A stretch of 64,000 nt of DNA from Verrucomicrobiota bacterium (GCA_038214755.1 JBBQRQ010000009.1:14871-78870); one strand, 5' to 3'. Shown: positions 1 through 64,000, counted from the first letter of the stretch. Numbers and translations are program-made. The notes: a model not told the origin generated them from the letters alone.

Positions 1-222
1 TTGTCTGTGGTCATTCCACGAGTTGACAGCCCAGCGATCACGCAAGGAAAGATGTCCTTTCAGATCCTCGGCTCACCGGGCAGCCAAGTGATTATTGAAG
101 CCTCCGAAGACCTCCAAACCTGGGCACAAATTTTGACAACGAATCTGAGCAGCGGAACAAATATCATCATTGATTCTACTGGGCTGAATTTTCCTCAGCG
201 GTTTTATCGTTTTCGATATTAA
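1..222 (+). CDS. 3' end of an exported protein (truncated by window edge); Verrucomicrobial C-terminal 'FYR' domain
   Basis: Translation ...FQILGSPGSQVIIEASEDLQTW...IIDSTGLNFPQRFYRFRY* resembles the C-terminal domain of other exported proteins in the window. Confidence 0.8.
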   Translation: MSVVIPRVDSPAITQGKMSFQILGSPGSQVIIEASEDLQTWAQILTTNLSSGTNIIIDSTGLNFPQRFYRFRY

Positions 223-302
223 CGACGGGCTAAAGTGTTTCCGATCGGATAATCGCCCTAATGGGTGAGCCCTTTATTTACGGCCTTCTTTCAACTGGCT
301 AT

Positions 303-1859
303 TTACTCCTGCACACCTACTCGATAGAAAAAGGGACCCACGCCCACTGCGTTGGTATCAATGTACGTGGTCGTGGTGCCTTGAGCGACAATGTTGCTTT
401 GAATAGTTTCAAAAGCCGGTGGCGTGGCAAGCTCGATGGCGCGTTGGAGAAGATAGATTCGACCACTGATACTTTTCCAACTGATGGTGGCGCGTGTCAG
501 AGTAGGATTGGGCGTGGCATTTGAAATTTTTAGAAACGAAAGTGCGTTCGTAGGGTTTGTGCCCGCTATCCATTCTTCCCAATTGTTCATGCCGTCTCCG
601 TCGCCATCCGCGTAATCTGCCGAGCCGTCAACCGGTAAACCATATTGCTCCGCCCAAAGGACCGAAAGAACGGAGACTGGCGATTGAAACTCATACGCGC
701 CCATGTCCACCGTGCGCCCGGCAATGCGCGGGTTGCCGTCCAGGTCGGGACCCATCGGCGCATACGAATTCCTTCCAGAATTGATGCAGGGAGAATTGGA
801 TTGCAGATGGAAATCTCCCGTCGCCGGGTTTACGAACATGGGATCATTGGTCAGATTGCCCGACCCAGAAGGTAACGGCATGGTGCAACTATATTTGATG
901 TTGGTCATCCCGGTTACATAGTTCGGTGAGTTCGATGCAGTGTTGAAAAAGATAATCGAGTTACTCACTCCCGTGGAAATGGGTTCATCAAAAAAACGAG
1001 GAGCACCCGCTACCCCACCGCCGCTCCCGGATGCTACGTTGCTGACCACCGTACAGTTATTCAAACTACCTCCATACGCGCCTCCGCCAATGAAGGCGGA
1101 ATTATTGATGACCAAACAATTATTCAATTGGCACGAGTAGGACCCGCCCCCATTAGGTTTTAGTGAAGGAAGAATGGGACCTCGCTCTAAAGCGGAATTG
1201 CCGCGCAATGTGCAATTGCTCAAAACGCAATATGCTGCCCCGCCACCAACGTTGGCTGAGTTGCCGTCAAGCACGCAGTTTTTAAGAGTGACCCGGTATG
1301 CTCCGCCACCTTGTTCATAAGCCGTATTGTTGATGACCATACAATTCGAAACCACGCCACCCGGCCCGAGAGGAACAAGCGGACTATAGACGCCCCCACC
1401 CGCAGCAGAAGCTTTATAGAAACCTTGCGTTGGCTTGGAGGTAGCTCCATTAGTCAGCGTGAATCCAATCAAACTGGCGTCGTTTGTGAGATACACGCAC
1501 CGGACGGCGTTGGTTCCGTAAATCGTGCCGGGTACCTGGTAACCTTCAATGATCGTTACGGCGGGGCCGTTCACACTTTGCACCGTTAACTTCTTGGTCA
1601 CGGCGACGCGATTGCTCGTGCTGTAGGAACCTTCAGGTACGACTCTCGCTCCACTGTTGTAAACGCCATTGGTGACTAAAATTTGATCGTCGGTATCGGC
1701 ACTATCGATGGCATCCTGGATGTTGGTTGCGGCACTGCTCCAGTCGGTGTAGGGTGCCGCCGGGCTGGTGCTGTTCAAGTCCACATAACGTACCGTGGCG
1801 GGAGCATTTTCCATTGCCAGTAACAAGCATGTTGCAATTAAATGAAACCGGATTTTCAT
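303..1859 (-). CDS. Exported right-handed beta-helix / choice-of-anchor Q-like protein with a TSP3-like Ca-binding repeat and C-terminal FYR domain
   Basis: Signal peptide MKIRFHLIATCLLLAMENAPA; repeated NCxxxxNxAxxGGG units; DPMFV..GDFHLQSNSPCINSG..DLDGNPRI..VDMGAYE; DGDGDGMNNWEEWIAGTNP; ends FFYRVGVQE. Confidence 0.85.
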   Translation of the reverse strand: MKIRFHLIATCLLLAMENAPATVRYVDLNSTSPAAPYTDWSSAATNIQDAIDSADTDDQILVTNGVYNSGARVVPEGSYSTSNRVAVTKKLTVQSVNGPAVTIIEGYQVPGTIYGTNAVRCVYLTNDASLIGFTLTNGATSKPTQGFYKASAAGGGVYSPLVPLGPGGVVSNCMVINNTAYEQGGGAYRVTLKNCVLDGNSANVGGGAAYCVLSNCTLRGNSALERGPILPSLKPNGGGSYSCQLNNCLVINNSAFIGGGAYGGSLNNCTVVSNVASGSGGGVAGAPRFFDEPISTGVSNSIIFFNTASNSPNYVTGMTNIKYSCTMPLPSGSGNLTNDPMFVNPATGDFHLQSNSPCINSGRNSYAPMGPDLDGNPRIAGRTVDMGAYEFQSPVSVLSVLWAEQYGLPVDGSADYADGDGDGMNNWEEWIAGTNPTNALSFLKISNATPNPTLTRATISWKSISGRIYLLQRAIELATPPAFETIQSNIVAQGTTTTYIDTNAVGVGPFFYRVGVQE

Positions 1860-2004
1860 TGTCCGCTCCTAAAGTAGTTGTTCTAAGAAGGAGTAGCTGC
1901 CTTCTCGGAATCTTTCTTACTTACCCTTCGGCCACTGCCAACTCTGCCACGACTCAACCAGCTTGTCCAGTTCTGCTATAAAATGTCTTTCTTACGTTAC
2001 GGTG

Positions 2005-4362
2005 TTACTGATTCAGTTTTGCACTCGATTCGTCTTTGATGAAACCGTGGTAGAGTCCCATATAATAGGGTAGAAGAAAGACTGCGCCATCACCCAATTC
2101 GCTACCATTGCCACCGGTGTCCAAGACAAAGGGATTGTGGTTCCAATGGTAAAAGTATCGTTCGTCCACCGGAATGACTTTGCCGTTGACGCGATAACCA
2201 ACCGGCCTGCGTCCCTTGGAGTAGGGATCGTCGGTTTGACGCATTAGAGGTATGATATCGAGTCGTTGTGTATTGGCGTGCCGCCAGTTGAACCGGTCGA
2301 GAGGGAATCGCTGCAAGGTATCGACCGAGTCTTCCAGCCATCCATCCCAAGGAGTAATGTCATGGGTGCCCCAAGGGTTGGTGTAGTTGCGGCCGACACC
2401 AAACGCCGCATAAGCAAAATTGAAAAACGGATTCATCTCTGGGAATTCCAGAATCCAATAAGAGAAGAACGAGTAGCCGGCTTCGTCCGTCAGCTTCTTG
2501 TCGTTGCCATACTTCATCAGGTTGTAAAAACCCATGAACGCCATCTCGTCGTCAGAATGGTTTACAGAGCCAACACCTCTCTGGATTTTCGGGACCTTGA
2601 GGTTGGTGTCGTAGGCATGTTTCTCCCTGAGCATGTTAATAAGCTGGCGGTATTTTGGATCGCCCGTGACGTGTTCGGAGGCGGCGAGATAGGAAAGAAG
2701 ACTCAACGATTTCAGCCCGCGTTCCTCAGCCCAGAGTGGGTCGTGATTAAGCGAAGCAGGGTTGTAAACTGCCCAGCGCGTCGGGGTGCCATCGTGATCG
2801 ACCAACGTGAAATCGTGACTGACGATGTGGTCCATCAGCCCGCTCATATGTTCGCGCACGCGCGACTTTTCCGCTTCGGTTTCGCAAACCAGATCGTAGT
2901 AGAGTGGGTAAAAGAAAAAGTGCCCATCAAGTTCGTCTGAACTGGTGTCGCTTTTCCAATACCATTTGCCGTCTTTGCTGGTCGGCCAACGCGGTTCGTA
3001 AATTTTCCATAGCGAATCCTGGTTTTTCTTTTCCTGCCGATCTTGTTCCACTCGGCCGGTATTTGGATCGTGTCCGCTCGTTGGCAGAATCGTTCGCGCC
3101 ACGTATCCCGGAGGCGGCGCATGTTGACCGCCCTGGGTTACTTCACCCAGCCAGCGCAACGCTTCAAACGCTTTTTGCGCCCGTTTTTTAGCCAACGGAT
3201 TTTTCGTCGCACCATAAGCGAAACATTCTCCCGCGCCATACATACTCGTCCACAACCCGTCGTTGTCGCTGTCGCCTTGGGTTACTTGATTGGTTGTTCC
3301 CGGTTTCCCCACGGCCACTTCCAAAATATATTCCCAAGGAGTGCGCCGATGAAACGCGTCAATTTGTTTTTCATAGATCGTCGCTTTTTCGGCAAGGGTC
3401 ATGGGCTTGCGTTCGATGACACTCAATCCCGCAGAAGTGGCGAACCACGCATCACCTTCCGGCGTCACGGCGATGCTGTTGACCACATCATTCGGCATCC
3501 ACCGGCGGCCTTGCCGATACTCCCAGTTGGTTCCGTCATAGCGGATCGCGCCCATTCGTGTGCCGAACCAAACCACGCCCTTCTCGGCAGCAGCCATTGT
3601 GGTGAAATCATTGTAGGGCAAACCTTCCGCGCCAGTGAATAGAGTCCAATGGTTGTCGAACCGACCTACCCCTTGCGGCGATGCGAACCACAAACGTCCT
3701 TCCGTGTCATAAGCCACGCCACGCACGTTCACAGGTGCCCAACTGCGACCGTTTTTGTCAGCGGGAAAGAGTCGCGTCCATTTTTCGTTTGCCTCCTGCT
3801 GGAAAAGTCCCGAAGCCGCGCCCACCACGATGCGCGAGCCAATCGCAATTTGGAAAACGGAACGATTCTCGCCCAACAAATTATTCAGAGCAACCATAGG
3901 CTGCATGCTGCCGCCTGCCTCGAGAAACAAGCCTTGTTCGGTGGCGAGGTAAGTTTTTTCGCCAGCATTGAGAGAGTTCACTTTCACTCCGTGCGGCAAG
4001 GGAGCAATAGCTTTCGGTTTCTCTCCATCGAGCGAGAACAGTTGTTCGTTGGCCGCGAAGAAAATTTTTCCACGACCACTCGCGACCGCTTCTATTTGCG
4101 CATCGGCGGTTCCTTTAACCAACTCCCAAACACCATCGCTGAACCTTGCCAGTCCCTTTGCTGTTCCAGCGAAAACCGTTTTTCCATCCTGTGCGGCGAC
4201 CGAAGTGATCGTGTCCGTCGGCAGACCATCGGCTGAAGTAAATTCCCGGCGCACCTCTTGTTTGAAAGTGCCGATGGTGATGGCGGGTGTTTCCGCTGAT
4301 GAGCTAACATGGGAGAGCGATCCGACCAGGAGTAAGAGAAGCACTAAATTATTATTTCGCAT
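2005..4362 (-). CDS. Exported protein: N-terminal two-component-regulator-type beta-propeller plus C-terminal (alpha/alpha)-barrel glycosidase-like domain
   Basis: Likely start ATG at 4362 (MRNNNLVLLLLLVG signal peptide); GLP...WF(G/A)T..G propeller repeats; acidic SDNDGLW and DTSSDELDGH motifs in the C-terminal half. Confidence 0.75.
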   Translation of the reverse strand: MRNNNLVLLLLLVGSLSHVSSSAETPAITIGTFKQEVRREFTSADGLPTDTITSVAAQDGKTVFAGTAKGLARFSDGVWELVKGTADAQIEAVASGRGKIFFAANEQLFSLDGEKPKAIAPLPHGVKVNSLNAGEKTYLATEQGLFLEAGGSMQPMVALNNLLGENRSVFQIAIGSRIVVGAASGLFQQEANEKWTRLFPADKNGRSWAPVNVRGVAYDTEGRLWFASPQGVGRFDNHWTLFTGAEGLPYNDFTTMAAAEKGVVWFGTRMGAIRYDGTNWEYRQGRRWMPNDVVNSIAVTPEGDAWFATSAGLSVIERKPMTLAEKATIYEKQIDAFHRRTPWEYILEVAVGKPGTTNQVTQGDSDNDGLWTSMYGAGECFAYGATKNPLAKKRAQKAFEALRWLGEVTQGGQHAPPPGYVARTILPTSGHDPNTGRVEQDRQEKKNQDSLWKIYEPRWPTSKDGKWYWKSDTSSDELDGHFFFYPLYYDLVCETEAEKSRVREHMSGLMDHIVSHDFTLVDHDGTPTRWAVYNPASLNHDPLWAEERGLKSLSLLSYLAASEHVTGDPKYRQLINMLREKHAYDTNLKVPKIQRGVGSVNHSDDEMAFMGFYNLMKYGNDKKLTDEAGYSFFSYWILEFPEMNPFFNFAYAAFGVGRNYTNPWGTHDITPWDGWLEDSVDTLQRFPLDRFNWRHANTQRLDIIPLMRQTDDPYSKGRRPVGYRVNGKVIPVDERYFYHWNHNPFVLDTGGNGSELGDGAVFLLPYYMGLYHGFIKDESSAKLNQ

Positions 4363-4485
4363 AGTGATGGAGCAATGTGGGATCAAGTGTTAGCAGCATT
4401 ACGGTTCAGGCGAGGCGATTCAATCCGAAATAAACGGTGAAGAATTTAAGAGTCGGTTTGAAAACCCGGTGGGTAGCCTGCGGGC

Positions 4486-4537
4486 GTAGCGGCGGGCCTC
4501 CTGCCTGCCATAGAGCCGGGGCTTCCAGCCCGGCGGA
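4486..4537. repeat. REP-like palindromes (GTAG-GCGGCGGGCCTCCTGCCTGCC / TAGAGCCGGGGCTTCCAGCCCGGC)
   Basis: Two adjacent imperfect hairpins each preceded by GTAG/ATAG, intergenic; similar to the GGCTTCCAGCC-core palindrome inside uvrA at 46684-46771. Confidence 0.6.
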
Positions 4538-4587
4538 AAAGACGTTCGCTTCCCGCCGGTCGTTGATTTCCCTGTTTGACTTCGGGT

Positions 4588-4831
4588 GTTCCACTCGACA
4601 CCGATTACCTGGCGGATCGAAAATTCACACCGCAAAGAGCTCACCAAACGTCCGCCGAATTTTTATCGAAAGGAGTTGGTGGAACTGCTTCCTCCGGGCG
4701 AACGGCAATTTGTCCGCATCAATACTCAACCGTTCATCCTCGATGGTGGCGATGGAGGGATGACTGAATTGCCGGGCGATGAATACCTCTTTGGCTACTG
4801 GCTCGGGCGGTATTTAGGTGAGATAAAATGA
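4588..4831 (+). pseudogene. 3' remnant of a paralogue of the 2005..4362 gene, with a +1 frameshift near 4603
   Basis: VPLDT / (extra G) / ITWRIENSHR...LLPPGERQFVRINTQPFILDGGDGG..E..G..YLFGYWLGRYLGEIK aligns by eye with FPLDRFNWRHANTQR...VIPVDERYFYHWNHNPFVLDTGGNGSELGDGAVFLLPYYMGLYHGFIK; the 5' part of the gene is absent. Confidence 0.75.
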
Positions 4832-5033
4832 GTATTCGGCTGAAGCGCTACGTCTTGTTTCTGGCGCTGGGTGATAAAATCATGGTGCCATAGACTCTCA
4901 AAAATGGGCTAGGGCGGCTTCATTGGACAAAAACGGGATGTCTAAAAAACTTGCAAAAACCTAAAAGGCACCTACAGACTATGGTGCCAAAAAAACAACT
5001 GACCGGGCGAAAATTTGCACCAACTCAAAACCG

Positions 5034-7982
5034 ATGAACTTGCACCCAAAAACCTTGTCTCGATTTGTTCCCACATTAATCCTTTTGGTGCTAACTCTAG
5101 CGTGGGTTTCCCGATCCCATGGGCAAACGTGGGCTACGAATAGTCCTTTGAAGGCAGCTCGCTGGAGTCACACGGCCGCCTTGCTTACCAACGGTTCCGT
5201 CCTCATCGCGGGAGGCACCATCTACAACGTAAGCGGCAACTTCGCCGACACCAATGGCTGCGAACTTTATAATCCCGCAGCGGGCACATCCACGTTGACC
5301 GGTTCCATGCAAGTTCACCGGCACTCGCACACGGCCACGCGGTTGACCAACGGGCAAGTCCTTGTAGCAGGCGGCGGCGGCAATGCGACTTCGGAATTAT
5401 ATGCTCCATCCAGCGGCACTTGGATCAACCTTGCTAACATGAGCGATGAACGTCTGGCGCACACTGCAACGCTACTACCCAGTGGCAAGGTGTTGGCGGC
5501 GGGGGGATACAACGATAGTAACGGCCAGGAGTTGTCGAGTGCGGAGTTATATGATCCAGTTAGCGGAACTTGGACGAGCACAGGCCAAATGCCTTACGCC
5601 GCAGACAGTGAAGCCGCTGCGCTACTTACTAATGGAATGGTTCTGGTATGCGGCGGATCTCAAGATGGTAACGCGGTGACAAATTCCGCCCTTTACAACC
5701 CCGTGAGCCAGACGTGGACGAACACCGCCCCAATGAAACAGGCGCGTAGCGGACACACGGCAACCGCGCTGACCAACGGGATGGTCCTTGTTGTGGGCGG
5801 CGGCGATGTTACTGCGGAGATTTATGATCCCGTCGCCGGAACGTGGACTTATGTGGCGTCTATGAACGATGGTCGCGTCTATCCTCAAGCCCTCTTGCTG
5901 AACAACGGCCAAGTGATGGTTCTCGGAGACGCCAATCCCCATGTGGAGTTGTATGATCCAGCCAGCGATACTTGGACTTATACCGATTCATTGCCGGTTC
6001 CCGGTCACTTCCAGACTGCCACGCTGCTCTCCGGCGGACAGGTGGTTGTCACGGGCGGCAGTGTAAGCGACTACAACGGGCCGCCGCTGGCGGTCGTGGA
6101 AACGTATGGTGCCACGTTGACCACTCCCAGTTTAACGGTCACAGCAACTCCGTTGACTGGCCCGCGACTACTTTCAGTTCAATTCACTAGTCCAAGCGTA
6201 GATAGTGGCGGCAATACTGTGACTAACTGGAATTGGAATTTTGGTGATGGTGGAACCAGCACGGCGCAAAGTCCCTCACATACCTACACCAATGTTGGTT
6301 CTTACTCGCCCAGCCTCACGGCTTATAGCACTTACGGCGCATCGCCCCTTTCCATTACAGGCCCCGGCGTGATCACCATTACTAACCACACTCTTAATGT
6401 CACCTTTAGTCCTCAAGGCGGCCCGGCACCACTGTCCGTTCAGTTCACCAGTCCCGGCGTGGACAGCGGCGGGAATAGCGTGACTAACTGGAACTGGGAT
6501 TTCGGCGATGGCGGGACCAGCACAGCGCAGAATCCCTCGCATAGTTATACTACTGTTGGTTCTTTTTCGCCTAGCCTCACGGCCCGCAGCACTTATGGCG
6601 GATCACCTCTTTCTATCACGGGCCTTGGTATAGTTACTGTCACGAACACTCCCAACCCTAACTTCAGAACTCTGTATAGTTTCACTCCAACCTTTGGTTC
6701 TGATCCAACTGCCGGATTGGTTTTATCGGGTAACACCCTGTATGGAACGACCTACGGTGGGGGCAGCGGGAACTATGGCACGGTGTTCTGCCTCAACACC
6801 GATGGCTCGGGATTCACGAATCTGAATAGTTTTAACCTCAGCAATGGAGCCAGACCAAACGGATTGATTTTATCGGGCACTACCCTTTATGGAACGACAG
6901 CGATAGGCGGCACTCGGGGCGGTGGCACGGTGTTCGCAATCAAAACCAATGGCCTGAGCTTTACGAATGTGCTTAATCTCAATGACGCGCTTGATCCCAA
7001 CAGCGGCGATGAACCAATGGCTGCAGTGGTTTTAGCGGGTAACACCCTGTATGGGACAACGTGGTTTGGAGGCTTTTATAATAAAGGCACGGTGTTTACT
7101 GTCACCACGAATGGCACCAATAGCACTATTTTGCATAGCTTCATCACTCCTAACGGCAACAATGCAAACGCCGACGGAATTCTTCCTTCAGCCAGATTGA
7201 TTATATCGGGTAGCACCCTGTACGGAACGGCGTTGAATGGTGGCAGTTTGGGACGTGGCACAGTGTTCGCCGTCGAAACCAATGCCCCCGGCAGTTTTAG
7301 GGTTCTGCATAATTTCACGCTCCCGGATCAAAGTAACGGAACGAACAGCGATGGATCTAATCCGTGGGCGGGATTGGTTTTATCCGGCAACATCCTGTAT
7401 GGGACAACCTTCGCTGGCGGCAGTTCCGGCTATGGCACGGTGTTCGCGGTCAACACCAATGGTTCGGGTTTTACGAACCTGTATAGTTTCACCGGCGGCA
7501 ATGGTGCTTATGGTCCACATGCCGGATTGGCTCTATCAGGCAATACCCTGTATGGAACCACCTCGGGTGGCGGCTTGTTAGGCACTCTTAGCAATGGAAC
7601 TTTGTTTGCCCTCAACACCGATGGCTCGGGTTATAGGAATCTGTATAGCTTCACTGGCGGCAGCGATGGATCGGGGCCGGTGGGAGATTTGATTGTATCA
7701 GGCAATATCCTGTATGGAACGGCTGCTCACGGCGGTTCAGGCGATGGCACCGTTTTCAGCTTCACGCTGTCAGGGCCTCGACTGACCATCACCCCTGCCG
7801 GAACGAATGTAATCTTAACGTGGTCAACCAGCGCTTCCGGTTACGCGTTGCAATCAAACATTCAACTCGGCGCTGGGGCGGTCTGGAGCTCCGTTTCTCC
7901 CTTGCCGGTCGTGGTCAACGGGCTGAACACCGTTACCAATCCCATCTCCGGCTCACAAAAGTTTTATCGGTTAAGTCAGTAA
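5034..7982 (+). CDS. Exported Kelch-repeat + 2x PKD + GloVer (Gloeobacter/Verrucomicrobia) repeat protein with C-terminal FYR domain
   Basis: Signal peptide; R..HTAT.L.NG.VL..GG Kelch repeats; two WNW(N/D)FGDGGTSTAQ.PSH.Y PKD motifs; LVLSGNTLYGTT..GG....GTVF repeats; ends QKFYRLSQ. Confidence 0.9.
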   Translation: MNLHPKTLSRFVPTLILLVLTLAWVSRSHGQTWATNSPLKAARWSHTAALLTNGSVLIAGGTIYNVSGNFADTNGCELYNPAAGTSTLTGSMQVHRHSHTATRLTNGQVLVAGGGGNATSELYAPSSGTWINLANMSDERLAHTATLLPSGKVLAAGGYNDSNGQELSSAELYDPVSGTWTSTGQMPYAADSEAAALLTNGMVLVCGGSQDGNAVTNSALYNPVSQTWTNTAPMKQARSGHTATALTNGMVLVVGGGDVTAEIYDPVAGTWTYVASMNDGRVYPQALLLNNGQVMVLGDANPHVELYDPASDTWTYTDSLPVPGHFQTATLLSGGQVVVTGGSVSDYNGPPLAVVETYGATLTTPSLTVTATPLTGPRLLSVQFTSPSVDSGGNTVTNWNWNFGDGGTSTAQSPSHTYTNVGSYSPSLTAYSTYGASPLSITGPGVITITNHTLNVTFSPQGGPAPLSVQFTSPGVDSGGNSVTNWNWDFGDGGTSTAQNPSHSYTTVGSFSPSLTARSTYGGSPLSITGLGIVTVTNTPNPNFRTLYSFTPTFGSDPTAGLVLSGNTLYGTTYGGGSGNYGTVFCLNTDGSGFTNLNSFNLSNGARPNGLILSGTTLYGTTAIGGTRGGGTVFAIKTNGLSFTNVLNLNDALDPNSGDEPMAAVVLAGNTLYGTTWFGGFYNKGTVFTVTTNGTNSTILHSFITPNGNNANADGILPSARLIISGSTLYGTALNGGSLGRGTVFAVETNAPGSFRVLHNFTLPDQSNGTNSDGSNPWAGLVLSGNILYGTTFAGGSSGYGTVFAVNTNGSGFTNLYSFTGGNGAYGPHAGLALSGNTLYGTTSGGGLLGTLSNGTLFALNTDGSGYRNLYSFTGGSDGSGPVGDLIVSGNILYGTAAHGGSGDGTVFSFTLSGPRLTITPAGTNVILTWSTSASGYALQSNIQLGAGAVWSSVSPLPVVVNGLNTVTNPISGSQKFYRLSQ

Positions 7983-8152
7983 CAATAAGTTCGCCGCGCA
8001 GGAGTTCGGAGCGGGGGGGTGTCGAACTGCAGCCGAGGTTGCTGGGTTGCGCGACGATCCAATCGCATCGTTGCGGTTTCAAAAAGAATTTATCTCCTAT
8101 TGCATCGGGCGGATAAGGAAATAAACTCTTGTCTAATTTTTTGACTGTCCTT

Positions 8153-10843
8153 ATGAAAGTATCGCGAAATAAAATCATTCTTGGCGCGTTGCTGTGCTTG
8201 ACCGGACTGTTGGCCGCATCGGCCCAAACACTCACGCCACAAGTCTTGCTTAATTTTCCACGAGGCCCGGTAAATCCCCAGGCCCCTCTAGTGCAGGGGC
8301 CGGATGGTAGTTTCTACGGCACGACTTACAGCGGGGGCAGCGGCAACTTTGGGACGGTATTTAAGATGACAACCAACGGCCTGCTGACCACCTTGGTCAA
8401 TTTTACTTCCACTACCGGAAAGTATCCCAGGGCGGGACTGGTGCTGGGTGCGGATGGCAATTTTTATGGCACGACAACCGGCGATGGTGGAGCGGGTCCT
8501 GTCCGCTATGGGACGGTGTTCAAGGTGACGACCAATGGCGCGCTGACCAATCTGGTCATCTTCAACTCTGCCAACGGGGCTAGACCGAATGCGAGTCTGA
8601 CATTGGGCAACGATGGCTTCTTCTATGGCACGACTTCGTATGGCGGCTTTTATGATGCCGGGACGGTGTTCAAGATGACGACGAACGGGGCTTTGACTCA
8701 ACTGTTCAACTTCGACACTGTCTCTACCGGGTCGAATCCGGGGACTGCGCTGGCGCAAGGCAATGATGGTAATTTCTACGGAACGACTTCCCTTGGGATC
8801 GGCAACAACTACGGGACAGTATTCAGGATGACAACCAACGGCGCATTGACCACGCTGGTCAACTTCGCCCAGACGAATGGATCGGGTCCGGCGGTGAGTC
8901 TGATGTTGGGCAGCGACGGGAACTTTTACGGCGGGACTCTTGGCGGCGGCAGCAACGGCAATGGAACGGTGTTCAAGATGACGACCAACGGCGCGTTGAC
9001 CCCTCTGTTCGGTTTCGCCTTCGCTGATGGATTTCCGCAGGGGAAGTTAACGCAAGGCAGCGACGGTAATCTCTACGGCACGACTTACAGCGGTGGCAGC
9101 GGCGGCTATGGGACCGTGTTTCAGATTACGACCAACGGCGCGTTGACCAAGCTGGTCAACTTCAACTACGCCAATGGAGCCAATCCGCAGGCGGGTCTGA
9201 CACAAGGCAGCGATGGTAGTTTCTACGGCACGACGGCCGCTGGCGGTAGTAGCGGGAATGGGACGGTGTTCAAGCTCACGACTAATGGCACGCTGACTAC
9301 CTTGATTCATTTTGCCTTCGTCAGCGGAGCATATCCCAATGCCGGTCTGGCACTGGGTGGCGACGGCAATTTCTACGGCACAACCGTCTATGGGGGCAGC
9401 GCCGGGAATGGGACGGTATTCAAGATAACGACTAATGGCGCATTGACGACGCTCGTTAACTTCACTAATGGGATATATCCGTACGCAACGCTTGCGCTGG
9501 CCAGTGATGGCACTCTCTACGGCACGACCGTCCAGGGCGGCAGCGGAAATAGAGGGATCGTGTTTAAGATAACTACTAACGGCCCATTGACATCGGTGGC
9601 TAACTTCACGTCTGCGAGCGGGTCAGTTACCTATGACAGGCTCACGCCAGATGGCAATGGCAGTTTCTACGGCACCGCTGCCCAACAGGGCACTGGCGGT
9701 GGAGGGACGGTATTCAAAGTAGGGACTAATGGCGCATTCACCGCGCTGGTCAGCTTCAATGGCTCTTCTACCAACGGCTATTTTCCCCGCGGGAGCCTGA
9801 CGCCAGGCGGCGACGGTTACTATTACGGCACGACAGTCTATGGCGGCAGCGGTGGGAGTGGCACGGTGTTCAAGATGACGACCAACGGCACGTTGACCAC
9901 ACTGGTTAATTTTACCAACAGCAACGGGAGGTATCCCTATGCGGGTGTGGCACAGGGTGCCGACGGCCTTTTCTATGGCACGACTTCCAGCGGCGGCAGC
10001 GCCTTCAATGGAAGTCTGTTCAAGGTGACGACTAATGGCACGTTGACGACGCTAATTAATTTTAACGCTACCAACGGGGCGAATCCGCAAGCCGGTCTGA
10101 CACTGGGCAGCGATGGCAATTTCTACGGCACTACTTATAGTGGAGGCAGCAGCCTCTATTATGGGACTGTGTTCAAGGTAACGACCAACGGCACGTTGAC
10201 TACATTGGTCAGCTTCAACGGCACCAATGGCGCGAACCCGACTGCGGCTCTGGCCCTCGGCAGCGAGGGTAGTTTCTATGGTACCACTTACTCCGGCGGC
10301 AGCGATAATTTCGGGGTAATTTTCCGCGTGGATTTGCCGCCAACGATTATTTCGCAACCGGCCAGCCGAACCAATAGCGTGGGCACTACCGCCACCTTTT
10401 TTGTCACTGCCAGTGGGACGCAACCGTTTAGTTATCAGTGGCGTAAGAATGGGACTAATATTCTGGACAGTGGCAACGTCTCCGGTGCGAACGCCAACAC
10501 GATTACGCTGGCGAATGTTCAAGCGAATGACGCGGGGAATTTCACGGTCGTCGTTACGAACAGTTGGGGCAGCGTGACCAGTTCCGTGGCAGCGCTGACC
10601 ATTCAATTGGGTGGCACCATTTCGGTGGTGTCGCTGCAAGTGGGAGTTCCCGGCCGGCCGACGAACGCGCTCACCTTCGCGGGCATTCCGACCGCCCAAT
10701 ACCTCGTGCAATTCGCCACGAACCTGACCAGCAGTCCCTGGTTCATCCTGTCAACGAACACCGCGAGCGGGGACGGAACATGGACGGTAATTGATCCCAC
10801 CGCCACCAATGACGAAAGATACTATCGCGTCGCTACGCCGTAA
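8153..10843 (+). CDS. Exported GloVer tandem-repeat (beta-propeller) protein with Ig domain and C-terminal FYR domain
   Basis: ATG at 8153 gives signal peptide MKVSRNKIILGALLCLTGLLAASA; many L..G.DG.FYGTT..GG....GTVFK.TTNG repeats; Ig domain PTIISQP...YQWRKNG; ends ERYYRVATP. Confidence 0.9.
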   Translation: MKVSRNKIILGALLCLTGLLAASAQTLTPQVLLNFPRGPVNPQAPLVQGPDGSFYGTTYSGGSGNFGTVFKMTTNGLLTTLVNFTSTTGKYPRAGLVLGADGNFYGTTTGDGGAGPVRYGTVFKVTTNGALTNLVIFNSANGARPNASLTLGNDGFFYGTTSYGGFYDAGTVFKMTTNGALTQLFNFDTVSTGSNPGTALAQGNDGNFYGTTSLGIGNNYGTVFRMTTNGALTTLVNFAQTNGSGPAVSLMLGSDGNFYGGTLGGGSNGNGTVFKMTTNGALTPLFGFAFADGFPQGKLTQGSDGNLYGTTYSGGSGGYGTVFQITTNGALTKLVNFNYANGANPQAGLTQGSDGSFYGTTAAGGSSGNGTVFKLTTNGTLTTLIHFAFVSGAYPNAGLALGGDGNFYGTTVYGGSAGNGTVFKITTNGALTTLVNFTNGIYPYATLALASDGTLYGTTVQGGSGNRGIVFKITTNGPLTSVANFTSASGSVTYDRLTPDGNGSFYGTAAQQGTGGGGTVFKVGTNGAFTALVSFNGSSTNGYFPRGSLTPGGDGYYYGTTVYGGSGGSGTVFKMTTNGTLTTLVNFTNSNGRYPYAGVAQGADGLFYGTTSSGGSAFNGSLFKVTTNGTLTTLINFNATNGANPQAGLTLGSDGNFYGTTYSGGSSLYYGTVFKVTTNGTLTTLVSFNGTNGANPTAALALGSEGSFYGTTYSGGSDNFGVIFRVDLPPTIISQPASRTNSVGTTATFFVTASGTQPFSYQWRKNGTNILDSGNVSGANANTITLANVQANDAGNFTVVVTNSWGSVTSSVAALTIQLGGTISVVSLQVGVPGRPTNALTFAGIPTAQYLVQFATNLTSSPWFILSTNTASGDGTWTVIDPTATNDERYYRVATP

Positions 10844-10889
10844 TTCCAAGCACGCACGACCACGAACGCGTTCTGCGCAAATAAATCCT

Positions 10890-13625
10890 ATGAAAATGAA
10901 AACATTATTTCCCCCAAAACTATTTCTTGGTACGACCGTGTTGCTGGCCGGGCTGTTGGCAGTCACGGCGCAGACGCTCCAGCCACAAGTGCTGTTTAGT
11001 TTTCCACATGGCCCGGAAAATCCCTATGCCGGTCTCGTGCAAGGGCAGGGCGGCAGTTTCTATGGCACGACTTCCAGCGGCGGCAGTGGCGGGTATGGGA
11101 CGATATTCCAAGTGACGACCAACGGCAAGTTGACCACGCTGGTCAGTTTTGCCTCCACCAACGGGACGCTTCCGTATTCGGGTCTGATGCTGGGTAGCGA
11201 TGGCCTTTACTACGGCACCACTTACAGTGGCGGCAGCAGCAACGTGGGAACGGTGTTCAAAGTGACTACCAACGGTGCATTGACCACGCTGGTCAGCTTC
11301 ATCAGCTACACCAACGCCAGCGGGGCGAGTCCGTTAGCGGGCCTGACGCCAGGCAGCGATGGCCTTTTGTATGGCACCACTTACACCGGCGGCACCGGTG
11401 GCAAGGGGACGTTGTTCAAGGTAACAACCAACGGTGCATTGACCACTCTGGTCACTTTCAACGGCACCAACGGCAGTTTTCCGCGAGGAGATCTGGCAGT
11501 GGGCGGCGATGGCCTTTTCTATGGCATAACTTATAGTGGCGGCAGCAGCAATAAAGGAACGGTGTTCAAAGTGACGACCAATGGCACGTTGACTACGCTG
11601 GTTAGTTTCACCTCCGTTAACGGGGAGAATCCGCAAGCGGGTCTGACGCTGGGCACCGATGGTAGTTTCTACGGCACGACTTACAGTGGCGGCAACCTCG
11701 GCTATGGGACGGTGTTCAAGGTGACGACCAATGGCACTCTGACTACGCTGGTCAGTTTCAACTTGGTTAACGGATCGCAACCGTATGCCGGTCTGGCACT
11801 GGGCAGCGACGGCCTTTTCTATGGCACAACTTATAGTGGCGGCAACAGCAACAGAGGGACGGTGTTCAAGGTGACGACCAACGGCATATTGACTTCGCTG
11901 GTTAGTTTCACCAATGCCATCGCCACTGGGTCGAATCCACAAGCAAGCCTGGTGCAGGGCAGTGATGGTCTTTTCTATGGCACAGCTTCCCAAGGCGGGA
12001 GCGGCGGCAAGGGGACGGTGTTCAAGATAACGACCAACGGCACGTTGACCACGCTGGTCACTTTCGCCTCTGTTTACGGGGCGCAACCGCATGCCGGTCT
12101 GGCACTGGGCAGCGATGGCCTTTATTACGGGACCACTTTAAGTGGCGGGAGCGGCGACCGGGGGACATTGTTTAAGGTGACAACCAATGGCACTTTGACC
12201 ACGCTATTCAACTTCGACTCCATCTACTACAACTCCAACCTTGGAAATTTTACTAATACTATCGGTGCGAATCCATTTGGGAGTATGACGCTGGGCAGCG
12301 ATGGCCTTTTTTATGGCACGACTGAAAATGGCGGCAGCCTCGGCTATGGGACGGTGTTCAAGGTGACGACTAACGGCGCATTGACCACGCTGGTCAACTT
12401 CAACTACACCAACGGGGCCAATCCGCAAGTAGGCCTGACGCTGGGCAGCGATGGACTCTTCTACGGCACGACAGTCAATGGCGGTAATGCCGGTGGAGGG
12501 ACGGTGTTCAAGATGACGACTAACGGCACGTTGACCACGCTGGTCAGTTTCGCTTCCACTAACGGGTCAACTCCGATTGGAAGTCTGGTGCAGGGGAGCG
12601 ACGGCCTTTTCTACGGCACGACTTACTATAGCGGCATTAGCGGCTATGGGACGGTATTCAAGGTGACGACCAACGGCGCGTTAACTACATTGGTCACGTT
12701 CAACTCTGCCAACGGGGGAGGGCCGCAAGGGGTAACGCTAGGCAACGATGGGCTTTTGTATGGCACGACCTACTATGGTGGCAGCAGTGGCAAGGGGACG
12801 GTGTTCAAGATAACGACCAATGGCGCGTTGACCACGCTGGTCAACTTCAACCACGTGAACGGAGCCTCTCCGCTAGCGGGTCTGACGCTGGGCGGCGATG
12901 GCCATTTCTATGGCACGACCGATAGTGGTGGCGGCAGTAATATGGGCACGATATTTAAGATGACGACTAATGGCACGTTGACCACGCTGGTCAGTTTCAA
13001 TTCGGCCAACGGGTCGTATCCCGAAGCGAGTCTGACGTTGGGTCGCGAGGGTAGTTTCTACAGCACGACCGTCAATGGCGGCAGCGATAATTTTGGGGTG
13101 ATCTTCCGCCTGGACTTGCCGCCGGGAATTATTTCGCAGCCGGCCAGTCGAACCAATAGCGTGGGCACAACCGCCACCTTCACTGTCACTGCCAGCGGGA
13201 CGCAACCATTCAGTTATCAGTGGCGCAAGAATGGAACTAACATCGTGGATGGCGGGAATGTTTCCGGCGCAACCGCTAACACGCTCACGCTGGCGAATGT
13301 TCAGACCAATGACGCGGGTGGTTTCGCGGTAGTCGTCACCAACAGTTGGGGTAGTGTGACCAGTGCCGTGGCCGTGCTGACCGTGCAGACAGGTGGCAGC
13401 ATTTCGGTGGTGTCACTGCAAGTGGGAGTTCCGGCTCCGCCGACCAACACGCTCACCTTCGCGGGCATTCCCAACGCCCAATACCTCGTGCAATTCGCCA
13501 CGAACCTAACCAGCAGTCCCTGGTTCATCCTGTCAACGAACACCGCGAGCGCGGACGGAACCTGGACGGTGATTGATCCCACCGCCACCAACGTGGAGCG
13601 GTACTATCGCGTCGCTATGCCGTAA
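10890..13625 (+). CDS. Tandem paralogue of the upstream GloVer-repeat protein
   Basis: ATG at 10890 (MKMKTLFPPKLFLGTTVLLAGLLAVTA); same repeat, Ig and C-terminal architecture; 3' end nearly identical in DNA to 10620-10843. Confidence 0.9.
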   Translation: MKMKTLFPPKLFLGTTVLLAGLLAVTAQTLQPQVLFSFPHGPENPYAGLVQGQGGSFYGTTSSGGSGGYGTIFQVTTNGKLTTLVSFASTNGTLPYSGLMLGSDGLYYGTTYSGGSSNVGTVFKVTTNGALTTLVSFISYTNASGASPLAGLTPGSDGLLYGTTYTGGTGGKGTLFKVTTNGALTTLVTFNGTNGSFPRGDLAVGGDGLFYGITYSGGSSNKGTVFKVTTNGTLTTLVSFTSVNGENPQAGLTLGTDGSFYGTTYSGGNLGYGTVFKVTTNGTLTTLVSFNLVNGSQPYAGLALGSDGLFYGTTYSGGNSNRGTVFKVTTNGILTSLVSFTNAIATGSNPQASLVQGSDGLFYGTASQGGSGGKGTVFKITTNGTLTTLVTFASVYGAQPHAGLALGSDGLYYGTTLSGGSGDRGTLFKVTTNGTLTTLFNFDSIYYNSNLGNFTNTIGANPFGSMTLGSDGLFYGTTENGGSLGYGTVFKVTTNGALTTLVNFNYTNGANPQVGLTLGSDGLFYGTTVNGGNAGGGTVFKMTTNGTLTTLVSFASTNGSTPIGSLVQGSDGLFYGTTYYSGISGYGTVFKVTTNGALTTLVTFNSANGGGPQGVTLGNDGLLYGTTYYGGSSGKGTVFKITTNGALTTLVNFNHVNGASPLAGLTLGGDGHFYGTTDSGGGSNMGTIFKMTTNGTLTTLVSFNSANGSYPEASLTLGREGSFYSTTVNGGSDNFGVIFRLDLPPGIISQPASRTNSVGTTATFTVTASGTQPFSYQWRKNGTNIVDGGNVSGATANTLTLANVQTNDAGGFAVVVTNSWGSVTSAVAVLTVQTGGSISVVSLQVGVPAPPTNTLTFAGIPNAQYLVQFATNLTSSPWFILSTNTASADGTWTVIDPTATNVERYYRVAMP

Positions 13626-13666
13626 AGAGGTCAGTCGTGCGCAACCGCATTTTGACTTTTCGGAAC

Positions 13667-14491
13667 TCATTTCTGATTGAACTCAGTGGCGAAGCGGAAG
13701 GACTCCACGTAATGACCGTCCTTCTTCTCTTCATTCTTGCGATAGGTTTCCTTGAGAGTGGCCAAGGTTTTCGGTTCCCAGTCCGGGCGGTATTTCGTGA
13801 CGGCGGGTTCGAACTGGCTCACCTGTTTGGTAATGGCGTCCAGCTTCAATTCAAAAGTGGAGTCAATGTTGACGTGGTAATTGGCGTCGTTGGTTGTAGT
13901 GTAAAAGAAATAAAGATTCGGTACGATGTACGGTTGCAGTTTGTCCACCAGCAGGTGTTCAGGGTAGTAGAGATGAAACTCTGCGGCGCGCACGGCATCA
14001 ATGGTGTTGAATGCCGCCATGCGATGATCGGTCTTGTGCCAGCGCTCGTACCACTCGCCAGGATCCACGGACAGAATTGCGTCCGGGCGATATTGCCGGA
14101 TGATTTTCGTTACCTGACCGCACAGCATTTTCGGCGGGACATATTCCAACTCACCGTCATCGTGGCCCAACCAGACGATATTTTCCTTGGGAATACCCAG
14201 GACAGCGCACGAAGCCTCCTCTTCAGCCTTGCGGATGCGTGCCAGACGCTCTGAAGTCATGTCTTGATCGTAGCTGCCTTTGTTGTCGTTCGTGTAAATG
14301 ACGATGATGACGCGGTTCTTGTTCTTGGCCAGCAACGCGAGTGTGCCACCGACGGCGAACGTGTCGTCGTCCGGATGCGGCGTGAAGGCGACGATGGTTT
14401 TGTTGGTGTAGTTTTCGAGCCGTTCAGCGGCCCCGATTTCCGCAGCGCAAGCCAGCAACACAACTAGGAGCAACAGAATTTTTTCCTTCAT
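13667..14491 (-). CDS. PIG-L/LmbE family deacetylase, exported
   Basis: Signal peptide; PHPDDD, R..EE..SC..LG and HKTDH metal-binding motifs. Confidence 0.9.
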   Translation of the reverse strand: MKEKILLLLVVLLACAAEIGAAERLENYTNKTIVAFTPHPDDDTFAVGGTLALLAKNKNRVIIVIYTNDNKGSYDQDMTSERLARIRKAEEEASCAVLGIPKENIVWLGHDDGELEYVPPKMLCGQVTKIIRQYRPDAILSVDPGEWYERWHKTDHRMAAFNTIDAVRAAEFHLYYPEHLLVDKLQPYIVPNLYFFYTTTNDANYHVNIDSTFELKLDAITKQVSQFEPAVTKYRPDWEPKTLATLKETYRKNEEKKDGHYVESFRFATEFNQK

Positions 14492-14539
14492 TTAGATGAT
14501 TTGTTTTAGTGACCAGGGTCAACGATTCGGAATGCATAT

Positions 14540-16933
14540 TCAGTTCTTCAACAACCACACTTCGCTGACGCGAGATTGTTGACGCCAGTTGAGGTGTCCT
14601 TCATCCGTCAGAGGATCGAAGGTCAAAACCAATTTGCCATCTTGAGTCAGATTTGCCGGCACGGGAAACTCTTTGATCTCGCCGACCTCTTTGCCTTGGA
14701 TCGTCGGTGTCAAGAGACTGCCATCGGCGCGCAGTTTGGCCTGGCCATAACCGGTCAACCGCACTCGATAGGAAGATTGCGGGTCGAGATGATGGTATGC
14801 GATGCCGAGCGGCCAATCCATGCTGGTCTGCCAGGAGAGTCGTTTGCGGCTCGAACCCTCATTCCACCACCAGAAGCCCGGAGTCGGATTCTTGTCCATC
14901 GTCGGATCAGTGTTCAACCCTTCTCCGCGGATGACGTGAGGCGACTTGGCAATGTTTCCTACCTCGTCATAAAAACTGCCTGAGCCGGGAGTTTCCCAAG
15001 TGCGAATTGTCTCAAGCTGTTTCAACTTGTCGGGTTCTGTTGCGAGTTTGCGAATGCGCGCGAACTCGTCCTCCAGCCACCAACGGTTATTGAGCGGGTG
15101 ATCAACAAAGTCCAGAACTGCGCCTCGCTCATGCCCACTGGCCTGGTAACGTTCGACACTGGTTTGCAGCTTGATGGACTTGAATAGGTCCTCGCATAAC
15201 TGGACTATCCGCTCTCGCCACTCTTTCTTCACGGGTTGCGCAACTGCTCGTTGCAAAACAGCGAGGGCATCGTTCATCGCAGACTCCGAACCTTGTTTCG
15301 ACGCATTGGCCAAAGCGCTGTTCGCTTCGTTTTCCAATTTGGATTCATAGAGCAAACGATGTCGCGTGTAGGCATCGTAGTAAGCGCGAAGGAGACAAAG
15401 TTGCCAACGCCAGTTGTCGCGCACCGCCGGAGATTTGCGTTCGAGTTGTTGCCAGTGCGCCAGCGTTCCATCCACGCTGCCATTCGCGGCCAGTGGGCCT
15501 TCCCAGTTTTTTTCCAGCGCGAGAATGCCGTCGGCAGCGGACTCGGCCACAGTCGGTCCGAAGAAGAACCGAGTGTATTGAACGAGGATGTCGCTCGCTT
15601 CCAAATCGGGATTCCAACCCAACATGCTCCACACGGTTTTGTTCACGTCATCGTGCGCGCCGTCCGAGTAGGAAATCGAACCGGTGGTGTAAGGGCCGAA
15701 ATAATTTTGAATCAGCTTGTAGAAAACGGGACGGGGATTCGAACACTCCCGGCCCAAGGTGAAATTAAAGGCGGCGTCCCACCACACGACCGGAAACTGG
15801 CAACGAACCGTATGCGTGATGTCCGGGTAGTCGCGCAATCCGTACTTTTGTGGCAAGCGCGCTCGCGTCTGCGGAATAGGCGGACTGCTCGGACCGGCCA
15901 CCAGACCGCCGAGCCAATCCGGCATTTTTTCGTTAATCCAGGTGTGAACGGTATCCACTTGTGGCTTTTTAAATCCCTGCATCGAGAGCCAGATTTTCGC
16001 GCGCGGATGATGCTTCGCCAGCACCTTGGACAAGTCTTCGAGAAAAGGAATGACGTGTTCCGGCTCGTTGTTTCCGGGATCGCCTCCGGGAAAAAAAATT
16101 CCGTCAAGGCGTTTGCAATCGCGAAAAAATCTTTCGTGTTCTTCCAAGGCTTTCGTGCGTTTCGCGCTATCCTTGAGATCGAAATCGGCGGGAGTCCAAA
16201 TCCAATACTGCATCTCATAGCGCGCGCAAATTTCGCTGATCTTCCGGTCCATGACCTCGCGGGGCAACGGCATGTGCGGACTTTTCCTGTCATCCTGAAA
16301 CGGAATGCTCTCGATGCTGTTCGCGCCAAACAAAGCCAACTCGCGGATGTATTGCTCGTATTGCTTGTCGTCCCAAGCATCGTAACTGTTGGCTGCGGCG
16401 CGATAACCGAGTTGATGCCCGCGAATAGGATGAACCGGAGCAGTGGCAATATCCAGACTGGATGGAACGCTGGCGGAACCTTTGGCCCAATCCAATGATC
16501 GCAGAAGTTGACCGACGCCGAAAAGCGTTCCCCGCGAATCTGCGCCAGTGATCCAGACGATACCCGGCTTCGCCTCGCCGCTTTCCACGAGCAGTCGAAA
16601 ACCTTCCGGACGATTCTCCGGCAAATCCGTACCTTCGCGTCGCGGAATCGTTTTATTCCAGCCCGAGACATCTGGCGTCGATGAGATCGCGATGGCGACC
16701 CCACGCTTCGGCCAATTGGTACTGATCGACCAGTTCAGTCCCGTCCGTTTCTTCACTTCTTCCACCAAGACGCGGGCGGCGGTCTGCTCGGCGGGAGGAA
16801 GATTTCCCGGACGCACGACGACGGTGGCTTTGCTTAGATCAAGATTTGTTGCGATGCGCGATTCCGCCAGCAAACAGAAACTCGACATCAACATAGTTGC
16901 GACGGCCAAGAAGCTGGGTCGAAATGAATGCAT
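14540..16933 (-). CDS. Exported glycoside-hydrolase-like protein (N-terminal GH20/GH67-type domain 2)
   Basis: Probable start at 16933; PEGFRL...ITGADSRGTLFGVGQLLR...PIRGHQLGYR is typical of the hexosaminidase/glucuronidase N-terminal domain followed by a TIM barrel. Confidence 0.7.
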   Translation of the reverse strand: MHSFRPSFLAVATMLMSSFCLLAESRIATNLDLSKATVVVRPGNLPPAEQTAARVLVEEVKKRTGLNWSISTNWPKRGVAIAISSTPDVSGWNKTIPRREGTDLPENRPEGFRLLVESGEAKPGIVWITGADSRGTLFGVGQLLRSLDWAKGSASVPSSLDIATAPVHPIRGHQLGYRAAANSYDAWDDKQYEQYIRELALFGANSIESIPFQDDRKSPHMPLPREVMDRKISEICARYEMQYWIWTPADFDLKDSAKRTKALEEHERFFRDCKRLDGIFFPGGDPGNNEPEHVIPFLEDLSKVLAKHHPRAKIWLSMQGFKKPQVDTVHTWINEKMPDWLGGLVAGPSSPPIPQTRARLPQKYGLRDYPDITHTVRCQFPVVWWDAAFNFTLGRECSNPRPVFYKLIQNYFGPYTTGSISYSDGAHDDVNKTVWSMLGWNPDLEASDILVQYTRFFFGPTVAESAADGILALEKNWEGPLAANGSVDGTLAHWQQLERKSPAVRDNWRWQLCLLRAYYDAYTRHRLLYESKLENEANSALANASKQGSESAMNDALAVLQRAVAQPVKKEWRERIVQLCEDLFKSIKLQTSVERYQASGHERGAVLDFVDHPLNNRWWLEDEFARIRKLATEPDKLKQLETIRTWETPGSGSFYDEVGNIAKSPHVIRGEGLNTDPTMDKNPTPGFWWWNEGSSRKRLSWQTSMDWPLGIAYHHLDPQSSYRVRLTGYGQAKLRADGSLLTPTIQGKEVGEIKEFPVPANLTQDGKLVLTFDPLTDEGHLNWRQQSRVSEVWLLKN

Positions 16934-17103
16934 GCAATAATCTCCGCAAAACCGGAGAAGGAGCGCAATGGAAAAGAACGAGTCAATATTAAGGCGGGCA
17001 TACTTTTCAGCCGCGTTATGTCGCACGATCGAGCGGTGGTGAACCGGGCGACGTTTGACGAGGAATGGGTTTGGGAGGGGGCGAAACAGAAAAGTGCCAA
17101 GAG

Positions 17104-17736
17104 TTAAGCGAAACGCCGACGCAGATTCGCTCCTAACAACAGGACGCTGAAACTTAAAAGAACTAGGGAAGGCGGTTCAGGAACGGCCATTGCATGGATG
17201 GCGAATTGAAAGGGGTTCGGACGGTAGCCTGACCAGCTTGAGCCGTTAGGCGAGCTTAAAAAGCCACCATCCAAAAACCATCCGTTACTCGCACTGTATT
17301 GGGATGTATTCTGAATACTCCATTGATACGCTCCAACCGCAACAGGTGTTCCCGCGGTAATCACAACAAAATAACGAGTTGCTGGCGATAATGACAGGCT
17401 CGCGGCGATATAGGTGTAAATGCCTCCGGCGTCCGGGTTAGCTCCCGCCAAGTTACCTTGGCTGGTCCCCGGCACAACGCCGTTCGCATCGTAAAGATAG
17501 GCAGCAAAACCACCAGGCTTCCCTACAGAGGAAGCCATTAACAGTTGGATTGAACTGAGTTCGTAGCCTCCTACATTCGTCCCAGTGTGAAAGGAAACTG
17601 CCCGCCACGAGTCGCTTGCCACTGTGGTTACGTCTGCAGACGGCCCAAAATTTGATAAATAAGTCGTTCCTTGAGCTTTTCCAATCAGCGGTGTGAGGAA
17701 ACCTACCAGCAGAAAAGTAGAAATTGTCTTTTTCAT
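17104..17736 (-). CDS. PEP-CTERM sorting-domain protein (choice-of-anchor R-like)
   Basis: Signal peptide; C-terminal VPEP + hydrophobic stretch + RRR. Confidence 0.9.
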   Translation of the reverse strand: MKKTISTFLLVGFLTPLIGKAQGTTYLSNFGPSADVTTVASDSWRAVSFHTGTNVGGYELSSIQLLMASSVGKPGGFAAYLYDANGVVPGTSQGNLAGANPDAGGIYTYIAASLSLSPATRYFVVITAGTPVAVGAYQWSIQNTSQYSASNGWFLDGGFLSSPNGSSWSGYRPNPFQFAIHAMAVPEPPSLVLLSFSVLLLGANLRRRFA

Positions 17737-17753
17737 AAATTGCTCCGTGAAAC

Positions 17754-20700
17754 TTACTCACAAGATGACCAGGCCTTCAGAAAGAGGGCGGAATCGAGAA
17801 TTGCATCACCGAAATCTTCAATCGCAATTTTGATATGGTTCGTAACATTGGCTGAAACCTGAATCTGCGCCGTGAGCAGCACGGTGGTTCCATCATATTG
17901 GAGGTTAAAAATCGGGGTTTTAGTGGAGTAGTTTGGATCTCCATTGTCCACATAGTACTGAGGATTGGCAGGGGGAACATAGACATTCGATATATTAGTA
18001 CCTCCTCCATTAATTGAATTAACCGTCACCGCTGTGCTGGTTCCCGGGACCAATGCAATATTATTGGTCGTATTAATAACCCAATTTGTGCCGTTATAGT
18101 TCGTGCTGACAAAGATCGCCATAGGGTCGCTATAGCCATTCGTCGTGTTTATGTATTCGGGATATTCTTCGGAAGCGAAGATATATTTAAACTGGAGCAG
18201 AAAGGAATTTGACGAGATAATATCGAACTCAAGAACTGCCGCATTAGCCACTATGCCGGTCCCTACGAGACTATCAAGGTCGGTGTCGTTTACGGCGTTA
18301 TTATTGAGGCCTGCGTCGGATTGGTTGTTGGGGCCAATCGCAAGTGCAATGTCACCCGATGAAAGAATCACTCCGCCCTCGATTGGGAGTCCGACCGCAA
18401 AGCCGTTTGTAAATAAACCTAGAGCTACTTGTGCTCCGATGTTAGTTGCGTTCGTAACTATAACGCCGGGTGGCATCAATAGCTGCGCCAGTTCCGTTGG
18501 TGTGGCATTGGTGCTCACCCAGAGACGCTCTCGGTAATGGAATCCAATATCGACCGCGCTGGAGTCGAGAGTTTGATTTGTAAGCACCGTGAAATTCGAG
18601 AGTCGGGCGTCTTCAGTGGTTCTGCTCCCGGCATCCAGCAAAAGACTCAAGTTGCCATCGCTATCGGGATAATAAAATCGACCCAAGAGGCCGGTTTCAT
18701 AGGCGGGATTGTCGGCCAAGATTACGTCGTTGCTCGCGTTCGGGCTCAGCCGAGTCTGGTTGGTGATATAGCCGTTGTAATCGTGAGTAAAGTATTCGCC
18801 CGTCCCGCCGCGCGTAATTGTCGTTCTATCGAATAAATTATCGTAGGCCAAGAGAACTGGACTGTCCGCCTGAGCTTTGTAAAAAAGGGTGCCTCCGTAA
18901 AAAAGATTATTGTATAAGTACCATTCTTTATCATAACCGTTATCTTCCAAAGAAACATAGACGCGGTGCCATAGGCAATTTGTTAGAGCAAATGACGCCT
19001 CGTTTCCTGTGAACTTCCCTCCATAAAACTGAGAGTGGGTAAACGAAGATAAACCGGTGCTACTGGTTGTATCGTCGAAATGATTACCGGTTCCGCCTGG
19101 GAGCGACCAGCCAGTAAAATATGTCCGCACGGTCGGCGAACTGGACAACATCTTTACGCTGCTAGCGACGGAACTGAATGACCAGTTCGTTGTGCTCTGC
19201 TCTTGGACGGTGTTGTAACGGACTATCCAGTTGAGTCGTCCGGGATTTCCCTCCGATATTAAACCGCCCGAATTCAGTCCCAGCCCATAAGACGATGAGG
19301 AGCCATAGATACCGAGAGCGACCCCACAGGTTAGTTTTACAGTAGCGGCGACTGTTCGACCGCTAACCACGTAATCCAGCGGGTCGTAGTGGTAGCCACG
19401 ATCGGGTGTGTCCGTGTCCCTCTGCGCATAAGGCTGGAGCATCGTATCCACCGAGAAGTTATTCGTATAGACAAATGGCGGATAAGTAGTTTTCTTCTTC
19501 AAGTCGGCTGCCAGGCTCGAAGTAATATTCGTTGTGCCGGTATCACGATTCGTGCTCGAGTCAGCGAGATAATGGCTCCCGGCCCCGACAGTTTGAAAGA
19601 CACCACTGGCACTGGCATAGGTTACTACCTGGTTCGTGGAGACAACGTCCAGGCTCCCGAGGCCATTTGTGATCGCAACAAGGAGGCAGTTTGTCAGATA
19701 AAGTTCACTGTTGGCGCTTCCAGCGTGGACCCAAAACTTATTGCAGGCATCCACGGTCAGGTGTTGGCCGCGAAAGATGTTGTCATACCCGCCGTTGATG
19801 ACATTGGTGACTAAGTAATAAAGACAATTGTCCGCATAGATAGTGTTTTCACCGTTGTTTTCCAAATTGAGGGCATACCGGCAATCGATAAACTGCATGT
19901 TGCCTAACCGAAATTCGCCGGAGTTGAAGAGCAGCGTGACCGCACTATTGGCGTGGGAAAAACGAAGATAATTCAATGCGCCACCGCTCGTGCTGAAGTC
20001 CAGCCCCTCTCCATATTTTCCGGACGGAGAACCGGTGCTGCCTGAAATGGTTTCTCCGACGGTATTATCGTCCTTGGCGGTGAACACGGCCGGGCGATAG
20101 GGTTCGGTCTTACAATCAATAGAACCGGTGACCGAAATTGCGGGGGCGTTACTGGAAAACTTCACCACTGTCCCGCCCTCAATTACAGTGGCTTGGCTCA
20201 AGGTCACACGACCGCTCATATAATAGGTCGTGTCGCCTTTAAAAGTAAAATTCGTGGCAGACGAAAGAACTGAATAATCCAGAACAAATCCTTTTTCCCT
20301 TGGTTTAAGGATTGCCACTTCGATGGAGTTTTTCTTTTTCGTGTTTGTCGCTGCTCGTTTCGGCAGCAGCCGTTCCAAAGAAACGACATGACGCACACCT
20401 TTTGCCGTTGGCTTAATAGCGGCGTGCGCAGGCAACGGCAACGTTCCAAGATGGTTTTTAATTTTCTGGTAATCCAATTCCTCAATCAGAAAATTCCGCT
20501 CGTTCAATTTTACCCATGCTTTATCCACCGTCACCGGTTCGAGCGCCGTTTCATGGCCGATGAAAAAAGCTTTTCCCACTCCAATCTGCATTGCGCCAAA
20601 ATCCAAGATTGCGTCGCACTCGCGTTCGCCGCGAACCTGTTTCTGGATGTGCGGCGCGGGCGGATCATTGAACTCAGTCAACAGTTGCAAACGCGTCGTT

Positions 20701-21278
20701 TGCGGATTCAAACCGTAATCGGCTGGGGAAGAAAATTGCTCCCGAAAGATGACGTCCTGTTCCAAACCGGCTTTCGTGTAGGTGTAGCGCACATCCGCTT
20801 TCAGGTCTGTAAACGCGTTGGGATAAATCAGCACGTTCGGTTCAGTGAGCACGCCAATGGAATCTTTCAATTCCGCGATCAAGACGTTTTGGCCCGTGGC
20901 GGCATCAAAATAACTCAACCCCAAAATATGTGACGTGAGGCGTTTCCCATCTCGCATCACCAAATCCACCGCGCCCGGGGCATTGAGGTTGGCAAGAAAA
21001 CGGACTTGGTGATTGCCCTTGAGCGTTGCGGCCCCGGTGGGAGTGATTTCAATGACCGCTTCCGATTCCCGCCATTGGCCATCCTCCAAATAATGCATCC
21101 CTGTTTCCAATTCGGTATAGCCAGCCTTGATCGGCCTGTCATTGCCATTTATTAACTCTGTCCGCTCCCAAACCCGATGGTTGAATCCTCTCTCTGCGAT
21201 AGAGAACTCGGCCTGCTGGGCGACAGCCGCTCCGGTTATCAACAGAGTGAAAACAAAGCAGCAAAGGGAGGGTTTCAT
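17754..21278 (-). CDS. Large exported beta-helix protein with C-terminal choice-of-anchor L domain
   Basis: ATG at 21278 (MKPSLCCFVFTLLITGAAVA); C-terminal GVILSSG...LEFD...YIFASEEYPEY...NIALVPGT...QYDG.T..L...HIKIAIED.GD..LDSALF motifs. Confidence 0.8.
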   Translation of the reverse strand: MKPSLCCFVFTLLITGAAVAQQAEFSIAERGFNHRVWERTELINGNDRPIKAGYTELETGMHYLEDGQWRESEAVIEITPTGAATLKGNHQVRFLANLNAPGAVDLVMRDGKRLTSHILGLSYFDAATGQNVLIAELKDSIGVLTEPNVLIYPNAFTDLKADVRYTYTKAGLEQDVIFREQFSSPADYGLNPQTTRLQLLTEFNDPPAPHIQKQVRGERECDAILDFGAMQIGVGKAFFIGHETALEPVTVDKAWVKLNERNFLIEELDYQKIKNHLGTLPLPAHAAIKPTAKGVRHVVSLERLLPKRAATNTKKKNSIEVAILKPREKGFVLDYSVLSSATNFTFKGDTTYYMSGRVTLSQATVIEGGTVVKFSSNAPAISVTGSIDCKTEPYRPAVFTAKDDNTVGETISGSTGSPSGKYGEGLDFSTSGGALNYLRFSHANSAVTLLFNSGEFRLGNMQFIDCRYALNLENNGENTIYADNCLYYLVTNVINGGYDNIFRGQHLTVDACNKFWVHAGSANSELYLTNCLLVAITNGLGSLDVVSTNQVVTYASASGVFQTVGAGSHYLADSSTNRDTGTTNITSSLAADLKKKTTYPPFVYTNNFSVDTMLQPYAQRDTDTPDRGYHYDPLDYVVSGRTVAATVKLTCGVALGIYGSSSSYGLGLNSGGLISEGNPGRLNWIVRYNTVQEQSTTNWSFSSVASSVKMLSSSPTVRTYFTGWSLPGGTGNHFDDTTSSTGLSSFTHSQFYGGKFTGNEASFALTNCLWHRVYVSLEDNGYDKEWYLYNNLFYGGTLFYKAQADSPVLLAYDNLFDRTTITRGGTGEYFTHDYNGYITNQTRLSPNASNDVILADNPAYETGLLGRFYYPDSDGNLSLLLDAGSRTTEDARLSNFTVLTNQTLDSSAVDIGFHYRERLWVSTNATPTELAQLLMPPGVIVTNATNIGAQVALGLFTNGFAVGLPIEGGVILSSGDIALAIGPNNQSDAGLNNNAVNDTDLDSLVGTGIVANAAVLEFDIISSNSFLLQFKYIFASEEYPEYINTTNGYSDPMAIFVSTNYNGTNWVINTTNNIALVPGTSTAVTVNSINGGGTNISNVYVPPANPQYYVDNGDPNYSTKTPIFNLQYDGTTVLLTAQIQVSANVTNHIKIAIEDFGDAILDSALFLKAWSSCE

Positions 21279-21423
21279 AGTTTTGGACGAAAGGCACCGC
21301 GGACATCGGAATGTTATGGGAGACAGGCCAAGCCTAGACCTTATCGGCGGGATGTCAATGCAAGGATCAAATTGATTTTTTAATAGCGAAGGCGAGATCA
21401 AACCGGGCAGTGTTGGAAGCGGA

Positions 21424-22221
21424 ATGATTCAACCACCGTTTCAAAACAGACTACTTGCTTTGGTGGTGAGCGGCTTATTGCTGGCCACCACTGTAGAAGC
21501 GCAAACTTCAACGAACCGTTTTGCTTTTGAAGAGTTTTTGCTGGTGCCGGTGCGTGTTCATTTGCTCGCGGCCAAAGATTCGCCGGCCATTCAGACAACG
21601 CTCACGGAAACGGACATCACTCGCATTTGGAAAAAAGTAAACGGCGTGTGGTCGCAGGCTGGCTTGCATTTTTATATCGAATCGCTGGTGAAGGAGGAAG
21701 CAGACCATCAGAAAACCGACCCGCAGCCTGGCCCTCAAGTTGATGGCAAAGCGTTGCTCGGATTGCGACTTGGGCAATCTCAGGCCGACAAGATGTTTCA
21801 CGTTTATTATGTGAAGGAGATGTCGGTGAACGGCATTTATTTTCCTCAAGCCATTTTTGTGAAGGACACTGCTTCGCTTCGTCAGGTCGAGGGCGGAATC
21901 GACGAACCGATACCGCGCGTAACCTCGCACGAGCTAGGCCACGCCTTCACGCTTCCGCACCGCCAACATACTACGAACCTCATGGCGTCCGGAACCACTG
22001 GCACTCGTCTCAATGAAGAAGAAATCTCTCAGGCGCGCAACGCAGCCAAGTCGTTGAAATGGATTGTGGCCGCACCGGACATGATGAAGCAGGCCGATGC
22101 ACAGTTCCGCGCCAAAAAAATGGACGAAGCGGCAACATTGTATTCAAGGCTGGCGACGATTCCATTGAACACTGACCCGGTAGAATTGGCCAGGAAGCGA
22201 GCGGGAAATCCCATTCAGTGA
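21424..22221 (+). CDS. Exported metzincin-type zinc metalloprotease
   Basis: HELGHAFTLPH (HExxHxxxxxH) followed by an NLM Met-turn; signal peptide. Confidence 0.8.
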   Translation: MIQPPFQNRLLALVVSGLLLATTVEAQTSTNRFAFEEFLLVPVRVHLLAAKDSPAIQTTLTETDITRIWKKVNGVWSQAGLHFYIESLVKEEADHQKTDPQPGPQVDGKALLGLRLGQSQADKMFHVYYVKEMSVNGIYFPQAIFVKDTASLRQVEGGIDEPIPRVTSHELGHAFTLPHRQHTTNLMASGTTGTRLNEEEISQARNAAKSLKWIVAAPDMMKQADAQFRAKKMDEAATLYSRLATIPLNTDPVELARKRAGNPIQ

Positions 22222-22286
22222 GCCTGGGAATCCAGGGTTGAGGATCAACCGGTATGATTTAAACTGGCGGTCACAACCGTTGCCTG

Positions 22287-22394
22287 GAAAGCGGCGGAGG
22301 GCCGCCGCACTCCAAGATGCTCGCGCGAATTTCAAGGTCAAGGGTGCATGAACGGCGCGAAGCGTCTTGGAGTGCGCCCGTCCTCTGGCGCTTT
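22287..22394. repeat. Inverted pair of REP-like elements between convergent genes
   Basis: AAAGCGGCGGAGGGCCGCCGCACTCCAAGATGC ... GCGTCTTGGAGTGCGCCCGTCCTCTGGCGCTTT; the GCACTCCAAGA and TCTTGGAGTGC arms are complementary. Confidence 0.75.
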
Positions 22395-22456
22395 TGTTTG
22401 ACCGCCAGTTTAAATTCCACCCAGGTTCAACTGCACTTGTGCTGTAGCACCTTCAA

Positions 22457-23443
22457 TCACGGTTCAAGCGGCTCGGCTTTTTTGCGGCGTTCTTTTAACT
22501 CTTTCCACGTGGTCAAAATGATTCCCCGTTCCTGAATCAGTTTCTTCACCGCTGGATCGGTCAACGCTTTCGCATCGGCCCGGCGGGATTCGCTTGAGTT
22601 GGTAATGAGCGGAAAATCTTCCGTTGGAATGGAGGCGTGAAAAAGAATTTCCGTTACGCCCGGTTTTAATTCTTTAAGCAAGGCGATGAACTTTTTCGTT
22701 TTCTCCTCTGGCTTCCAACCGTAGGAAGCCGTGTGGAGATCGTCGATGACCGGCAGACCCGCGTTCCAAATTTTAGGAATCCAAGGGCGCAGTTTGCCGG
22801 CTGCTTCGGGATTTTCTTTCAATGCGTAAGTGGCATGACCGCCAATAGCGAGAATTGGAATTCCTTTCTCTATCCCGACTTTGGCGAACCGCTCGAAATA
22901 ATCGGGCCGGGCAAAAAGCGTTCCCATGTGTGAATCCAGATGGGTGATGGGCAGGCCGAGAATTTCGGCTCGCTCAACCTGTGCGCGGATTTCCACTTCG
23001 ATTTCATCGGGCGTGGCGTGGGTGGCGACTTTCACCACGCTTTGCCAGAGACAACCTTCTTCGTCCACCAGGCCGGGGACTTTCGGTTTGCCAGCCAGCG
23101 GCGGCCAGCGATAGAGGCTCCATTCCGACGTCAGCGTCAGATGCAGGCCGCTGTCCACCTCTGGATGTTGCTTCAAATATTTGGCGATCTCCGGCACCCA
23201 CGGGCACGGCATCATGACACTCCAGGAAGTCGCCACCCCTTTTTCCACCGTGTCGATGGCGCCCAGATTGGAGGAATGAGACATGCCGACGTCGTCCACG
23301 TGAAGGATGATGACCACGTCATTTGGTTTCCAACCCAGACGCTCGGCGAAAGTTTTTTCCGCGTGAGAATTGTTTGGCAGGAGCATAAGGGCTGTCGCGA
23401 AAATTAAAGCGGGTAAGCACGTTTTGGTTGAAGGGAAATGCAT
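22457..23443 (-). CDS. YdjC/ChbG family polysaccharide deacetylase, exported
   Basis: ILHVDDVG, GLHLTL and THLDSHM motifs; signal peptide. Confidence 0.9.
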   Translation of the reverse strand: MHFPSTKTCLPALIFATALMLLPNNSHAEKTFAERLGWKPNDVVIILHVDDVGMSHSSNLGAIDTVEKGVATSWSVMMPCPWVPEIAKYLKQHPEVDSGLHLTLTSEWSLYRWPPLAGKPKVPGLVDEEGCLWQSVVKVATHATPDEIEVEIRAQVERAEILGLPITHLDSHMGTLFARPDYFERFAKVGIEKGIPILAIGGHATYALKENPEAAGKLRPWIPKIWNAGLPVIDDLHTASYGWKPEEKTKKFIALLKELKPGVTEILFHASIPTEDFPLITNSSESRRADAKALTDPAVKKLIQERGIILTTWKELKERRKKAEPLEP

Positions 23444-23616
23444 GACTGACTATTCACAAAATCGATGGGCACGAAAGGAAAAAGAAATTCTGTTAAGCGG
23501 TGATTCTGGATTTTAGCTGTTGTCAGCCACGGTGAGTCCTAAAAAAAGCAGTTGCGTTTTTTTTTAAGATTGGTCAAAGTCGGCTAACGTTTCACCAATC
23601 CACTAACAGCATCACT

Positions 23617-25722
23617 ATGAAAAGAATTATCGTCCTTTCTCTATTAACCCTCACCACCTTCATCGGTGTCGCCCGTGCGGCCACCGTGACAGTATTAATC
23701 GCTGACGATGGAGTCAATCTGATCGGGGCACCGGGCAGCTTTTATTGGGCTATCACGAATGCCGGCCCCGGAGATACCATCGCCTTTAATATCCCAGGTC
23801 CGGGACCGCATTATCTCAAAGTTCCGCCCAACGGTTTCCCGCTTGTTTACCAAAAAAACAATTTGCTCATTGACGGCTATTCGCAGCCGGGGTCTTCGCG
23901 CAACACCAACGCGATAACTTCTTCCAACAACGCCGTGATTAAAATCGTGATTGACGGGCGCAATGGCAATTCGCGCGACATGGCCTATGAGGCTTATGAT
24001 GGAACCCTGGCCACCAGTGTTCCGGCCATCGACAACACAAGTATGGCTTTGGAAAGAAGCGGTTATGGCCATGATGAGTTAGCTCTCTTGGGAATTTATC
24101 GCTCGAGTGGTGTTACTGTCAGGGGCATTGCTTTTCTGGGGACGCTCACTCCTGTGAATTCTGGCGTGGTCAAGGGCATCTGTCTTGCGCATGACTACGG
24201 ATTAGTCACCAACGTTCTTGATCGATTCTCCTATACGGCTGGGAGCGACGCCAATTTCCATGCCAACGGTTGTTGGTTTGGAGTAGATCCGGCTAACCCG
24301 ACGATCGCGGGAGTCGCTCAATCCGGCTTCGCGATTTCTGCATACCGTCATCGCGCCGCCAGTGGAGATCCCCGTCCGGAGCTTCCCAACATTGGATTGA
24401 CGGTCGGCGCAAAAGCAGCGTCCACCAATGCGCGGGCTGAGTTCAATGTATTTGTCGGGCTTGCCTACGCTTTTGATTGCGAAGGCATTCGCGGACGGGT
24501 GTCGGGAAACTTTTTTGGTGTGATGCCCGATGGTGTGACTCCCTACAACACCACCGAGTTGCAACCGGCGGCATTTGCCGGGGGCCAGTTCGAGTTCGGG
24601 CGCTATGACGACACGGTGGCAATCGTTATTGGAACAGACGGTGACAGTTTCAATGACGCCGACGAAGGCAACATTTTTGGGCCCCTGGCTCCCATTAGCG
24701 GAAGCATGCAGTCACAGTTTGACTTTTTTAACAGCGGCAGAAAGCCGTGGATCATTGCGGGTAATCGGTTTGGCATTGCGGGGAACGGCACCATCTGGAC
24801 GAACAACGCCTTCTACATTGGCAGCTTCCGGCTCGATCAAGGATCCCAGGTTCGCTTTGGTTCCGATTTTAACGGCGTGAGCGACGCATTGGAGGCCAAC
24901 GTGGTTTATAACAATAACACGTTCACAAACCTGTATCCCGATCCCACGATGGGCATCGCCCGCTCTTTGTTCGCGGTCCTGAATAACACTGCGGCGACAG
25001 ATGGGTGGCTCAGTGTGCGCGGAAACAAGTTCGTGAACAACTTTCCGCTCTATAACCCCGACGAAGATGCCACAAGGTACTTTAATAGCTGGAGCAATTA
25101 TACCGCCGGCGCTACTCAGACCGTACCCACCTTGTTGACCAATAGCACAAGGACGAACCTGATTGGCACTTGCGGCCTTCCGACAAATAACTACACGAAT
25201 CTGGTGATTGACGTGTATCTCCCTGATCCGGAGGGACAGGTTAATGGCGCCCTGATGGATTACCCATTCTTCGGCGGCACGAACGGCCCCGGCTTCGTCC
25301 AGGGCAAGACCTACTTGGGAAATTTCCTCGACAACGGACCGCAGGATTCCAATCCCGCCGTCGGTGCGTTCTCGCTGAATATCAGCAGCCTCGGTCTTAC
25401 CAACGGCACCAAAGTGACAGTGGCCGTGACTTACAGCCGGTTTGCTCATCCAAAGCTGGCCGCTCCAATTGTAGGCGGTGGCACCGTGACACTTTCATGG
25501 ACAGGCGATAACGGCGGGCCATTTAACGTGGCGGGCGCAGGAGGCCCGAGTTCTGGATTTGGTGTTCAAAGCGCAACCAGCATAACCGGGCCGTGGACTA
25601 CGAAGTTCGTTCCAGGGAACTTGACGTTCTACTCCGCCGGTTCACCAGCCGCGTTCTATCGGGTGGTGGCGCCGCTCTCCGGGATGACGACGCTCTGCGC
25701 TGCGCCTGTGGTTCTCCAGTAA
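23617..25722 (+). CDS. Exported hypothetical beta-helix-like protein with FYR domain near the C-terminus
   Basis: Signal peptide; GSF.WAI...GDTIAFNIPG and IDGYSQPG motifs; TLSW...VQSATSITGPW...AFYRVV. Confidence 0.75.
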   Translation: MKRIIVLSLLTLTTFIGVARAATVTVLIADDGVNLIGAPGSFYWAITNAGPGDTIAFNIPGPGPHYLKVPPNGFPLVYQKNNLLIDGYSQPGSSRNTNAITSSNNAVIKIVIDGRNGNSRDMAYEAYDGTLATSVPAIDNTSMALERSGYGHDELALLGIYRSSGVTVRGIAFLGTLTPVNSGVVKGICLAHDYGLVTNVLDRFSYTAGSDANFHANGCWFGVDPANPTIAGVAQSGFAISAYRHRAASGDPRPELPNIGLTVGAKAASTNARAEFNVFVGLAYAFDCEGIRGRVSGNFFGVMPDGVTPYNTTELQPAAFAGGQFEFGRYDDTVAIVIGTDGDSFNDADEGNIFGPLAPISGSMQSQFDFFNSGRKPWIIAGNRFGIAGNGTIWTNNAFYIGSFRLDQGSQVRFGSDFNGVSDALEANVVYNNNTFTNLYPDPTMGIARSLFAVLNNTAATDGWLSVRGNKFVNNFPLYNPDEDATRYFNSWSNYTAGATQTVPTLLTNSTRTNLIGTCGLPTNNYTNLVIDVYLPDPEGQVNGALMDYPFFGGTNGPGFVQGKTYLGNFLDNGPQDSNPAVGAFSLNISSLGLTNGTKVTVAVTYSRFAHPKLAAPIVGGGTVTLSWTGDNGGPFNVAGAGGPSSGFGVQSATSITGPWTTKFVPGNLTFYSAGSPAAFYRVVAPLSGMTTLCAAPVVLQ

Positions 25723-25743
25723 GGGGAAATTCTGAATCGCAAC

Positions 25744-25779
25744 AGGCAGGGCCCGCCGCAAGGCGGCCTTGCCTTTTTT
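25744..25779 (+). terminator. Intrinsic terminator
   Basis: AGGCAGGGCCCGCC-GCAA-GGCGGCCTTGCCT hairpin followed by a T run, just after the 23617..25722 stop. Confidence 0.75.
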
Positions 25780-25821
25780 AGCGGTGCATTTATTTTAGCG
25801 CGAGCTAAAAAACTCTACGCC

Positions 25822-26580
25822 ATGAAAACACGAGAGCGGAAAAGATCAGGTTTTACCTTGATCGAGTTATTGGTCGTCATCGCAATTATCGCGATCCTCG
25901 CAGGGTTGCTCTTGCCCGCCTTGGCTAAAGCCAAAGACAAGGCGCAGAAAACAAAGTGCCTCAGCAATATCAAACAACTTCAGCTTTGTTGGATCATGTA
26001 TGCCGACGACAATCTCGACTTTATCCCGCCGAACAATGTAAACGGTTACTTTGGTGGGCCGCCCGGCACCGAGGCGTGGATTTACGGCAACGTGCAAACC
26101 GACATCGATACCAAGAATATCCGAGAGGGAGTCCTCTTTAGATACAACACCTCTACTGCGATCTACGTATGCCCCACCGACCCTTGGGTGATACGCCGCA
26201 ACGGGAATGTTTACCCCACGACGAGAAGTTTTTCCATGGTCAGTGCTATGGGCGGGACAGGTATAAAGGTGTTAGCTATCCGGGATCCCAAACCGTCCAA
26301 GGCTCTAGTGTTTGTGGAGGAACAGGAGAACCTCGTTGGAACTCCGAGCAATTTTATTAACGATGGAAACATTGGATTGCGCGAGTATCCGTCAACTGAT
26401 TGGGGCGATTTGCCCGCGCAACGTCACACCGGAGCGACCGTTTCCATGGTGGATGGTCACGCGGAATTTTTGAAATGGAGATCTAAAATTCTTTTACAAC
26501 GTGGACGCCCAGCAACCGCCGCCGAGAAACCCGACCTGCTAAAACTACAACGGGGTCTTCCGGGTTTCCCGAATCAATAG
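25822..26580 (+). CDS. Prepilin-type N-terminal cleavage/methylation protein with H-X9-DG motif (DUF1559-like)
   Basis: GFTLIELLVVIAIIAILAGLLLPALAKAK; C.SN.KQ; RH...SMVDGHAE. Confidence 0.92.
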   Translation: MKTRERKRSGFTLIELLVVIAIIAILAGLLLPALAKAKDKAQKTKCLSNIKQLQLCWIMYADDNLDFIPPNNVNGYFGGPPGTEAWIYGNVQTDIDTKNIREGVLFRYNTSTAIYVCPTDPWVIRRNGNVYPTTRSFSMVSAMGGTGIKVLAIRDPKPSKALVFVEEQENLVGTPSNFINDGNIGLREYPSTDWGDLPAQRHTGATVSMVDGHAEFLKWRSKILLQRGRPATAAEKPDLLKLQRGLPGFPNQ

Positions 26581-26719
26581 TTCACCAGTGATCAGGTCGG
26601 CGTGATGACCCTTCGTGGCGCGGGCGTCATCACTCTGCGATTTAGTATTCCAAAAAGAATTCCCGCGATCTGGTTCGCGGAACTGGGGTAGTATCCGTAA
26701 GGTGGTGGCGGCTTCTCAC

Positions 26720-29700
26720 TCAAGGTGATCCTCTGGCTCGGTAAAAACGTTGGTCGAGTCGCGGGATGGGATCAACGAAGTCGATAGTCCCGCCGCGACT
26801 GGAAAGGTTGGTCAAGGTTTGCCAATCGAATAAATTGGTGGACACTTCGATGGAGTAGGGGAGGTCGCTCTCGCCGCTCAACGTGAAATGAAACCGGCCA
26901 TCGGATAAAACGGAAATGGAACTTAACCGCGTCAAGGGCAGGATGGTTAAGGCTGCTATGTCGCTGATGATTGAACCTGCCGGATTCGAGATAACTACAG
27001 TGTAACCTCCGATATCAGCCGTTTGAACATTGGTTCGTGCATAGGAGCTATTAGTCGCTCCTGCGATATTGGCCTCGTTGAACTGCCATTGGTAAGTCAA
27101 CTGTCCACTGCCCGCCGCTAGCACAGTGAAGGTAGCATTGGAACTGGCTCTGACGTTTTGAAGCTGCGGTTGGCTATAAATGATCGGAGCGGTGCTATAG
27201 CTGAAACGCATCGCATCGGCCACGACAAGCTTGTTGATCTCCCCTGTGTTATTTTCTATTTCGACATAGCCGTTGGTCCCCCCGGCGAATTCTCGCGTCG
27301 TTAACAAACGCCAACCCCCACCTCCGGTAGTCTGGTTGATATGAGTCACGAGACTATCACCATTGAATACGATCAAAAGACGGGTGTTAGAGCTACGATT
27401 AGTGCCTTGAGGGTACGAGATGGAAATGTCATACATCCCGGCCAGCGGAATTGCCGGGGTATAAGTCGAGGAAGCGGTTGCACTTCCAATAACGGTGGAG
27501 GCGTACTGATAATAGCTCCCATATTTATCCGGCGCAGCGGTCGCTGTAGTCCAGACCCCATCGAACCGGGCGTCTGGGTTATCCAAGATGATATCTGCGA
27601 CGCTGATGAAATTGGCGAAAAGGGTTTTACTTCGCGTCATAGTAACATCAATCTGATTGCTGGTAGTCACTACGTCGCCAGACCATCCTACAAAAGAAAA
27701 GCCCGCCGATGCCGTAGCGTTTAATGAGACCATACTACCAGCGTCGTAGCCGGATTGGTCGGGAGTCACCGTGATAGTTCCTCCGGTCGGTGGATTGACA
27801 TAAGAGCGGAGATAGAGGTTGACTACGAGGAGTGCCGCGTCGCTGGAAACGGACCCTATCGGATTACTCAACACGACCGAATGCTCTCCCGCATCGTTCG
27901 TGGTGACATTGGTCAACGTATAAGTGCTATTGGTGGCATCCGATATGTCCGCACCTCGGAACCGCCACTGATAGGTTATAGGTGTGCTGCTGCTCGCGGT
28001 AACAGTGAAGGTTACGGACTGACTTTCCACCACCGTTTGACCGATAGGTTGTTGAGTAATGGAAGGAGGCGCAGGTGTGCCGGTCACCAGGATTAACCTC
28101 GGACCAGTGTTTGCATTTGCTTCCCCGGAAACAATGCTAAGACTATCCGCGTCTTGGGTGTCTCCTTGAAATCGAACTTCGCGCGCCAATAAAAAAGAAA
28201 CATCGCTACCCGGATGTTCACGAAGGAACCTCGTCACATCAATCATCCTGTCTTGCGAAGTAGCATCGGCCACAAATTGCCCGACGATCTGCGCGCCGGT
28301 CCCTTGTTCCGAAATAAAATTGTTCGTATAGTTGGTGCCCGGCGGGATGTTCTGTTTTAAGTTCGGCGCGTTACTCCAGGTAAGGCTATTCTGTGACCAG
28401 TTGTTATTCGTGATGCCATAAACGTGTGCTTGCACCAGGTTACTTCCATTGATCGATGATGCGCGGATAGTCAGCAGCGCGAACTGCAGGTCGGCTAAGT
28501 TAAAGGTGGGCAAATGAAATTTAAGAAAGGTCGCGCTACGACTGCTGGCATTGGTGGAATTATTCCTCACGAGGCAAACCGGATTAGTCGCGAAGTTCAA
28601 AGTTCGGTTCGCGCCGTCGTGAACCATCGCGTCATCGGTAGCGAGCAAAGTTCGCAACGGTTGTTGCGGTTGGGTAGGAATGGTGAAAAGCCAAACCGTA
28701 TTTGATGCGTGAATGCCGGCGTTAATCTGGTTGTTAGCTACCGTGAGGAGCGCCCTTGCGCCGCCATAAATATTTTCGCTGACCTCTTCCAGCAAGACCC
28801 GCTGACCCGTTCGCAAACCCCAGGAGGTTGTATCCAACGTTACGTCCACATTGGACGAGGAATTGTTGGCCGAAAAAACTTGATAGCGTTTCGTCGCAGG
28901 ATCAAAGGTCGAAACTAGATCCAATCCCGTCGCTCCAGTTCCTTTCGTTACATCCACACGATCGCGACCCGGTGCAGTGACTTTGTTAAATAAACGGTAA
29001 ACCTCTCCTGCCTTGGTGATACCTCCTATATTGTAAGGCGCGTTGAAATTATCCACAAAGTGCATCCCATTCTTTTTAACTGGAGTGGAAGTCTGGCTGA
29101 ATTTGAAACAATAAAGTTCGTTGACAAAATTGTTCACCAGGTTTGCGACAATGGAGCCGAAGCGCGCGTACTTCGATGGGGTATCCAATGTTTCGATCAA
29201 GGTATCGAAGACGCCCGCAGTATGAACATTAAACTCTGATAGACTCGAAGGATAGCGTGGTTCCGGTGACATATCGGCAGTCAGAGACGCGTGCAACCCT
29301 GCCACTCGACTACCAAAGGTGGACGGCACGGAATTGTATTCGTGATAATCGTATTGGCCGATGAGTGAAAAATTCGTATCGACCTGACCCAGAAAATCCT
29401 TGTGACGATTGGTTACGATGAGACGACCCCAGGTCGCATAGGTTGTCGAAACAGCGCCTGCCGTAACCGGAGCCAGCATTCGCGCCTTCAATGACTTGCC
29501 ATAGAGTTGATTCACGTCGGCCAATGCGGATTGAACAGCATCAGAGGCGAGTTGAAGACGCATCAGGTAATCGGCTTGCGGCAAAGTGCCACCGAGGTCG
29601 GGTTCGTTATACATCTGGAAACGCTCCACGTCGTATTCGCGTCCCAGGTAAAACGCTTCAAAATAAAAATGCTGCCATAACTCCCACTTGCCCGCCCAGT

Positions 29701-30202
29701 CATTGGTATCGATAATGTCGAACTGGCCGGGACTGGCGGTGATGTTGATCAGGATTTGCACACCCAGCCCGCGCAGCTTGGTGCAAGCATGATCCACGTT
29801 CAACAGGTTCGACCCATGCAGGGCGGTGACTCCAAATTGCGGGATAAGGTAAGGCCAGTTGATGTAATTCGTGTCGAGTGGATTGATGCGCAGCGCCGCT
29901 TTGCGACTGACAAAGCTGGCTTGGTTAGTCACACCATCGCCCCGGGCAGGCAAATCGTCGTTGGGTTCAATCACACTCGCCGTAAGGAACACACGCGCGC
30001 CGCCAACTCCCGCATAGTGCCACCAATCCTCCGTGTTGCTGAGTGGAGCAAAATGGCCTGAATTGTAGGCGATCAATTCGGGTGTGGCACCCAGCTTGTT
30101 AATGCTGACGGTCAGAGTTGCCGCGGGCAAAGTGGTCGTGAAAAATAAAAACGCCCAAAATAAGACGACGATTCGCCGAGGTAGATAGAATATGGAATGC
30201 AT
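26720..30202 (-). CDS. Modular exported glycoside-hydrolase-like protein (clan GH-A/GH39-like barrel, DNRLRE/CBM96-like, Ig, InlB-B-like repeat, golvesin-C-like, Ig, FYR domain)
   Basis: YNEPD acid/base-type motif and LSEF; ATDDAMV..TFLKF..TWSNAP; two QP...YQW Ig domains; F.GWSGD repeat; GMYDI...HINQ...GGW...VVADA; ends QRFYRARGSP. Confidence 0.75.
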   Translation of the reverse strand: MHSIFYLPRRIVVLFWAFLFFTTTLPAATLTVSINKLGATPELIAYNSGHFAPLSNTEDWWHYAGVGGARVFLTASVIEPNDDLPARGDGVTNQASFVSRKAALRINPLDTNYINWPYLIPQFGVTALHGSNLLNVDHACTKLRGLGVQILINITASPGQFDIIDTNDWAGKWELWQHFYFEAFYLGREYDVERFQMYNEPDLGGTLPQADYLMRLQLASDAVQSALADVNQLYGKSLKARMLAPVTAGAVSTTYATWGRLIVTNRHKDFLGQVDTNFSLIGQYDYHEYNSVPSTFGSRVAGLHASLTADMSPEPRYPSSLSEFNVHTAGVFDTLIETLDTPSKYARFGSIVANLVNNFVNELYCFKFSQTSTPVKKNGMHFVDNFNAPYNIGGITKAGEVYRLFNKVTAPGRDRVDVTKGTGATGLDLVSTFDPATKRYQVFSANNSSSNVDVTLDTTSWGLRTGQRVLLEEVSENIYGGARALLTVANNQINAGIHASNTVWLFTIPTQPQQPLRTLLATDDAMVHDGANRTLNFATNPVCLVRNNSTNASSRSATFLKFHLPTFNLADLQFALLTIRASSINGSNLVQAHVYGITNNNWSQNSLTWSNAPNLKQNIPPGTNYTNNFISEQGTGAQIVGQFVADATSQDRMIDVTRFLREHPGSDVSFLLAREVRFQGDTQDADSLSIVSGEANANTGPRLILVTGTPAPPSITQQPIGQTVVESQSVTFTVTASSSTPITYQWRFRGADISDATNSTYTLTNVTTNDAGEHSVVLSNPIGSVSSDAALLVVNLYLRSYVNPPTGGTITVTPDQSGYDAGSMVSLNATASAGFSFVGWSGDVVTTSNQIDVTMTRSKTLFANFISVADIILDNPDARFDGVWTTATAAPDKYGSYYQYASTVIGSATASSTYTPAIPLAGMYDISISYPQGTNRSSNTRLLIVFNGDSLVTHINQTTGGGGWRLLTTREFAGGTNGYVEIENNTGEINKLVVADAMRFSYSTAPIIYSQPQLQNVRASSNATFTVLAAGSGQLTYQWQFNEANIAGATNSSYARTNVQTADIGGYTVVISNPAGSIISDIAALTILPLTRLSSISVLSDGRFHFTLSGESDLPYSIEVSTNLFDWQTLTNLSSRGGTIDFVDPIPRLDQRFYRARGSP

Positions 30203-30401
30203 TTTGGTTGACTGTGCCAGCGACCCGGACGAACGACAAATTTATTTTCTGGAAGGGACAAGGGGGCATTTTCGCTCCCGGCGCGGCGCAGGCGGCTCGG
30301 TAACAAAAAACCGCAGTTGCGAAGATTAAGGCGCTTCCAATGCCGATGTGAGGTAAGAAAACTACAGTTAACGAATAAAAGCAGGATAGCGTATCGCCCC
30401 A

Positions 30402-33400
30402 TTACGGACGCTCAAAGCGAATGCGGTAAAACCGCATGCCATTTGTACTCAGCGAGTCTGTATAGGATGACGAAATGCTCGTAGGCGGTTGATTGGTCCA
30501 GACATTCAGCCACACTTGATTCGTTGGGTTAAGCGTCAAACTGGTTTGTAGAGTTTGCCTCGCTTGCGTGCCCGCTTGCCAATCAATGCGAATGCCATTG
30601 GGAACTCTCTGCGCCCCGCTGATTCTGGGGTAAGAATTCGGATCAGTTGGATTCGTGTCCGCGATGTACTCGACAAAATTGCTCACGCCATCGTGGTCGA
30701 AATCACCATTGGTAGTTTGTGACAAGTTGCCGAAATACTGGAGTTCCCACCAGTCAGGGATGCCATTTGAGTTGGAGTCCTGATTCATGTTGATCTGAAA
30801 TGGAGTGGAGGGTGACCAATCCCCCAGCAGACTGAAATCCTGGGCGCGGGCACGGAGCAACACATTCGTGACTACGTTTCCGCCGAGGTCGCCCATTACA
30901 TTCCAAGTCAACGAATGATTTACACCTGTTGGCAAAGTAGCGACACGGTTGCTGGAACTATACGGTGCGCCATCTAAAGCCGTGAGCGTGGCGTTCTGCC
31001 AATTGGTCGCGCCGGAGAATTGGTATTGCAGGTAGGGTGTTGAAGCGTTGCCTTCGGCGTCCCAGAGACGAACCCTCAGGGCGGCCAGACTGCCCAGGAT
31101 ATTTGTCTGAGGTAACACGGCGGCGGCCGGTGGCGTTTGAACGATGCCTGCCGTTTGCGGCAGCACGGATTGCGGCGGCCACAGAATCACGTCGCATCGG
31201 GTTTGATTTATAGGATCAACACGCAGGCCGATCAAACCTTCGCCTGACCCCAACCTTTTCACACCCGCCAGCGCGTGCCAGGCCTTGCCCCCGTTCTGCG
31301 CGCTGAACAATTGCCGCTGCAACGGATTAGTACCCGTCGCCGTCCAGGCGAACACCTGACCGTCCGGCTCGCCGGTGAAAAAGACCTCGTTGCTGGCGTT
31401 GAGGAAATTCACCGAATCCAGGCCGTAACTCTGCGCCAATGTCAACGCGGCGATGGGCTGACGGGAAAGCGTCAACAAACTCGCGTTCGTTCCGCCCACC
31501 AGATATTCAGCCGTGACAAAGTCGTCGCCGAAATCAATCAAGCCGTTGGCGTTCTTGTCGTCGGTAAACGTGTAGAAAATGGAACTGCCGTTGGTGGCGC
31601 GCAGAAAACCTGAGGTGAGTGAACTACCACGCCAGTTGAACGTGTGTGCAGTCGACGGTTCTGAGAGCGAGCGCACCGGAACCTCGATAATTCCAGGAAA
31701 TATATTCAAAGGTACTTGGTAGTCGCGCCACTGTCCGTTCGCTTCAATGGCCGTATAAAACTCAAAGTTCTGTGGTTCGCCAGCGGCCCAGTTGGTGAAA
31801 GTAGAAGGTGAGCCGCTTATCCAGATGTACGGGTCAGCAAGCGTCTTCCTGTAAAAACCGATCCACGCTTGCACACCAAAATTGGTCGTGAGCCAGTTGT
31901 TTTCGGCCAAACTGTCTATTGTAACCAAGTTGCCTCCGAACTGCTGGGCATACGATTGAGCGGTTATCCAATCGGATTGCGTTGGCGTTAGAAAATAGGC
32001 CGACCCAGACCCGGCCCAGTATGTTGCATTCGCCGGAAGGGGTGGCGCAAAGGTGAGTTCGACTCCGCCAGAATCGAGTAGTCGAAAGCCCGTCCGATTT
32101 GCCATCAGGTCGGCAACAGTGCCAAGTCCGCGATGGGCGACGTTTGCCAATAGCGGACGAACGATCCAATTAGTCGAAAAGTTTGCGGCTGATAATGAGC
32201 CGTCCGGTGAATTGGATGTGGCGAGGCTGATAAGTATATCGGAACCACGCACGCCCAGTACGAACGCTGCTTGGTTCGTGGAAAGTGCCACCATATTCGA
32301 TTGCCAAAATCCACCGTTGCTCGTGAACTCCATCACGCGCCCGCTACCGTTCGTCGTTCCACGCAGGCCAACGTAGATTGCAGCGCTTGGCCGGTTCGTC
32401 ACTTGTCCGACGGCAATGGAGGTGATACCGAACGAACCTACGTCCACTCGTTGTGTTGACCAGCCGCTCGAAGTTTCTGTTAGAACCAGTAGAAAGTTCG
32501 TGTTCGTTCCCGGATTGCCATCCGCGCCGATGACAATCTCCTCAGCACCAATTCCGTCCAGTTGGCCGACGCCGACAACGAAGTTGCTGGGTGTGAATGG
32601 CAGAACGAGCGAGGCGATGTTTATGCCGGGATTGCCGAGAAGATTGGGAGTGGACAGCGCATTGGTCGGGCTGCTGCCGGCTTTCCATTCCTGATAATCC
32701 GTCCAGCCATCACCGTCGCTGTCAAAGTAGGGACTGGTGTTGTTGGTCAGACCGTTGAGAAAGCGCCAGAGCACCGGAAGCCCGTTCGTCTCAGCGGCGC
32801 GGGAGAGGACGGTGTAACGCGCGGGATTTCCGTCGCCATCGTATTGGTAGGCAAGGGATATGCCGCGCGAAGATTCTTCGCCGACAAGTCGGTCGGTGCG
32901 GTCGTAGAAAAAACGGTTGGTTTTCTGGCCGCCGGTGAAGATTTCGTAGTCGGAAAGACCCAGTCCTCTCGAATAACCGTTGCGAGGATTGAACGGGGTG
33001 TTGGTGTTGGCAAGGCTGTATTGATATTCCTGCGAATTGGAGAGACCGTCAAAATCTGCGTCGTCGTTTGCGTCATTGATTCGCGGATTCAAACCGTTCT
33101 GCACCTCCCAGCCGTCCGGCATCCCGTCGCCGTCGGTGTCCTTCTCCAGCGGGTTCGTCCCGAAGACGAACAACTCGTCGTAATCGGAGAGACCGTCGCC
33201 GTCGGTGTCCGCATGGTCGATTCTTGTCCCAATTCGAAATTCGGTTATGTTGTCCACTCCATCTCCATCTTCGTCACCATTTGCAGACACAACTTGAAGA
33301 TAAACTGGCGCACTCGTAACGGATCCAAAACTATTCGTGGCGTATAATGAATAGAATCCAGAGTTCCCCGCTCCAACATTGGTCAAAATCAAGGCGCTGT

Positions 33401-34163
33401 TGGTCGCCCCATTAATGTTTGTATTATTATACCGCCATTGCAGTTGGATCGGCAGTAAACCACCTACAGCAAACTGGAGAGTGAATGTTTCGCCCGCTGG
33501 AATAAAATTCGACAAAGCCGGGGGGATTGTGATGGTCGGAGCAGAGGGGAAAACATGAACAGAGACGTTATCCAAACCCCAACTCTCGTCCTCAATTTGC
33601 TGTAAATTTTCGCCATAAAATTCAATTGCAACAGAGTTGCTGCTGTGGTCGGCTTCAAACAAGAACCGATATATAAAATCCCCTCCGTATAGCGTATTTG
33701 TTAGCAACGCCCCTGTCCCTGTTGGATAATCTCCCCCCGGATATGCACCAGGGTAGGCCTGTCGCTTTTGTCCGCCCGAGTAGGCAAACGTAGTCCGTAG
33801 AAAATTTGTGCCTCCTTGAACTCTACAACCCCAAATATCAGGGCCGTATTGCGTGTCGTTACCATCCCATGAACCCAAGATGTAGAGGTCAAATGAGAGG
33901 CGAATCCGCTGGTGAGGCAGCAGATTCGTCAAAGTTAGCCGCACTGTCTGAAGGCCAAGTGGGCCAAGAAATTTCTCTCCAAAGGTAGGACTCGTTATAT
34001 TTGTAACAGACCATTCCGAACCAGCGTTCGAGGAAAACCCGTTGGTATAAATAAGCTGGGGAGATGCGGAGCACCGAGCCAATCCAGTCTCCATAATTAC
34101 GAGCAATAGCGCCGGAATCAGGGCGAGGCTTCGTTTGGTTTTTGTGGCGCTTGCCGTTTTCAT
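30402..34163 (-). CDS. Large exported partner of the Rhs protein: N-terminal beta-sandwich, Ig, TSP3-like repeats, short YD-repeat segment, FG-GAP-like propeller with inserted C-type lectin domain, C-terminal FYR domain
   Basis: ATG at 34163 gives a signal peptide; D.DGDG..D..E repeats; FFYDRTDRLVGEE..GISLAYQYDGDGN; VGQLDGIGAEEIVIG; W..AQ.YA..GGNLVTI...EN.W...AWIG...FTNWAAGEP...WRD lectin motif; ends RFYRIRFERP. Confidence 0.85.
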   Translation of the reverse strand: MKTASATKTKRSLALIPALLLVIMETGLARCSASPQLIYTNGFSSNAGSEWSVTNITSPTFGEKFLGPLGLQTVRLTLTNLLPHQRIRLSFDLYILGSWDGNDTQYGPDIWGCRVQGGTNFLRTTFAYSGGQKRQAYPGAYPGGDYPTGTGALLTNTLYGGDFIYRFLFEADHSSNSVAIEFYGENLQQIEDESWGLDNVSVHVFPSAPTITIPPALSNFIPAGETFTLQFAVGGLLPIQLQWRYNNTNINGATNSALILTNVGAGNSGFYSLYATNSFGSVTSAPVYLQVVSANGDEDGDGVDNITEFRIGTRIDHADTDGDGLSDYDELFVFGTNPLEKDTDGDGMPDGWEVQNGLNPRINDANDDADFDGLSNSQEYQYSLANTNTPFNPRNGYSRGLGLSDYEIFTGGQKTNRFFYDRTDRLVGEESSRGISLAYQYDGDGNPARYTVLSRAAETNGLPVLWRFLNGLTNNTSPYFDSDGDGWTDYQEWKAGSSPTNALSTPNLLGNPGINIASLVLPFTPSNFVVGVGQLDGIGAEEIVIGADGNPGTNTNFLLVLTETSSGWSTQRVDVGSFGITSIAVGQVTNRPSAAIYVGLRGTTNGSGRVMEFTSNGGFWQSNMVALSTNQAAFVLGVRGSDILISLATSNSPDGSLSAANFSTNWIVRPLLANVAHRGLGTVADLMANRTGFRLLDSGGVELTFAPPLPANATYWAGSGSAYFLTPTQSDWITAQSYAQQFGGNLVTIDSLAENNWLTTNFGVQAWIGFYRKTLADPYIWISGSPSTFTNWAAGEPQNFEFYTAIEANGQWRDYQVPLNIFPGIIEVPVRSLSEPSTAHTFNWRGSSLTSGFLRATNGSSIFYTFTDDKNANGLIDFGDDFVTAEYLVGGTNASLLTLSRQPIAALTLAQSYGLDSVNFLNASNEVFFTGEPDGQVFAWTATGTNPLQRQLFSAQNGGKAWHALAGVKRLGSGEGLIGLRVDPINQTRCDVILWPPQSVLPQTAGIVQTPPAAAVLPQTNILGSLAALRVRLWDAEGNASTPYLQYQFSGATNWQNATLTALDGAPYSSSNRVATLPTGVNHSLTWNVMGDLGGNVVTNVLLRARAQDFSLLGDWSPSTPFQINMNQDSNSNGIPDWWELQYFGNLSQTTNGDFDHDGVSNFVEYIADTNPTDPNSYPRISGAQRVPNGIRIDWQAGTQARQTLQTSLTLNPTNQVWLNVWTNQPPTSISSSYTDSLSTNGMRFYRIRFERP
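34108..34125 (+). repeat. Direct repeat copy 1 (AGCGCCGGAATCAGGGCG), att-like boundary of the TA cassette
   Basis: Identical 18-mer at 35267-35284; similarity extends about 12 bp further (AGGCTTCGTTTG vs GGGCGGCGTTTG). Confidence 0.85.
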
Positions 34164-34186
34164 GCGGAGCGGGTAAGGTTTGCGGC

Positions 34187-34444
34187 ATGAGCACGCTGAC
34201 GATTCAATTGCCGGATGACTTGAAAGTAGAACTGACGGTGGCCGCGCGCCGGTCGGGGAAGACGCCTGCGCGATTTGTGCGCGAGACGCTGGAGCATCGC
34301 TTGAAGCCCGGTCGTGTCCGGGCGCGCAGCCGTGCGTCGCTTTATGAATTGAGCCGCGACCTGTGCGGGAGCGTGACGGGCGGGCCGCCTGATCTCGCGC
34401 GGAACAAAAAATATTTGAAGGGTTATGGCGCATGGAAACGGTGA
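34187..34444 (+). CDS. Ribbon-helix-helix (CopG-like) antitoxin
   Basis: MSTLTIQLPDDLK..L..AARRSGKT...FVRE.LE; DLARNKKYLKGYG tail; overlaps the PIN gene. Confidence 0.85.
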   Translation: MSTLTIQLPDDLKVELTVAARRSGKTPARFVRETLEHRLKPGRVRARSRASLYELSRDLCGSVTGGPPDLARNKKYLKGYGAWKR

Positions 34445-34845
34445 TGGTGGATGCCGGGCCGTTGGTGGCTTATCTCAAGCGTGACGACGGGGATCACGTT
34501 TGGGCGAAGGAAGTGTTTCAACGTCTCACCACTCCGCTCTTGACATGTGACGCGGTATTGGGCGAAGTGGTTTTTCTTTTGCAGCAAACTCACGGCGGCA
34601 CGCGACAATTGATCGAGCTTTTGGAGAATGGCCTCGTCGTGCCCGCCTTCGATCTGGCCGGCGAACTTCCCGCCGTGGGAGAATTGCTCCGCAAATATGA
34701 GAGCGTGCCGATGTCGCTGGCGGACGCCTGTCTGGTGCGGATGGCGGAATTGCACCGGGACGCGGTGGTGCTCACGCTGGACGGAGACTTCCGAATCTAT
34801 CGCAAGAACCGGCGGCAGGCGATCCCGCTGATTTGCCCGGAGTGA
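34432..34845 (+). CDS. vapC: PIN-domain toxin (VapC family)
   Basis: VDAGPLVA...D.DH...E...MSLADACLV..AE...VLTLD.DF PIN motifs. Confidence 0.9.
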   Translation: METVMVDAGPLVAYLKRDDGDHVWAKEVFQRLTTPLLTCDAVLGEVVFLLQQTHGGTRQLIELLENGLVVPAFDLAGELPAVGELLRKYESVPMSLADACLVRMAELHRDAVVLTLDGDFRIYRKNRRQAIPLICPE

Positions 34846-34871
34846 TAGAACGCGGGGCGTGGAATAACACA

Positions 34872-35297
34872 ATGCCAACGATGAAAACCAAGAACCCCAA
34901 TCCCGGCTCGCACGAACATCTCCTACAGATTGTCGAGAAGCTGCCGAGCGATTTCGAGCCGTTCGGACGGCGGAAGCATCGTGGCTCGGATTGTTCGTGC
35001 GGTTGCAAACATTTTCTGAAGCTGGCTGGCGAGCTTGGTTCTGATTGGGGTGTCTGCGAGAATTCCAAAAGCCCGCGCTGCGGTTTGCTGACATTTGAGC
35101 ATCAAGGTTGTTCTGAATTTGAATCAGCGGAACGGTCGGCGCATGCATCACGACGGCATCCAGTTCTGGCAACGGAAACGCGCCACGCTCCAGCGGGTGG
35201 GCTGGGTGTAACCAGAATGAATCGTGAGCACGGAAGCTTGGCTCGCAAGACAAGCGCGGCGGCACGAGCGCCGGAATCAGGGCGGGGCGGCGTTTGA
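34872..35297 (+). CDS. DUF3027-like Cys-rich small protein (3' extension probably read-through)
   Basis: DCSCGCKHF..L.G.LG.DWGVC.N..SPR.G.LTFEHQGC..FE pattern. Confidence 0.65.
   Translation: MPTMKTKNPNPGSHEHLLQIVEKLPSDFEPFGRRKHRGSDCSCGCKHFLKLAGELGSDWGVCENSKSPRCGLLTFEHQGCSEFESAERSAHASRRHPVLATETRHAPAGGLGVTRMNREHGSLARKTSAAARAPESGRGGV
35267..35284 (+). repeat. Direct repeat copy 2 (AGCGCCGGAATCAGGGCG)
   Basis: Lies in a - strand ORF starting at 35316 (MNLGHHIKRRPALIPAL) that overlaps the Rhs stop codon (ATGA). Confidence 0.85.
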
Positions 35298-35312
35298 TGT
35301 GGTGGCCTAAGT

Positions 35313-38300
35313 TCATCGGCGGCGGGGGATCGTGAGAACTTGGCCTGGGCGAATGACATTCAGATTCTGGAGGCCGTTGGCGGCACCAATTGCTGCCGCA
35401 CTGCTGCCGTAGTTGTATCCAATGTTGCCGAGCGTGTCACCGGATTTGACTGTGTAGGTGGTTGATCCGCCTCCGCCGCTGCTGGTCGAAGTTGTGCCAC
35501 CGCCTGATCCGCCACTTGGCTTTGTTGACGTCGCTGCTGTCGTCCCAGAGGCTTTGGGGGCAGCGACAGTGGCGGTGCGGCTAGGCATTGAAGGGGCTTG
35601 CGATGATGAAGCCTTCTGAACTCCGTATCCTAAAGAGTTAAGAATATTTCCGCCTACATTGCCGGCAGCATTTATTCCATTCATATATGAATTCATCAAA
35701 AACTTGGAAAACTTCAAGATTGGATCGGTTGTGTGATTGGCTACTTGATCACCGATATAAAATGCAACACCAACTCCGCCGACACTTGCCCCACTCTCAA
35801 TAAGCTGTCCTCCAGCATGTATAGTATGAGCGAATGATTTAAATTGAAATCCGAGCTCTGCAATTTGCTCGCGCCGTTCGTTTCCCATACCAGATGCAAC
35901 AGTTAAATCTACAGCGGCGCTTTCAGCAAGGCCCTCAAGGCTTCCTTTAAACCAGCCAAGAGCAAATGCTGCTACCCACGGGTTCTGCCCATTTGGGTCA
36001 GTATACTTTAGCGGGTTTTCTTGCGCATAAGAAAACGCTTCTGGCTTCCACCCCGGCCCAATATTCTTCACCGGATCGCTGGATAGAAACACTCCTGCAT
36101 CCGCCGAGTAATACCGCGCTCGCATGAAGTAGAGACCGGGCAATTCCTCCATCACGCCTTGTGAACCGACGAAAAGATACGAATTGGAAAATTGAGATTG
36201 AAAATTCGTTGAGCCGAGGCTGCGGCCATAGGGCGTATAGGCGTATTGCGCCACAAGGTTTGCGCTTCCATCGGTGAGCGCGCTGATGTTGGCTTGCGCA
36301 TCGGCGTGATAACAGGTCAGGCCATTCGTAGCGTTTACTTTGTAGGACAGGTCGGGGCCGTGGACGTACCAGGCAGTGATGTTGCCACTGGCATCCGTGT
36401 CGCAGAGAGTCCGCTCCATGCTCCCTTGCAAGTCGAGAACGTAACGGGTTTCCACAGCATCCAACGTCCGCGAGATGCGGCGACCGAGCGCGTCGTAGCG
36501 GTTGGTGATAAGCTTGTCGGTCATCGGCATGAGCCGCCAGAAGATGGAAGTAGTGCGGTTATCTTCGTCGTAAGTCAGGGCCCAGCTTTGTCCACCACCA
36601 CTGGCGTTGGTCATGTTGCCGCTGGCATCGTATTGATAGGTGAAGTTGTTTGTAGAATTCAGGACATCGACGCGATTGGTGATACGGCCCGCTGGGGTGA
36701 AGCGGGATGTTTCATCAATGAGCGACGGTAACGGCCAGGCAAATGTTCCTCGTTCGCCACCGCCGGTTTTGTTGCCATTGCGGTCGTAGGCGTAAGTCAG
36801 CGCGATGTTGATCGAGTTGGAACTGATAAGCGACGGCGCATAACTGAGGCTGGTAATTCGGCCTGCGGTATCAAAGGAGTTCGTCTGGGTAATGCCATTG
36901 GGGTAGGTCCGTGCCAGGAGACGGTCCGCCTTATCGTAAGAGTAAGTCATTTGCCTTCCCGCCCAATCCACTTGATTGGTGACGCGACCGATGGCATCGA
37001 AGCGGTTCACCAAAACCTTCCCCGCTGGATAAGTCAACGCAACCACTCGCCCCAAAGCATCGTATCCATAATGAATGGTTTGTGAAAAAGCATCGGTCAC
37101 GTCAATGGCGCGATCCAGTGAATCATAAGTAAAGCGCGTCGTGGTGGGCGTCAGTCCAACGCGACGAGTGATGGTGCGGGGATTGTTGTTGTCGTCGTAG
37201 CTGAAGGTGTTTTGTCTTCCGGTATTGAATGTCACGGATTGAACGCGACTAACCGGGTCGTAAATAAGAGTGCGCGTCGTGCCATTCGGATCGATTTGTT
37301 GTCGCAAGCGAAGAAGCTCGTCGTAGTCATAACTCCACTGGTTCGTGTCCTGATTGATCTCTGTCTTACGCTCATTACGCAGGCCGTAGGTCATGACGTA
37401 GTGACCGCCCAGCGCGTCCGTGATGTTGGTGATGTTGGCAACCCCATCGTAGTCATAGAGCCACTGGAAATTTTCGGCATCCACCCATTTGGTGAGGCGT
37501 CCGCGTCCATCATAAAAGTGCAGCGAAGGATAGCCGTTTGGCGTAGTAATTTGTTTAATTCGTCCGGCCGCATCGTAGGAAGTGGTTCTGGTATCGCCTT
37601 GAGGATTCGAGTCAGCAATCGCACGGTTTAACCGATCATAAGTTTTCGTCCAACGTTGAGCAACCTGATCCATTAACGCAATAACATTGCCGTTGGCATC
37701 AAAGACATTTGTCGTAGTAAACCCCAGCCCGTTACTCACTCGCTCCAGGCGATTGGCGGAATCATAATAATTCGTGCTGGTATTGCCTATTGGATCGGTG
37801 ATGCGTTCCAGTTTTCCGCGAGTTGAGTAGAAAAATAAATTCGTATTACCCGAGCGATCTATTGTTTGGTTGCGTTGGTTTGCCGCGTCATAAAAATGCC
37901 GGGTGTTTTGTCCCTTGCCGTCGGAAGCAGCGAGGAGATTTCCATTGGCATCAAAGGTCCTGGTAAATATGCGGTTCAAGGGGTCCACGGTGCGGACAAC
38001 ATTGCCGTTAAGGTCGAGTGTTAAGAAGGTCAAATCTCCCAGCGGATTCATCTCGGCAAGTTTCCAGCCGACATCATTGAGCGTGTAAGTCCACGTGCTC
38101 AGCGCCGCGTCGGTTTTGGATTTCAAGAATCCATTCGTGTCGTAGCTCATGCTGGAAACGTGCGCGTTAGCATCCGTTGCGGTCATGACAAGTCCGTTAG
38201 TGAAATAAGTATAGGTCACCAAAGCGCCAAGCGCATCGTAATGACGAAGCAGGTTTCCGTTCGTATTGTTCAGTTCGTAAAAGTTCGTCCAGCCCAGAGG

Positions 38301-40268
38301 ATTGATGTCCTGAGCCGCCTTATTGAAGAACGGATGGAAAACCCAGCGATTCACTTCGCCAAGCGCATTGGTGCTGGCAATGACATTAGCGCGGTCGTCA
38401 TAGCCAAAAGTGGTCATCCAGCCCAATGGTTCGGTGATGCTGATGCGATTGCCATTCGTGTCGTAAGTATAGGTGGTGATATTCGTCAGCGGGTCTTGCT
38501 GCGAGAGGATATGCCCCTTGCGGTCGTAGGTTTCAACCCATTGATTAGTTCCGGAATCGGTGCGCCGTATTTGTCGTTTGCCGGGCACTCCATACTCAGT
38601 CGTTGTTGCGCGATTCAATGCATCGACCTGATTGGTAATTCTCCCATACTTATCATATTGAACCAAAACATTCGTGTTGACGCGTGGATCGACGATTCGA
38701 TCAAGCAAGCCGTTGGTGCTGTAAAGGAATTGCCATGTCGTATTGATATTTGTGTAAAGGCCGGAGGTGTTGGTGATGGATTTGGAGATGAGGCGGTTGG
38801 TCGAGTCGTAAGTAAAATTGGCCAGCCATTGACCAAATGTGACGTTGGTGACCAGTCCTGCCTGGTAATTGAAAACATATTTGCCGCCAGCAGAATCCAC
38901 AGCTTGCGTGACCACGCCGCTGATTTCGTTCCAAAGAATCTGGACGGCGTTGCTGTTGAAATCGCGGATGGCCGTAAGACGTCCACGCATGATGGCCGCA
39001 CCGGAATCTGGTTTACGAAAAATGTAAACAAGCCGCTCCGGCGTGGTCCATTGGCAGTTGGTGGAGGTAAGGGTGAATTCCCCGTGATACTCACGGTCCC
39101 GAGTGAAATACAAACCTGAGTTCAGATCCTTATCCCACGTTACGAGCGTGCCATCCCAAGACATCAAGCCAATAGTGTCCGTGTCGCCTAACGGGGAAAA
39201 AGCCTGGGCTGGCAGCACCCGAGTTTCAAAAGTGTGGCGCCATCCTTTGCCCAGCGGGCCGGTGGCGTAGGGGTCGAAGTTGACCAAGCTGTAGGTCCCG
39301 GAGACGTTCGCGCTGCTATAGCCAAATCGGAAATCGAATGTGATTCCCGGCGTCGGTCGCGCCTGCGCGGTTTGCTGCCAGGAAAAACCACCCGACAACG
39401 GCGAGAGTGCGTCGCGACCACCATTCTTTCGTGTATCGAAAGCGGATTGTTCACCCGCTTGATTCGCTTCTTCAAATGTCACAGGTCCGGAAGCAGTCGC
39501 GGATGCAGTTCCACTCGGCACCGGCGCAGGAGCAAAATTACGGAACTGGTCGGCGGTGTTGGTCGAGAATGCCAGAGGGAAGTAGCCTTTGAGATTCAAG
39601 GAGGGGTCGTTGGTTGGCTGGGAGGAGAACATGTTCTGGACGATGAACGCCTGCGCGTCGGTCGGAACGCTCTGGTAAACGGAAACCTCCTGCACTTCGC
39701 CGTAAAGGTATTGGCTTGAGCCCCAACCACCGATTGAAACCCCCTGAGTCACGGTGGAATTGCCGACCGTGCCGCCGCTGGAAAACATCAAGCGGCCATC
39801 TGTGTAGCCAGTGAATACCTCGCCCTGACGAACCACAGCGACATGATACCAACGCTCCAGATAAGGCCGGGCGATCAGAGTATTTGTGTACAATCCCGTT
39901 CCGCGCGCGGAGAACTCAATGTTCCCGGTGTTGATATTGAATTGAATCAGGTAAGCATGAGCGTCGGCCTGTGAACCGGTGAGCCGATTGACCAAAATGG
40001 TCATGTTTTCGGTAAGGTTCGTGCCGGATGGAATGGAGATCTTGAACCAGCACTGGACGATCATGGCATTGGCCGAGGAATTCCAACTCAGTCCACCTGT
40101 GGAATCGGTTACCTCAAGACGAGCGTTGCCGGGAAAGAGCGCAGCATGGCCGACGCAGATCGGGAGGAGTAGCACAGAGAACAGCAGAGAGACGCGAGAG
40201 CCAAAGACACGGTTCACCGGGTGTCTTGCTCCATCGCGTTTCGAGAATCTGAGTTTATCCGCGTTCAT
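35313..40268 (-). CDS. Sec-signal Rhs/YD-repeat protein: LamG-like N-terminus, DUF6531-like region, YD repeats, Rhs core, C-terminal extension ending in LysM
   Basis: Signal peptide ...SLLFSVLLLPICVGHA (start may be GTG at 40217); WYHVAVV LamG motif; LGKGWRHTF; many YD..G repeats; LYFMRARYYS..GVFLSSDP...YAQENPLKYTDPNG; terminal YTVKSGDTL..I......AI..ANGL.N.N.IRPGQVLTIP. Confidence 0.92.
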   Translation of the reverse strand: MNADKLRFSKRDGARHPVNRVFGSRVSLLFSVLLLPICVGHAALFPGNARLEVTDSTGGLSWNSSANAMIVQCWFKISIPSGTNLTENMTILVNRLTGSQADAHAYLIQFNINTGNIEFSARGTGLYTNTLIARPYLERWYHVAVVRQGEVFTGYTDGRLMFSSGGTVGNSTVTQGVSIGGWGSSQYLYGEVQEVSVYQSVPTDAQAFIVQNMFSSQPTNDPSLNLKGYFPLAFSTNTADQFRNFAPAPVPSGTASATASGPVTFEEANQAGEQSAFDTRKNGGRDALSPLSGGFSWQQTAQARPTPGITFDFRFGYSSANVSGTYSLVNFDPYATGPLGKGWRHTFETRVLPAQAFSPLGDTDTIGLMSWDGTLVTWDKDLNSGLYFTRDREYHGEFTLTSTNCQWTTPERLVYIFRKPDSGAAIMRGRLTAIRDFNSNAVQILWNEISGVVTQAVDSAGGKYVFNYQAGLVTNVTFGQWLANFTYDSTNRLISKSITNTSGLYTNINTTWQFLYSTNGLLDRIVDPRVNTNVLVQYDKYGRITNQVDALNRATTTEYGVPGKRQIRRTDSGTNQWVETYDRKGHILSQQDPLTNITTYTYDTNGNRISITEPLGWMTTFGYDDRANVIASTNALGEVNRWVFHPFFNKAAQDINPLGWTNFYELNNTNGNLLRHYDALGALVTYTYFTNGLVMTATDANAHVSSMSYDTNGFLKSKTDAALSTWTYTLNDVGWKLAEMNPLGDLTFLTLDLNGNVVRTVDPLNRIFTRTFDANGNLLAASDGKGQNTRHFYDAANQRNQTIDRSGNTNLFFYSTRGKLERITDPIGNTSTNYYDSANRLERVSNGLGFTTTNVFDANGNVIALMDQVAQRWTKTYDRLNRAIADSNPQGDTRTTSYDAAGRIKQITTPNGYPSLHFYDGRGRLTKWVDAENFQWLYDYDGVANITNITDALGGHYVMTYGLRNERKTEINQDTNQWSYDYDELLRLRQQIDPNGTTRTLIYDPVSRVQSVTFNTGRQNTFSYDDNNNPRTITRRVGLTPTTTRFTYDSLDRAIDVTDAFSQTIHYGYDALGRVVALTYPAGKVLVNRFDAIGRVTNQVDWAGRQMTYSYDKADRLLARTYPNGITQTNSFDTAGRITSLSYAPSLISSNSINIALTYAYDRNGNKTGGGERGTFAWPLPSLIDETSRFTPAGRITNRVDVLNSTNNFTYQYDASGNMTNASGGGQSWALTYDEDNRTTSIFWRLMPMTDKLITNRYDALGRRISRTLDAVETRYVLDLQGSMERTLCDTDASGNITAWYVHGPDLSYKVNATNGLTCYHADAQANISALTDGSANLVAQYAYTPYGRSLGSTNFQSQFSNSYLFVGSQGVMEELPGLYFMRARYYSADAGVFLSSDPVKNIGPGWKPEAFSYAQENPLKYTDPNGQNPWVAAFALGWFKGSLEGLAESAAVDLTVASGMGNERREQIAELGFQFKSFAHTIHAGGQLIESGASVGGVGVAFYIGDQVANHTTDPILKFSKFLMNSYMNGINAAGNVGGNILNSLGYGVQKASSSQAPSMPSRTATVAAPKASGTTAATSTKPSGGSGGGTTSTSSGGGGSTTYTVKSGDTLGNIGYNYGSSAAAIGAANGLQNLNVIRPGQVLTIPRRR

Positions 40269-40274
40269 CCGAGG

Positions 40275-40766
40275 TTAAAATTTCGCAGCGGCCATTTGCT
40301 TTACATTGTTGCAGCGAACAACTTTGTAAGTTTGATTTTCGGCAAAGAGAACAATTTCTGATCGCAGGCCGTTCTGTTCCATTTTAAATGCCACACATTT
40401 TTCAGGAGAGACGCCCGCCTGCCTTGACCAAGTTTCCGCTTCTTTTGGGAACACTTCCTTTAATGACCCAAAGACGCCTTGCTTTTTCAGCAGAGTCAGG
40501 CCCGCATCTGAAATTTCGTCTTGCAGGCTTTTTCGGATGAAGTCCAGTTGTTCGTTGGAAGTCCGACTTCGGACTGCGTCAGGAATCACGATCCGGTCGA
40601 GGAAAGTCGAACTGCCTGAACTGAGGTCACCAGAAAATTGCCTTAGAGATACTAACGCCCGGCGTCGAGGCGCATCGTGCCTCCAATGAAAATACAAAAG
40701 GCAAGACACCGCCCCAACCATCACCCCGCCAATTAGCCATGCCCGATTCATTGTGCGGCGTTTCAT
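40275..40766 (-). CDS. Hypothetical membrane-anchored protein, first gene of the Rhs operon
   Basis: N-terminal hydrophobic helix; stop codon 6 bp upstream of the Rhs ORF on the same strand. Confidence 0.7.
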   Translation of the reverse strand: MKRRTMNRAWLIGGVMVGAVSCLLYFHWRHDAPRRRALVSLRQFSGDLSSGSSTFLDRIVIPDAVRSRTSNEQLDFIRKSLQDEISDAGLTLLKKQGVFGSLKEVFPKEAETWSRQAGVSPEKCVAFKMEQNGLRSEIVLFAENQTYKVVRCNNVKQMAAAKF

Positions 40767-40947
40767 TGTCCGGCTACTCTGCGCCTTTTTGTAGCGGGTG
40801 CAATGCTATTCTCGCCTTTTGGAAATTGCGGCACGCCGGGGACAAGGCGGTGAGTTTTTGTTGGATGTTGCATCTGGTGGCGTGAGGAACTTGACTCATT
40901 CCATACATTACTGATCCAGTTGGAGCCGGATGGCACCTATGGCTCCC

Positions 40948-41802
40948 TTATTTGTTGGACTCGACATGCTTGCCGCGAATTTTCTGCTGATGAAAATCCC
41001 ACAGGAGCCAATCGTCATTCTCCACAAAGCGATTGAGTTTGGAATCCCACTTCTTCGGCAGGCGCTTATTTAATTTTTCGACAAAAGGCAAAAGAGGTCG
41101 TTGCGGCGGAAAGCGTTTCTCATGTTCGTCGAGCGCAATTTCCTGATGCCAACCAAATTTCTCTCGATACTTCGCAAAACCAAAACCATCAAAAAAATTA
41201 TCGCCGCCGACCAACGGCAGATACCACAGACTCGGAATGCCTCGCGGATTTTCTTTGATGGGAATTTCCATTTCCAACCGCTTCAACAGGGCCGCGCCCT
41301 TCGCATCGTTCCGCAAATGTTCCCGCAACTCGTGCAACGTTTGAAATTCCACCGGCGGACTGACAAAAAGAACCGGCTTATGCTGCGTCGTAGCAATGAT
41401 GATCTCGTGCGGAGTGCCGACGCTATAAATATTCGTCGGACAATAGGAGATGGCGAAGTCGCTCGTATCCACCATGCGAAGGTCGATGTGCAAGGTCTCC
41501 CAAAATTTATTGGCGCACCATGCGCGCGTCTCCGCCCCTTTTTTTCCACCCTGATAAGTCCAACGCTCCTTGATGCGGTCTCCGCTCTTCTCATCTTCGC
41601 GTCCGTATTCGTGCAAGCCGCGCACCTCCGGTTTGAACCAAGGATCAAACACAGTCACACCCTTGACTTGAAGAAATTCGCTCACGCGATTGCGCCAGCC
41701 AAATTGTTTTTCATTGGCGCGGGAAGCGACGAAATCCATCGGGCCGGAAAGATACACTCGCGCGCCTTGCAACAAATCCATCTGACGTTTTGAACCAGGC
41801 AT
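40948..41802 (-). CDS. Nucleoside 2-deoxyribosyltransferase-like protein
   Basis: VYLSGPM ... VFDP ... DLRMVDTSDF ... SVGT.HE ... KPV are NDT-fold motifs; start uncertain (41802 or 41781). Confidence 0.7.
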   Translation of the reverse strand: MPGSKRQMDLLQGARVYLSGPMDFVASRANEKQFGWRNRVSEFLQVKGVTVFDPWFKPEVRGLHEYGREDEKSGDRIKERWTYQGGKKGAETRAWCANKFWETLHIDLRMVDTSDFAISYCPTNIYSVGTPHEIIIATTQHKPVLFVSPPVEFQTLHELREHLRNDAKGAALLKRLEMEIPIKENPRGIPSLWYLPLVGGDNFFDGFGFAKYREKFGWHQEIALDEHEKRFPPQRPLLPFVEKLNKRLPKKWDSKLNRFVENDDWLLWDFHQQKIRGKHVESNK

Positions 41803-42020
41803 GGCGCGAAGGATAGGCAAGCTCAACTCAAGCCGCAACCATGTCGTAAAACTTAGCCGAAGGATTCAGTTGCAACAGAAGGTAACAAAGCGAACGAAGG
41901 TAATGGGATTGCGGGCAAATTCGGCGAAACTTCAACTCAACTCGTTTCGTGCGCCCACAGGCGATTTGAAGGCGAACTCCCGTCCGGTCAATGCTCCGTT
42001 TCCTTCTGTAACGGTCTAAA

Positions 42021-42953
42021 TTATTTGTCGCGGCGCAAAAGATATTCCGCCAACGCTTCCAACGCGTCTGATTTGCCTTTAAAAATTTTTAAACTGGCGA
42101 AGGCGCGAGTCGTCAATTGTTTCGCCAACGCGCGTGATTTTTCCAAACCCACAATCGAAGGATAAGTTGCCTTTTGCGCGGCAGTGTCTTTGCCGGCGGT
42201 CTTGCCGAGTTGCTCGCTGGTCTGCGTGATGTCAAGAATGTCATCGATGATTTGGAACGCGAGTCCGACGTTGTGACCGAAGTCCGTCAGCGCTTTGAGT
42301 TGCGCGGCGGTGCAATTGGCGCTCATGCCGCCGAGTCGCGCGGAACAAGTGAGGAGCGCAGAAGTTTTTCGTTCGTGAATATATTTAAGTTGTGTGGCGG
42401 AAATTTTCTTTCCTTCGCCTTCAAGATCGGCGACTTGCCCGGCGATGAGTTGCAATGAACCGGAAGCGCGCGCGAGTTCCAGAATAATTTCTCTGTGTGA
42501 ATAGCGCGGCCAGCCGCGAGATTGCGCGGCGATTTCAAAAGCTTGCGTGAGCAGCGCGTCACCAGCGAGCACGGCGATGCCTTCTCCAAAAACTTTGTGG
42601 TTCGTCAATTTGCCTCGGCGAAAATCATCGTTGTCCATCGCGGGCAAATCGTCATGGATGAGCGAATAAGTGTGAATGCACTCGACGGAGCACGCGAGTG
42701 GCAGGGCGTCTTTCTCCGAACCGCCGCAGGCTTCGGCGGCGGCGAGACAAACCGCCGGTCGCATCCGTTTTCCTCCGGCGAAAAGCGAGTAACGCATCGC
42801 TTTGTGAATGGTGGACGGTTTGGTTTTTTCTGACGGAAGAAATTTGTTTAGAGCGCGGTTCACGGAAAGAGTTCGCTGCTCCAGATATTTTTTTAAATCA
42901 AATTGTCCACCAGACACGCGCAGCTTTGTAGGCAAAGGAAGTTGGCGGCGCAA
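42021..42953 (-). CDS. ispA: Polyprenyl (farnesyl/geranylgeranyl) diphosphate synthase
   Basis: GGKRMRP, SLIHDDLPAMDNDDFRRG and FQIIDDILD motifs; start codon uncertain. Confidence 0.93.
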   Translation of the reverse strand: MRRQLPLPTKLRVSGGQFDLKKYLEQRTLSVNRALNKFLPSEKTKPSTIHKAMRYSLFAGGKRMRPAVCLAAAEACGGSEKDALPLACSVECIHTYSLIHDDLPAMDNDDFRRGKLTNHKVFGEGIAVLAGDALLTQAFEIAAQSRGWPRYSHREIILELARASGSLQLIAGQVADLEGEGKKISATQLKYIHERKTSALLTCSARLGGMSANCTAAQLKALTDFGHNVGLAFQIIDDILDITQTSEQLGKTAGKDTAAQKATYPSIVGLEKSRALAKQLTTRAFASLKIFKGKSDALEALAEYLLRRDK

Positions 42954-42962
42954 GAACGGAGT

Positions 42963-43057
42963 CGGGTAGCATCTGCCTCCGGCGGGTGCGAAAAGAATTT
43001 TTATTTACGGAGATTCAAAGAAATTTCTTCGCACCCGCCGGAGGCAGATGCTACCCG
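42963..43057. repeat. Inverted REP pair, family GGGTAGCATCTGCCTCCGGCGGGTGCG
   Basis: Arms 42963-42992 and 43028-43057 are reverse complements; further copies at 44464, 52004 and 56766. Confidence 0.9.
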
Positions 43058-43086
43058 GAATTGAATAGTTCCGCGACAGCGCATGG

Positions 43087-43389
43087 TTAGCGATTTGCAT
43101 TGGCACGGCTCCAACGCCGGGCCGCAGCACGGAAAGCCCCCTCGTGCTCCGGCCAATCGTGAAGCGTGGCCGGGTCGAAGTCGGCCCCACAGGGCCAAAC
43201 GACGGTGTGAATCTCCGGGTCGAGCGTGACCTGAGCGAAAGCCGCCGGGTCGCGGAGCGGGCCGTAAAGCTCGCCCTCAAGAATCGGCTCAAAATCAATG
43301 GTGCGCGCCAAACCATCGTTGAAGCGCAGACGCAGTGAATACGGAGCGATGTGCTCGCAGGAGGTGATTCGGTAAATCGGATGGTTCAT
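43087..43389 (-). CDS. DUF2442 family protein (TA-like pair)
   Basis: LRLRFNDG...DF...G..Y.PL.D...F.QV......TVVWP.GADFDP..L. Confidence 0.85.
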   Translation of the reverse strand: MNHPIYRITSCEHIAPYSLRLRFNDGLARTIDFEPILEGELYGPLRDPAAFAQVTLDPEIHTVVWPCGADFDPATLHDWPEHEGAFRAAARRWSRANANR

Positions 43390-43398
43390 GGCGCTACT

Positions 43399-43668
43399 CT
43401 ACATCAAAGGAGTGATTGGGGAAGGCTTGCGGCCCTGTTCCAGAAGTGCCCAATCGGCCAGCAACTCTTCCTCGTGCAGCTCGGCCCACGCCTCGACGAG
43501 CCGCTGCTGGCGCTGCGCAATGACGCCGATGATGAGCGTGACCGGCGAAATGGAAAAGACGGCAACGTGCTCACCGTAGTAAGCGTGGAAATGCGGAACG
43601 TGGTGGCGCTCCGAAGGCTCGGAGAACATCCGAATGATGATACCATAAAAGCGTGAGAGTTCGGGCAT
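43399..43668 (-). CDS. DUF4160 family protein (HicA-like, TA-like pair)
   Basis: MPELSRFYGIIIRMF...HHVPHFHAYY...LVEAWAELH.EEL..W. Confidence 0.9.
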   Translation of the reverse strand: MPELSRFYGIIIRMFSEPSERHHVPHFHAYYGEHVAVFSISPVTLIIGVIAQRQQRLVEAWAELHEEELLADWALLEQGRKPSPITPLM

Positions 43669-43869
43669 GGCTTGCGATTCGGAGAGAGTTTATCGGCATC
43701 ATTTCTTGGAGCAAGCGCGCAAACGCCTAACCTATGATTTTTTTCAATTAAATTCACCGCCCATGAAAGCGTGTCTCGTCGAAATCTTTCAAATCGCCCA
43801 GGCGGGTTCTGCGACAAAGGATTCGAGAACCTGAGAGTCTCTCTGCAACAGTCGAGGAAGACTTTATCC

Positions 43870-44163
43870 TCATTGGATTCGATGTTTCCAATAACCCGGC
43901 TCTCGACTACCGTGCGCTATGGCAACGATGAGAATAAAGTCTTCTTCGATCGTATAGAGAATGGCGTATGGGAAAAGGCGTGTGAGACGGCGACGCACAT
44001 TTTGTTCGATCAAGCGCCAACGGTCAGGTGTCTCAAGAATTGTCTTGATCGCGGTTTCGACTTCTACGGTAAACGTTGCCCCAAGACCACGCCGGCGAGC
44101 CTCATAAAACGCGGCTGCTTCTCGGTACTCCAGGCGCGCCTCCGGGTGAAAGTCATATCTCAT
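43870..44163 (-). CDS. RelE/ParE family toxin
   Basis: FHPEA..E..EA..FY...LG..F...RR....FPY.I.Y......I.IVAIAH.SR.PGYW..R. Confidence 0.9.
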   Translation of the reverse strand: MRYDFHPEARLEYREAAAFYEARRRGLGATFTVEVETAIKTILETPDRWRLIEQNVRRRLTRLFPYAILYTIEEDFILIVAIAHGSREPGYWKHRIQ

Positions 44164-44399
44164 CTTCCGACCAAACGGCGCACTTCAGCCAGCACCTGCT
44201 CTCCTGGTATCGGCTGGACGCGCCCGGATCGAACCTCGTCGCGGCGCCGAACTGCCTCTACGGCCCACAGTTTTTGTATCTCGTCCGTCTCTGCCTCATC
44301 CAAACTCTCGACCATCCGCTCTGCCAAAAGCGCCCGGGACGAAAAGGGAAGTTGCATCGCCTCTTCGGTAAGTTGGTCAACGGTCAATGACATGGGCAA
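44160..44399 (-). CDS. Putative addiction module antitoxin (TIGR02574-like)
   Basis: EAM.LP...RA.LA....SL.......W..EA.RR..E..SG....IP.E.V; 4-bp overlap with the toxin. Confidence 0.9.
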   Translation of the reverse strand: MPMSLTVDQLTEEAMQLPFSSRALLAERMVESLDEAETDEIQKLWAVEAVRRRDEVRSGRVQPIPGEQVLAEVRRLVGR

Positions 44400-44463
44400 A
44401 AGGTATTTGCTCGACGAAAAAACTCAAGCACGCGATGGCGCGGTCTCGTGAAACAAAATTCTC

Positions 44464-44492
44464 TTCGCACCCGCCGGCGGCAGATGCTACCC
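44464..44492. repeat. Single REP copy (TTCGCACCCGCCGGCGGCAGATGCTACCC)
   Basis: One mismatch to the 43028 copy; its GTAG supplies the TAG stop of the Uma2 gene. Confidence 0.85.
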
Positions 44493-44960
44493 AGCTCGGA
44501 AAAGCTCCGCGATTTCAATGCGCAAATCGGGAAGGAGTTTCTCGATCAGTGTTTCTTTGTTCGCCAGAATTTTTTGCAACGCCAGGCCGTAGGGACTGCC
44601 GTGATAAACTTCCACATTGTCGTAGCGCGGATCGATCATCCAAAGGCGCGGCAGGCCGGTTTCTTCGTAAATCGATTTTTTCACCACGGTATCGAACCGA
44701 TGATCGTCGGAATTGATAATCTCCGCCGCGAGCCAGAGTCGATTGTTGGCGGTGGTGACGATGGCGAGATCGGGCCGCACCAAAGTGCCGGGCGAAAGTT
44801 GGATCACGGAACGCGGTGAGAGCAAACGTGAACTGGGAATTTCGGTCAAACATTTCGCGATTTGCGCGTGCAAGTGGGAGCAAATTTTTTCGTGGCGCAA
44901 ACCGGGGGCGCTGCGCAAAAAAGTTTCGCCTTCGAGAATCTCCTGATACGGCTTAGACAT
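44487..44960 (-). CDS. Uma2 (DUF820) family PD-(D/E)XK endonuclease
   Basis: EILEG...P...H...RPDLAI...AEII.S.D...D...K..IY...G....W.IDP; 8-bp overlap with the uvrA stop. Confidence 0.85.
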   Translation of the reverse strand: MSKPYQEILEGETFLRSAPGLRHEKICSHLHAQIAKCLTEIPSSRLLSPRSVIQLSPGTLVRPDLAIVTTANNRLWLAAEIINSDDHRFDTVVKKSIYEETGLPRLWMIDPRYDNVEVYHGSPYGLALQKILANKETLIEKLLPDLRIEIAELFRAG

Positions 44961-47847
44961 TTTTCAGCACTTTTCGCAAAAAACGTCCGGTATGCGATCG
45001 CCGGTTGGCCGCGATTTCTTCGGGCGTCCCTTGCGCCACAATCTCTCCGCCCGCCGTGCCGCCTTCCGGCCCGAGATCGATTACCCAATCGGCTTCCGCA
45101 ATCAAATCCAGATTGTGTTCAATCACGATGACGGAATGGCCGGAATCGACGAGGCGCTGCAAAACCTCCACGAGCTTCCGCACGTCGGCCATGTGGAGAC
45201 CAATCGTCGGTTCTTCGAGAATAAAAATGGATGAACCTGGCTTGCGCGTCTCTCTTGCTAATTCCAGTTCCGCTTGTTTTTTGGTTTGAATTTTCGCGTC
45301 GAGCTTTTGATTTCTAAAACCGGAGAGCAAATGCGTGACAAGTTTCATCCGCTGCGCCTCACCGCCGCTCAACGTCGGACTGGTTTGCCCGAGCTTGATG
45401 TAATCGAGTCCAGTATCGCGCAACGCTTCCAGGGGGCGGCGAATTCGCGTTTGCGCCGCAAAAAAATCAATCGCTTCCGCCACGCTGAGATCGAGAATTT
45501 GCGCAATATTTTTCCCGGCAAACTCGACATCCAAAGTTTCTCGGTTGAAGCGACAGCCACCGCACGTTTCGCAACGCACAAACGCTGGCGGTAAAAAATT
45601 CATTTCCAGTTTGATCGTGCCCGCGCCCTCGCATTCGGGGCAGCGGCCTTGCGCGCTGTTGAAAGAAAATCGGCTCGCGGAATAGCCGCGCATCCGCGCT
45701 TCCGGCATTTGCGCGAACAGTTGGCGGATGTCATCGAAGAAACCGACATAGGTCGCAGGAATCGAACGCGGTGTCCGCCCAATCGGCGCTTGATCCACTT
45801 CGTAAACGGATTGGATGGATTCAAATCCGCGCAACTTCATGTTTTGCAAAGCAGGAGAATCCGCTGCGGAAGTTTTTTCGGCATTGTTTTTTTTTGATCT
45901 CACTTTGGCTTGAAGCATCGGCAATAAACATTCGCGCACCAACGTGCTTTTGCCCGAGCCGCTCACGCCGGTGACGACGACAAATCGATTGAGCGGAAAA
46001 CTCACGGAAAGATTTTTTAGATTGTGCACCGAAGCGTTTTGAAGCGTGAGCCAATAATTCGTAGCAGCCGAGGTGACGAGGCTCTGACTTTTTCCCCCAC
46101 CAATTTTTTTTGAAGTGAGCCTCCTCACGTCGGCTCCTACAGAAACAGGCCGCCGTTTTCCCGAATGAGGGAAACATTTTTTCTCGCGCAAACAAGAGCC
46201 TGTGATCGAATCGCGATGGCGCATCAATTCTTTCAACGTGCCCGTTGCCACAATTTCTCCGCCGTGAACTCCCGCGCCGGGACCGAGATCAATCACGTGA
46301 TCGGCGTGACGCATCGTCTCTTCATCATGCTCGACCACGACAAGCGAATTGCCGCGCGATTTCAGAATCTCCAGCGCGGAAAGAAGTTGTTCGTTGTCGC
46401 GGGCGTGCAGACCAATCGTCGGCTCGTCAAGAATGTAAAGCACCCCGCTAAGGTTTGAACCGAGTTGCGCCGCGAGGCGAATGCGTTGTGCTTCACCGCC
46501 GGACAAAGTCGTCGCGCCGCGCCCAAGTTGCAGATAACCCAAGCCGACTTCGCAAAGAAATTTCAGGCGCTCGCGAATCTCCGGCAAAATATCGCGGGCG
46601 ATTTCCTTGTCGCGCCCTTTGAATTTCAACGTGCAAAAGAATTTTAGCGCGCTATCCACGGAAGCGTTACCGATGTCGATGATCGTAGGGGAGGCTTCCA
46701 GCCTGCCCTTTTTGGGGGCTGCGTGATTTGTGCTCATGGAAGGAATGGGCAGGCTGGAAGCCTGCCCTACGTTTAACCGCACCGTTCGCGCCACGGGATT
46801 CAACCTGGCCCCATTGCACTCAGGGCAAATCTCTCGTTTGCCTTCCTGCCATTCAAACCATGATTCCTCGATGGCGTCGGCGCGCGCGCCTCGCTCGACC
46901 TCCGGCAAATAAAAAAGTTCGCCGAAGCCGCGACACTTCGGACACCAGCCTTGCGAAGAATTGTAGCTAAAATTTTTCGGGTCCAGTTTCTCGAAGGATT
47001 GTCCGCACCCGGGACAAGCACGATGAATCGAGTGGATGGAAACTTTCTGATCGTTCGAGAGGGCGAACAAAGTCCCGTTTCCGAGACGCAATGCTTCGTC
47101 GATCAACTGTTGCGCAGTTTTGGAAAGGGGGGCAGAAGACTTGCCTATTTTTCGGAGGGGCAGGGGAGACGCCTGCCCTACTTTTTTATCGAGGATGCCG
47201 ACGACGATTTCTACGTCGTGCTCGCGGAAACGATCCAACCGAAGGCGTTCGCTGGTGGAATAGATTTTTCCATCCGCGCGCACTTCGGCATAGCCATGTT
47301 TGGCCGCCCAGGCAGCAACATCGGTGTGAAAACCTTTTCGGTTTTTCACGACCGGGGCGAGCAGCAGCAAATCGCCGCGCCGCTTCATTTCCTCGCGGAG
47401 TTTTTTTCCAAGTTGATCGCGGGTTTGCGCTTCGACCGGCAAATCGCAGTCGGGACAATATTGCGTTCCGAGCCGCGCGAAGAGCAGTCGAATGAAATGA
47501 TAAATTTCCGTGACGGTCGCGACGGTGCTTTTTCCGCCGCCGCGCGAATTGCGTTGTTCGATGCTGACGGTCGGAGGAATGCCCGTGATCAAATCCACTT
47601 CCGGCCGCGAAAGTTGCTCGACGAATTGACGAACATAAACGTTCATCGAATCCAGGAAACGCCGTTGGCCTTCGGCAAATAAAATGTCGAAAGCCAATGT
47701 GCTTTTGCCCGAGCCGCTGACGCCAGTGATGACAACGAATTGATTTCGCGGAATCGAGACGGACAAATTTTTCAGATTGTGTTCGCGCGCGCCGTGAATG
47801 CGAATGGCGTTGTCGGAGGCCGCGAGAATTTTTCGTCCATTAATCAC
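44953..47847 (-). CDS. uvrA: UvrA-family ABC ATPase (C-terminal half of a double-type UvrA)
   Basis: GAREHNLKN, two GVSGSGKST Walker A motifs, LSGGEAQR, CxxC zinc modules; carries in-frame REP insertions. Confidence 0.92.
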   Translation of the reverse strand: MINGRKILAASDNAIRIHGAREHNLKNLSVSIPRNQFVVITGVSGSGKSTLAFDILFAEGQRRFLDSMNVYVRQFVEQLSRPEVDLITGIPPTVSIEQRNSRGGGKSTVATVTEIYHFIRLLFARLGTQYCPDCDLPVEAQTRDQLGKKLREEMKRRGDLLLLAPVVKNRKGFHTDVAAWAAKHGYAEVRADGKIYSTSERLRLDRFREHDVEIVVGILDKKVGQASPLPLRKIGKSSAPLSKTAQQLIDEALRLGNGTLFALSNDQKVSIHSIHRACPGCGQSFEKLDPKNFSYNSSQGWCPKCRGFGELFYLPEVERGARADAIEESWFEWQEGKREICPECNGARLNPVARTVRLNVGQASSLPIPSMSTNHAAPKKGRLEASPTIIDIGNASVDSALKFFCTLKFKGRDKEIARDILPEIRERLKFLCEVGLGYLQLGRGATTLSGGEAQRIRLAAQLGSNLSGVLYILDEPTIGLHARDNEQLLSALEILKSRGNSLVVVEHDEETMRHADHVIDLGPGAGVHGGEIVATGTLKELMRHRDSITGSCLREKKCFPHSGKRRPVSVGADVRRLTSKKIGGGKSQSLVTSAATNYWLTLQNASVHNLKNLSVSFPLNRFVVVTGVSGSGKSTLVRECLLPMLQAKVRSKKNNAEKTSAADSPALQNMKLRGFESIQSVYEVDQAPIGRTPRSIPATYVGFFDDIRQLFAQMPEARMRGYSASRFSFNSAQGRCPECEGAGTIKLEMNFLPPAFVRCETCGGCRFNRETLDVEFAGKNIAQILDLSVAEAIDFFAAQTRIRRPLEALRDTGLDYIKLGQTSPTLSGGEAQRMKLVTHLLSGFRNQKLDAKIQTKKQAELELARETRKPGSSIFILEEPTIGLHMADVRKLVEVLQRLVDSGHSVIVIEHNLDLIAEADWVIDLGPEGGTAGGEIVAQGTPEEIAANRRSHTGRFLRKVLKNV

Positions 47848-47972
47848 CGGAAACTCTTAACATTCAAAAACGAATTCGCAAAATATCGCGCGAAAAAAAA
47901 AGCCGCTGAGAGCGAACACTCCCAGCGGCCAGATGTTTGCTACGCCCGACTTGGGCGCGGCACCCAACGCAG

Positions 47973-48131
47973 TTATATTTTTCCCAACAAAACCAGAATC
48001 ACGATGATGATCAGAATGGCACCGATTCCTCCGGTCGGCCCGTAGCCCCACGAGGAACTATATCCCCAAGTGGGAATGACTCCGAGGAGAATGAGTATCA
48101 ACAGAATGATTAGAATTGTTCCCAGTGACAT
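47973..48131 (-). CDS. DUF3309 family small membrane protein (52 aa, below the ORF-track cutoff)
   Basis: Manual translation MSLGTILIILLILILLGVIPTWGYSSSWGYGPTGGIGAILIIIVILVLLGKI*. Confidence 0.85.
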   Translation of the reverse strand: MSLGTILIILLILILLGVIPTWGYSSSWGYGPTGGIGAILIIIVILVLLGKI

Positions 48132-48166
48132 AATTGTTCCTTTCGAAAAACCGAATGACGGACGAT

Positions 48167-48487
48167 TTATTTTACAACCAAATCGTTTTTAACGGACTTC
48201 ACGCCATTGACACTGCGCGCGATTTCGGCGGCGCGATTTTTCTGAGACATTGTATCCACGAAGCCACTCAACTGGACGCGACCGTTGTAACTTTCCACTT
48301 TGACGGCGAGGCCTTTGACATCTGGGTCGCCCAGAAGGTCGGCTTTGACTTTGGCGGTGACAGATTTGTCATCGATATAGGCTCCCGTGCTCCGATGGGT
48401 GCGATCTCCCGCGCAGCCGCTGTTGAAAACGGCGATACCCAATCCCAAACAAACTACCAAACTGACGCTGGTTAATAATTTTTTCAT
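48167..48487 (-). CDS. BON-domain (OsmY-like) lipoprotein
   Basis: Lipobox-like NSGC; IDD..VTAKVKA.L......V....G.VQLSGFV...A..IAR.V.GVKSVKNDL. Confidence 0.9.
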   Translation of the reverse strand: MKKLLTSVSLVVCLGLGIAVFNSGCAGDRTHRSTGAYIDDKSVTAKVKADLLGDPDVKGLAVKVESYNGRVQLSGFVDTMSQKNRAAEIARSVNGVKSVKNDLVVK

Positions 48488-48666
48488 ATTTTTTTCTACT
48501 GCGGCTGCTCTTTTTTTCCTGAAAAAATTTTTGAAAATATTGGCGCGGCCTGCAATCAGGGCGCGCCTGTTTGGTTTCGACTAGAAAGTAACGGAGGTGA
48601 AGTGAGGGATTCCTCGACCCGCGGGAGCATCGCAATTTCTTATAAAATGATCGAACGCCGATTAAA

Positions 48667-48737
48667 GGAACGCCGATCTCCAGATCGGCATTGGAACAAG
48701 CTATTTTTCCGCGAGCCGATCAGGAGATCGGCGTTCC
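48667..48737. repeat. Inverted REP pair, family GGAACGCCGATCTCC
   Basis: GGAACGCCGATCTCCAGATCGGC ... GCCGATCAGGAGATCGGCGTTCC; related pair at 63755-63855. Confidence 0.8.
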
Positions 48738-48749
48738 GTTGCCTTGCCG

Positions 48750-51700
48750 TTACTCGCCCATCGGCGCGAAGGCGCGCAGGGCGTGACCCGTATGACTTTC
48801 GGCGTGCGCGGCGATGGATTCCGGCGTGCCGACGGCCACGATTTTTCCTCCGTCAACGCCGGCTTCCGGTCCCAGATCGATGGCCCAGTCCGCCGATTTT
48901 ATCACATCCAGATTATGTTCGATGACGACGACGGAATGACCGGCATCGACGAGGCGTTGGAAAACTTTCAGCAGCACCCGCACGTCATGAAAGTGCAAAC
49001 CGGTCGTCGGCTCGTCGAAGAGAAACAACGTCGGTTTTTTTTGTCCGCTTTCCGCAACGTTGGCTTCGGCCAAATGACTGACCAATTTCAGGCGTTGGCT
49101 TTCCCCGCCCGAGAGCGTGTTGATCGGCTGGCCGAGACGCAGATAACCCAAGCCCACTTCCTGAAGCAGCCGCAAACGTTCAACGCCGCGTTGGGCGTGG
49201 CGTGATTGGGAAAAGTCTTCCAAAAAGGCAATCGTTTCATCGACCGTCGCTTCCAACAGATCGGCGATGCTCCAGCCTGAAGTTGAGAGTTGAGAGGTGA
49301 GGGTTGAGCGGCGGAATAACTTTGAACTTTGAACCTTAAACTTTGAACTCAACCTGATTTCCAAAATGTGCGGGCGATAACGGCGGCCATTGCATTCCGG
49401 GCAGCGAATAAAAATGTCACTGAGAAATTGCATTTCAATTTTTTCAAAGCCCGCGCCCCGACATTTTTCGCATTGGCCTTGTGCGGAATTAAAACTGAAG
49501 GCGCTCGCGTTCAGACCGCGTTGGTTGGCCAAGTCCGTTTGCGCAAAGAGTTCGCGAATCTCGTCGAAGGCGCCGATGTAAACCGCCGGGTTGGAGCGTG
49601 GGGTTTTTCCCAGAGGCGATTGATCCACCAAAACGACGCGCCCCAAATTTTCCCACCCAGAGAGTTGGATTTTGGAATTCGGATTTGGGATTTCGGAATT
49701 TTCCTGGTCCTCCTCCGCCTGAATTTTGTCTCCGATCTGCTCTTTCTTGAAATTCGTCTCGAGAGCGGGCAACAAAACATCGCGAACCAACGTCGTTTTT
49801 CCAGAGCCGCTCACGCCGGTGATGCAGACAAAGCGGGTGAGCGGAATCTCGACAGAAATGTTTTTTAAATTGTGCGTCGATGCGTTGCGCAAAACCAGTG
49901 TGCTGCCGACATTCTGTCGGCAGTTCGCGAGTGGGGTTGATAAGTTTTCTGCCGACAGAATGGCGGCAGCACTTTGAACCTTGCGCCGTTGTGGGATTTT
50001 AATTTTCTTTTTCCCGCTTAGATATTTTCCCGTCAGCGAAGTTTTTGATTTTAGGATTTCACGAAATGTTCCTTGAAAAACCAGTTCGCCGCCCGCTGCG
50101 CCGTGACCGGGGCCGAGATCGACAATTTGATCAGCGGCGCGCATCACGCTGCTCTCGTGCTCCACAACGACGACGGTATTTCCCGAATCGCGAAGACGCT
50201 GAAGAATTTTTATGAGACGCTCCGTGTCGCGCGCGTGCAAGCCGACGCTCGGTTCGTCGAGGACAAAAAGCGTGTTGACCAAACCGGAGCCTAGACACGT
50301 GGTGAGATTGACGCGCTCGGTCTCACCGCCGGAAAGTGTGCGCGTGGCGCGATCCAAAGTGAGATAGCCCAAGCCAACTTCATCGAGAAATCTGAGGCGC
50401 GATTGCACCTCGTTCATCGCGAGAACGAGTGGGTCGGTCGATTGGAAATTTTTGCGATGCGATTGAAGCGCTTCCACAAATTGCAATGCGTCTCGAATCG
50501 AGAGTTGGTAGAAATCGGCGATGTGGATTTGGGATTTACGATTGACGAGTGACGCGTCGTTGGGAACTTCGCTCGTAAATCGTGAATCCGAAATCGTAAA
50601 TCCCAAAGTGTTCGGTTGGAACCGTGTTCCGCCGCAATCCGCACAAGTTTTATATAAACGATAACGCGACAGCAAAACGCGGACATGCATTTTGTAAGCT
50701 TTGGATTCGAGCCAGCGGAAATAACCTTTGACGCCATACCACGCTCGAGGCCATTCGTGCGCGGAATCCTTTCCGTAACCGGGGTCGCCTTCGATGACCC
50801 AATCCTGAAATTGGCGCGGCAAATCTTTGAACGGAATATTCGTCGGAACTTTTCGCAGTTTGCAAAATTTCAGGAGGTCCTGCTGCGACTCCGCGCCTTG
50901 TCCGGTCTGCCACGGCCGCACCGCACCTTCGGCCAAAGTTTTCGCACGGTCTGGAATGGCGAGATCGTAATCAATCGCGATGGTGCGACCGAAGCCGCGA
51001 CAAGTCGGGCACGCTCCGAGCGGATGGTTGAAACTAAAAAGGGCAGGAGAAGGCTCGCGGTACTCGATGTCGCAATGCGCGCAGTGAAAACGGTTGGAGA
51101 AGAAACGCGGAACGGGGAATGCGGAACGCGGAATGACATCAACTTCGCGAATCGACAGTTTTCCTTTTCCAAAATGGTAGGCTTGCTCGCAGGCTTCGAC
51201 GAAGCGTTTGCGATTGGAGTCAATTAACTTCAAGCGATCCTGGACGACGGTGAGCGTGGTTGGTTTTAATTTCGACAACGCGTCGAGCGATTCATCAACG
51301 CGCAAAATTTCGTTGACCACCAACAATCGCTGATAGCCTTGTTTGGAAATCAGCGCCAACGATTCTTCGAGTGAAATTTTTTCGGAAAGTGGAATGTCGA
51401 ACGTAATGAGAATTTCATCGTAGCCGCCAATTTCATCGTAGCCGCCGACGTGAGGAGGCGGATGGATCGAACGCGTATCAGACCGCCTCCTCACGTCGGC
51501 GGCTACGATATTTTCCCAAATCATTCGCGGCGAATCTTTGCGCACGAGTTGTCCGCAATTTTTGCAATGGAGTTGCGCCAGATGCGGCCAGAGCAATTTC
51601 GCGTAGTCGCAAATTTCCGTCATCGTGCCGACAGTGGAGCGCGTGGTCTTGACGGTGTTGCGTTGTTCGATGGCGATGGCGGGGGGGATTCCTTCGATGC

Positions 51701-51941
51701 TGTCCACTTGCGGCTTGTCCATGCGGTCGAGGAACTGGCGGGCGTAGGGCGAAAAAGTTTCGACGTAACGTCGCTGCCCTTCGGCAAAAAGTGTGTCGAA
51801 CGCGAGGGAACTTTTTCCAGAGCCGCTCAAACCGGTGATGACAATCAATTTTCCGAGCGGCAGATCGAGGTCGAAATTTTTGAGATTGTTATGGCGCACA
51901 CCGCGAAGGCGAATGAATTTTGGCGCGGACTTTTTGAACAT
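48750..51941 (-). CDS. uvrA: UvrA-family ABC ATPase (N-terminal half of a double-type UvrA)
   Basis: GVRHNNLKN, GLSGSGKSSLAFDTLFAEGQRRYVE, LSGGETER, DEPSVGLH and a second ABC cassette; many in-frame repeat insertions; ATG at 51941 or GTG at 51962. Confidence 0.92.
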   Translation of the reverse strand: MFKKSAPKFIRLRGVRHNNLKNFDLDLPLGKLIVITGLSGSGKSSLAFDTLFAEGQRRYVETFSPYARQFLDRMDKPQVDSIEGIPPAIAIEQRNTVKTTRSTVGTMTEICDYAKLLWPHLAQLHCKNCGQLVRKDSPRMIWENIVAADVRRRSDTRSIHPPPHVGGYDEIGGYDEILITFDIPLSEKISLEESLALISKQGYQRLLVVNEILRVDESLDALSKLKPTTLTVVQDRLKLIDSNRKRFVEACEQAYHFGKGKLSIREVDVIPRSAFPVPRFFSNRFHCAHCDIEYREPSPALFSFNHPLGACPTCRGFGRTIAIDYDLAIPDRAKTLAEGAVRPWQTGQGAESQQDLLKFCKLRKVPTNIPFKDLPRQFQDWVIEGDPGYGKDSAHEWPRAWYGVKGYFRWLESKAYKMHVRVLLSRYRLYKTCADCGGTRFQPNTLGFTISDSRFTSEVPNDASLVNRKSQIHIADFYQLSIRDALQFVEALQSHRKNFQSTDPLVLAMNEVQSRLRFLDEVGLGYLTLDRATRTLSGGETERVNLTTCLGSGLVNTLFVLDEPSVGLHARDTERLIKILQRLRDSGNTVVVVEHESSVMRAADQIVDLGPGHGAAGGELVFQGTFREILKSKTSLTGKYLSGKKKIKIPQRRKVQSAAAILSAENLSTPLANCRQNVGSTLVLRNASTHNLKNISVEIPLTRFVCITGVSGSGKTTLVRDVLLPALETNFKKEQIGDKIQAEEDQENSEIPNPNSKIQLSGWENLGRVVLVDQSPLGKTPRSNPAVYIGAFDEIRELFAQTDLANQRGLNASAFSFNSAQGQCEKCRGAGFEKIEMQFLSDIFIRCPECNGRRYRPHILEIRLSSKFKVQSSKLFRRSTLTSQLSTSGWSIADLLEATVDETIAFLEDFSQSRHAQRGVERLRLLQEVGLGYLRLGQPINTLSGGESQRLKLVSHLAEANVAESGQKKPTLFLFDEPTTGLHFHDVRVLLKVFQRLVDAGHSVVVIEHNLDVIKSADWAIDLGPEAGVDGGKIVAVGTPESIAAHAESHTGHALRAFAPMGE

Positions 51942-52003
51942 GGCGGCGGAATGTAAATCCACGCGCGAAGAAGTTCAAATGAACGCCGGGTTCAAATGAA
52001 TGC

Positions 52004-52045
52004 GGGGTAGCATCTGCCTCCGGCGGGTGCGGCAGATGCTACCCC
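52004..52045. repeat. Fused REP hairpin GGGGTAGCATCTGCC...GGCAGATGCTACCCC
   Basis: Same family as 42963; perfect 15-bp stem. Confidence 0.85.
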
Positions 52046-52054
52046 TTCAGATTG

Positions 52055-53374
52055 CTACCCGCGAAATACGACGATCCGGTTTGTGTTCGTGCCTTTGGAA
52101 TTGTTATCCACGCCCCAGCAATTCGCTGTCTTGGTAAATTTCTGGTCGTTGATCAAAATCAGTTCGGGATTCAAACCGGCTGCGATGCCGCAGGGCAAAA
52201 TGGTTTCTTCCAGCTTTATTTTTCCGCCACGAATTTCGCCGACTTCAAACGCCACGTGACCGCCCGGTTTCAACACGCGGCGCAGTTCGCGAAAAACTTC
52301 CGTCATCGCAATTTGCCAATCTTCCAATTTGCGCGGCACGGTCAGCTTTACATTTTTCGCGTCGATACCGACAAACCAACAGCGCAGCCAGTTGTCGCCC
52401 GCATAATCGACCACATCGAGAAATGGCGGCGAAGTGACGACGAGCGAAACGGATTGATCAGGAATTTGCGGAGTGCTGGAAGATGGCTCCGTGAGAAGCA
52501 ATGCGCGCGAAAAATTTTTCTCCAAATTCTTCCGAGTCTTCGCGTCGCAATCGCTCAACAATATCCGGCTTTTTTTCAAAATGAGTTCCGCGACATTTCG
52601 CTGCGGTGGAATTTGATTTCGATCCAGATTTATTTTTTTCTGCGATCGCAAAGACACCGCCTGATTGGGCGGCAAAGTGTAAACGGAAAAAAATCCCGGG
52701 GAATGTCCGGTCAAACGATTGAGCGCGATCATGCGAATCCAATCGTCCACCGGATCAAGTTTTCCCTCGGCGACGCGCAGTAATAAATATTTTTTGAGCG
52801 AGAGAATTTGTTGAAGCGTTTCAGGATGATAAAACACGAGCAAATCTTCCGGCCATTCGTCGTGATCGGAAAAGTTGATTTCATTCAAGCGTTGAGCAAT
52901 TTGCGCAAGAGTCGGAGGACACAGACGCGGCCTGGTTAAAAAAGCGCTCAGCGGATTCACGTCACAACCGAATGGAATTCGTCCCAACAAAGCGGCTTCG
53001 ACCAAAGTGGTTCCTCGTCCCATAAACGGGTCGTAAACGATTTCGCCGGGCGCGGTGAGTCGCTCGATGAAGAAGCGGGGTAGTTGCGGTTTGAAACAAG
53101 CGCGGTAAGAAATTTCATGCAGCCGGCTCGCGGCGCGTTGTTTGGAAGTCCAGAATTCGTTGACGCAAGTTTGGACGCAAACGGATTCTCCGGTGAACGT
53201 CATCGCCGAAGTGACGATCCATTGCGTGGGTTCGCCAAATTGGCGGAAAGAATTTAGTTTGCGCGCCAACGCGTCTGACGAAAAGTTGCCGTCGGCAATT
53301 TTTTCCTCAGCTAAATCCGAAAAGGAAAGTTGAGTCACGCGACTATTTAGCAAGGCGAAAAGAGCACGAGTCAA
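52055..53374 (-). CDS. Orphan DNA amino-methyltransferase (N4-C/N6-A family)
   Basis: DPFMGRGTT (motif I) and VVTSPPF (motif IV), RVLKPGG; true start probably downstream of 53374. Confidence 0.85.
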   Translation of the reverse strand: MTRALFALLNSRVTQLSFSDLAEEKIADGNFSSDALARKLNSFRQFGEPTQWIVTSAMTFTGESVCVQTCVNEFWTSKQRAASRLHEISYRACFKPQLPRFFIERLTAPGEIVYDPFMGRGTTLVEAALLGRIPFGCDVNPLSAFLTRPRLCPPTLAQIAQRLNEINFSDHDEWPEDLLVFYHPETLQQILSLKKYLLLRVAEGKLDPVDDWIRMIALNRLTGHSPGFFSVYTLPPNQAVSLRSQKKINLDRNQIPPQRNVAELILKKSRILLSDCDAKTRKNLEKNFSRALLLTEPSSSTPQIPDQSVSLVVTSPPFLDVVDYAGDNWLRCWFVGIDAKNVKLTVPRKLEDWQIAMTEVFRELRRVLKPGGHVAFEVGEIRGGKIKLEETILPCGIAAGLNPELILINDQKFTKTANCWGVDNNSKGTNTNRIVVFRG

Positions 53375-53412
53375 ACGTCAAGAATCAATTCGCCAAAAAT
53401 AAAAAACGGAAC

Positions 53413-53441
53413 TTGCCAAGCAAAAGTTCGATGAATAGGCT
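53413..53441 (+). promoter_or_regulatory. Putative sigma70 promoter of the rpsP operon
   Basis: TTGCCA-17 bp-TAGGCT about 65 bp upstream of the rpsP ATG. Confidence 0.5.
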
Positions 53442-53506
53442 GCGCGCTCCTTTTGGAAAACCAAGAGCAAAAGCCGCGGGAAAATCAGCCGCAGATATTT
53501 AAATTT

Positions 53507-53773
53507 ATGTCCGTAAAAATTCGCATGAAACGCATCGGAACAAAAAACGTTCCGGTCTTCCGCATTGTCGTCGCCGATAGCCGCAGCCCGCGCGATGGAA
53601 AATTCATCGAGGAAATCGGCACGTATCAACCTCTGAAAAAAGGCGACAACTTTACCGTCGATTTGGAACGCGCCAATTATTGGGTGAGCAAAGGCGCGCA
53701 ACCGAGTGACACCGTCGCCAGCTTTTTGAAAAAAGCGGGTCGCGCCGCCGCGCCAGTCGTCCCAGCCGCTTAA
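53507..53773 (+). CDS. rpsP: 30S ribosomal protein S16
   Basis: MSVKIRMKRIG.K..P.FRIVVADSRSPRDGKFIEEIGTY.P. Confidence 0.97.
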   Translation: MSVKIRMKRIGTKNVPVFRIVVADSRSPRDGKFIEEIGTYQPLKKGDNFTVDLERANYWVSKGAQPSDTVASFLKKAGRAAAPVVPAA

Positions 53774-53784
53774 GATTTTTTGCC

Positions 53785-54027
53785 ATGCAAGCCTTCCTTG
53801 ATTTTGTGGTCAAAGGGCTGGTCAATCATCCCGAAGCGGTGACCGTTACACCCGTTGAGAAAAATGGGTTGACGGTTTACGAATTGCGCTTGCATCAGGA
53901 CGATATTGGCAAAGTGATTGGAAAACAGGGGATGACGATCAACGCCATTCGGTCCCTCTTGCTCGCTGGCAGTGCAAAAAAAGGTTTGCGTTGCACGATA
54001 GAAATCGTCGAGGAGAGACCGGCGTAA
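53785..54027 (+). CDS. khpA: KH-domain RNA-binding protein KhpA
   Basis: DIGKVIGKQG.TINAIR KH motif; conserved position after rpsP. Confidence 0.92.
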   Translation: MQAFLDFVVKGLVNHPEAVTVTPVEKNGLTVYELRLHQDDIGKVIGKQGMTINAIRSLLLAGSAKKGLRCTIEIVEERPA

Positions 54028-54032
54028 AATTT

Positions 54033-54057
54033 TGCAGCGGCGCGTCTATGACCGCCG
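54033..54057. repeat. Single REP copy (TGCAGCGGCGCGTCTATGACCGCCG)
   Basis: Near-identical to 54751-54775. Confidence 0.8.
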
Positions 54058-54081
54058 TTTCGCGGAGAAAGTTTTCCGGGC

Positions 54082-54747
54082 ATGAAAATCGACGTGCTCA
54101 CTTTGTTTCCCGAAATGTTCGTTGGGCCGCTGGATTTCAGCATGGTCAAGCGAGCGCGCGATGCGGGAATTTTGGATTTGCGGGTGATCAATCTGCGGGA
54201 TTACACCCACGACCGTCATAAAACGGTGGACGATAAACCGTTTGGCGGCGGGCCAGGAATGCTCCTGAAACCGGAACCGATCTTTGCAGCGGTGGAAAAT
54301 TTGGCGAATGAAAAAACGCGCGTGATCATGCTGACGCCGGTGGGGCGAAAGTTTGATCAGCAAATCGCGCGCGAACTTTCGCAACAGGAACACTTGTTGT
54401 TTCTTTGCGGCGCGTATGAAGGATTTGACGAACGTGTTCGGACGCTGGCGCAGGAAGAGATTTCCATCGGCGATTTCGTTCTGACCAATGGCGCGCTGCC
54501 GGCCATGTTGATCGTGGATGCGATCACGCGTTTGTTGCCCGGGGTTTTGGGTGACGAACAAAGTTCAGACGATGAATCGTTCAGTCGTGGGGAATTGGAG
54601 TATCCGCATTACACGCGGCCAGCGGAGTTTCGCGGGATGAAAGTTCCCGAAGTGTTGTTGTCCGGCAACCATGCGGAAATCGAGAAGTGGCGGCGCGAAC
54701 AAGCAAAGTCGCGCACAGAAGAACGCCGGCCAGATTTGTTGGAATAA
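54082..54747 (+). CDS. trmD: tRNA (guanine-N1)-methyltransferase
   Basis: [42 protein letters not shown]. Confidence 0.97.
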
Positions 54748-54750
54748 TTT

Positions 54751-54826
54751 TGTAGCGGCGCGTCTATGACCGCCGCTGAAATCGAAAAAGAATTTAATCA
54801 CCGGCGGTCACAGACGCGCCGCTACA
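54751..54826. repeat. Inverted REP pair between trmD and rplS
   Basis: TGTAGCGGCGCGTCTATGACCGCCG ... CGGCGGTCACAGACGCGCCGCTACA. Confidence 0.85.
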
Positions 54827-54838
54827 GAAAAGAAATTT

Positions 54839-55306
54839 ATGAACCAGGCAATATTAGATAAAATCGAAACATCCCAGTATCGCAAAGATAACGCGAAGTA
54901 CGCCGTCGGCGATTCCGTGCGCGTCCACACCAAAGTCGTCGAAGGCGATAAAGAGCGCGTCCAGATTTTTGCCGGCATCGTCATTGGCAAACGCGGACAC
55001 GGCTTGAACGAAACTTTCACTGTTCGCCGCATCAGTTACGGCGAAGGTGTCGAACGCATTTTTCCAAAGCATTCGCCACGCGTCGAAAAAATTGAAGTGG
55101 AACGTCGAGGCGATGTCCGCCGCGCGAAGCTGACCTACCTTCGCAAACGCATCGGCAAAGGCGCCACGTTGGTGAAGGAAAGAGGAACGACTCTCGCTGA
55201 ACGAGAAACGCAGGCTGCAGACAAGAAAGCTGCGAAAGCCAGGACAGCGGCGGATAAAGCAGCGACGGCTGAAAAGACCGAGGCCACACCAGTCGCTGCG
55301 GAGTGA
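54839..55306 (+). CDS. rplS: 50S ribosomal protein L19
   Basis: GDSVRVH.KV.EG.KERVQIF.G...FTVRRIS.G.GVERIFP.HSP...VRRAKL.YLR; Ala/Lys-rich tail. Confidence 0.97.
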
Positions 55307-55315
55307 ATTCGTTCC

Positions 55316-55339
55316 CCCGGTTTGCTCACCGGGTTTTTT
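55316..55339 (+). terminator. Intrinsic terminator after rplS
   Basis: CCCGGT-TTGCTC-ACCGGG followed by TTTTTT. Confidence 0.7.
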
Positions 55340-55443
55340 GTTAAGGAAGGCGACGAGAGAACCGCCCTGATTTTTGATTTGCTAGTTGAGGGGCAGCCCT
55401 GTCCAATCGCTCTCGCAGTTCAACTCTTAACTACAAAAAAATT

Positions 55444-55689
55444 ATGAAAAAATTATTCCGTTATGTCGCAGTTATGGCCGTCGTTTCCACTCTGTCCCTT
55501 GCTCAATCCGCCTTCGCCGGTGAATGCTGCAAGAAAGCCGCCGGCCAGGCCAAAGCCGGCAAAGTCTGTGAGAAATGCGTCGGCGACCATCAATGTTGCA
55601 AAGATGCCATCGCGAAAGTGACGAAGGACGGCAAAGCCAAAGAATGCGCCAAATGCGCTGCCGCAAAAAAAGAAGACAAGAAATCTTAA
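55444..55689 (+). CDS. Small exported Cys/Lys-rich protein
   Basis: Signal peptide ending AFA; mature part has two CCK.A....GK..C.KC units; followed by its own terminator. Confidence 0.8.
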   Translation: MKKLFRYVAVMAVVSTLSLAQSAFAGECCKKAAGQAKAGKVCEKCVGDHQCCKDAIAKVTKDGKAKECAKCAAAKKEDKKS

Positions 55690-55708
55690 GCACTCATCCA
55701 TCGCGACC

Positions 55709-55745
55709 ATCCCATCCGGCCTGCTGCCGGATGGGATTTTTATTT
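55709..55745 (+). terminator. Intrinsic terminator
   Basis: ATCCCATCCGGC-CTGCT-GCCGGATGGGAT followed by TTTTATTT. Confidence 0.8.
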
Positions 55746-55789
55746 CACGTGGATTGCGTCCGGGCGAAGGAAACGGCTCGCGCTGGAAT

Positions 55790-56764
55790 CTAACTCCGCA
55801 CTTGGTTACTGACTTGAGCAGTCAACGTCGCGTATGCCGCATTAATAATTTTGGATCGTTGCTCGGCCATTTGCTGCCAGTCTTTGTTCAACGTGGCGAA
55901 CTTGTCGGGGTGGCACTGTTTTATTTGCCGGCGATAGGCCGCTTTGATTTGGGCAAGTGAGGCCGAACGCGGAACTCCCAAAATCTTGTGCGGCCCCGTC
56001 GGCTCTTCTTCGGCACGAGCAGCCGGAGGCGATTTGGACGAGCGAAAAGTCGGGTCGGGTTGAATTTTCACGCGCACCCCCAGCACGCGCCCGAGTTCAG
56101 CGCGCAGATCGCTCGTGAGAGAAATTCCGCTCGGCTCGCTCTGCAAAAAAATTACTCCGGCTATGTCGCGCAATTGCGGAAAAACTTTGACCGAATTTAA
56201 TTCCGGCACGAGTCGGGCCAACTCCGTGAAGGAGACGCGCGAACCTTTTTCCAACAGAATGACTAAAATCTTCGCGCAACTTGCGATGTCCATGCGCAGC
56301 AGCGTGGCCGATTTGTAGAACATGGAAATGGCGGAGACGAACCATTGCGGCCCGACGTAAAGCATCTGCCGGAAAAATCCATCGTCCACGCCGGGACCGG
56401 ACAAAAGAATGTTCAATGCGCGAGCCAGACCCGCGTCGGACACGTGGACTTTTGCGGTTTTGTATTTGGCGTAGCGGAGGTGCTCGACGTTTCGCCGGTA
56501 GTGACTAATAAAAAGCCACACCAGAAACGCCGCGGAGAAGGTCGCGCAAAAGGGAATCGAGTTGCGAAGGTTGAGGTCAAAAGTAGTTTTCGCCAGCGTC
56601 GCGATGATCTCGAAAAGAATGAGTCCCACGACGAACGCGACACCAGTCGTGAAGGCGAGCACGACCAAGCTCGCCGCCAAACAAATCGCGCCCACCGGAA
56701 TATTCAGGAGCGCTTCCGTCAGCGTTTGTTTGACCAACCATCTTTCGACGAGGGCGATTCTCAT
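55790..56764 (-). CDS. Membrane protein with C-terminal DnaJ (J) domain
   Basis: N-terminal TM helices; P..ILGV...AS..QIK.AYR...QCHPDK...IN.AY; the ORF-track N-terminal extension is REP-derived. Confidence 0.85.
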   Translation of the reverse strand: MRIALVERWLVKQTLTEALLNIPVGAICLAASLVVLAFTTGVAFVVGLILFEIIATLAKTTFDLNLRNSIPFCATFSAAFLVWLFISHYRRNVEHLRYAKYKTAKVHVSDAGLARALNILLSGPGVDDGFFRQMLYVGPQWFVSAISMFYKSATLLRMDIASCAKILVILLEKGSRVSFTELARLVPELNSVKVFPQLRDIAGVIFLQSEPSGISLTSDLRAELGRVLGVRVKIQPDPTFRSSKSPPAARAEEEPTGPHKILGVPRSASLAQIKAAYRRQIKQCHPDKFATLNKDWQQMAEQRSKIINAAYATLTAQVSNQVRS

Positions 56765-56765
56765 T

Positions 56766-56795
56766 CGGGTAGCATCTGCCTCCGGCGGGTGCGAA
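56766..56795. repeat. Single REP copy (CGGGTAGCATCTGCCTCCGGCGGGTGCGAA)
   Basis: Identical to 42963-42992. Confidence 0.9.
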
Positions 56796-56818
56796 ATCAT
56801 TCCCAAATCTGATCGCGC

Positions 56819-57703
56819 TTAAAGAATTCTTTCGCAGCGCAAATTCACTTTGAGCGAGGACGTTTTTCCCGGCGCGAGGCTCAATTTGTTTTCTGAAACA
56901 TTTCCCGACTCCACACAGACCATCCGCAAATATTCTTCGTCGCCGAAATCGGCCATCGCCTTGGCCTTCTCAATCCACGGGTTCCAAACTACCGTCGAGA
57001 TTGACCCTTCTTTCTCGATGAGAATTTTGCGGCGCAATTTGGAATCACGAATTTCCACCGTCCCGGATGTGCTCAAGTAAACCCGGTCCGTCTCGCCCGA
57101 AAATGTGATCGCATCGCCGCTTTCTTTTCTCCGCGCGAAATTTTCCGGCTTGTCGAGATAGTCCGTGCCTTTCAGTCCCGTGACTTTCACTTCACGGATG
57201 TCGCCGACCGCAAAATAAGTGTGGAGACAATTCTCGAGCGAAAGATTTTCGTGCGATTGATTCGCGATTCTCAATTCGAGCGAAAGCGTTTCGCCAACCG
57301 TCACAAAATATTCCGCCGAAAATTCCGGAAACTCCGCCGCCTCGGGAGCTTTCGGCAGGCTCAATTGCAGAGTCACCGCGTCACCGTGAGTGTGAGTTAA
57401 AATTTCTTTCAACTCCCACGTCTGGGTTCGCGCAAAGCCATGCATCGGTTTCCCCTCGCGCGCGCCGAACCACGGAAAAATAATCGGCACGCCGCCGCGA
57501 ATCGGCTGGCCTTTTTCAAAGCGGCTTTTTTCGCTCAAAAATAAAAGAGGCGCTTCGCCTTTGCGCTGGAATTTTGTGACATGCGCGCCCTGTAAATAAA
57601 TTTCCGCGTCGCTGGCGGGTGTTTGGACTGCGATCCGTGGCAATCCCCCATTGCCGTTGTTAAAAGTCACGCCGGATTTCGGATGAACGTTGTGTTGCGT
57701 CAT
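56819..57703 (-). CDS. D-hexose-6-phosphate mutarotase (aldose 1-epimerase family)
   Basis: IRGGVPIIFPWF, HGFAR, LHTYF, VVWNPW and MVCVE motifs. Confidence 0.92.
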   Translation of the reverse strand: MTQHNVHPKSGVTFNNGNGGLPRIAVQTPASDAEIYLQGAHVTKFQRKGEAPLLFLSEKSRFEKGQPIRGGVPIIFPWFGAREGKPMHGFARTQTWELKEILTHTHGDAVTLQLSLPKAPEAAEFPEFSAEYFVTVGETLSLELRIANQSHENLSLENCLHTYFAVGDIREVKVTGLKGTDYLDKPENFARRKESGDAITFSGETDRVYLSTSGTVEIRDSKLRRKILIEKEGSISTVVWNPWIEKAKAMADFGDEEYLRMVCVESGNVSENKLSLAPGKTSSLKVNLRCERIL

Positions 57704-57844
57704 GGCGCGTGCAGCATTGTCGAAAAAGCCAGACGCTGCAACGAGGAAGCCAAGAGGATTTTTATAAAAAAACACCTGCAAAAAAATTCGAGGCGGACAA
57801 ACCTAAGCTGTCCGCCTCGTTGGCGATTACTTCAGACTAGACGC

Positions 57845-60133
57845 TCACGGACATGTCGGGCAGGGCGCCAGGGGGCTTGGGGCCAACCCGTCGGGAAACA
57901 CGTCGAAGAACGAATTTAACTCTGGAATTTGAAGGTCGAAGAACATATGCGAGAACGAATCGATCATCAGTTCGTGCGTGTGCATATCCATTTCGTCCGT
58001 TTCTCCGCTGCCTAACTCCATCCAACCCTGCGGATCGTCCAGGCGCGGGTTCACTCGAACAACGCCATCGCCTTCCCACTGGAGTCTCAATGTATTTCCG
58101 TTGGGATTTCGGGTGGGACTTCCGGTCGTAAGCCCCGGGGTGCAACAGCAGATGTTCACGTTGTCCAGATAGACGAAGCCCAGTTGGTAAGGCGCGACAC
58201 CGGCTGGCACTTGTCCCGCGCGAATGATCAGCGCGTCCCAGACACCTTGCTGCGGAACAAGGAAACAGGCGGGTACCGGCAATGTGGTTTGCCAACCGAC
58301 TTTTTGCGTCACACGTTCACGATGGATGACCTGTTGTTGAGCGGGGTTCGCCCAATTGGCGAGAACGAATTCGATGATCACAGGCCCAGGTGATGATTCC
58401 GCCAAAGACAAACACGCGCGCAACCGGAAACGTTTTCCATTGGGCAAAGGCGCGACTAACTGACCAATCATCGATTCAGTCACGAATCCACCCGTCGTGG
58501 TGTAACCGCCTTCCAGACCGGCGTAGTTTTTTCCCTCGCACGGATTTTCCTGACCTCGGCAATTGACGGGAACACCTGCGGCAGGCCGGAACAAGTTCGG
58601 CGTGCCGAGAAGCGAACGCCACGGTGGGGCGAGATCGACCAAATCGTTGCAGGGATCGGGCGGGGGTGCGTTGGGGCTCACGGTTTCGAAGCTCGGATTT
58701 CTCAAGTAGCAACCCTTGGGCACGAGACAAACTTTGAATGTGCATTGGCTTTGATTGCCCGCGCGGTCCACCGCGATGCACGACACCGTGGTGCAGCCCA
58801 TCGGGAAGAGACTACCCGGTGGCGGTGTGCAAGTTAGCGTGACGTTCGTGTCACAATCGTCTCGGACGACGACGGTGTACTTGACCCGTGCGCCATTGGA
58901 CGTGGCGCAAAGGATGATGATATTGCTCGGGCAAATAATGGTGGGCGGAGTTGTGTCCGGCACATTGCTGACCGTCACTCTGAAGCAGCATCGTGTCACC
59001 ACACCGCCAGTAATGTTCGTGCAGCAAACCGTTGTCACGCCGGGAGGAAAGAAACTTCCAGAGGGCGGACCACAGGTCACCGGCAGTTGTTGCCCGGTGC
59101 AAGTGTTGAGTGCGCGGGATTCCCATCTCACGATCGCGCCATTCGGCCCGGCGCAATTCACGACGATATCTTCAGGGCAAATCACTTCCACGCAGTTGGT
59201 GGGCGGTGGCGTTGGCGGACAACGAACCGTCACGGTGAATTCGCAACAATTGCTGTTGCCGGTATGGTCAACGGCGCAACAAACCACCTTGGTTGTGCCA
59301 ATGGGGAACACGGAGCCGGAGGGCGGCGTGCAAGTGACTTTTGGATTCGGATCGCAATTATCCACCACGACCGGCGCCGAATAGGTTACCGGGATCGGCA
59401 CGCAGTTGGGACTGAGAACGAGGATGTTCGTTGGGCACCTGATGGTGGGCGGGACAATGTCCGGCTGGCACGGTTGGTCGCAGCAGCGAATGATAACGTC
59501 GAAACAGCAACATTCGGTTTGCTTCCGGCCAGTTGCCGGATCGGTCCAGTCCACGCAAACAGAAACCGTCGTTTTGCCCACCGGGAACTGTGAGCCGGAT
59601 GGCATGGAGTAGGTGACCACAGTGGCGACATTGCAGGGGTTGGAAATTTTTACGTCCGCAAAAAATACTCTGGCTCCCGGCTGGTTGGTGACACAGACGA
59701 TGAGATTGGTCGGGCACTCCAGTCGAATTTGGCAGTTGGTTGCTGGCGGGGGACAATTATTTCCGAGCACAACGATTCGATAGCAACAGCAGTCGCGGTA
59801 ACTCCCATCAGGATATTCTACGCAACAAACGACGGTATGCACGCCCGGTGGAAAAAACTGCGCCTGACCTGGTAGCGGATTGCAAATGACCCGGTAACCC
59901 GTCGGCACCTGGCCGCCGCAGCGATTGGTCAAAACAGGAGACGGCAGGGTCACCATCGCTCCGTAGCCGAGACCCGTAATCAACGTGCAATCCTTGATGA
60001 TTGTTGCCGGACAAACGATACCGACGCAGTTCGTCGGATTACAATTGGTGGGTTGTTGAGCCTTTGCCTGGAACTGGCCGAATTGGCAGAAAAATGAGAC
60101 CGCGACCGACAGGGCGATGAGTGGATTTTTCAT
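57845..60133 (-). CDS. Exported Cys-rich HYR-domain repeat protein
   Basis: Signal peptide; repeated PP.I.CP.NI...V.C.PPSGS.FP.G.T.V.C...CCF.V.V HYR-like units; C-terminal beta-sandwich. Confidence 0.85.
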   Translation of the reverse strand: MKNPLIALSVAVSFFCQFGQFQAKAQQPTNCNPTNCVGIVCPATIIKDCTLITGLGYGAMVTLPSPVLTNRCGGQVPTGYRVICNPLPGQAQFFPPGVHTVVCCVEYPDGSYRDCCCYRIVVLGNNCPPPATNCQIRLECPTNLIVCVTNQPGARVFFADVKISNPCNVATVVTYSMPSGSQFPVGKTTVSVCVDWTDPATGRKQTECCCFDVIIRCCDQPCQPDIVPPTIRCPTNILVLSPNCVPIPVTYSAPVVVDNCDPNPKVTCTPPSGSVFPIGTTKVVCCAVDHTGNSNCCEFTVTVRCPPTPPPTNCVEVICPEDIVVNCAGPNGAIVRWESRALNTCTGQQLPVTCGPPSGSFFPPGVTTVCCTNITGGVVTRCCFRVTVSNVPDTTPPTIICPSNIIILCATSNGARVKYTVVVRDDCDTNVTLTCTPPPGSLFPMGCTTVSCIAVDRAGNQSQCTFKVCLVPKGCYLRNPSFETVSPNAPPPDPCNDLVDLAPPWRSLLGTPNLFRPAAGVPVNCRGQENPCEGKNYAGLEGGYTTTGGFVTESMIGQLVAPLPNGKRFRLRACLSLAESSPGPVIIEFVLANWANPAQQQVIHRERVTQKVGWQTTLPVPACFLVPQQGVWDALIIRAGQVPAGVAPYQLGFVYLDNVNICCCTPGLTTGSPTRNPNGNTLRLQWEGDGVVRVNPRLDDPQGWMELGSGETDEMDMHTHELMIDSFSHMFFDLQIPELNSFFDVFPDGLAPSPLAPCPTCP

Positions 60134-60339
60134 AAGAATTTTTTTTGAAAGGCAACGTCACGCTCCAACGCTGGAACGGGAATTACGGTTCGTTTTTCCT
60201 CCCGTGGCGATTTGAAGTCAAGGTAATTTGCGTTGATCCGAGAATCTTTAGATTCATCGCGTTAGCTTTTTAGTCGAAAAAAACTCCGAAAAACTTTTTC
60301 TATTTTCATTGCGCCTAAAACTCCCTAGCGTTCGCGCTT

Positions 60340-61380
60340 ATGGCGAAATCTCACTCCTATAAATTTTGTTTTGGCCCGTGGAATATCAGTGAAGGCCAGG
60401 ACCCGTACGGCCCAACCACGCGCCCTCCGCAGATTTTCGATTGGAAACTGGCGCAATTAAAAAAGCTCGGCTTCGACGCCATGATGTTTCACGACGACGA
60501 TGCCGTTCCCGACATTGACAGCAAATCCGACGCACAAATTTTTAAGGAAGCCAAAGAGTTGAAGAAACGTTTGGACGGCGAAGGCATTGCCGCCGAAATG
60601 GTCGCGCCGCGTTTGTGGTTCGCGCCGCAGACGATTGATGGCGCTTACACGAGCAACGATCCGAAACATCGCCAATACGCGATTGACCGTTCGCTCCGCT
60701 GCATCGACATCGGGAAAATTCTCGGCACGGATTTGCTCGTGCTCTGGCTGGCGCGCGAAGGAACTTATCTACGCGAATCCAAAAACGGCAAACGCAGCGT
60801 CGAATTGCTGGTGCAAGCGTTCGATAAAATGTTGGCGCACGATAAAAAAGTTCGCCTCGCCATCGAACCGAAACCGAACGAGCCGATGGACCACGCCTAC
60901 ATTCCCACGATTGGCCACGCGCTCGCCGTCGCGCAACTCACGCGCGATCCGAAACGGGTTGGCGCATTGATCGAGAGCGCGCATTGCATTTTGGCCGGGC
61001 TTGATCCCGCCGACGAAATTGATTTCGCGATGACGTTTGGAAAACTTTGGTCGCTCCATTTGAACGATCAGAATGGTTTGAAGTTCGATCAGGACAAACC
61101 ATTTGGCAGCGCGAATCTTCGTAGCGCCTTCAATCAAGTTCGCGTTCTCGAACGAAATAAATATGGCAGTCACGGCGAGTATGTTTGTTTCGATGTGCAT
61201 CCGTTTCGCACCACAAAAGTGGAACATTGGCTGGCGCATCTGGACAACAGCCGCCGCACGTTTTTGAAACTTGTGGAAAAATCTCGCGCCTTCGACGACG
61301 CCAAGGCAAGGGAGTTGATCACCGACCGAAATTACCAGACGCTCGATCAAATGGTCATCGACCATCTGTTGGGGAAGTAG
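60340..61380 (+). CDS. xylA: Xylose isomerase (or close TIM-barrel isomerase)
   Basis: FHDDD, DGAYTSND, W..REG, IEPKPNEP and HLNDQ...FDQD motifs. Confidence 0.8.
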   Translation: MAKSHSYKFCFGPWNISEGQDPYGPTTRPPQIFDWKLAQLKKLGFDAMMFHDDDAVPDIDSKSDAQIFKEAKELKKRLDGEGIAAEMVAPRLWFAPQTIDGAYTSNDPKHRQYAIDRSLRCIDIGKILGTDLLVLWLAREGTYLRESKNGKRSVELLVQAFDKMLAHDKKVRLAIEPKPNEPMDHAYIPTIGHALAVAQLTRDPKRVGALIESAHCILAGLDPADEIDFAMTFGKLWSLHLNDQNGLKFDQDKPFGSANLRSAFNQVRVLERNKYGSHGEYVCFDVHPFRTTKVEHWLAHLDNSRRTFLKLVEKSRAFDDAKARELITDRNYQTLDQMVIDHLLGK

Positions 61381-61436
61381 CGGGCGGGGCGTTTGGCTGC
61401 TATAATGCTCCTTCGCTGCCGAATTAATAAAGCCCG

Positions 61437-62801
61437 ATGACTTGGAAAAACTTTGATGATTGGAGGGCGACTGTATCGAAGATCAGCGGCCTTGTTCCTA
61501 AAAATTCCTGGACGGCTTTGGCTTTGCTGGGAGCTATCGTTTTCATTCTGCCCATTTCAACTGCTTCGGCGCTGGAGGTCACGGGATTTCATCGAAACGG
61601 CGTCTTGATTTGGACCAATGCCCTCGTCCCCGGCGTTTGCACCATCGAAGGCGTGGGATCAATCGGCGGAGCCTGGATCGCGGAACAAAATTTTTTCTCG
61701 ACCAACTCAGCCGGCCAGTTCGGCGCGCTGCTCGGCAACAGCAATAAATTTTTTCGCGTGCGCAGTGTCGGTGTTCCCGCCACACCGCAGGGCTTCTCCA
61801 ATCTGGTTCAATCCTTCGGGCTTCTTGAAACTCTGGCTGGAGATGGGGCAGGACGCATCGACGGGGTCAGTTATTGGCAGCCTTTTTTCGAGGGCCGGGC
61901 GGCTTTCTCCGCCTCGCTTTCCCGTCCGCATTACGCGATGGCGGATCGCGCGGGCAACATTTACATCGCTGACAAGAACAGCCATTCCATTCTGCGCATT
62001 TCCACCAACGGCACTATTTACACCCACGCTGGAACGCACCTCGGCGGGTTCAATGGTGAAGGCCCCGCCGTGGCCACCAATCTGCAACTCAATTTTCCCA
62101 ACTCGCTTTGGGTTCGCGGCGACGGAACGGTTTACGTGCTCGATACCGACAATGGCCGCGTGCGTCGCGTCAACACTAATGGCATCATGACCACACTGTT
62201 CCTCGCCACCACCGACGGTTCGGCTCTGAGTGGCGGGCGCACGCTGTGGGTGAAGGACGACGAATCACTTTTCTATTTCGGAAATGACACACGCGTCCGC
62301 CAATGGACTCCAGGCGCCGGAGTGGTGACCCTGGTTTCGGGTTTCACCGAACTGGGGACCCTCACGGTCGAGCGAGGCGGCGATCTCATCGTGTGTGATC
62401 GAGGAGCGCATTACGTTTATCGCGTCACGCCTCTGGGGACAAAATCGATCATCGCGGGCAACGGCACAACCAATGGGGGCGGCGATGGTTTCCCGGCATT
62501 ACAGACCGGCCTTAACGGAGTCCGTGGCGTTTGGGCGGTGCCGACGGGCGGATTTTTGTTTTTAACCCACGACGGCTCCCAGCTTTGGTATATGGACAGC
62601 GCGAGCACGATGCACCTGTTAGTCAACGGCGCGGGCGGCACGACGCACAGTGGCGATGGATCGTATTTCTATGGGCCTGCCCAATTGAAAATCAGTGAAG
62701 GCCGCAGCGTCTCCCTGGATTATTCCGGGAACATTTTAATTTGCGAAAGTGATTACGGATACATCCGTCGCATACGATTCCAAAGATTACTGGTCCCGTG
62801 A
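61437..62801 (+). CDS. Exported NHL-repeat protein
   Basis: L.RP.....D..GNIYIAD..SH.I.RI...G.I.T.AG NHL repeats; hydrophobic signal segment. Confidence 0.85.
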   Translation: MTWKNFDDWRATVSKISGLVPKNSWTALALLGAIVFILPISTASALEVTGFHRNGVLIWTNALVPGVCTIEGVGSIGGAWIAEQNFFSTNSAGQFGALLGNSNKFFRVRSVGVPATPQGFSNLVQSFGLLETLAGDGAGRIDGVSYWQPFFEGRAAFSASLSRPHYAMADRAGNIYIADKNSHSILRISTNGTIYTHAGTHLGGFNGEGPAVATNLQLNFPNSLWVRGDGTVYVLDTDNGRVRRVNTNGIMTTLFLATTDGSALSGGRTLWVKDDESLFYFGNDTRVRQWTPGAGVVTLVSGFTELGTLTVERGGDLIVCDRGAHYVYRVTPLGTKSIIAGNGTTNGGGDGFPALQTGLNGVRGVWAVPTGGFLFLTHDGSQLWYMDSASTMHLLVNGAGGTTHSGDGSYFYGPAQLKISEGRSVSLDYSGNILICESDYGYIRRIRFQRLLVP

Positions 62802-62904
62802 ATTCCATGGTCGGCGAGGAAACTTCTGGACGTCGAGCACGCTCCATTTCGCACCAGGAATGCTGCGCTTTTTCAATCTGCCGGGAAATTATGGCCAATG
62901 AATT

Positions 62905-63702
62905 TTACGAACTGGCGCTCGTGTAGTGTCGCATCGCGAAGCGCCAGCCCAACTCGGAAATAATAAAACAAAACACCGCGGTCACGACGAGTAAAACAAG
63001 TTCCCACGGCGATTGCAGTTTTTGCGCGATTAGTTTTGCGGGGACATTCGCCACGAGCAGCATCGGAATGGCGAACGTGAAAAATATTTTGAAGAAGCCT
63101 TGGAAAGCGGAATCGGGCATCCGCGAAATGTTGAACAAGTTGTAGTAACCCCAAACAATTCCCTGCGCTTTCACCGTCCAAAAACTAATCGTCGCGAGCA
63201 GAAACATGAGCGAGTAGTGAATCAAAATTCCGGCGAGACAGAGAAAAAGAAATCCGAAAATCTGCGACGCGCCCGGCACGATGTGAAGTTGTTTTGCCGC
63301 GTAGCCCATCACCGCCAGACCCGAGGCGCCATTGACGAATCCGCCGAGATCGACTTGCCGCAGCGAAACGAGGAAGCGCGTGTTGACCGGCAGCAGGAGC
63401 ATGAAATCAAGTTTGCCCGTGCGGATGAGTTCGGAGAGTTGCGTGCAGTTGACAAGAAAAAATGCCTGGAAAATTTGCTGAATGAAATGGCTCGCGCCAA
63501 TCAGCATGACCACCTGCCATTTCGTCCAGTCGCCGATGTGATCGGTGTGCAGATAAATCACGCCGATGAAACTGAGTTGCAGCGCGAACCAAAGCAACTC
63601 GACGAAAATCCAGAGAATGAAGTTGGATTTAAAACCCATCTCGCGCACGACGGAATTTCGCCAAAGCGCGCCGTAGATTTTTGCGTAATGCTTGAAGTTC
63701 AT
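62905..63702 (-). CDS. ABC-2 type transporter permease (DUF990-like)
   Basis: Multiple TM helices; IRTGKLDFMLLLPVN motif; likely ATG at 63702. Confidence 0.88.
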   Translation of the reverse strand: MNFKHYAKIYGALWRNSVVREMGFKSNFILWIFVELLWFALQLSFIGVIYLHTDHIGDWTKWQVVMLIGASHFIQQIFQAFFLVNCTQLSELIRTGKLDFMLLLPVNTRFLVSLRQVDLGGFVNGASGLAVMGYAAKQLHIVPGASQIFGFLFLCLAGILIHYSLMFLLATISFWTVKAQGIVWGYYNLFNISRMPDSAFQGFFKIFFTFAIPMLLVANVPAKLIAQKLQSPWELVLLVVTAVFCFIISELGWRFAMRHYTSASS

Positions 63703-63754
63703 TTCTTCAAAAACTTTTTCACCACAGAGCGCGGAAGCACAAATAAGACAAAAC

Positions 63755-63855
63755 GGAACGCCGATTTCCCAATCGGCTCCGTGATGCACACTTTGCAAAG
63801 TGTGGATCACCCCCGGAGCAGCTTACCATCGAGCCGATTGGGAAATCGGCGTTCC
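63755..63855. repeat. Inverted REP pair, family GGAACGCCGAT
   Basis: GGAACGCCGATTTCCCAATCGGCTC ... GAGCCGATTGGGAAATCGGCGTTCC, perfect reverse complements. Confidence 0.85.
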
Positions 63856-64000
63856 TTTCATCACGGACGGAGCGCCCGGGTTTTAACCCGGGTTTTGGGC
63901 ATAGCCCCCGGGCACGCCCGGTGGAAAAACGGGGACCAATGGGGCGGGGAGGCCGGAATTTTGTTGGGTGGTGTGAAAACACCAGACGGAAAATTAAAAA

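What the first reader, a model, noticed from the sequence alone, without database searches (positions are those of the whole stretch)
30402..40766. Candidate two-component, Sec-exported Rhs 'cocoon' system with a lectin-bearing partner instead of an immunity gene
Seen: a three-gene - strand unit of (i) a small membrane protein, (ii) a 1651-aa Rhs protein with its own signal peptide, LamG domain, YD repeats and intact core (RARYY...SDP...DPNG), and (iii) a ~1250-aa exported protein. The third protein carries a lone YD-repeat segment (FFYDRTDRLVGEE...YQYDGDGN, ~32810-32920), an FG-GAP-like propeller with an inserted C-type lectin domain, Ca-binding TSP3-like repeats and the FYR C-terminal domain. 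No PAAR, VgrG, T6SS genes or small immunity gene are adjacent. Established: in ABC/Tc toxins the Rhs shell is built from two chains, TcB (FG-GAP/VCBS propeller plus YD strands) and TcC (Rhs core plus cargo), and teneurins are surface YD shells. Inference: the partner may cap or complete the YD barrel, tether it to the surface and target glycans, making a T6SS-independent delivery or adhesion device.
Basis: partly seen in the sequence, partly recalled or inferred. Interest (0 to 1): 0.85.

Follow-up and report, generated by a model that had tools for sequence, protein, structure and literature searches.

The report
Lectin-guided Rhs capsule without immunity gene
A conserved three-gene set in Verrucomicrobia encodes an Rhs protein capsule (predicted complete on its own) with highly variable cargo and no recognisable immunity gene, beside a partner with swappable predicted sugar-binding domains that likely docks on the capsule and aims it at other cells' surfaces.

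Summary
The unit is real and conserved, but not quite as first described. Small membrane protein, signal-peptide LamG-Rhs and partner keep their order: all 20 informative Rhs-anchored loci have a downstream partner with a lone four-strand YD segment. Four natural Rhs-partner fusions exist. The partner is not a TcB equivalent: the Rhs model aligns from plug to core region with single-chain shells, and seven partners lack the propeller yet keep the YD segment. Cargo is hypervariable (61 clusters among 109) with no Pfam toxin match: mostly Gly/Ala-rich hydrophobic segments, some PLA2- or lipase-like, then a linker and often a LysM, amphipathic or transmembrane tail. No immunity family lies downstream. 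Best reading (0.5): a Sec-exported, lectin-guided polymorphic membrane-attack capsule, working like Streptomyces umbrella toxins on an Rhs scaffold. Binding, export route and toxicity are all untested.

The parts
40275..40766 (-). Small conserved protein, 163 aa, N-terminal hydrophobic helix; unnamed family; putative membrane-anchored chaperone or assembly factor (inferred)
   Evidence: Upstream of the Rhs in 56 of 83 loci; 256 homologues without Pfam; NTF2-like leads under 0.9 only; no PDB match
35313..40268 (-). Rhs protein, 1651 aa: signal peptide, LamG, plug (DUF6531), YD shell, autoprotease core, 224-aa cargo
40140..40268 (-). Predicted Sec signal peptide of the Rhs (aa 1-43)
   Evidence: Sequence pattern by eye; similar leaders before a conserved A-x-F-x-G in homologues
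39651..40058 (-). LamG (Laminin_G_3) domain, aa 71-206
   Evidence: Pfam E 1e-9
39147..39398 (-). DUF6531 / N-terminal plug region, aa 291-374
   Evidence: Pfam E 0.003, below cut-off; model aligns to 7q97 from residue 272
35985..36239 (-). Rhs core with both catalytic-type aspartates (D1398, D1424)
   Evidence: TIGR03696 E 1e-12, above cut-off
35316..35987 (-). Cargo aa 1428-1651: Gly/Ala-rich hydrophobic segment, Ser/Thr/Gly linker, LysM
35325..35456 (-). C-terminal LysM domain, aa 1605-1648
   Evidence: Pfam E 1.6e-12
35262..35296 (.). Direct-repeat copy 1; encodes the remnant of the partner's old signal peptide, ATGA-coupled to the Rhs stop
34833..35297 (+). DUF3027-like ORF of the inserted cassette
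   Evidence: Pfam E 2e-4, below cut-off
34432..34845 (+). PIN-domain (VapC-type) toxin of the inserted toxin-antitoxin cassette
   Evidence: Pfam E 8e-11
34187..34444 (+). Ribbon-helix-helix antitoxin of the inserted cassette (ATG at 34187, back to back with the partner ATG)
   Evidence: Pfam RHH_1 E 0.013, below cut-off
34103..34137 (.). Direct-repeat copy 2, inside the present partner signal peptide
30402..34163 (-). Partner protein, 1253 aa, exported, with FYR-type C-terminal domain
33291..33539 (-). Ig domain of partner, aa 209-291
   Evidence: Pfam, below cut-off
32979..33281 (-). TSP3-like Ca-binding repeats, aa 295-395
   Evidence: TSP3_bac E 9e-13
32796..32924 (-). Lone four-strand YD segment, aa 414-456; the part kept in every partner examined
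31167..32636 (-). Beta-propeller, aa 510-999, absent from seven partners
31677..32030 (-). C-type lectin inserted in the propeller, aa 712-829; a swappable slot
   Evidence: Pfam E 7e-7; PDB sequence hits; alternatives
30786..31151 (-). Conserved all-beta (Ig-like) domain, aa 1005-1126, kept in propeller-less partners
30405..30626 (-). FYR-type C-terminal domain, aa 1180-1253; putative sorting or surface-anchoring signal
   Evidence: 104 of 119 partners and 4 of 119 Rhs end in this motif; about fourfold enriched at ORF ends in G000

Best explanation
This is a conserved three-gene module whose Rhs protein is predicted to form a complete single-chain capsule, likely exported by Sec, and whose partner likely docks on it through its lone four-strand YD segment and aims it at glycans on other cells. 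Inferred steps: (1) both large proteins reach the periplasm by Sec, and the small membrane protein assists folding or assembly; (2) the core autoprotease cuts after D-P-N-G and the hydrophobic, polymorphic cargo stays shielded in the shell; (3) the partner, which has the FYR tail that the Rhs lacks, carries or holds the capsule at the surface and binds a target through an interchangeable lectin slot; (4) the cargo, a membrane-inserting helical segment or a lipid-attacking enzyme, is released there and held on the envelope by its LysM, amphipathic or transmembrane tail; (5) shielding plus targeting of non-self surfaces replaces a cargo-specific immunity gene. Shown: gene order, domain content, intact core, cargo polymorphism, lack of a recognised downstream immunity gene, natural fusions. 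Predicted: folds. Untested: binding, export, target, toxicity.
For: Synteny: 19 of 20 informative Rhs-anchored loci have the partner YD segment by tblastn and the 20th (L109) has a divergent partner that still carries one; 18 of 20 informative partner-anchored loci have the Rhs core upstream; 13 of 401 order-level genomes hold both, of 18 with the partner segment and 15 with the Rhs N-terminus, G000 included. Four single-ORF Rhs-partner fusions among the 150 listed representatives. The YD segment is kept when the propeller (L023, L059, L060, L061, L072, L109, L122), the N-terminal domains (L098, P0057, P0077) or the insert are lost. The insert slot holds C-type lectin, LamG, F5/8, an FGE-sulfatase-like domain or nearly nothing. 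Cargo: 61 clusters among 109; no toxin Pfam and 13 LysM among 43; PLA2-like motif in 4 and nucleophile-elbow-like motif in 3 of 109 by regex. No immunity family among 75 of 130 intergenic ORFs scanned; hits are toxin-antitoxin families, a LysM fragment and a phage-collar domain. Another Rhs in G000 (C18) is followed by an ankyrin-like ORF by eye. A hydrophobic cargo of a bacterial teneurin-like protein permeabilises cells from the periplasm (PMC13018210, passages).
Against: There is no direct evidence of binding. No cargo has a curated toxin match, and the PLA2/lipase calls are motif-level only. In the teneurin-like system the shell alone did not protect the producer and immunity genes were needed (PMC13018210), which weakens step 5; the conserved small upstream protein could be a shared immunity factor. 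Transmembrane tails in the four fusions and in 3 of 109 cargos point to anchoring in the producer rather than the target. The FYR export route is inferred; a search found no paper on it. Other Rhs genes in G000 also lie next to FYR-tail proteins that lack a YD segment, so adjacency alone is not specific. In this genome the inserted cassette may be polar on the partner.
Confidence: 0.5

Rival explanations
1. Non-toxic tethered adhesin or grapple: the cargo is a membrane-inserting hook that stays tied by its linker to the producer's peptidoglycan (LysM) or membrane, and the Rhs-partner pair attaches the cell to glycans, particles or prey.
For: No toxin Pfam among 43 cargos; tails are LysM-like in 27, amphipathic in 42 (shuffle control 15%) and transmembrane in 3 of 109; fusions have helix-basic patch-second leader junctions like the motif-helix-basic tails of PMC3237569 (abstract); partners carry Ig, cadherin, LamG and TSP3 domains.
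Against: Hypervariable cargo behind an invariant autoprotease is the signature of polymorphic toxins (PMC3482391, section 42); PLA2- and lipase-like cargos exist; 37 of 109 tails fit no anchor class by my thresholds.
Confidence: 0.2
2. The partner's four strands complete the shell in trans by filling a missing YD unit in the last tier (Rhs about 1170-1185), acting as a patch or latch; this is the narrow form of the first reader's idea.
For: RhsA (7q97) has about 35-45 extra residues there (overlapping HMMER stretches), as do G000 Rhs on C18, C57 and C100; the model has pLDDT under 50 at 1148-1181; size and pattern fit the partner segment; no other ORF in G000 scores above 12 bits with the partner-YD profile.
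Against: The same short tier is in 19 of the 27 usable non-family Rhs examined (43 of 150 hits picked by hand; 10 family, 6 unusable), so it is not special to this family; their gene neighbours could not be checked. The partner-YD profile prefers that position in only 1 of 10 long-form or split Rhs (second best in 2). pLDDT is also under 50 at the N-terminus, 322-327, 1343-1371 and the core end.
Confidence: 0.17
3. Co-regulated but physically independent proteins: the partner is an ordinary FYR-tailed surface lectin whose YD segment is a relic of an Rhs gene.
For: Mosaic FYR proteins are abundant in G000; partners occur without an upstream Rhs in L048 and L059; insertions between the genes are tolerated in 10 of 36 junctions.
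Against: The YD segment is as conserved as any partner domain (mean 0.68, ten positions at 0.95 or more) and survives loss of most of what surrounds it; four fusions.
Confidence: 0.1
4. True TcB-TcC-like two-chain shell in which the partner's propeller gates the capsule.
For: The partner supplies a propeller and YD strands, as TcB does (PMC8765631, passages).
Against: Rhs model aligns with single-chain shells from plug to core region (7q97 TM 0.69, residues 272-1327) and poorly with TcC halves (TM 0.20-0.24); propeller absent in seven partners; only four YD strands in the partner.
Confidence: 0.03

Closest known systems
Sec (T2SS)-exported LamG-Rhs polymorphic toxins (Zhang et al. 2012, PMC3482391; passages and section 42 read)
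   Same: Signal peptide, N-terminal laminin-G, RHS repeats, core, variable C-terminus; LysM is listed there among adhesion domains of such toxins.
   Different: No cognate immunity gene; no recognised toxin domain; cargo often ends in an envelope-binding tail; a constant YD-bearing lectin partner and a constant small upstream gene.
T6SS Rhs effectors (RhsA 7q97, Rhs1 7pq5, Tse5, RhsP; PMC8765631, passages)
   Same: Single-chain shell with N-terminal plug and C-terminal aspartyl autoprotease.
   Different: No PAAR/VgrG/T6SS in G000; signal peptide and LamG instead; short last tier.
Streptomyces umbrella toxins (PMC13274773, abstract; PMC11062931, search listing)
   Same: Works-like analogy: polymorphic toxin plus diversified, separately encoded lectins that would set target range.
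   Different: Unrelated scaffold (YD shell; the ALF-repeat scaffold of umbrella toxins is recalled, not checked); diderm producer; one partner gene per locus as a rule.
Tc toxin BC cocoon (TcB-TcC)
   Same: YD strands and a beta-propeller on a second chain; same core motif.
   Different: Shell is single-chain here; partner has four YD strands and a dispensable propeller; presence of a TcA could not be judged (inconclusive).
Bacterial teneurin-like proteins (9ifo; PMC13018210, passages)
   Same: YD shell; some have a hydrophobic, membrane-damaging cargo.
   Different: They are single-chain and almost all have a downstream immunity gene.
Caulobacter CdzC/D glycine-zipper bacteriocin (PMC5380434, search listing only)
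   Same: Gly/Ala-rich hydrophobic, surface-associated killing modules resemble many cargos by eye.
   Different: No Rhs shell; no homology tested.

Membership tests
Rhs/YD-shell proteins | YD/RHS repeats forming a spiral shell | tested here: met
   Pfam/TIGR01643; model pLDDT 81.5, Foldseek E 1e-59 to T6SS Rhs shells
Rhs/YD-shell proteins | Conserved core with two aspartates ending DPxG | tested here: met
   TIGR03696 above cut-off; motif kept across full-length homologues
Polymorphic toxin systems | Variable C-terminus on a conserved scaffold | tested here: met
   61 clusters among 109 cargos
Polymorphic toxin systems | Recognised toxin domain in the C-terminus | tested here: inconclusive
   0 of 43 Pfam toxin hits; PLA2- and lipase-like motifs in 7 of 109 by regex only; Atlas leads under 0.9
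Polymorphic toxin systems | Cognate immunity gene directly downstream | tested here: not met
   Partner follows within 120 nt in 19 of 36 junctions; no immunity family in 75 intergenic ORFs scanned
Polymorphic toxin systems | Toxic activity | not testable with these tools
   needs an assay
T6SS Rhs effectors | PAAR/VgrG linkage and T6SS in the genome | tested here: not met
   TIGR03355, TIGR01646, PF05488 not found in G000 (97% complete), controls rang
Tc toxin BC | Shell split between a TcB-like chain and a TcC-like half | tested here: not met
   Rhs model spans plug to core region of single-chain shells; partner has four YD strands
Tc toxin BC | TcB-type FG-GAP propeller in the second chain | tested here: inconclusive
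   Propeller present, no FG-GAP Pfam hit; integrin, WD40 and lectin propellers score alike, TcB not listed
Tc toxin BC | TcA translocase in the genome | tested here: inconclusive
   PF03538 rang nowhere, controls included
Umbrella toxins | UmbC/UmbB/UmbA scaffold domains (ALF repeats, trypsin-like; recalled) | tested here: not met
   No such Pfam or NCBIfam match in the three proteins
Umbrella toxins | Diversified lectins on a separate subunit | tested here: met
   Swappable insert; glycan binding itself untested
Bacterial teneurin-like proteins | FN-plug and NHL propeller in the shell chain, plus immunity gene | tested here: not met
   DUF6531-type plug, no NHL in the Rhs; lower fold match to 9ifo (TM 0.28-0.32); no immunity gene found

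The most novel reading that the evidence does not exclude
The partner's four YD strands are a piece of the capsule wall supplied in trans: they latch a gap in the last tier, the cargo's long linker threads out to a LysM or membrane anchor, and lectin binding to a target opens the latch and pulls out a membrane-attacking cargo. That would be a glycan-gated release mechanism for an Rhs shell that needs neither an injection machine nor an immunity gene.
Probability: 0.17. Interest if true: 0.92.

Novelty: new variant of a known kind. Interest (0 to 1): 0.72.

Why it matters
How Sec-exported Rhs shells reach a target and release cargo without a T6SS or a TcA is an open question. This family offers a compact test case: a constant shell, a constant 40-residue segment on a separate protein, an interchangeable lectin slot, a polymorphic cargo and natural fusions. 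If it holds, lectin-guided polymorphic weapons arose independently on an Rhs scaffold in diderm bacteria from soil, sediment and freshwater samples, and they manage without cargo-specific immunity genes. It also points to an apparently undescribed FYR-tail sorting route in Verrucomicrobia.

Tried and rejected
No model of the Rhs-partner complex was obtained, so the interface question stays open. TcB-like role rejected. 'Missing unit is family-specific' rejected by the outgroup control, and the partner-YD profile did not single out that position; a MAFFT alignment of the region collapsed repeats and was not used. Small protein: no PDB profile match, Pfam only weak DUF4381 on its hydrophobic N-terminus in 14 of 41, Atlas leads under 0.9. 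Cargo Atlas search gave leads under 0.9 only. TcA search uninformative. Promoter scan at chance level, terminators 19 against 13.6 +/- 3.4 in shuffles. No RNA holder listed. No joint skipping the cassette in the contigs laid; X1 may be the source of the window. The cassette's repeat is not a genome-wide element: 2 copies in G000. DUF3027 and PIN genes rejected as immunity genes: opposite strand, and found with unrelated cargos. Phylum sample 0 of 400. Earlier findings: four look-ups returned nothing. Literature searches that found no description of this module; subscription papers are missing from the library and no supplements were read (lists in PMC3482391 could hold members).


Full report
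1. What is in the sequence. The window is G000:C9:14871-78870. Three - strand ORFs are as reported: 163 aa (40275-40766), 1651 aa (35313-40268) and 1253 aa (30402-34163). The Rhs has LamG 71-206, a weak DUF6531 at 291-374, RHS repeats and a C-terminal LysM 1605-1648, and a core above the TIGR03696 cut-off. The partner has Ig, TSP3_bac, Lectin_C and one weak RHS repeat at 420-451. Between the two large genes lie RHH, PIN and DUF3027 genes on the + strand, flanked by a 35-nt direct repeat 1159 nt apart. The ATGA at the Rhs stop opens a short leader that resembles the partner starts of uninterrupted loci (L072, L078, L113, L117), so the cassette appears to have entered the partner's signal-peptide codons and a new start was formed beside it (inference). 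One 9730-nt contig covers 30913-40642 without differences (that run may be the source of the window).

2. Family and synteny. The partner core has 159 homologues at E 1e-10 or better, the Rhs N-terminus 153, the small protein 256 at 1e-5; source names, where given, are mostly Verrucomicrobiota, with some MAG titles from other taxa. Of 80 Rhs-anchored metagenome loci, 29 reach the core and 20 have 3 kb or more beyond it (18 distinct); 19 have the partner YD segment by tblastn and L109 has a divergent partner that also carries a lone YD unit. Of 33 partner-anchored genome loci, 4 had no YD hit at threshold and 9 had under 4 kb upstream; 18 of the other 20 have the Rhs core upstream. The small gene precedes the Rhs in 56 of 83 loci with 800 nt upstream, not de-duplicated. 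Among 36 distinct Rhs-partner junctions that I could read, 19 have 120 nt or less, 10 hold toxin-antitoxin genes on the opposite strand, and 7 have 250-1500 nt without a recognised immunity gene. In 401 genomes of the order, 18 hold the partner segment, 15 the Rhs N-terminus and 13 both, G000 included; in a phylum sample, 0 of 400. The module is patchy and rare; many genomes are incomplete and kin are not independent.

3. The Rhs is a whole shell. The model of residues 236-1432 (46 sequences, pLDDT 81.5, pTM 0.75) matches single-chain T6SS shells over about 1150-1180 columns (7q97 TM 0.69 by target) and TcC halves poorly (0.20-0.24); it spans 7q97 residues 272-1327, from the seal and plug (268-386 in PMC8765631, passages) to the core region. 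RMSDs are high and the core end of the model is low-confidence, so this shows class and extent, not closure. G000 has no TssC, VgrG or PAAR match.

4. The partner. The model of 295-1253 (58 sequences, pLDDT 88) shows four strands at 416-454, a propeller at about 510-999 with the lectin inserted, an all-beta domain and the FYR domain. Propeller matches are generic (integrin, WD40, a bacterial lectin; Z 24-27). In 29 homologues scanned, the insert is a C-type lectin, LamG, F5/8, an FGE-sulfatase-like or Gly-rich domain, and N-termini vary widely; the insert is the least conserved part (0.32 against 0.61-0.74 for YD, propeller and the all-beta domain). Seven partners lack the propeller and three start almost directly with the YD segment, yet all keep it. 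104 of 119 partners and 4 of 119 Rhs end in the FYR motif. Four representatives are single-ORF fusions of Rhs and partner.

5. The cargo. Of 120 Rhs proteins examined, 109 gave a usable cargo (those without a core motif or truncated were dropped), median about 250 aa. The first 130 residues fall into 61 clusters and are 27% Ala plus Gly (first 100 residues); the last 100 are rich in Ser, Gly, Ala and Thr. Pfam finds LysM in 13 of 43 locus-derived cargos and no toxin family; precomputed domains give LysM in 28 of 120 and two singletons that I did not look up. By my thresholds tails are LysM-like in 27, transmembrane in 3, amphipathic in 42 (15% in shuffles) and other in 37; 4 have a PLA2-like and 3 a lipase-like motif (motif patterns recalled). 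No family of cytoplasm-acting toxins was recognised. 75 of 130 intergenic ORFs (long shadow frames and partner starts mostly left out) gave only toxin-antitoxin families, a LysM fragment and a phage-collar domain.

6. Does the partner patch the shell? Against RhsA, and against three other Rhs in G000, this family lacks one four-strand unit just before the last tier, where the model is uncertain, and the partner segment has that size and pattern. Against this, 19 of 27 usable non-family relatives share the short tier and the partner profile prefers that position in only 1 of 10 long or split forms. No model of the complex is in hand. I keep this as a rival and as the novel case.

7. Mechanism. 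Most likely (0.5) the module is a lectin-guided polymorphic membrane-attack capsule: Sec export, autocleavage, docking through the YD segment to an FYR-tailed partner that supplies surface display and glycan recognition, release of a hydrophobic or lipolytic cargo held on an envelope by its tail. Rivals: tethered non-toxic adhesin (0.2), patch or latch in trans (0.17), independent proteins (0.1), true TcB-TcC (0.03). The weakest step is self-protection: in bacterial teneurin-like proteins the shell did not protect and immunity genes were needed (PMC13018210, passages), so the small upstream protein deserves a test as shared immunity or chaperone.

8. Comparison and novelty. LamG-Rhs toxins exported by the general secretory pathway are known (PMC3482391, passages and section 42). 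Lectin-guided polymorphic toxins are known as umbrella toxins (PMC13274773, abstract). Tails made of motif, helix and basic residues are known sorting signals (PMC3237569, abstract). I found no paper on this three-gene module or on a lone-YD lectin partner (open-access library only, supplements not read). It fails the membership tests for T6SS effectors, Tc BC and teneurin-like proteins, and lacks the immunity gene of classical polymorphic toxins. Verdict: a real feature and a new variant of a known kind; interest 0.72.

Noticed in passing
window 34103-35297; L032, L033, L036, L039, L053, L059, L061, L077, L091, L102: Different toxin-antitoxin cassettes (PIN, DUF433/DUF5615, PemK, MazE, often with DUF3027) sit on the opposite strand just upstream of, or inside, the partner's signal-peptide codons, with a new partner ATG back to back with the first cassette gene. 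A matching 16-nt site marks the junction in the window, L032, L050, L066 and L077. It looks like a recurrent insertion hotspot; no integrase was looked for.
   Followed up: partly
P0246, P0250, P0253, P0342: Single-ORF Rhs-partner fusions with a Gly-rich linker, a hydrophobic helix, a basic patch and a second signal-like helix at the junction, as in a polyprotein cut by signal peptidase (not checked at DNA level).
   Followed up: partly
P0244, P0279, P0293: Giant Rhs proteins of another lineage have a transmembrane plus signal-like break exactly before the last four-strand unit and core, suggesting a natural split point of YD shells.
   Followed up: no
G000 genome-wide: 181 of 7718 stop-to-stop ORFs of 150 aa or more end in an F-[YF]-R motif against 0.55% at internal control positions: a probable C-terminal sorting domain for which no paper was found.
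   Followed up: partly
G000 C3, C18, C57, C74, C100: Five other Rhs loci; C100 and C57 lie next to FYR-tail proteins without a YD segment, and C18 has ankyrin-like ORFs after each cargo (by eye).
   Followed up: partly
L048, L057, L112: Two partner genes or partner fragments in one locus (tandem, or on both sides of the Rhs).
   Followed up: no
L085 5340-6062, L107 5393-6025: A same-strand ORF with a weak phage tail-collar match directly follows the Rhs.
   Followed up: no
window 26720-30202: 1160-aa exported protein with CBM96/DNRLRE, Ig, InlB-B and Golvesin domains and an FYR-type end, directly downstream of the partner; beyond shared Ig domains it was not seen in related loci.
   Followed up: partly
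window 40948-41838: 296-aa nucleoside deoxyribosyltransferase-like ORF upstream (weak Pfam); no match in related loci.
   Followed up: partly
window 43087-43668 and 43870-44163: Further small ORFs that look like toxin-antitoxin genes by eye; not scanned.
   Followed up: no
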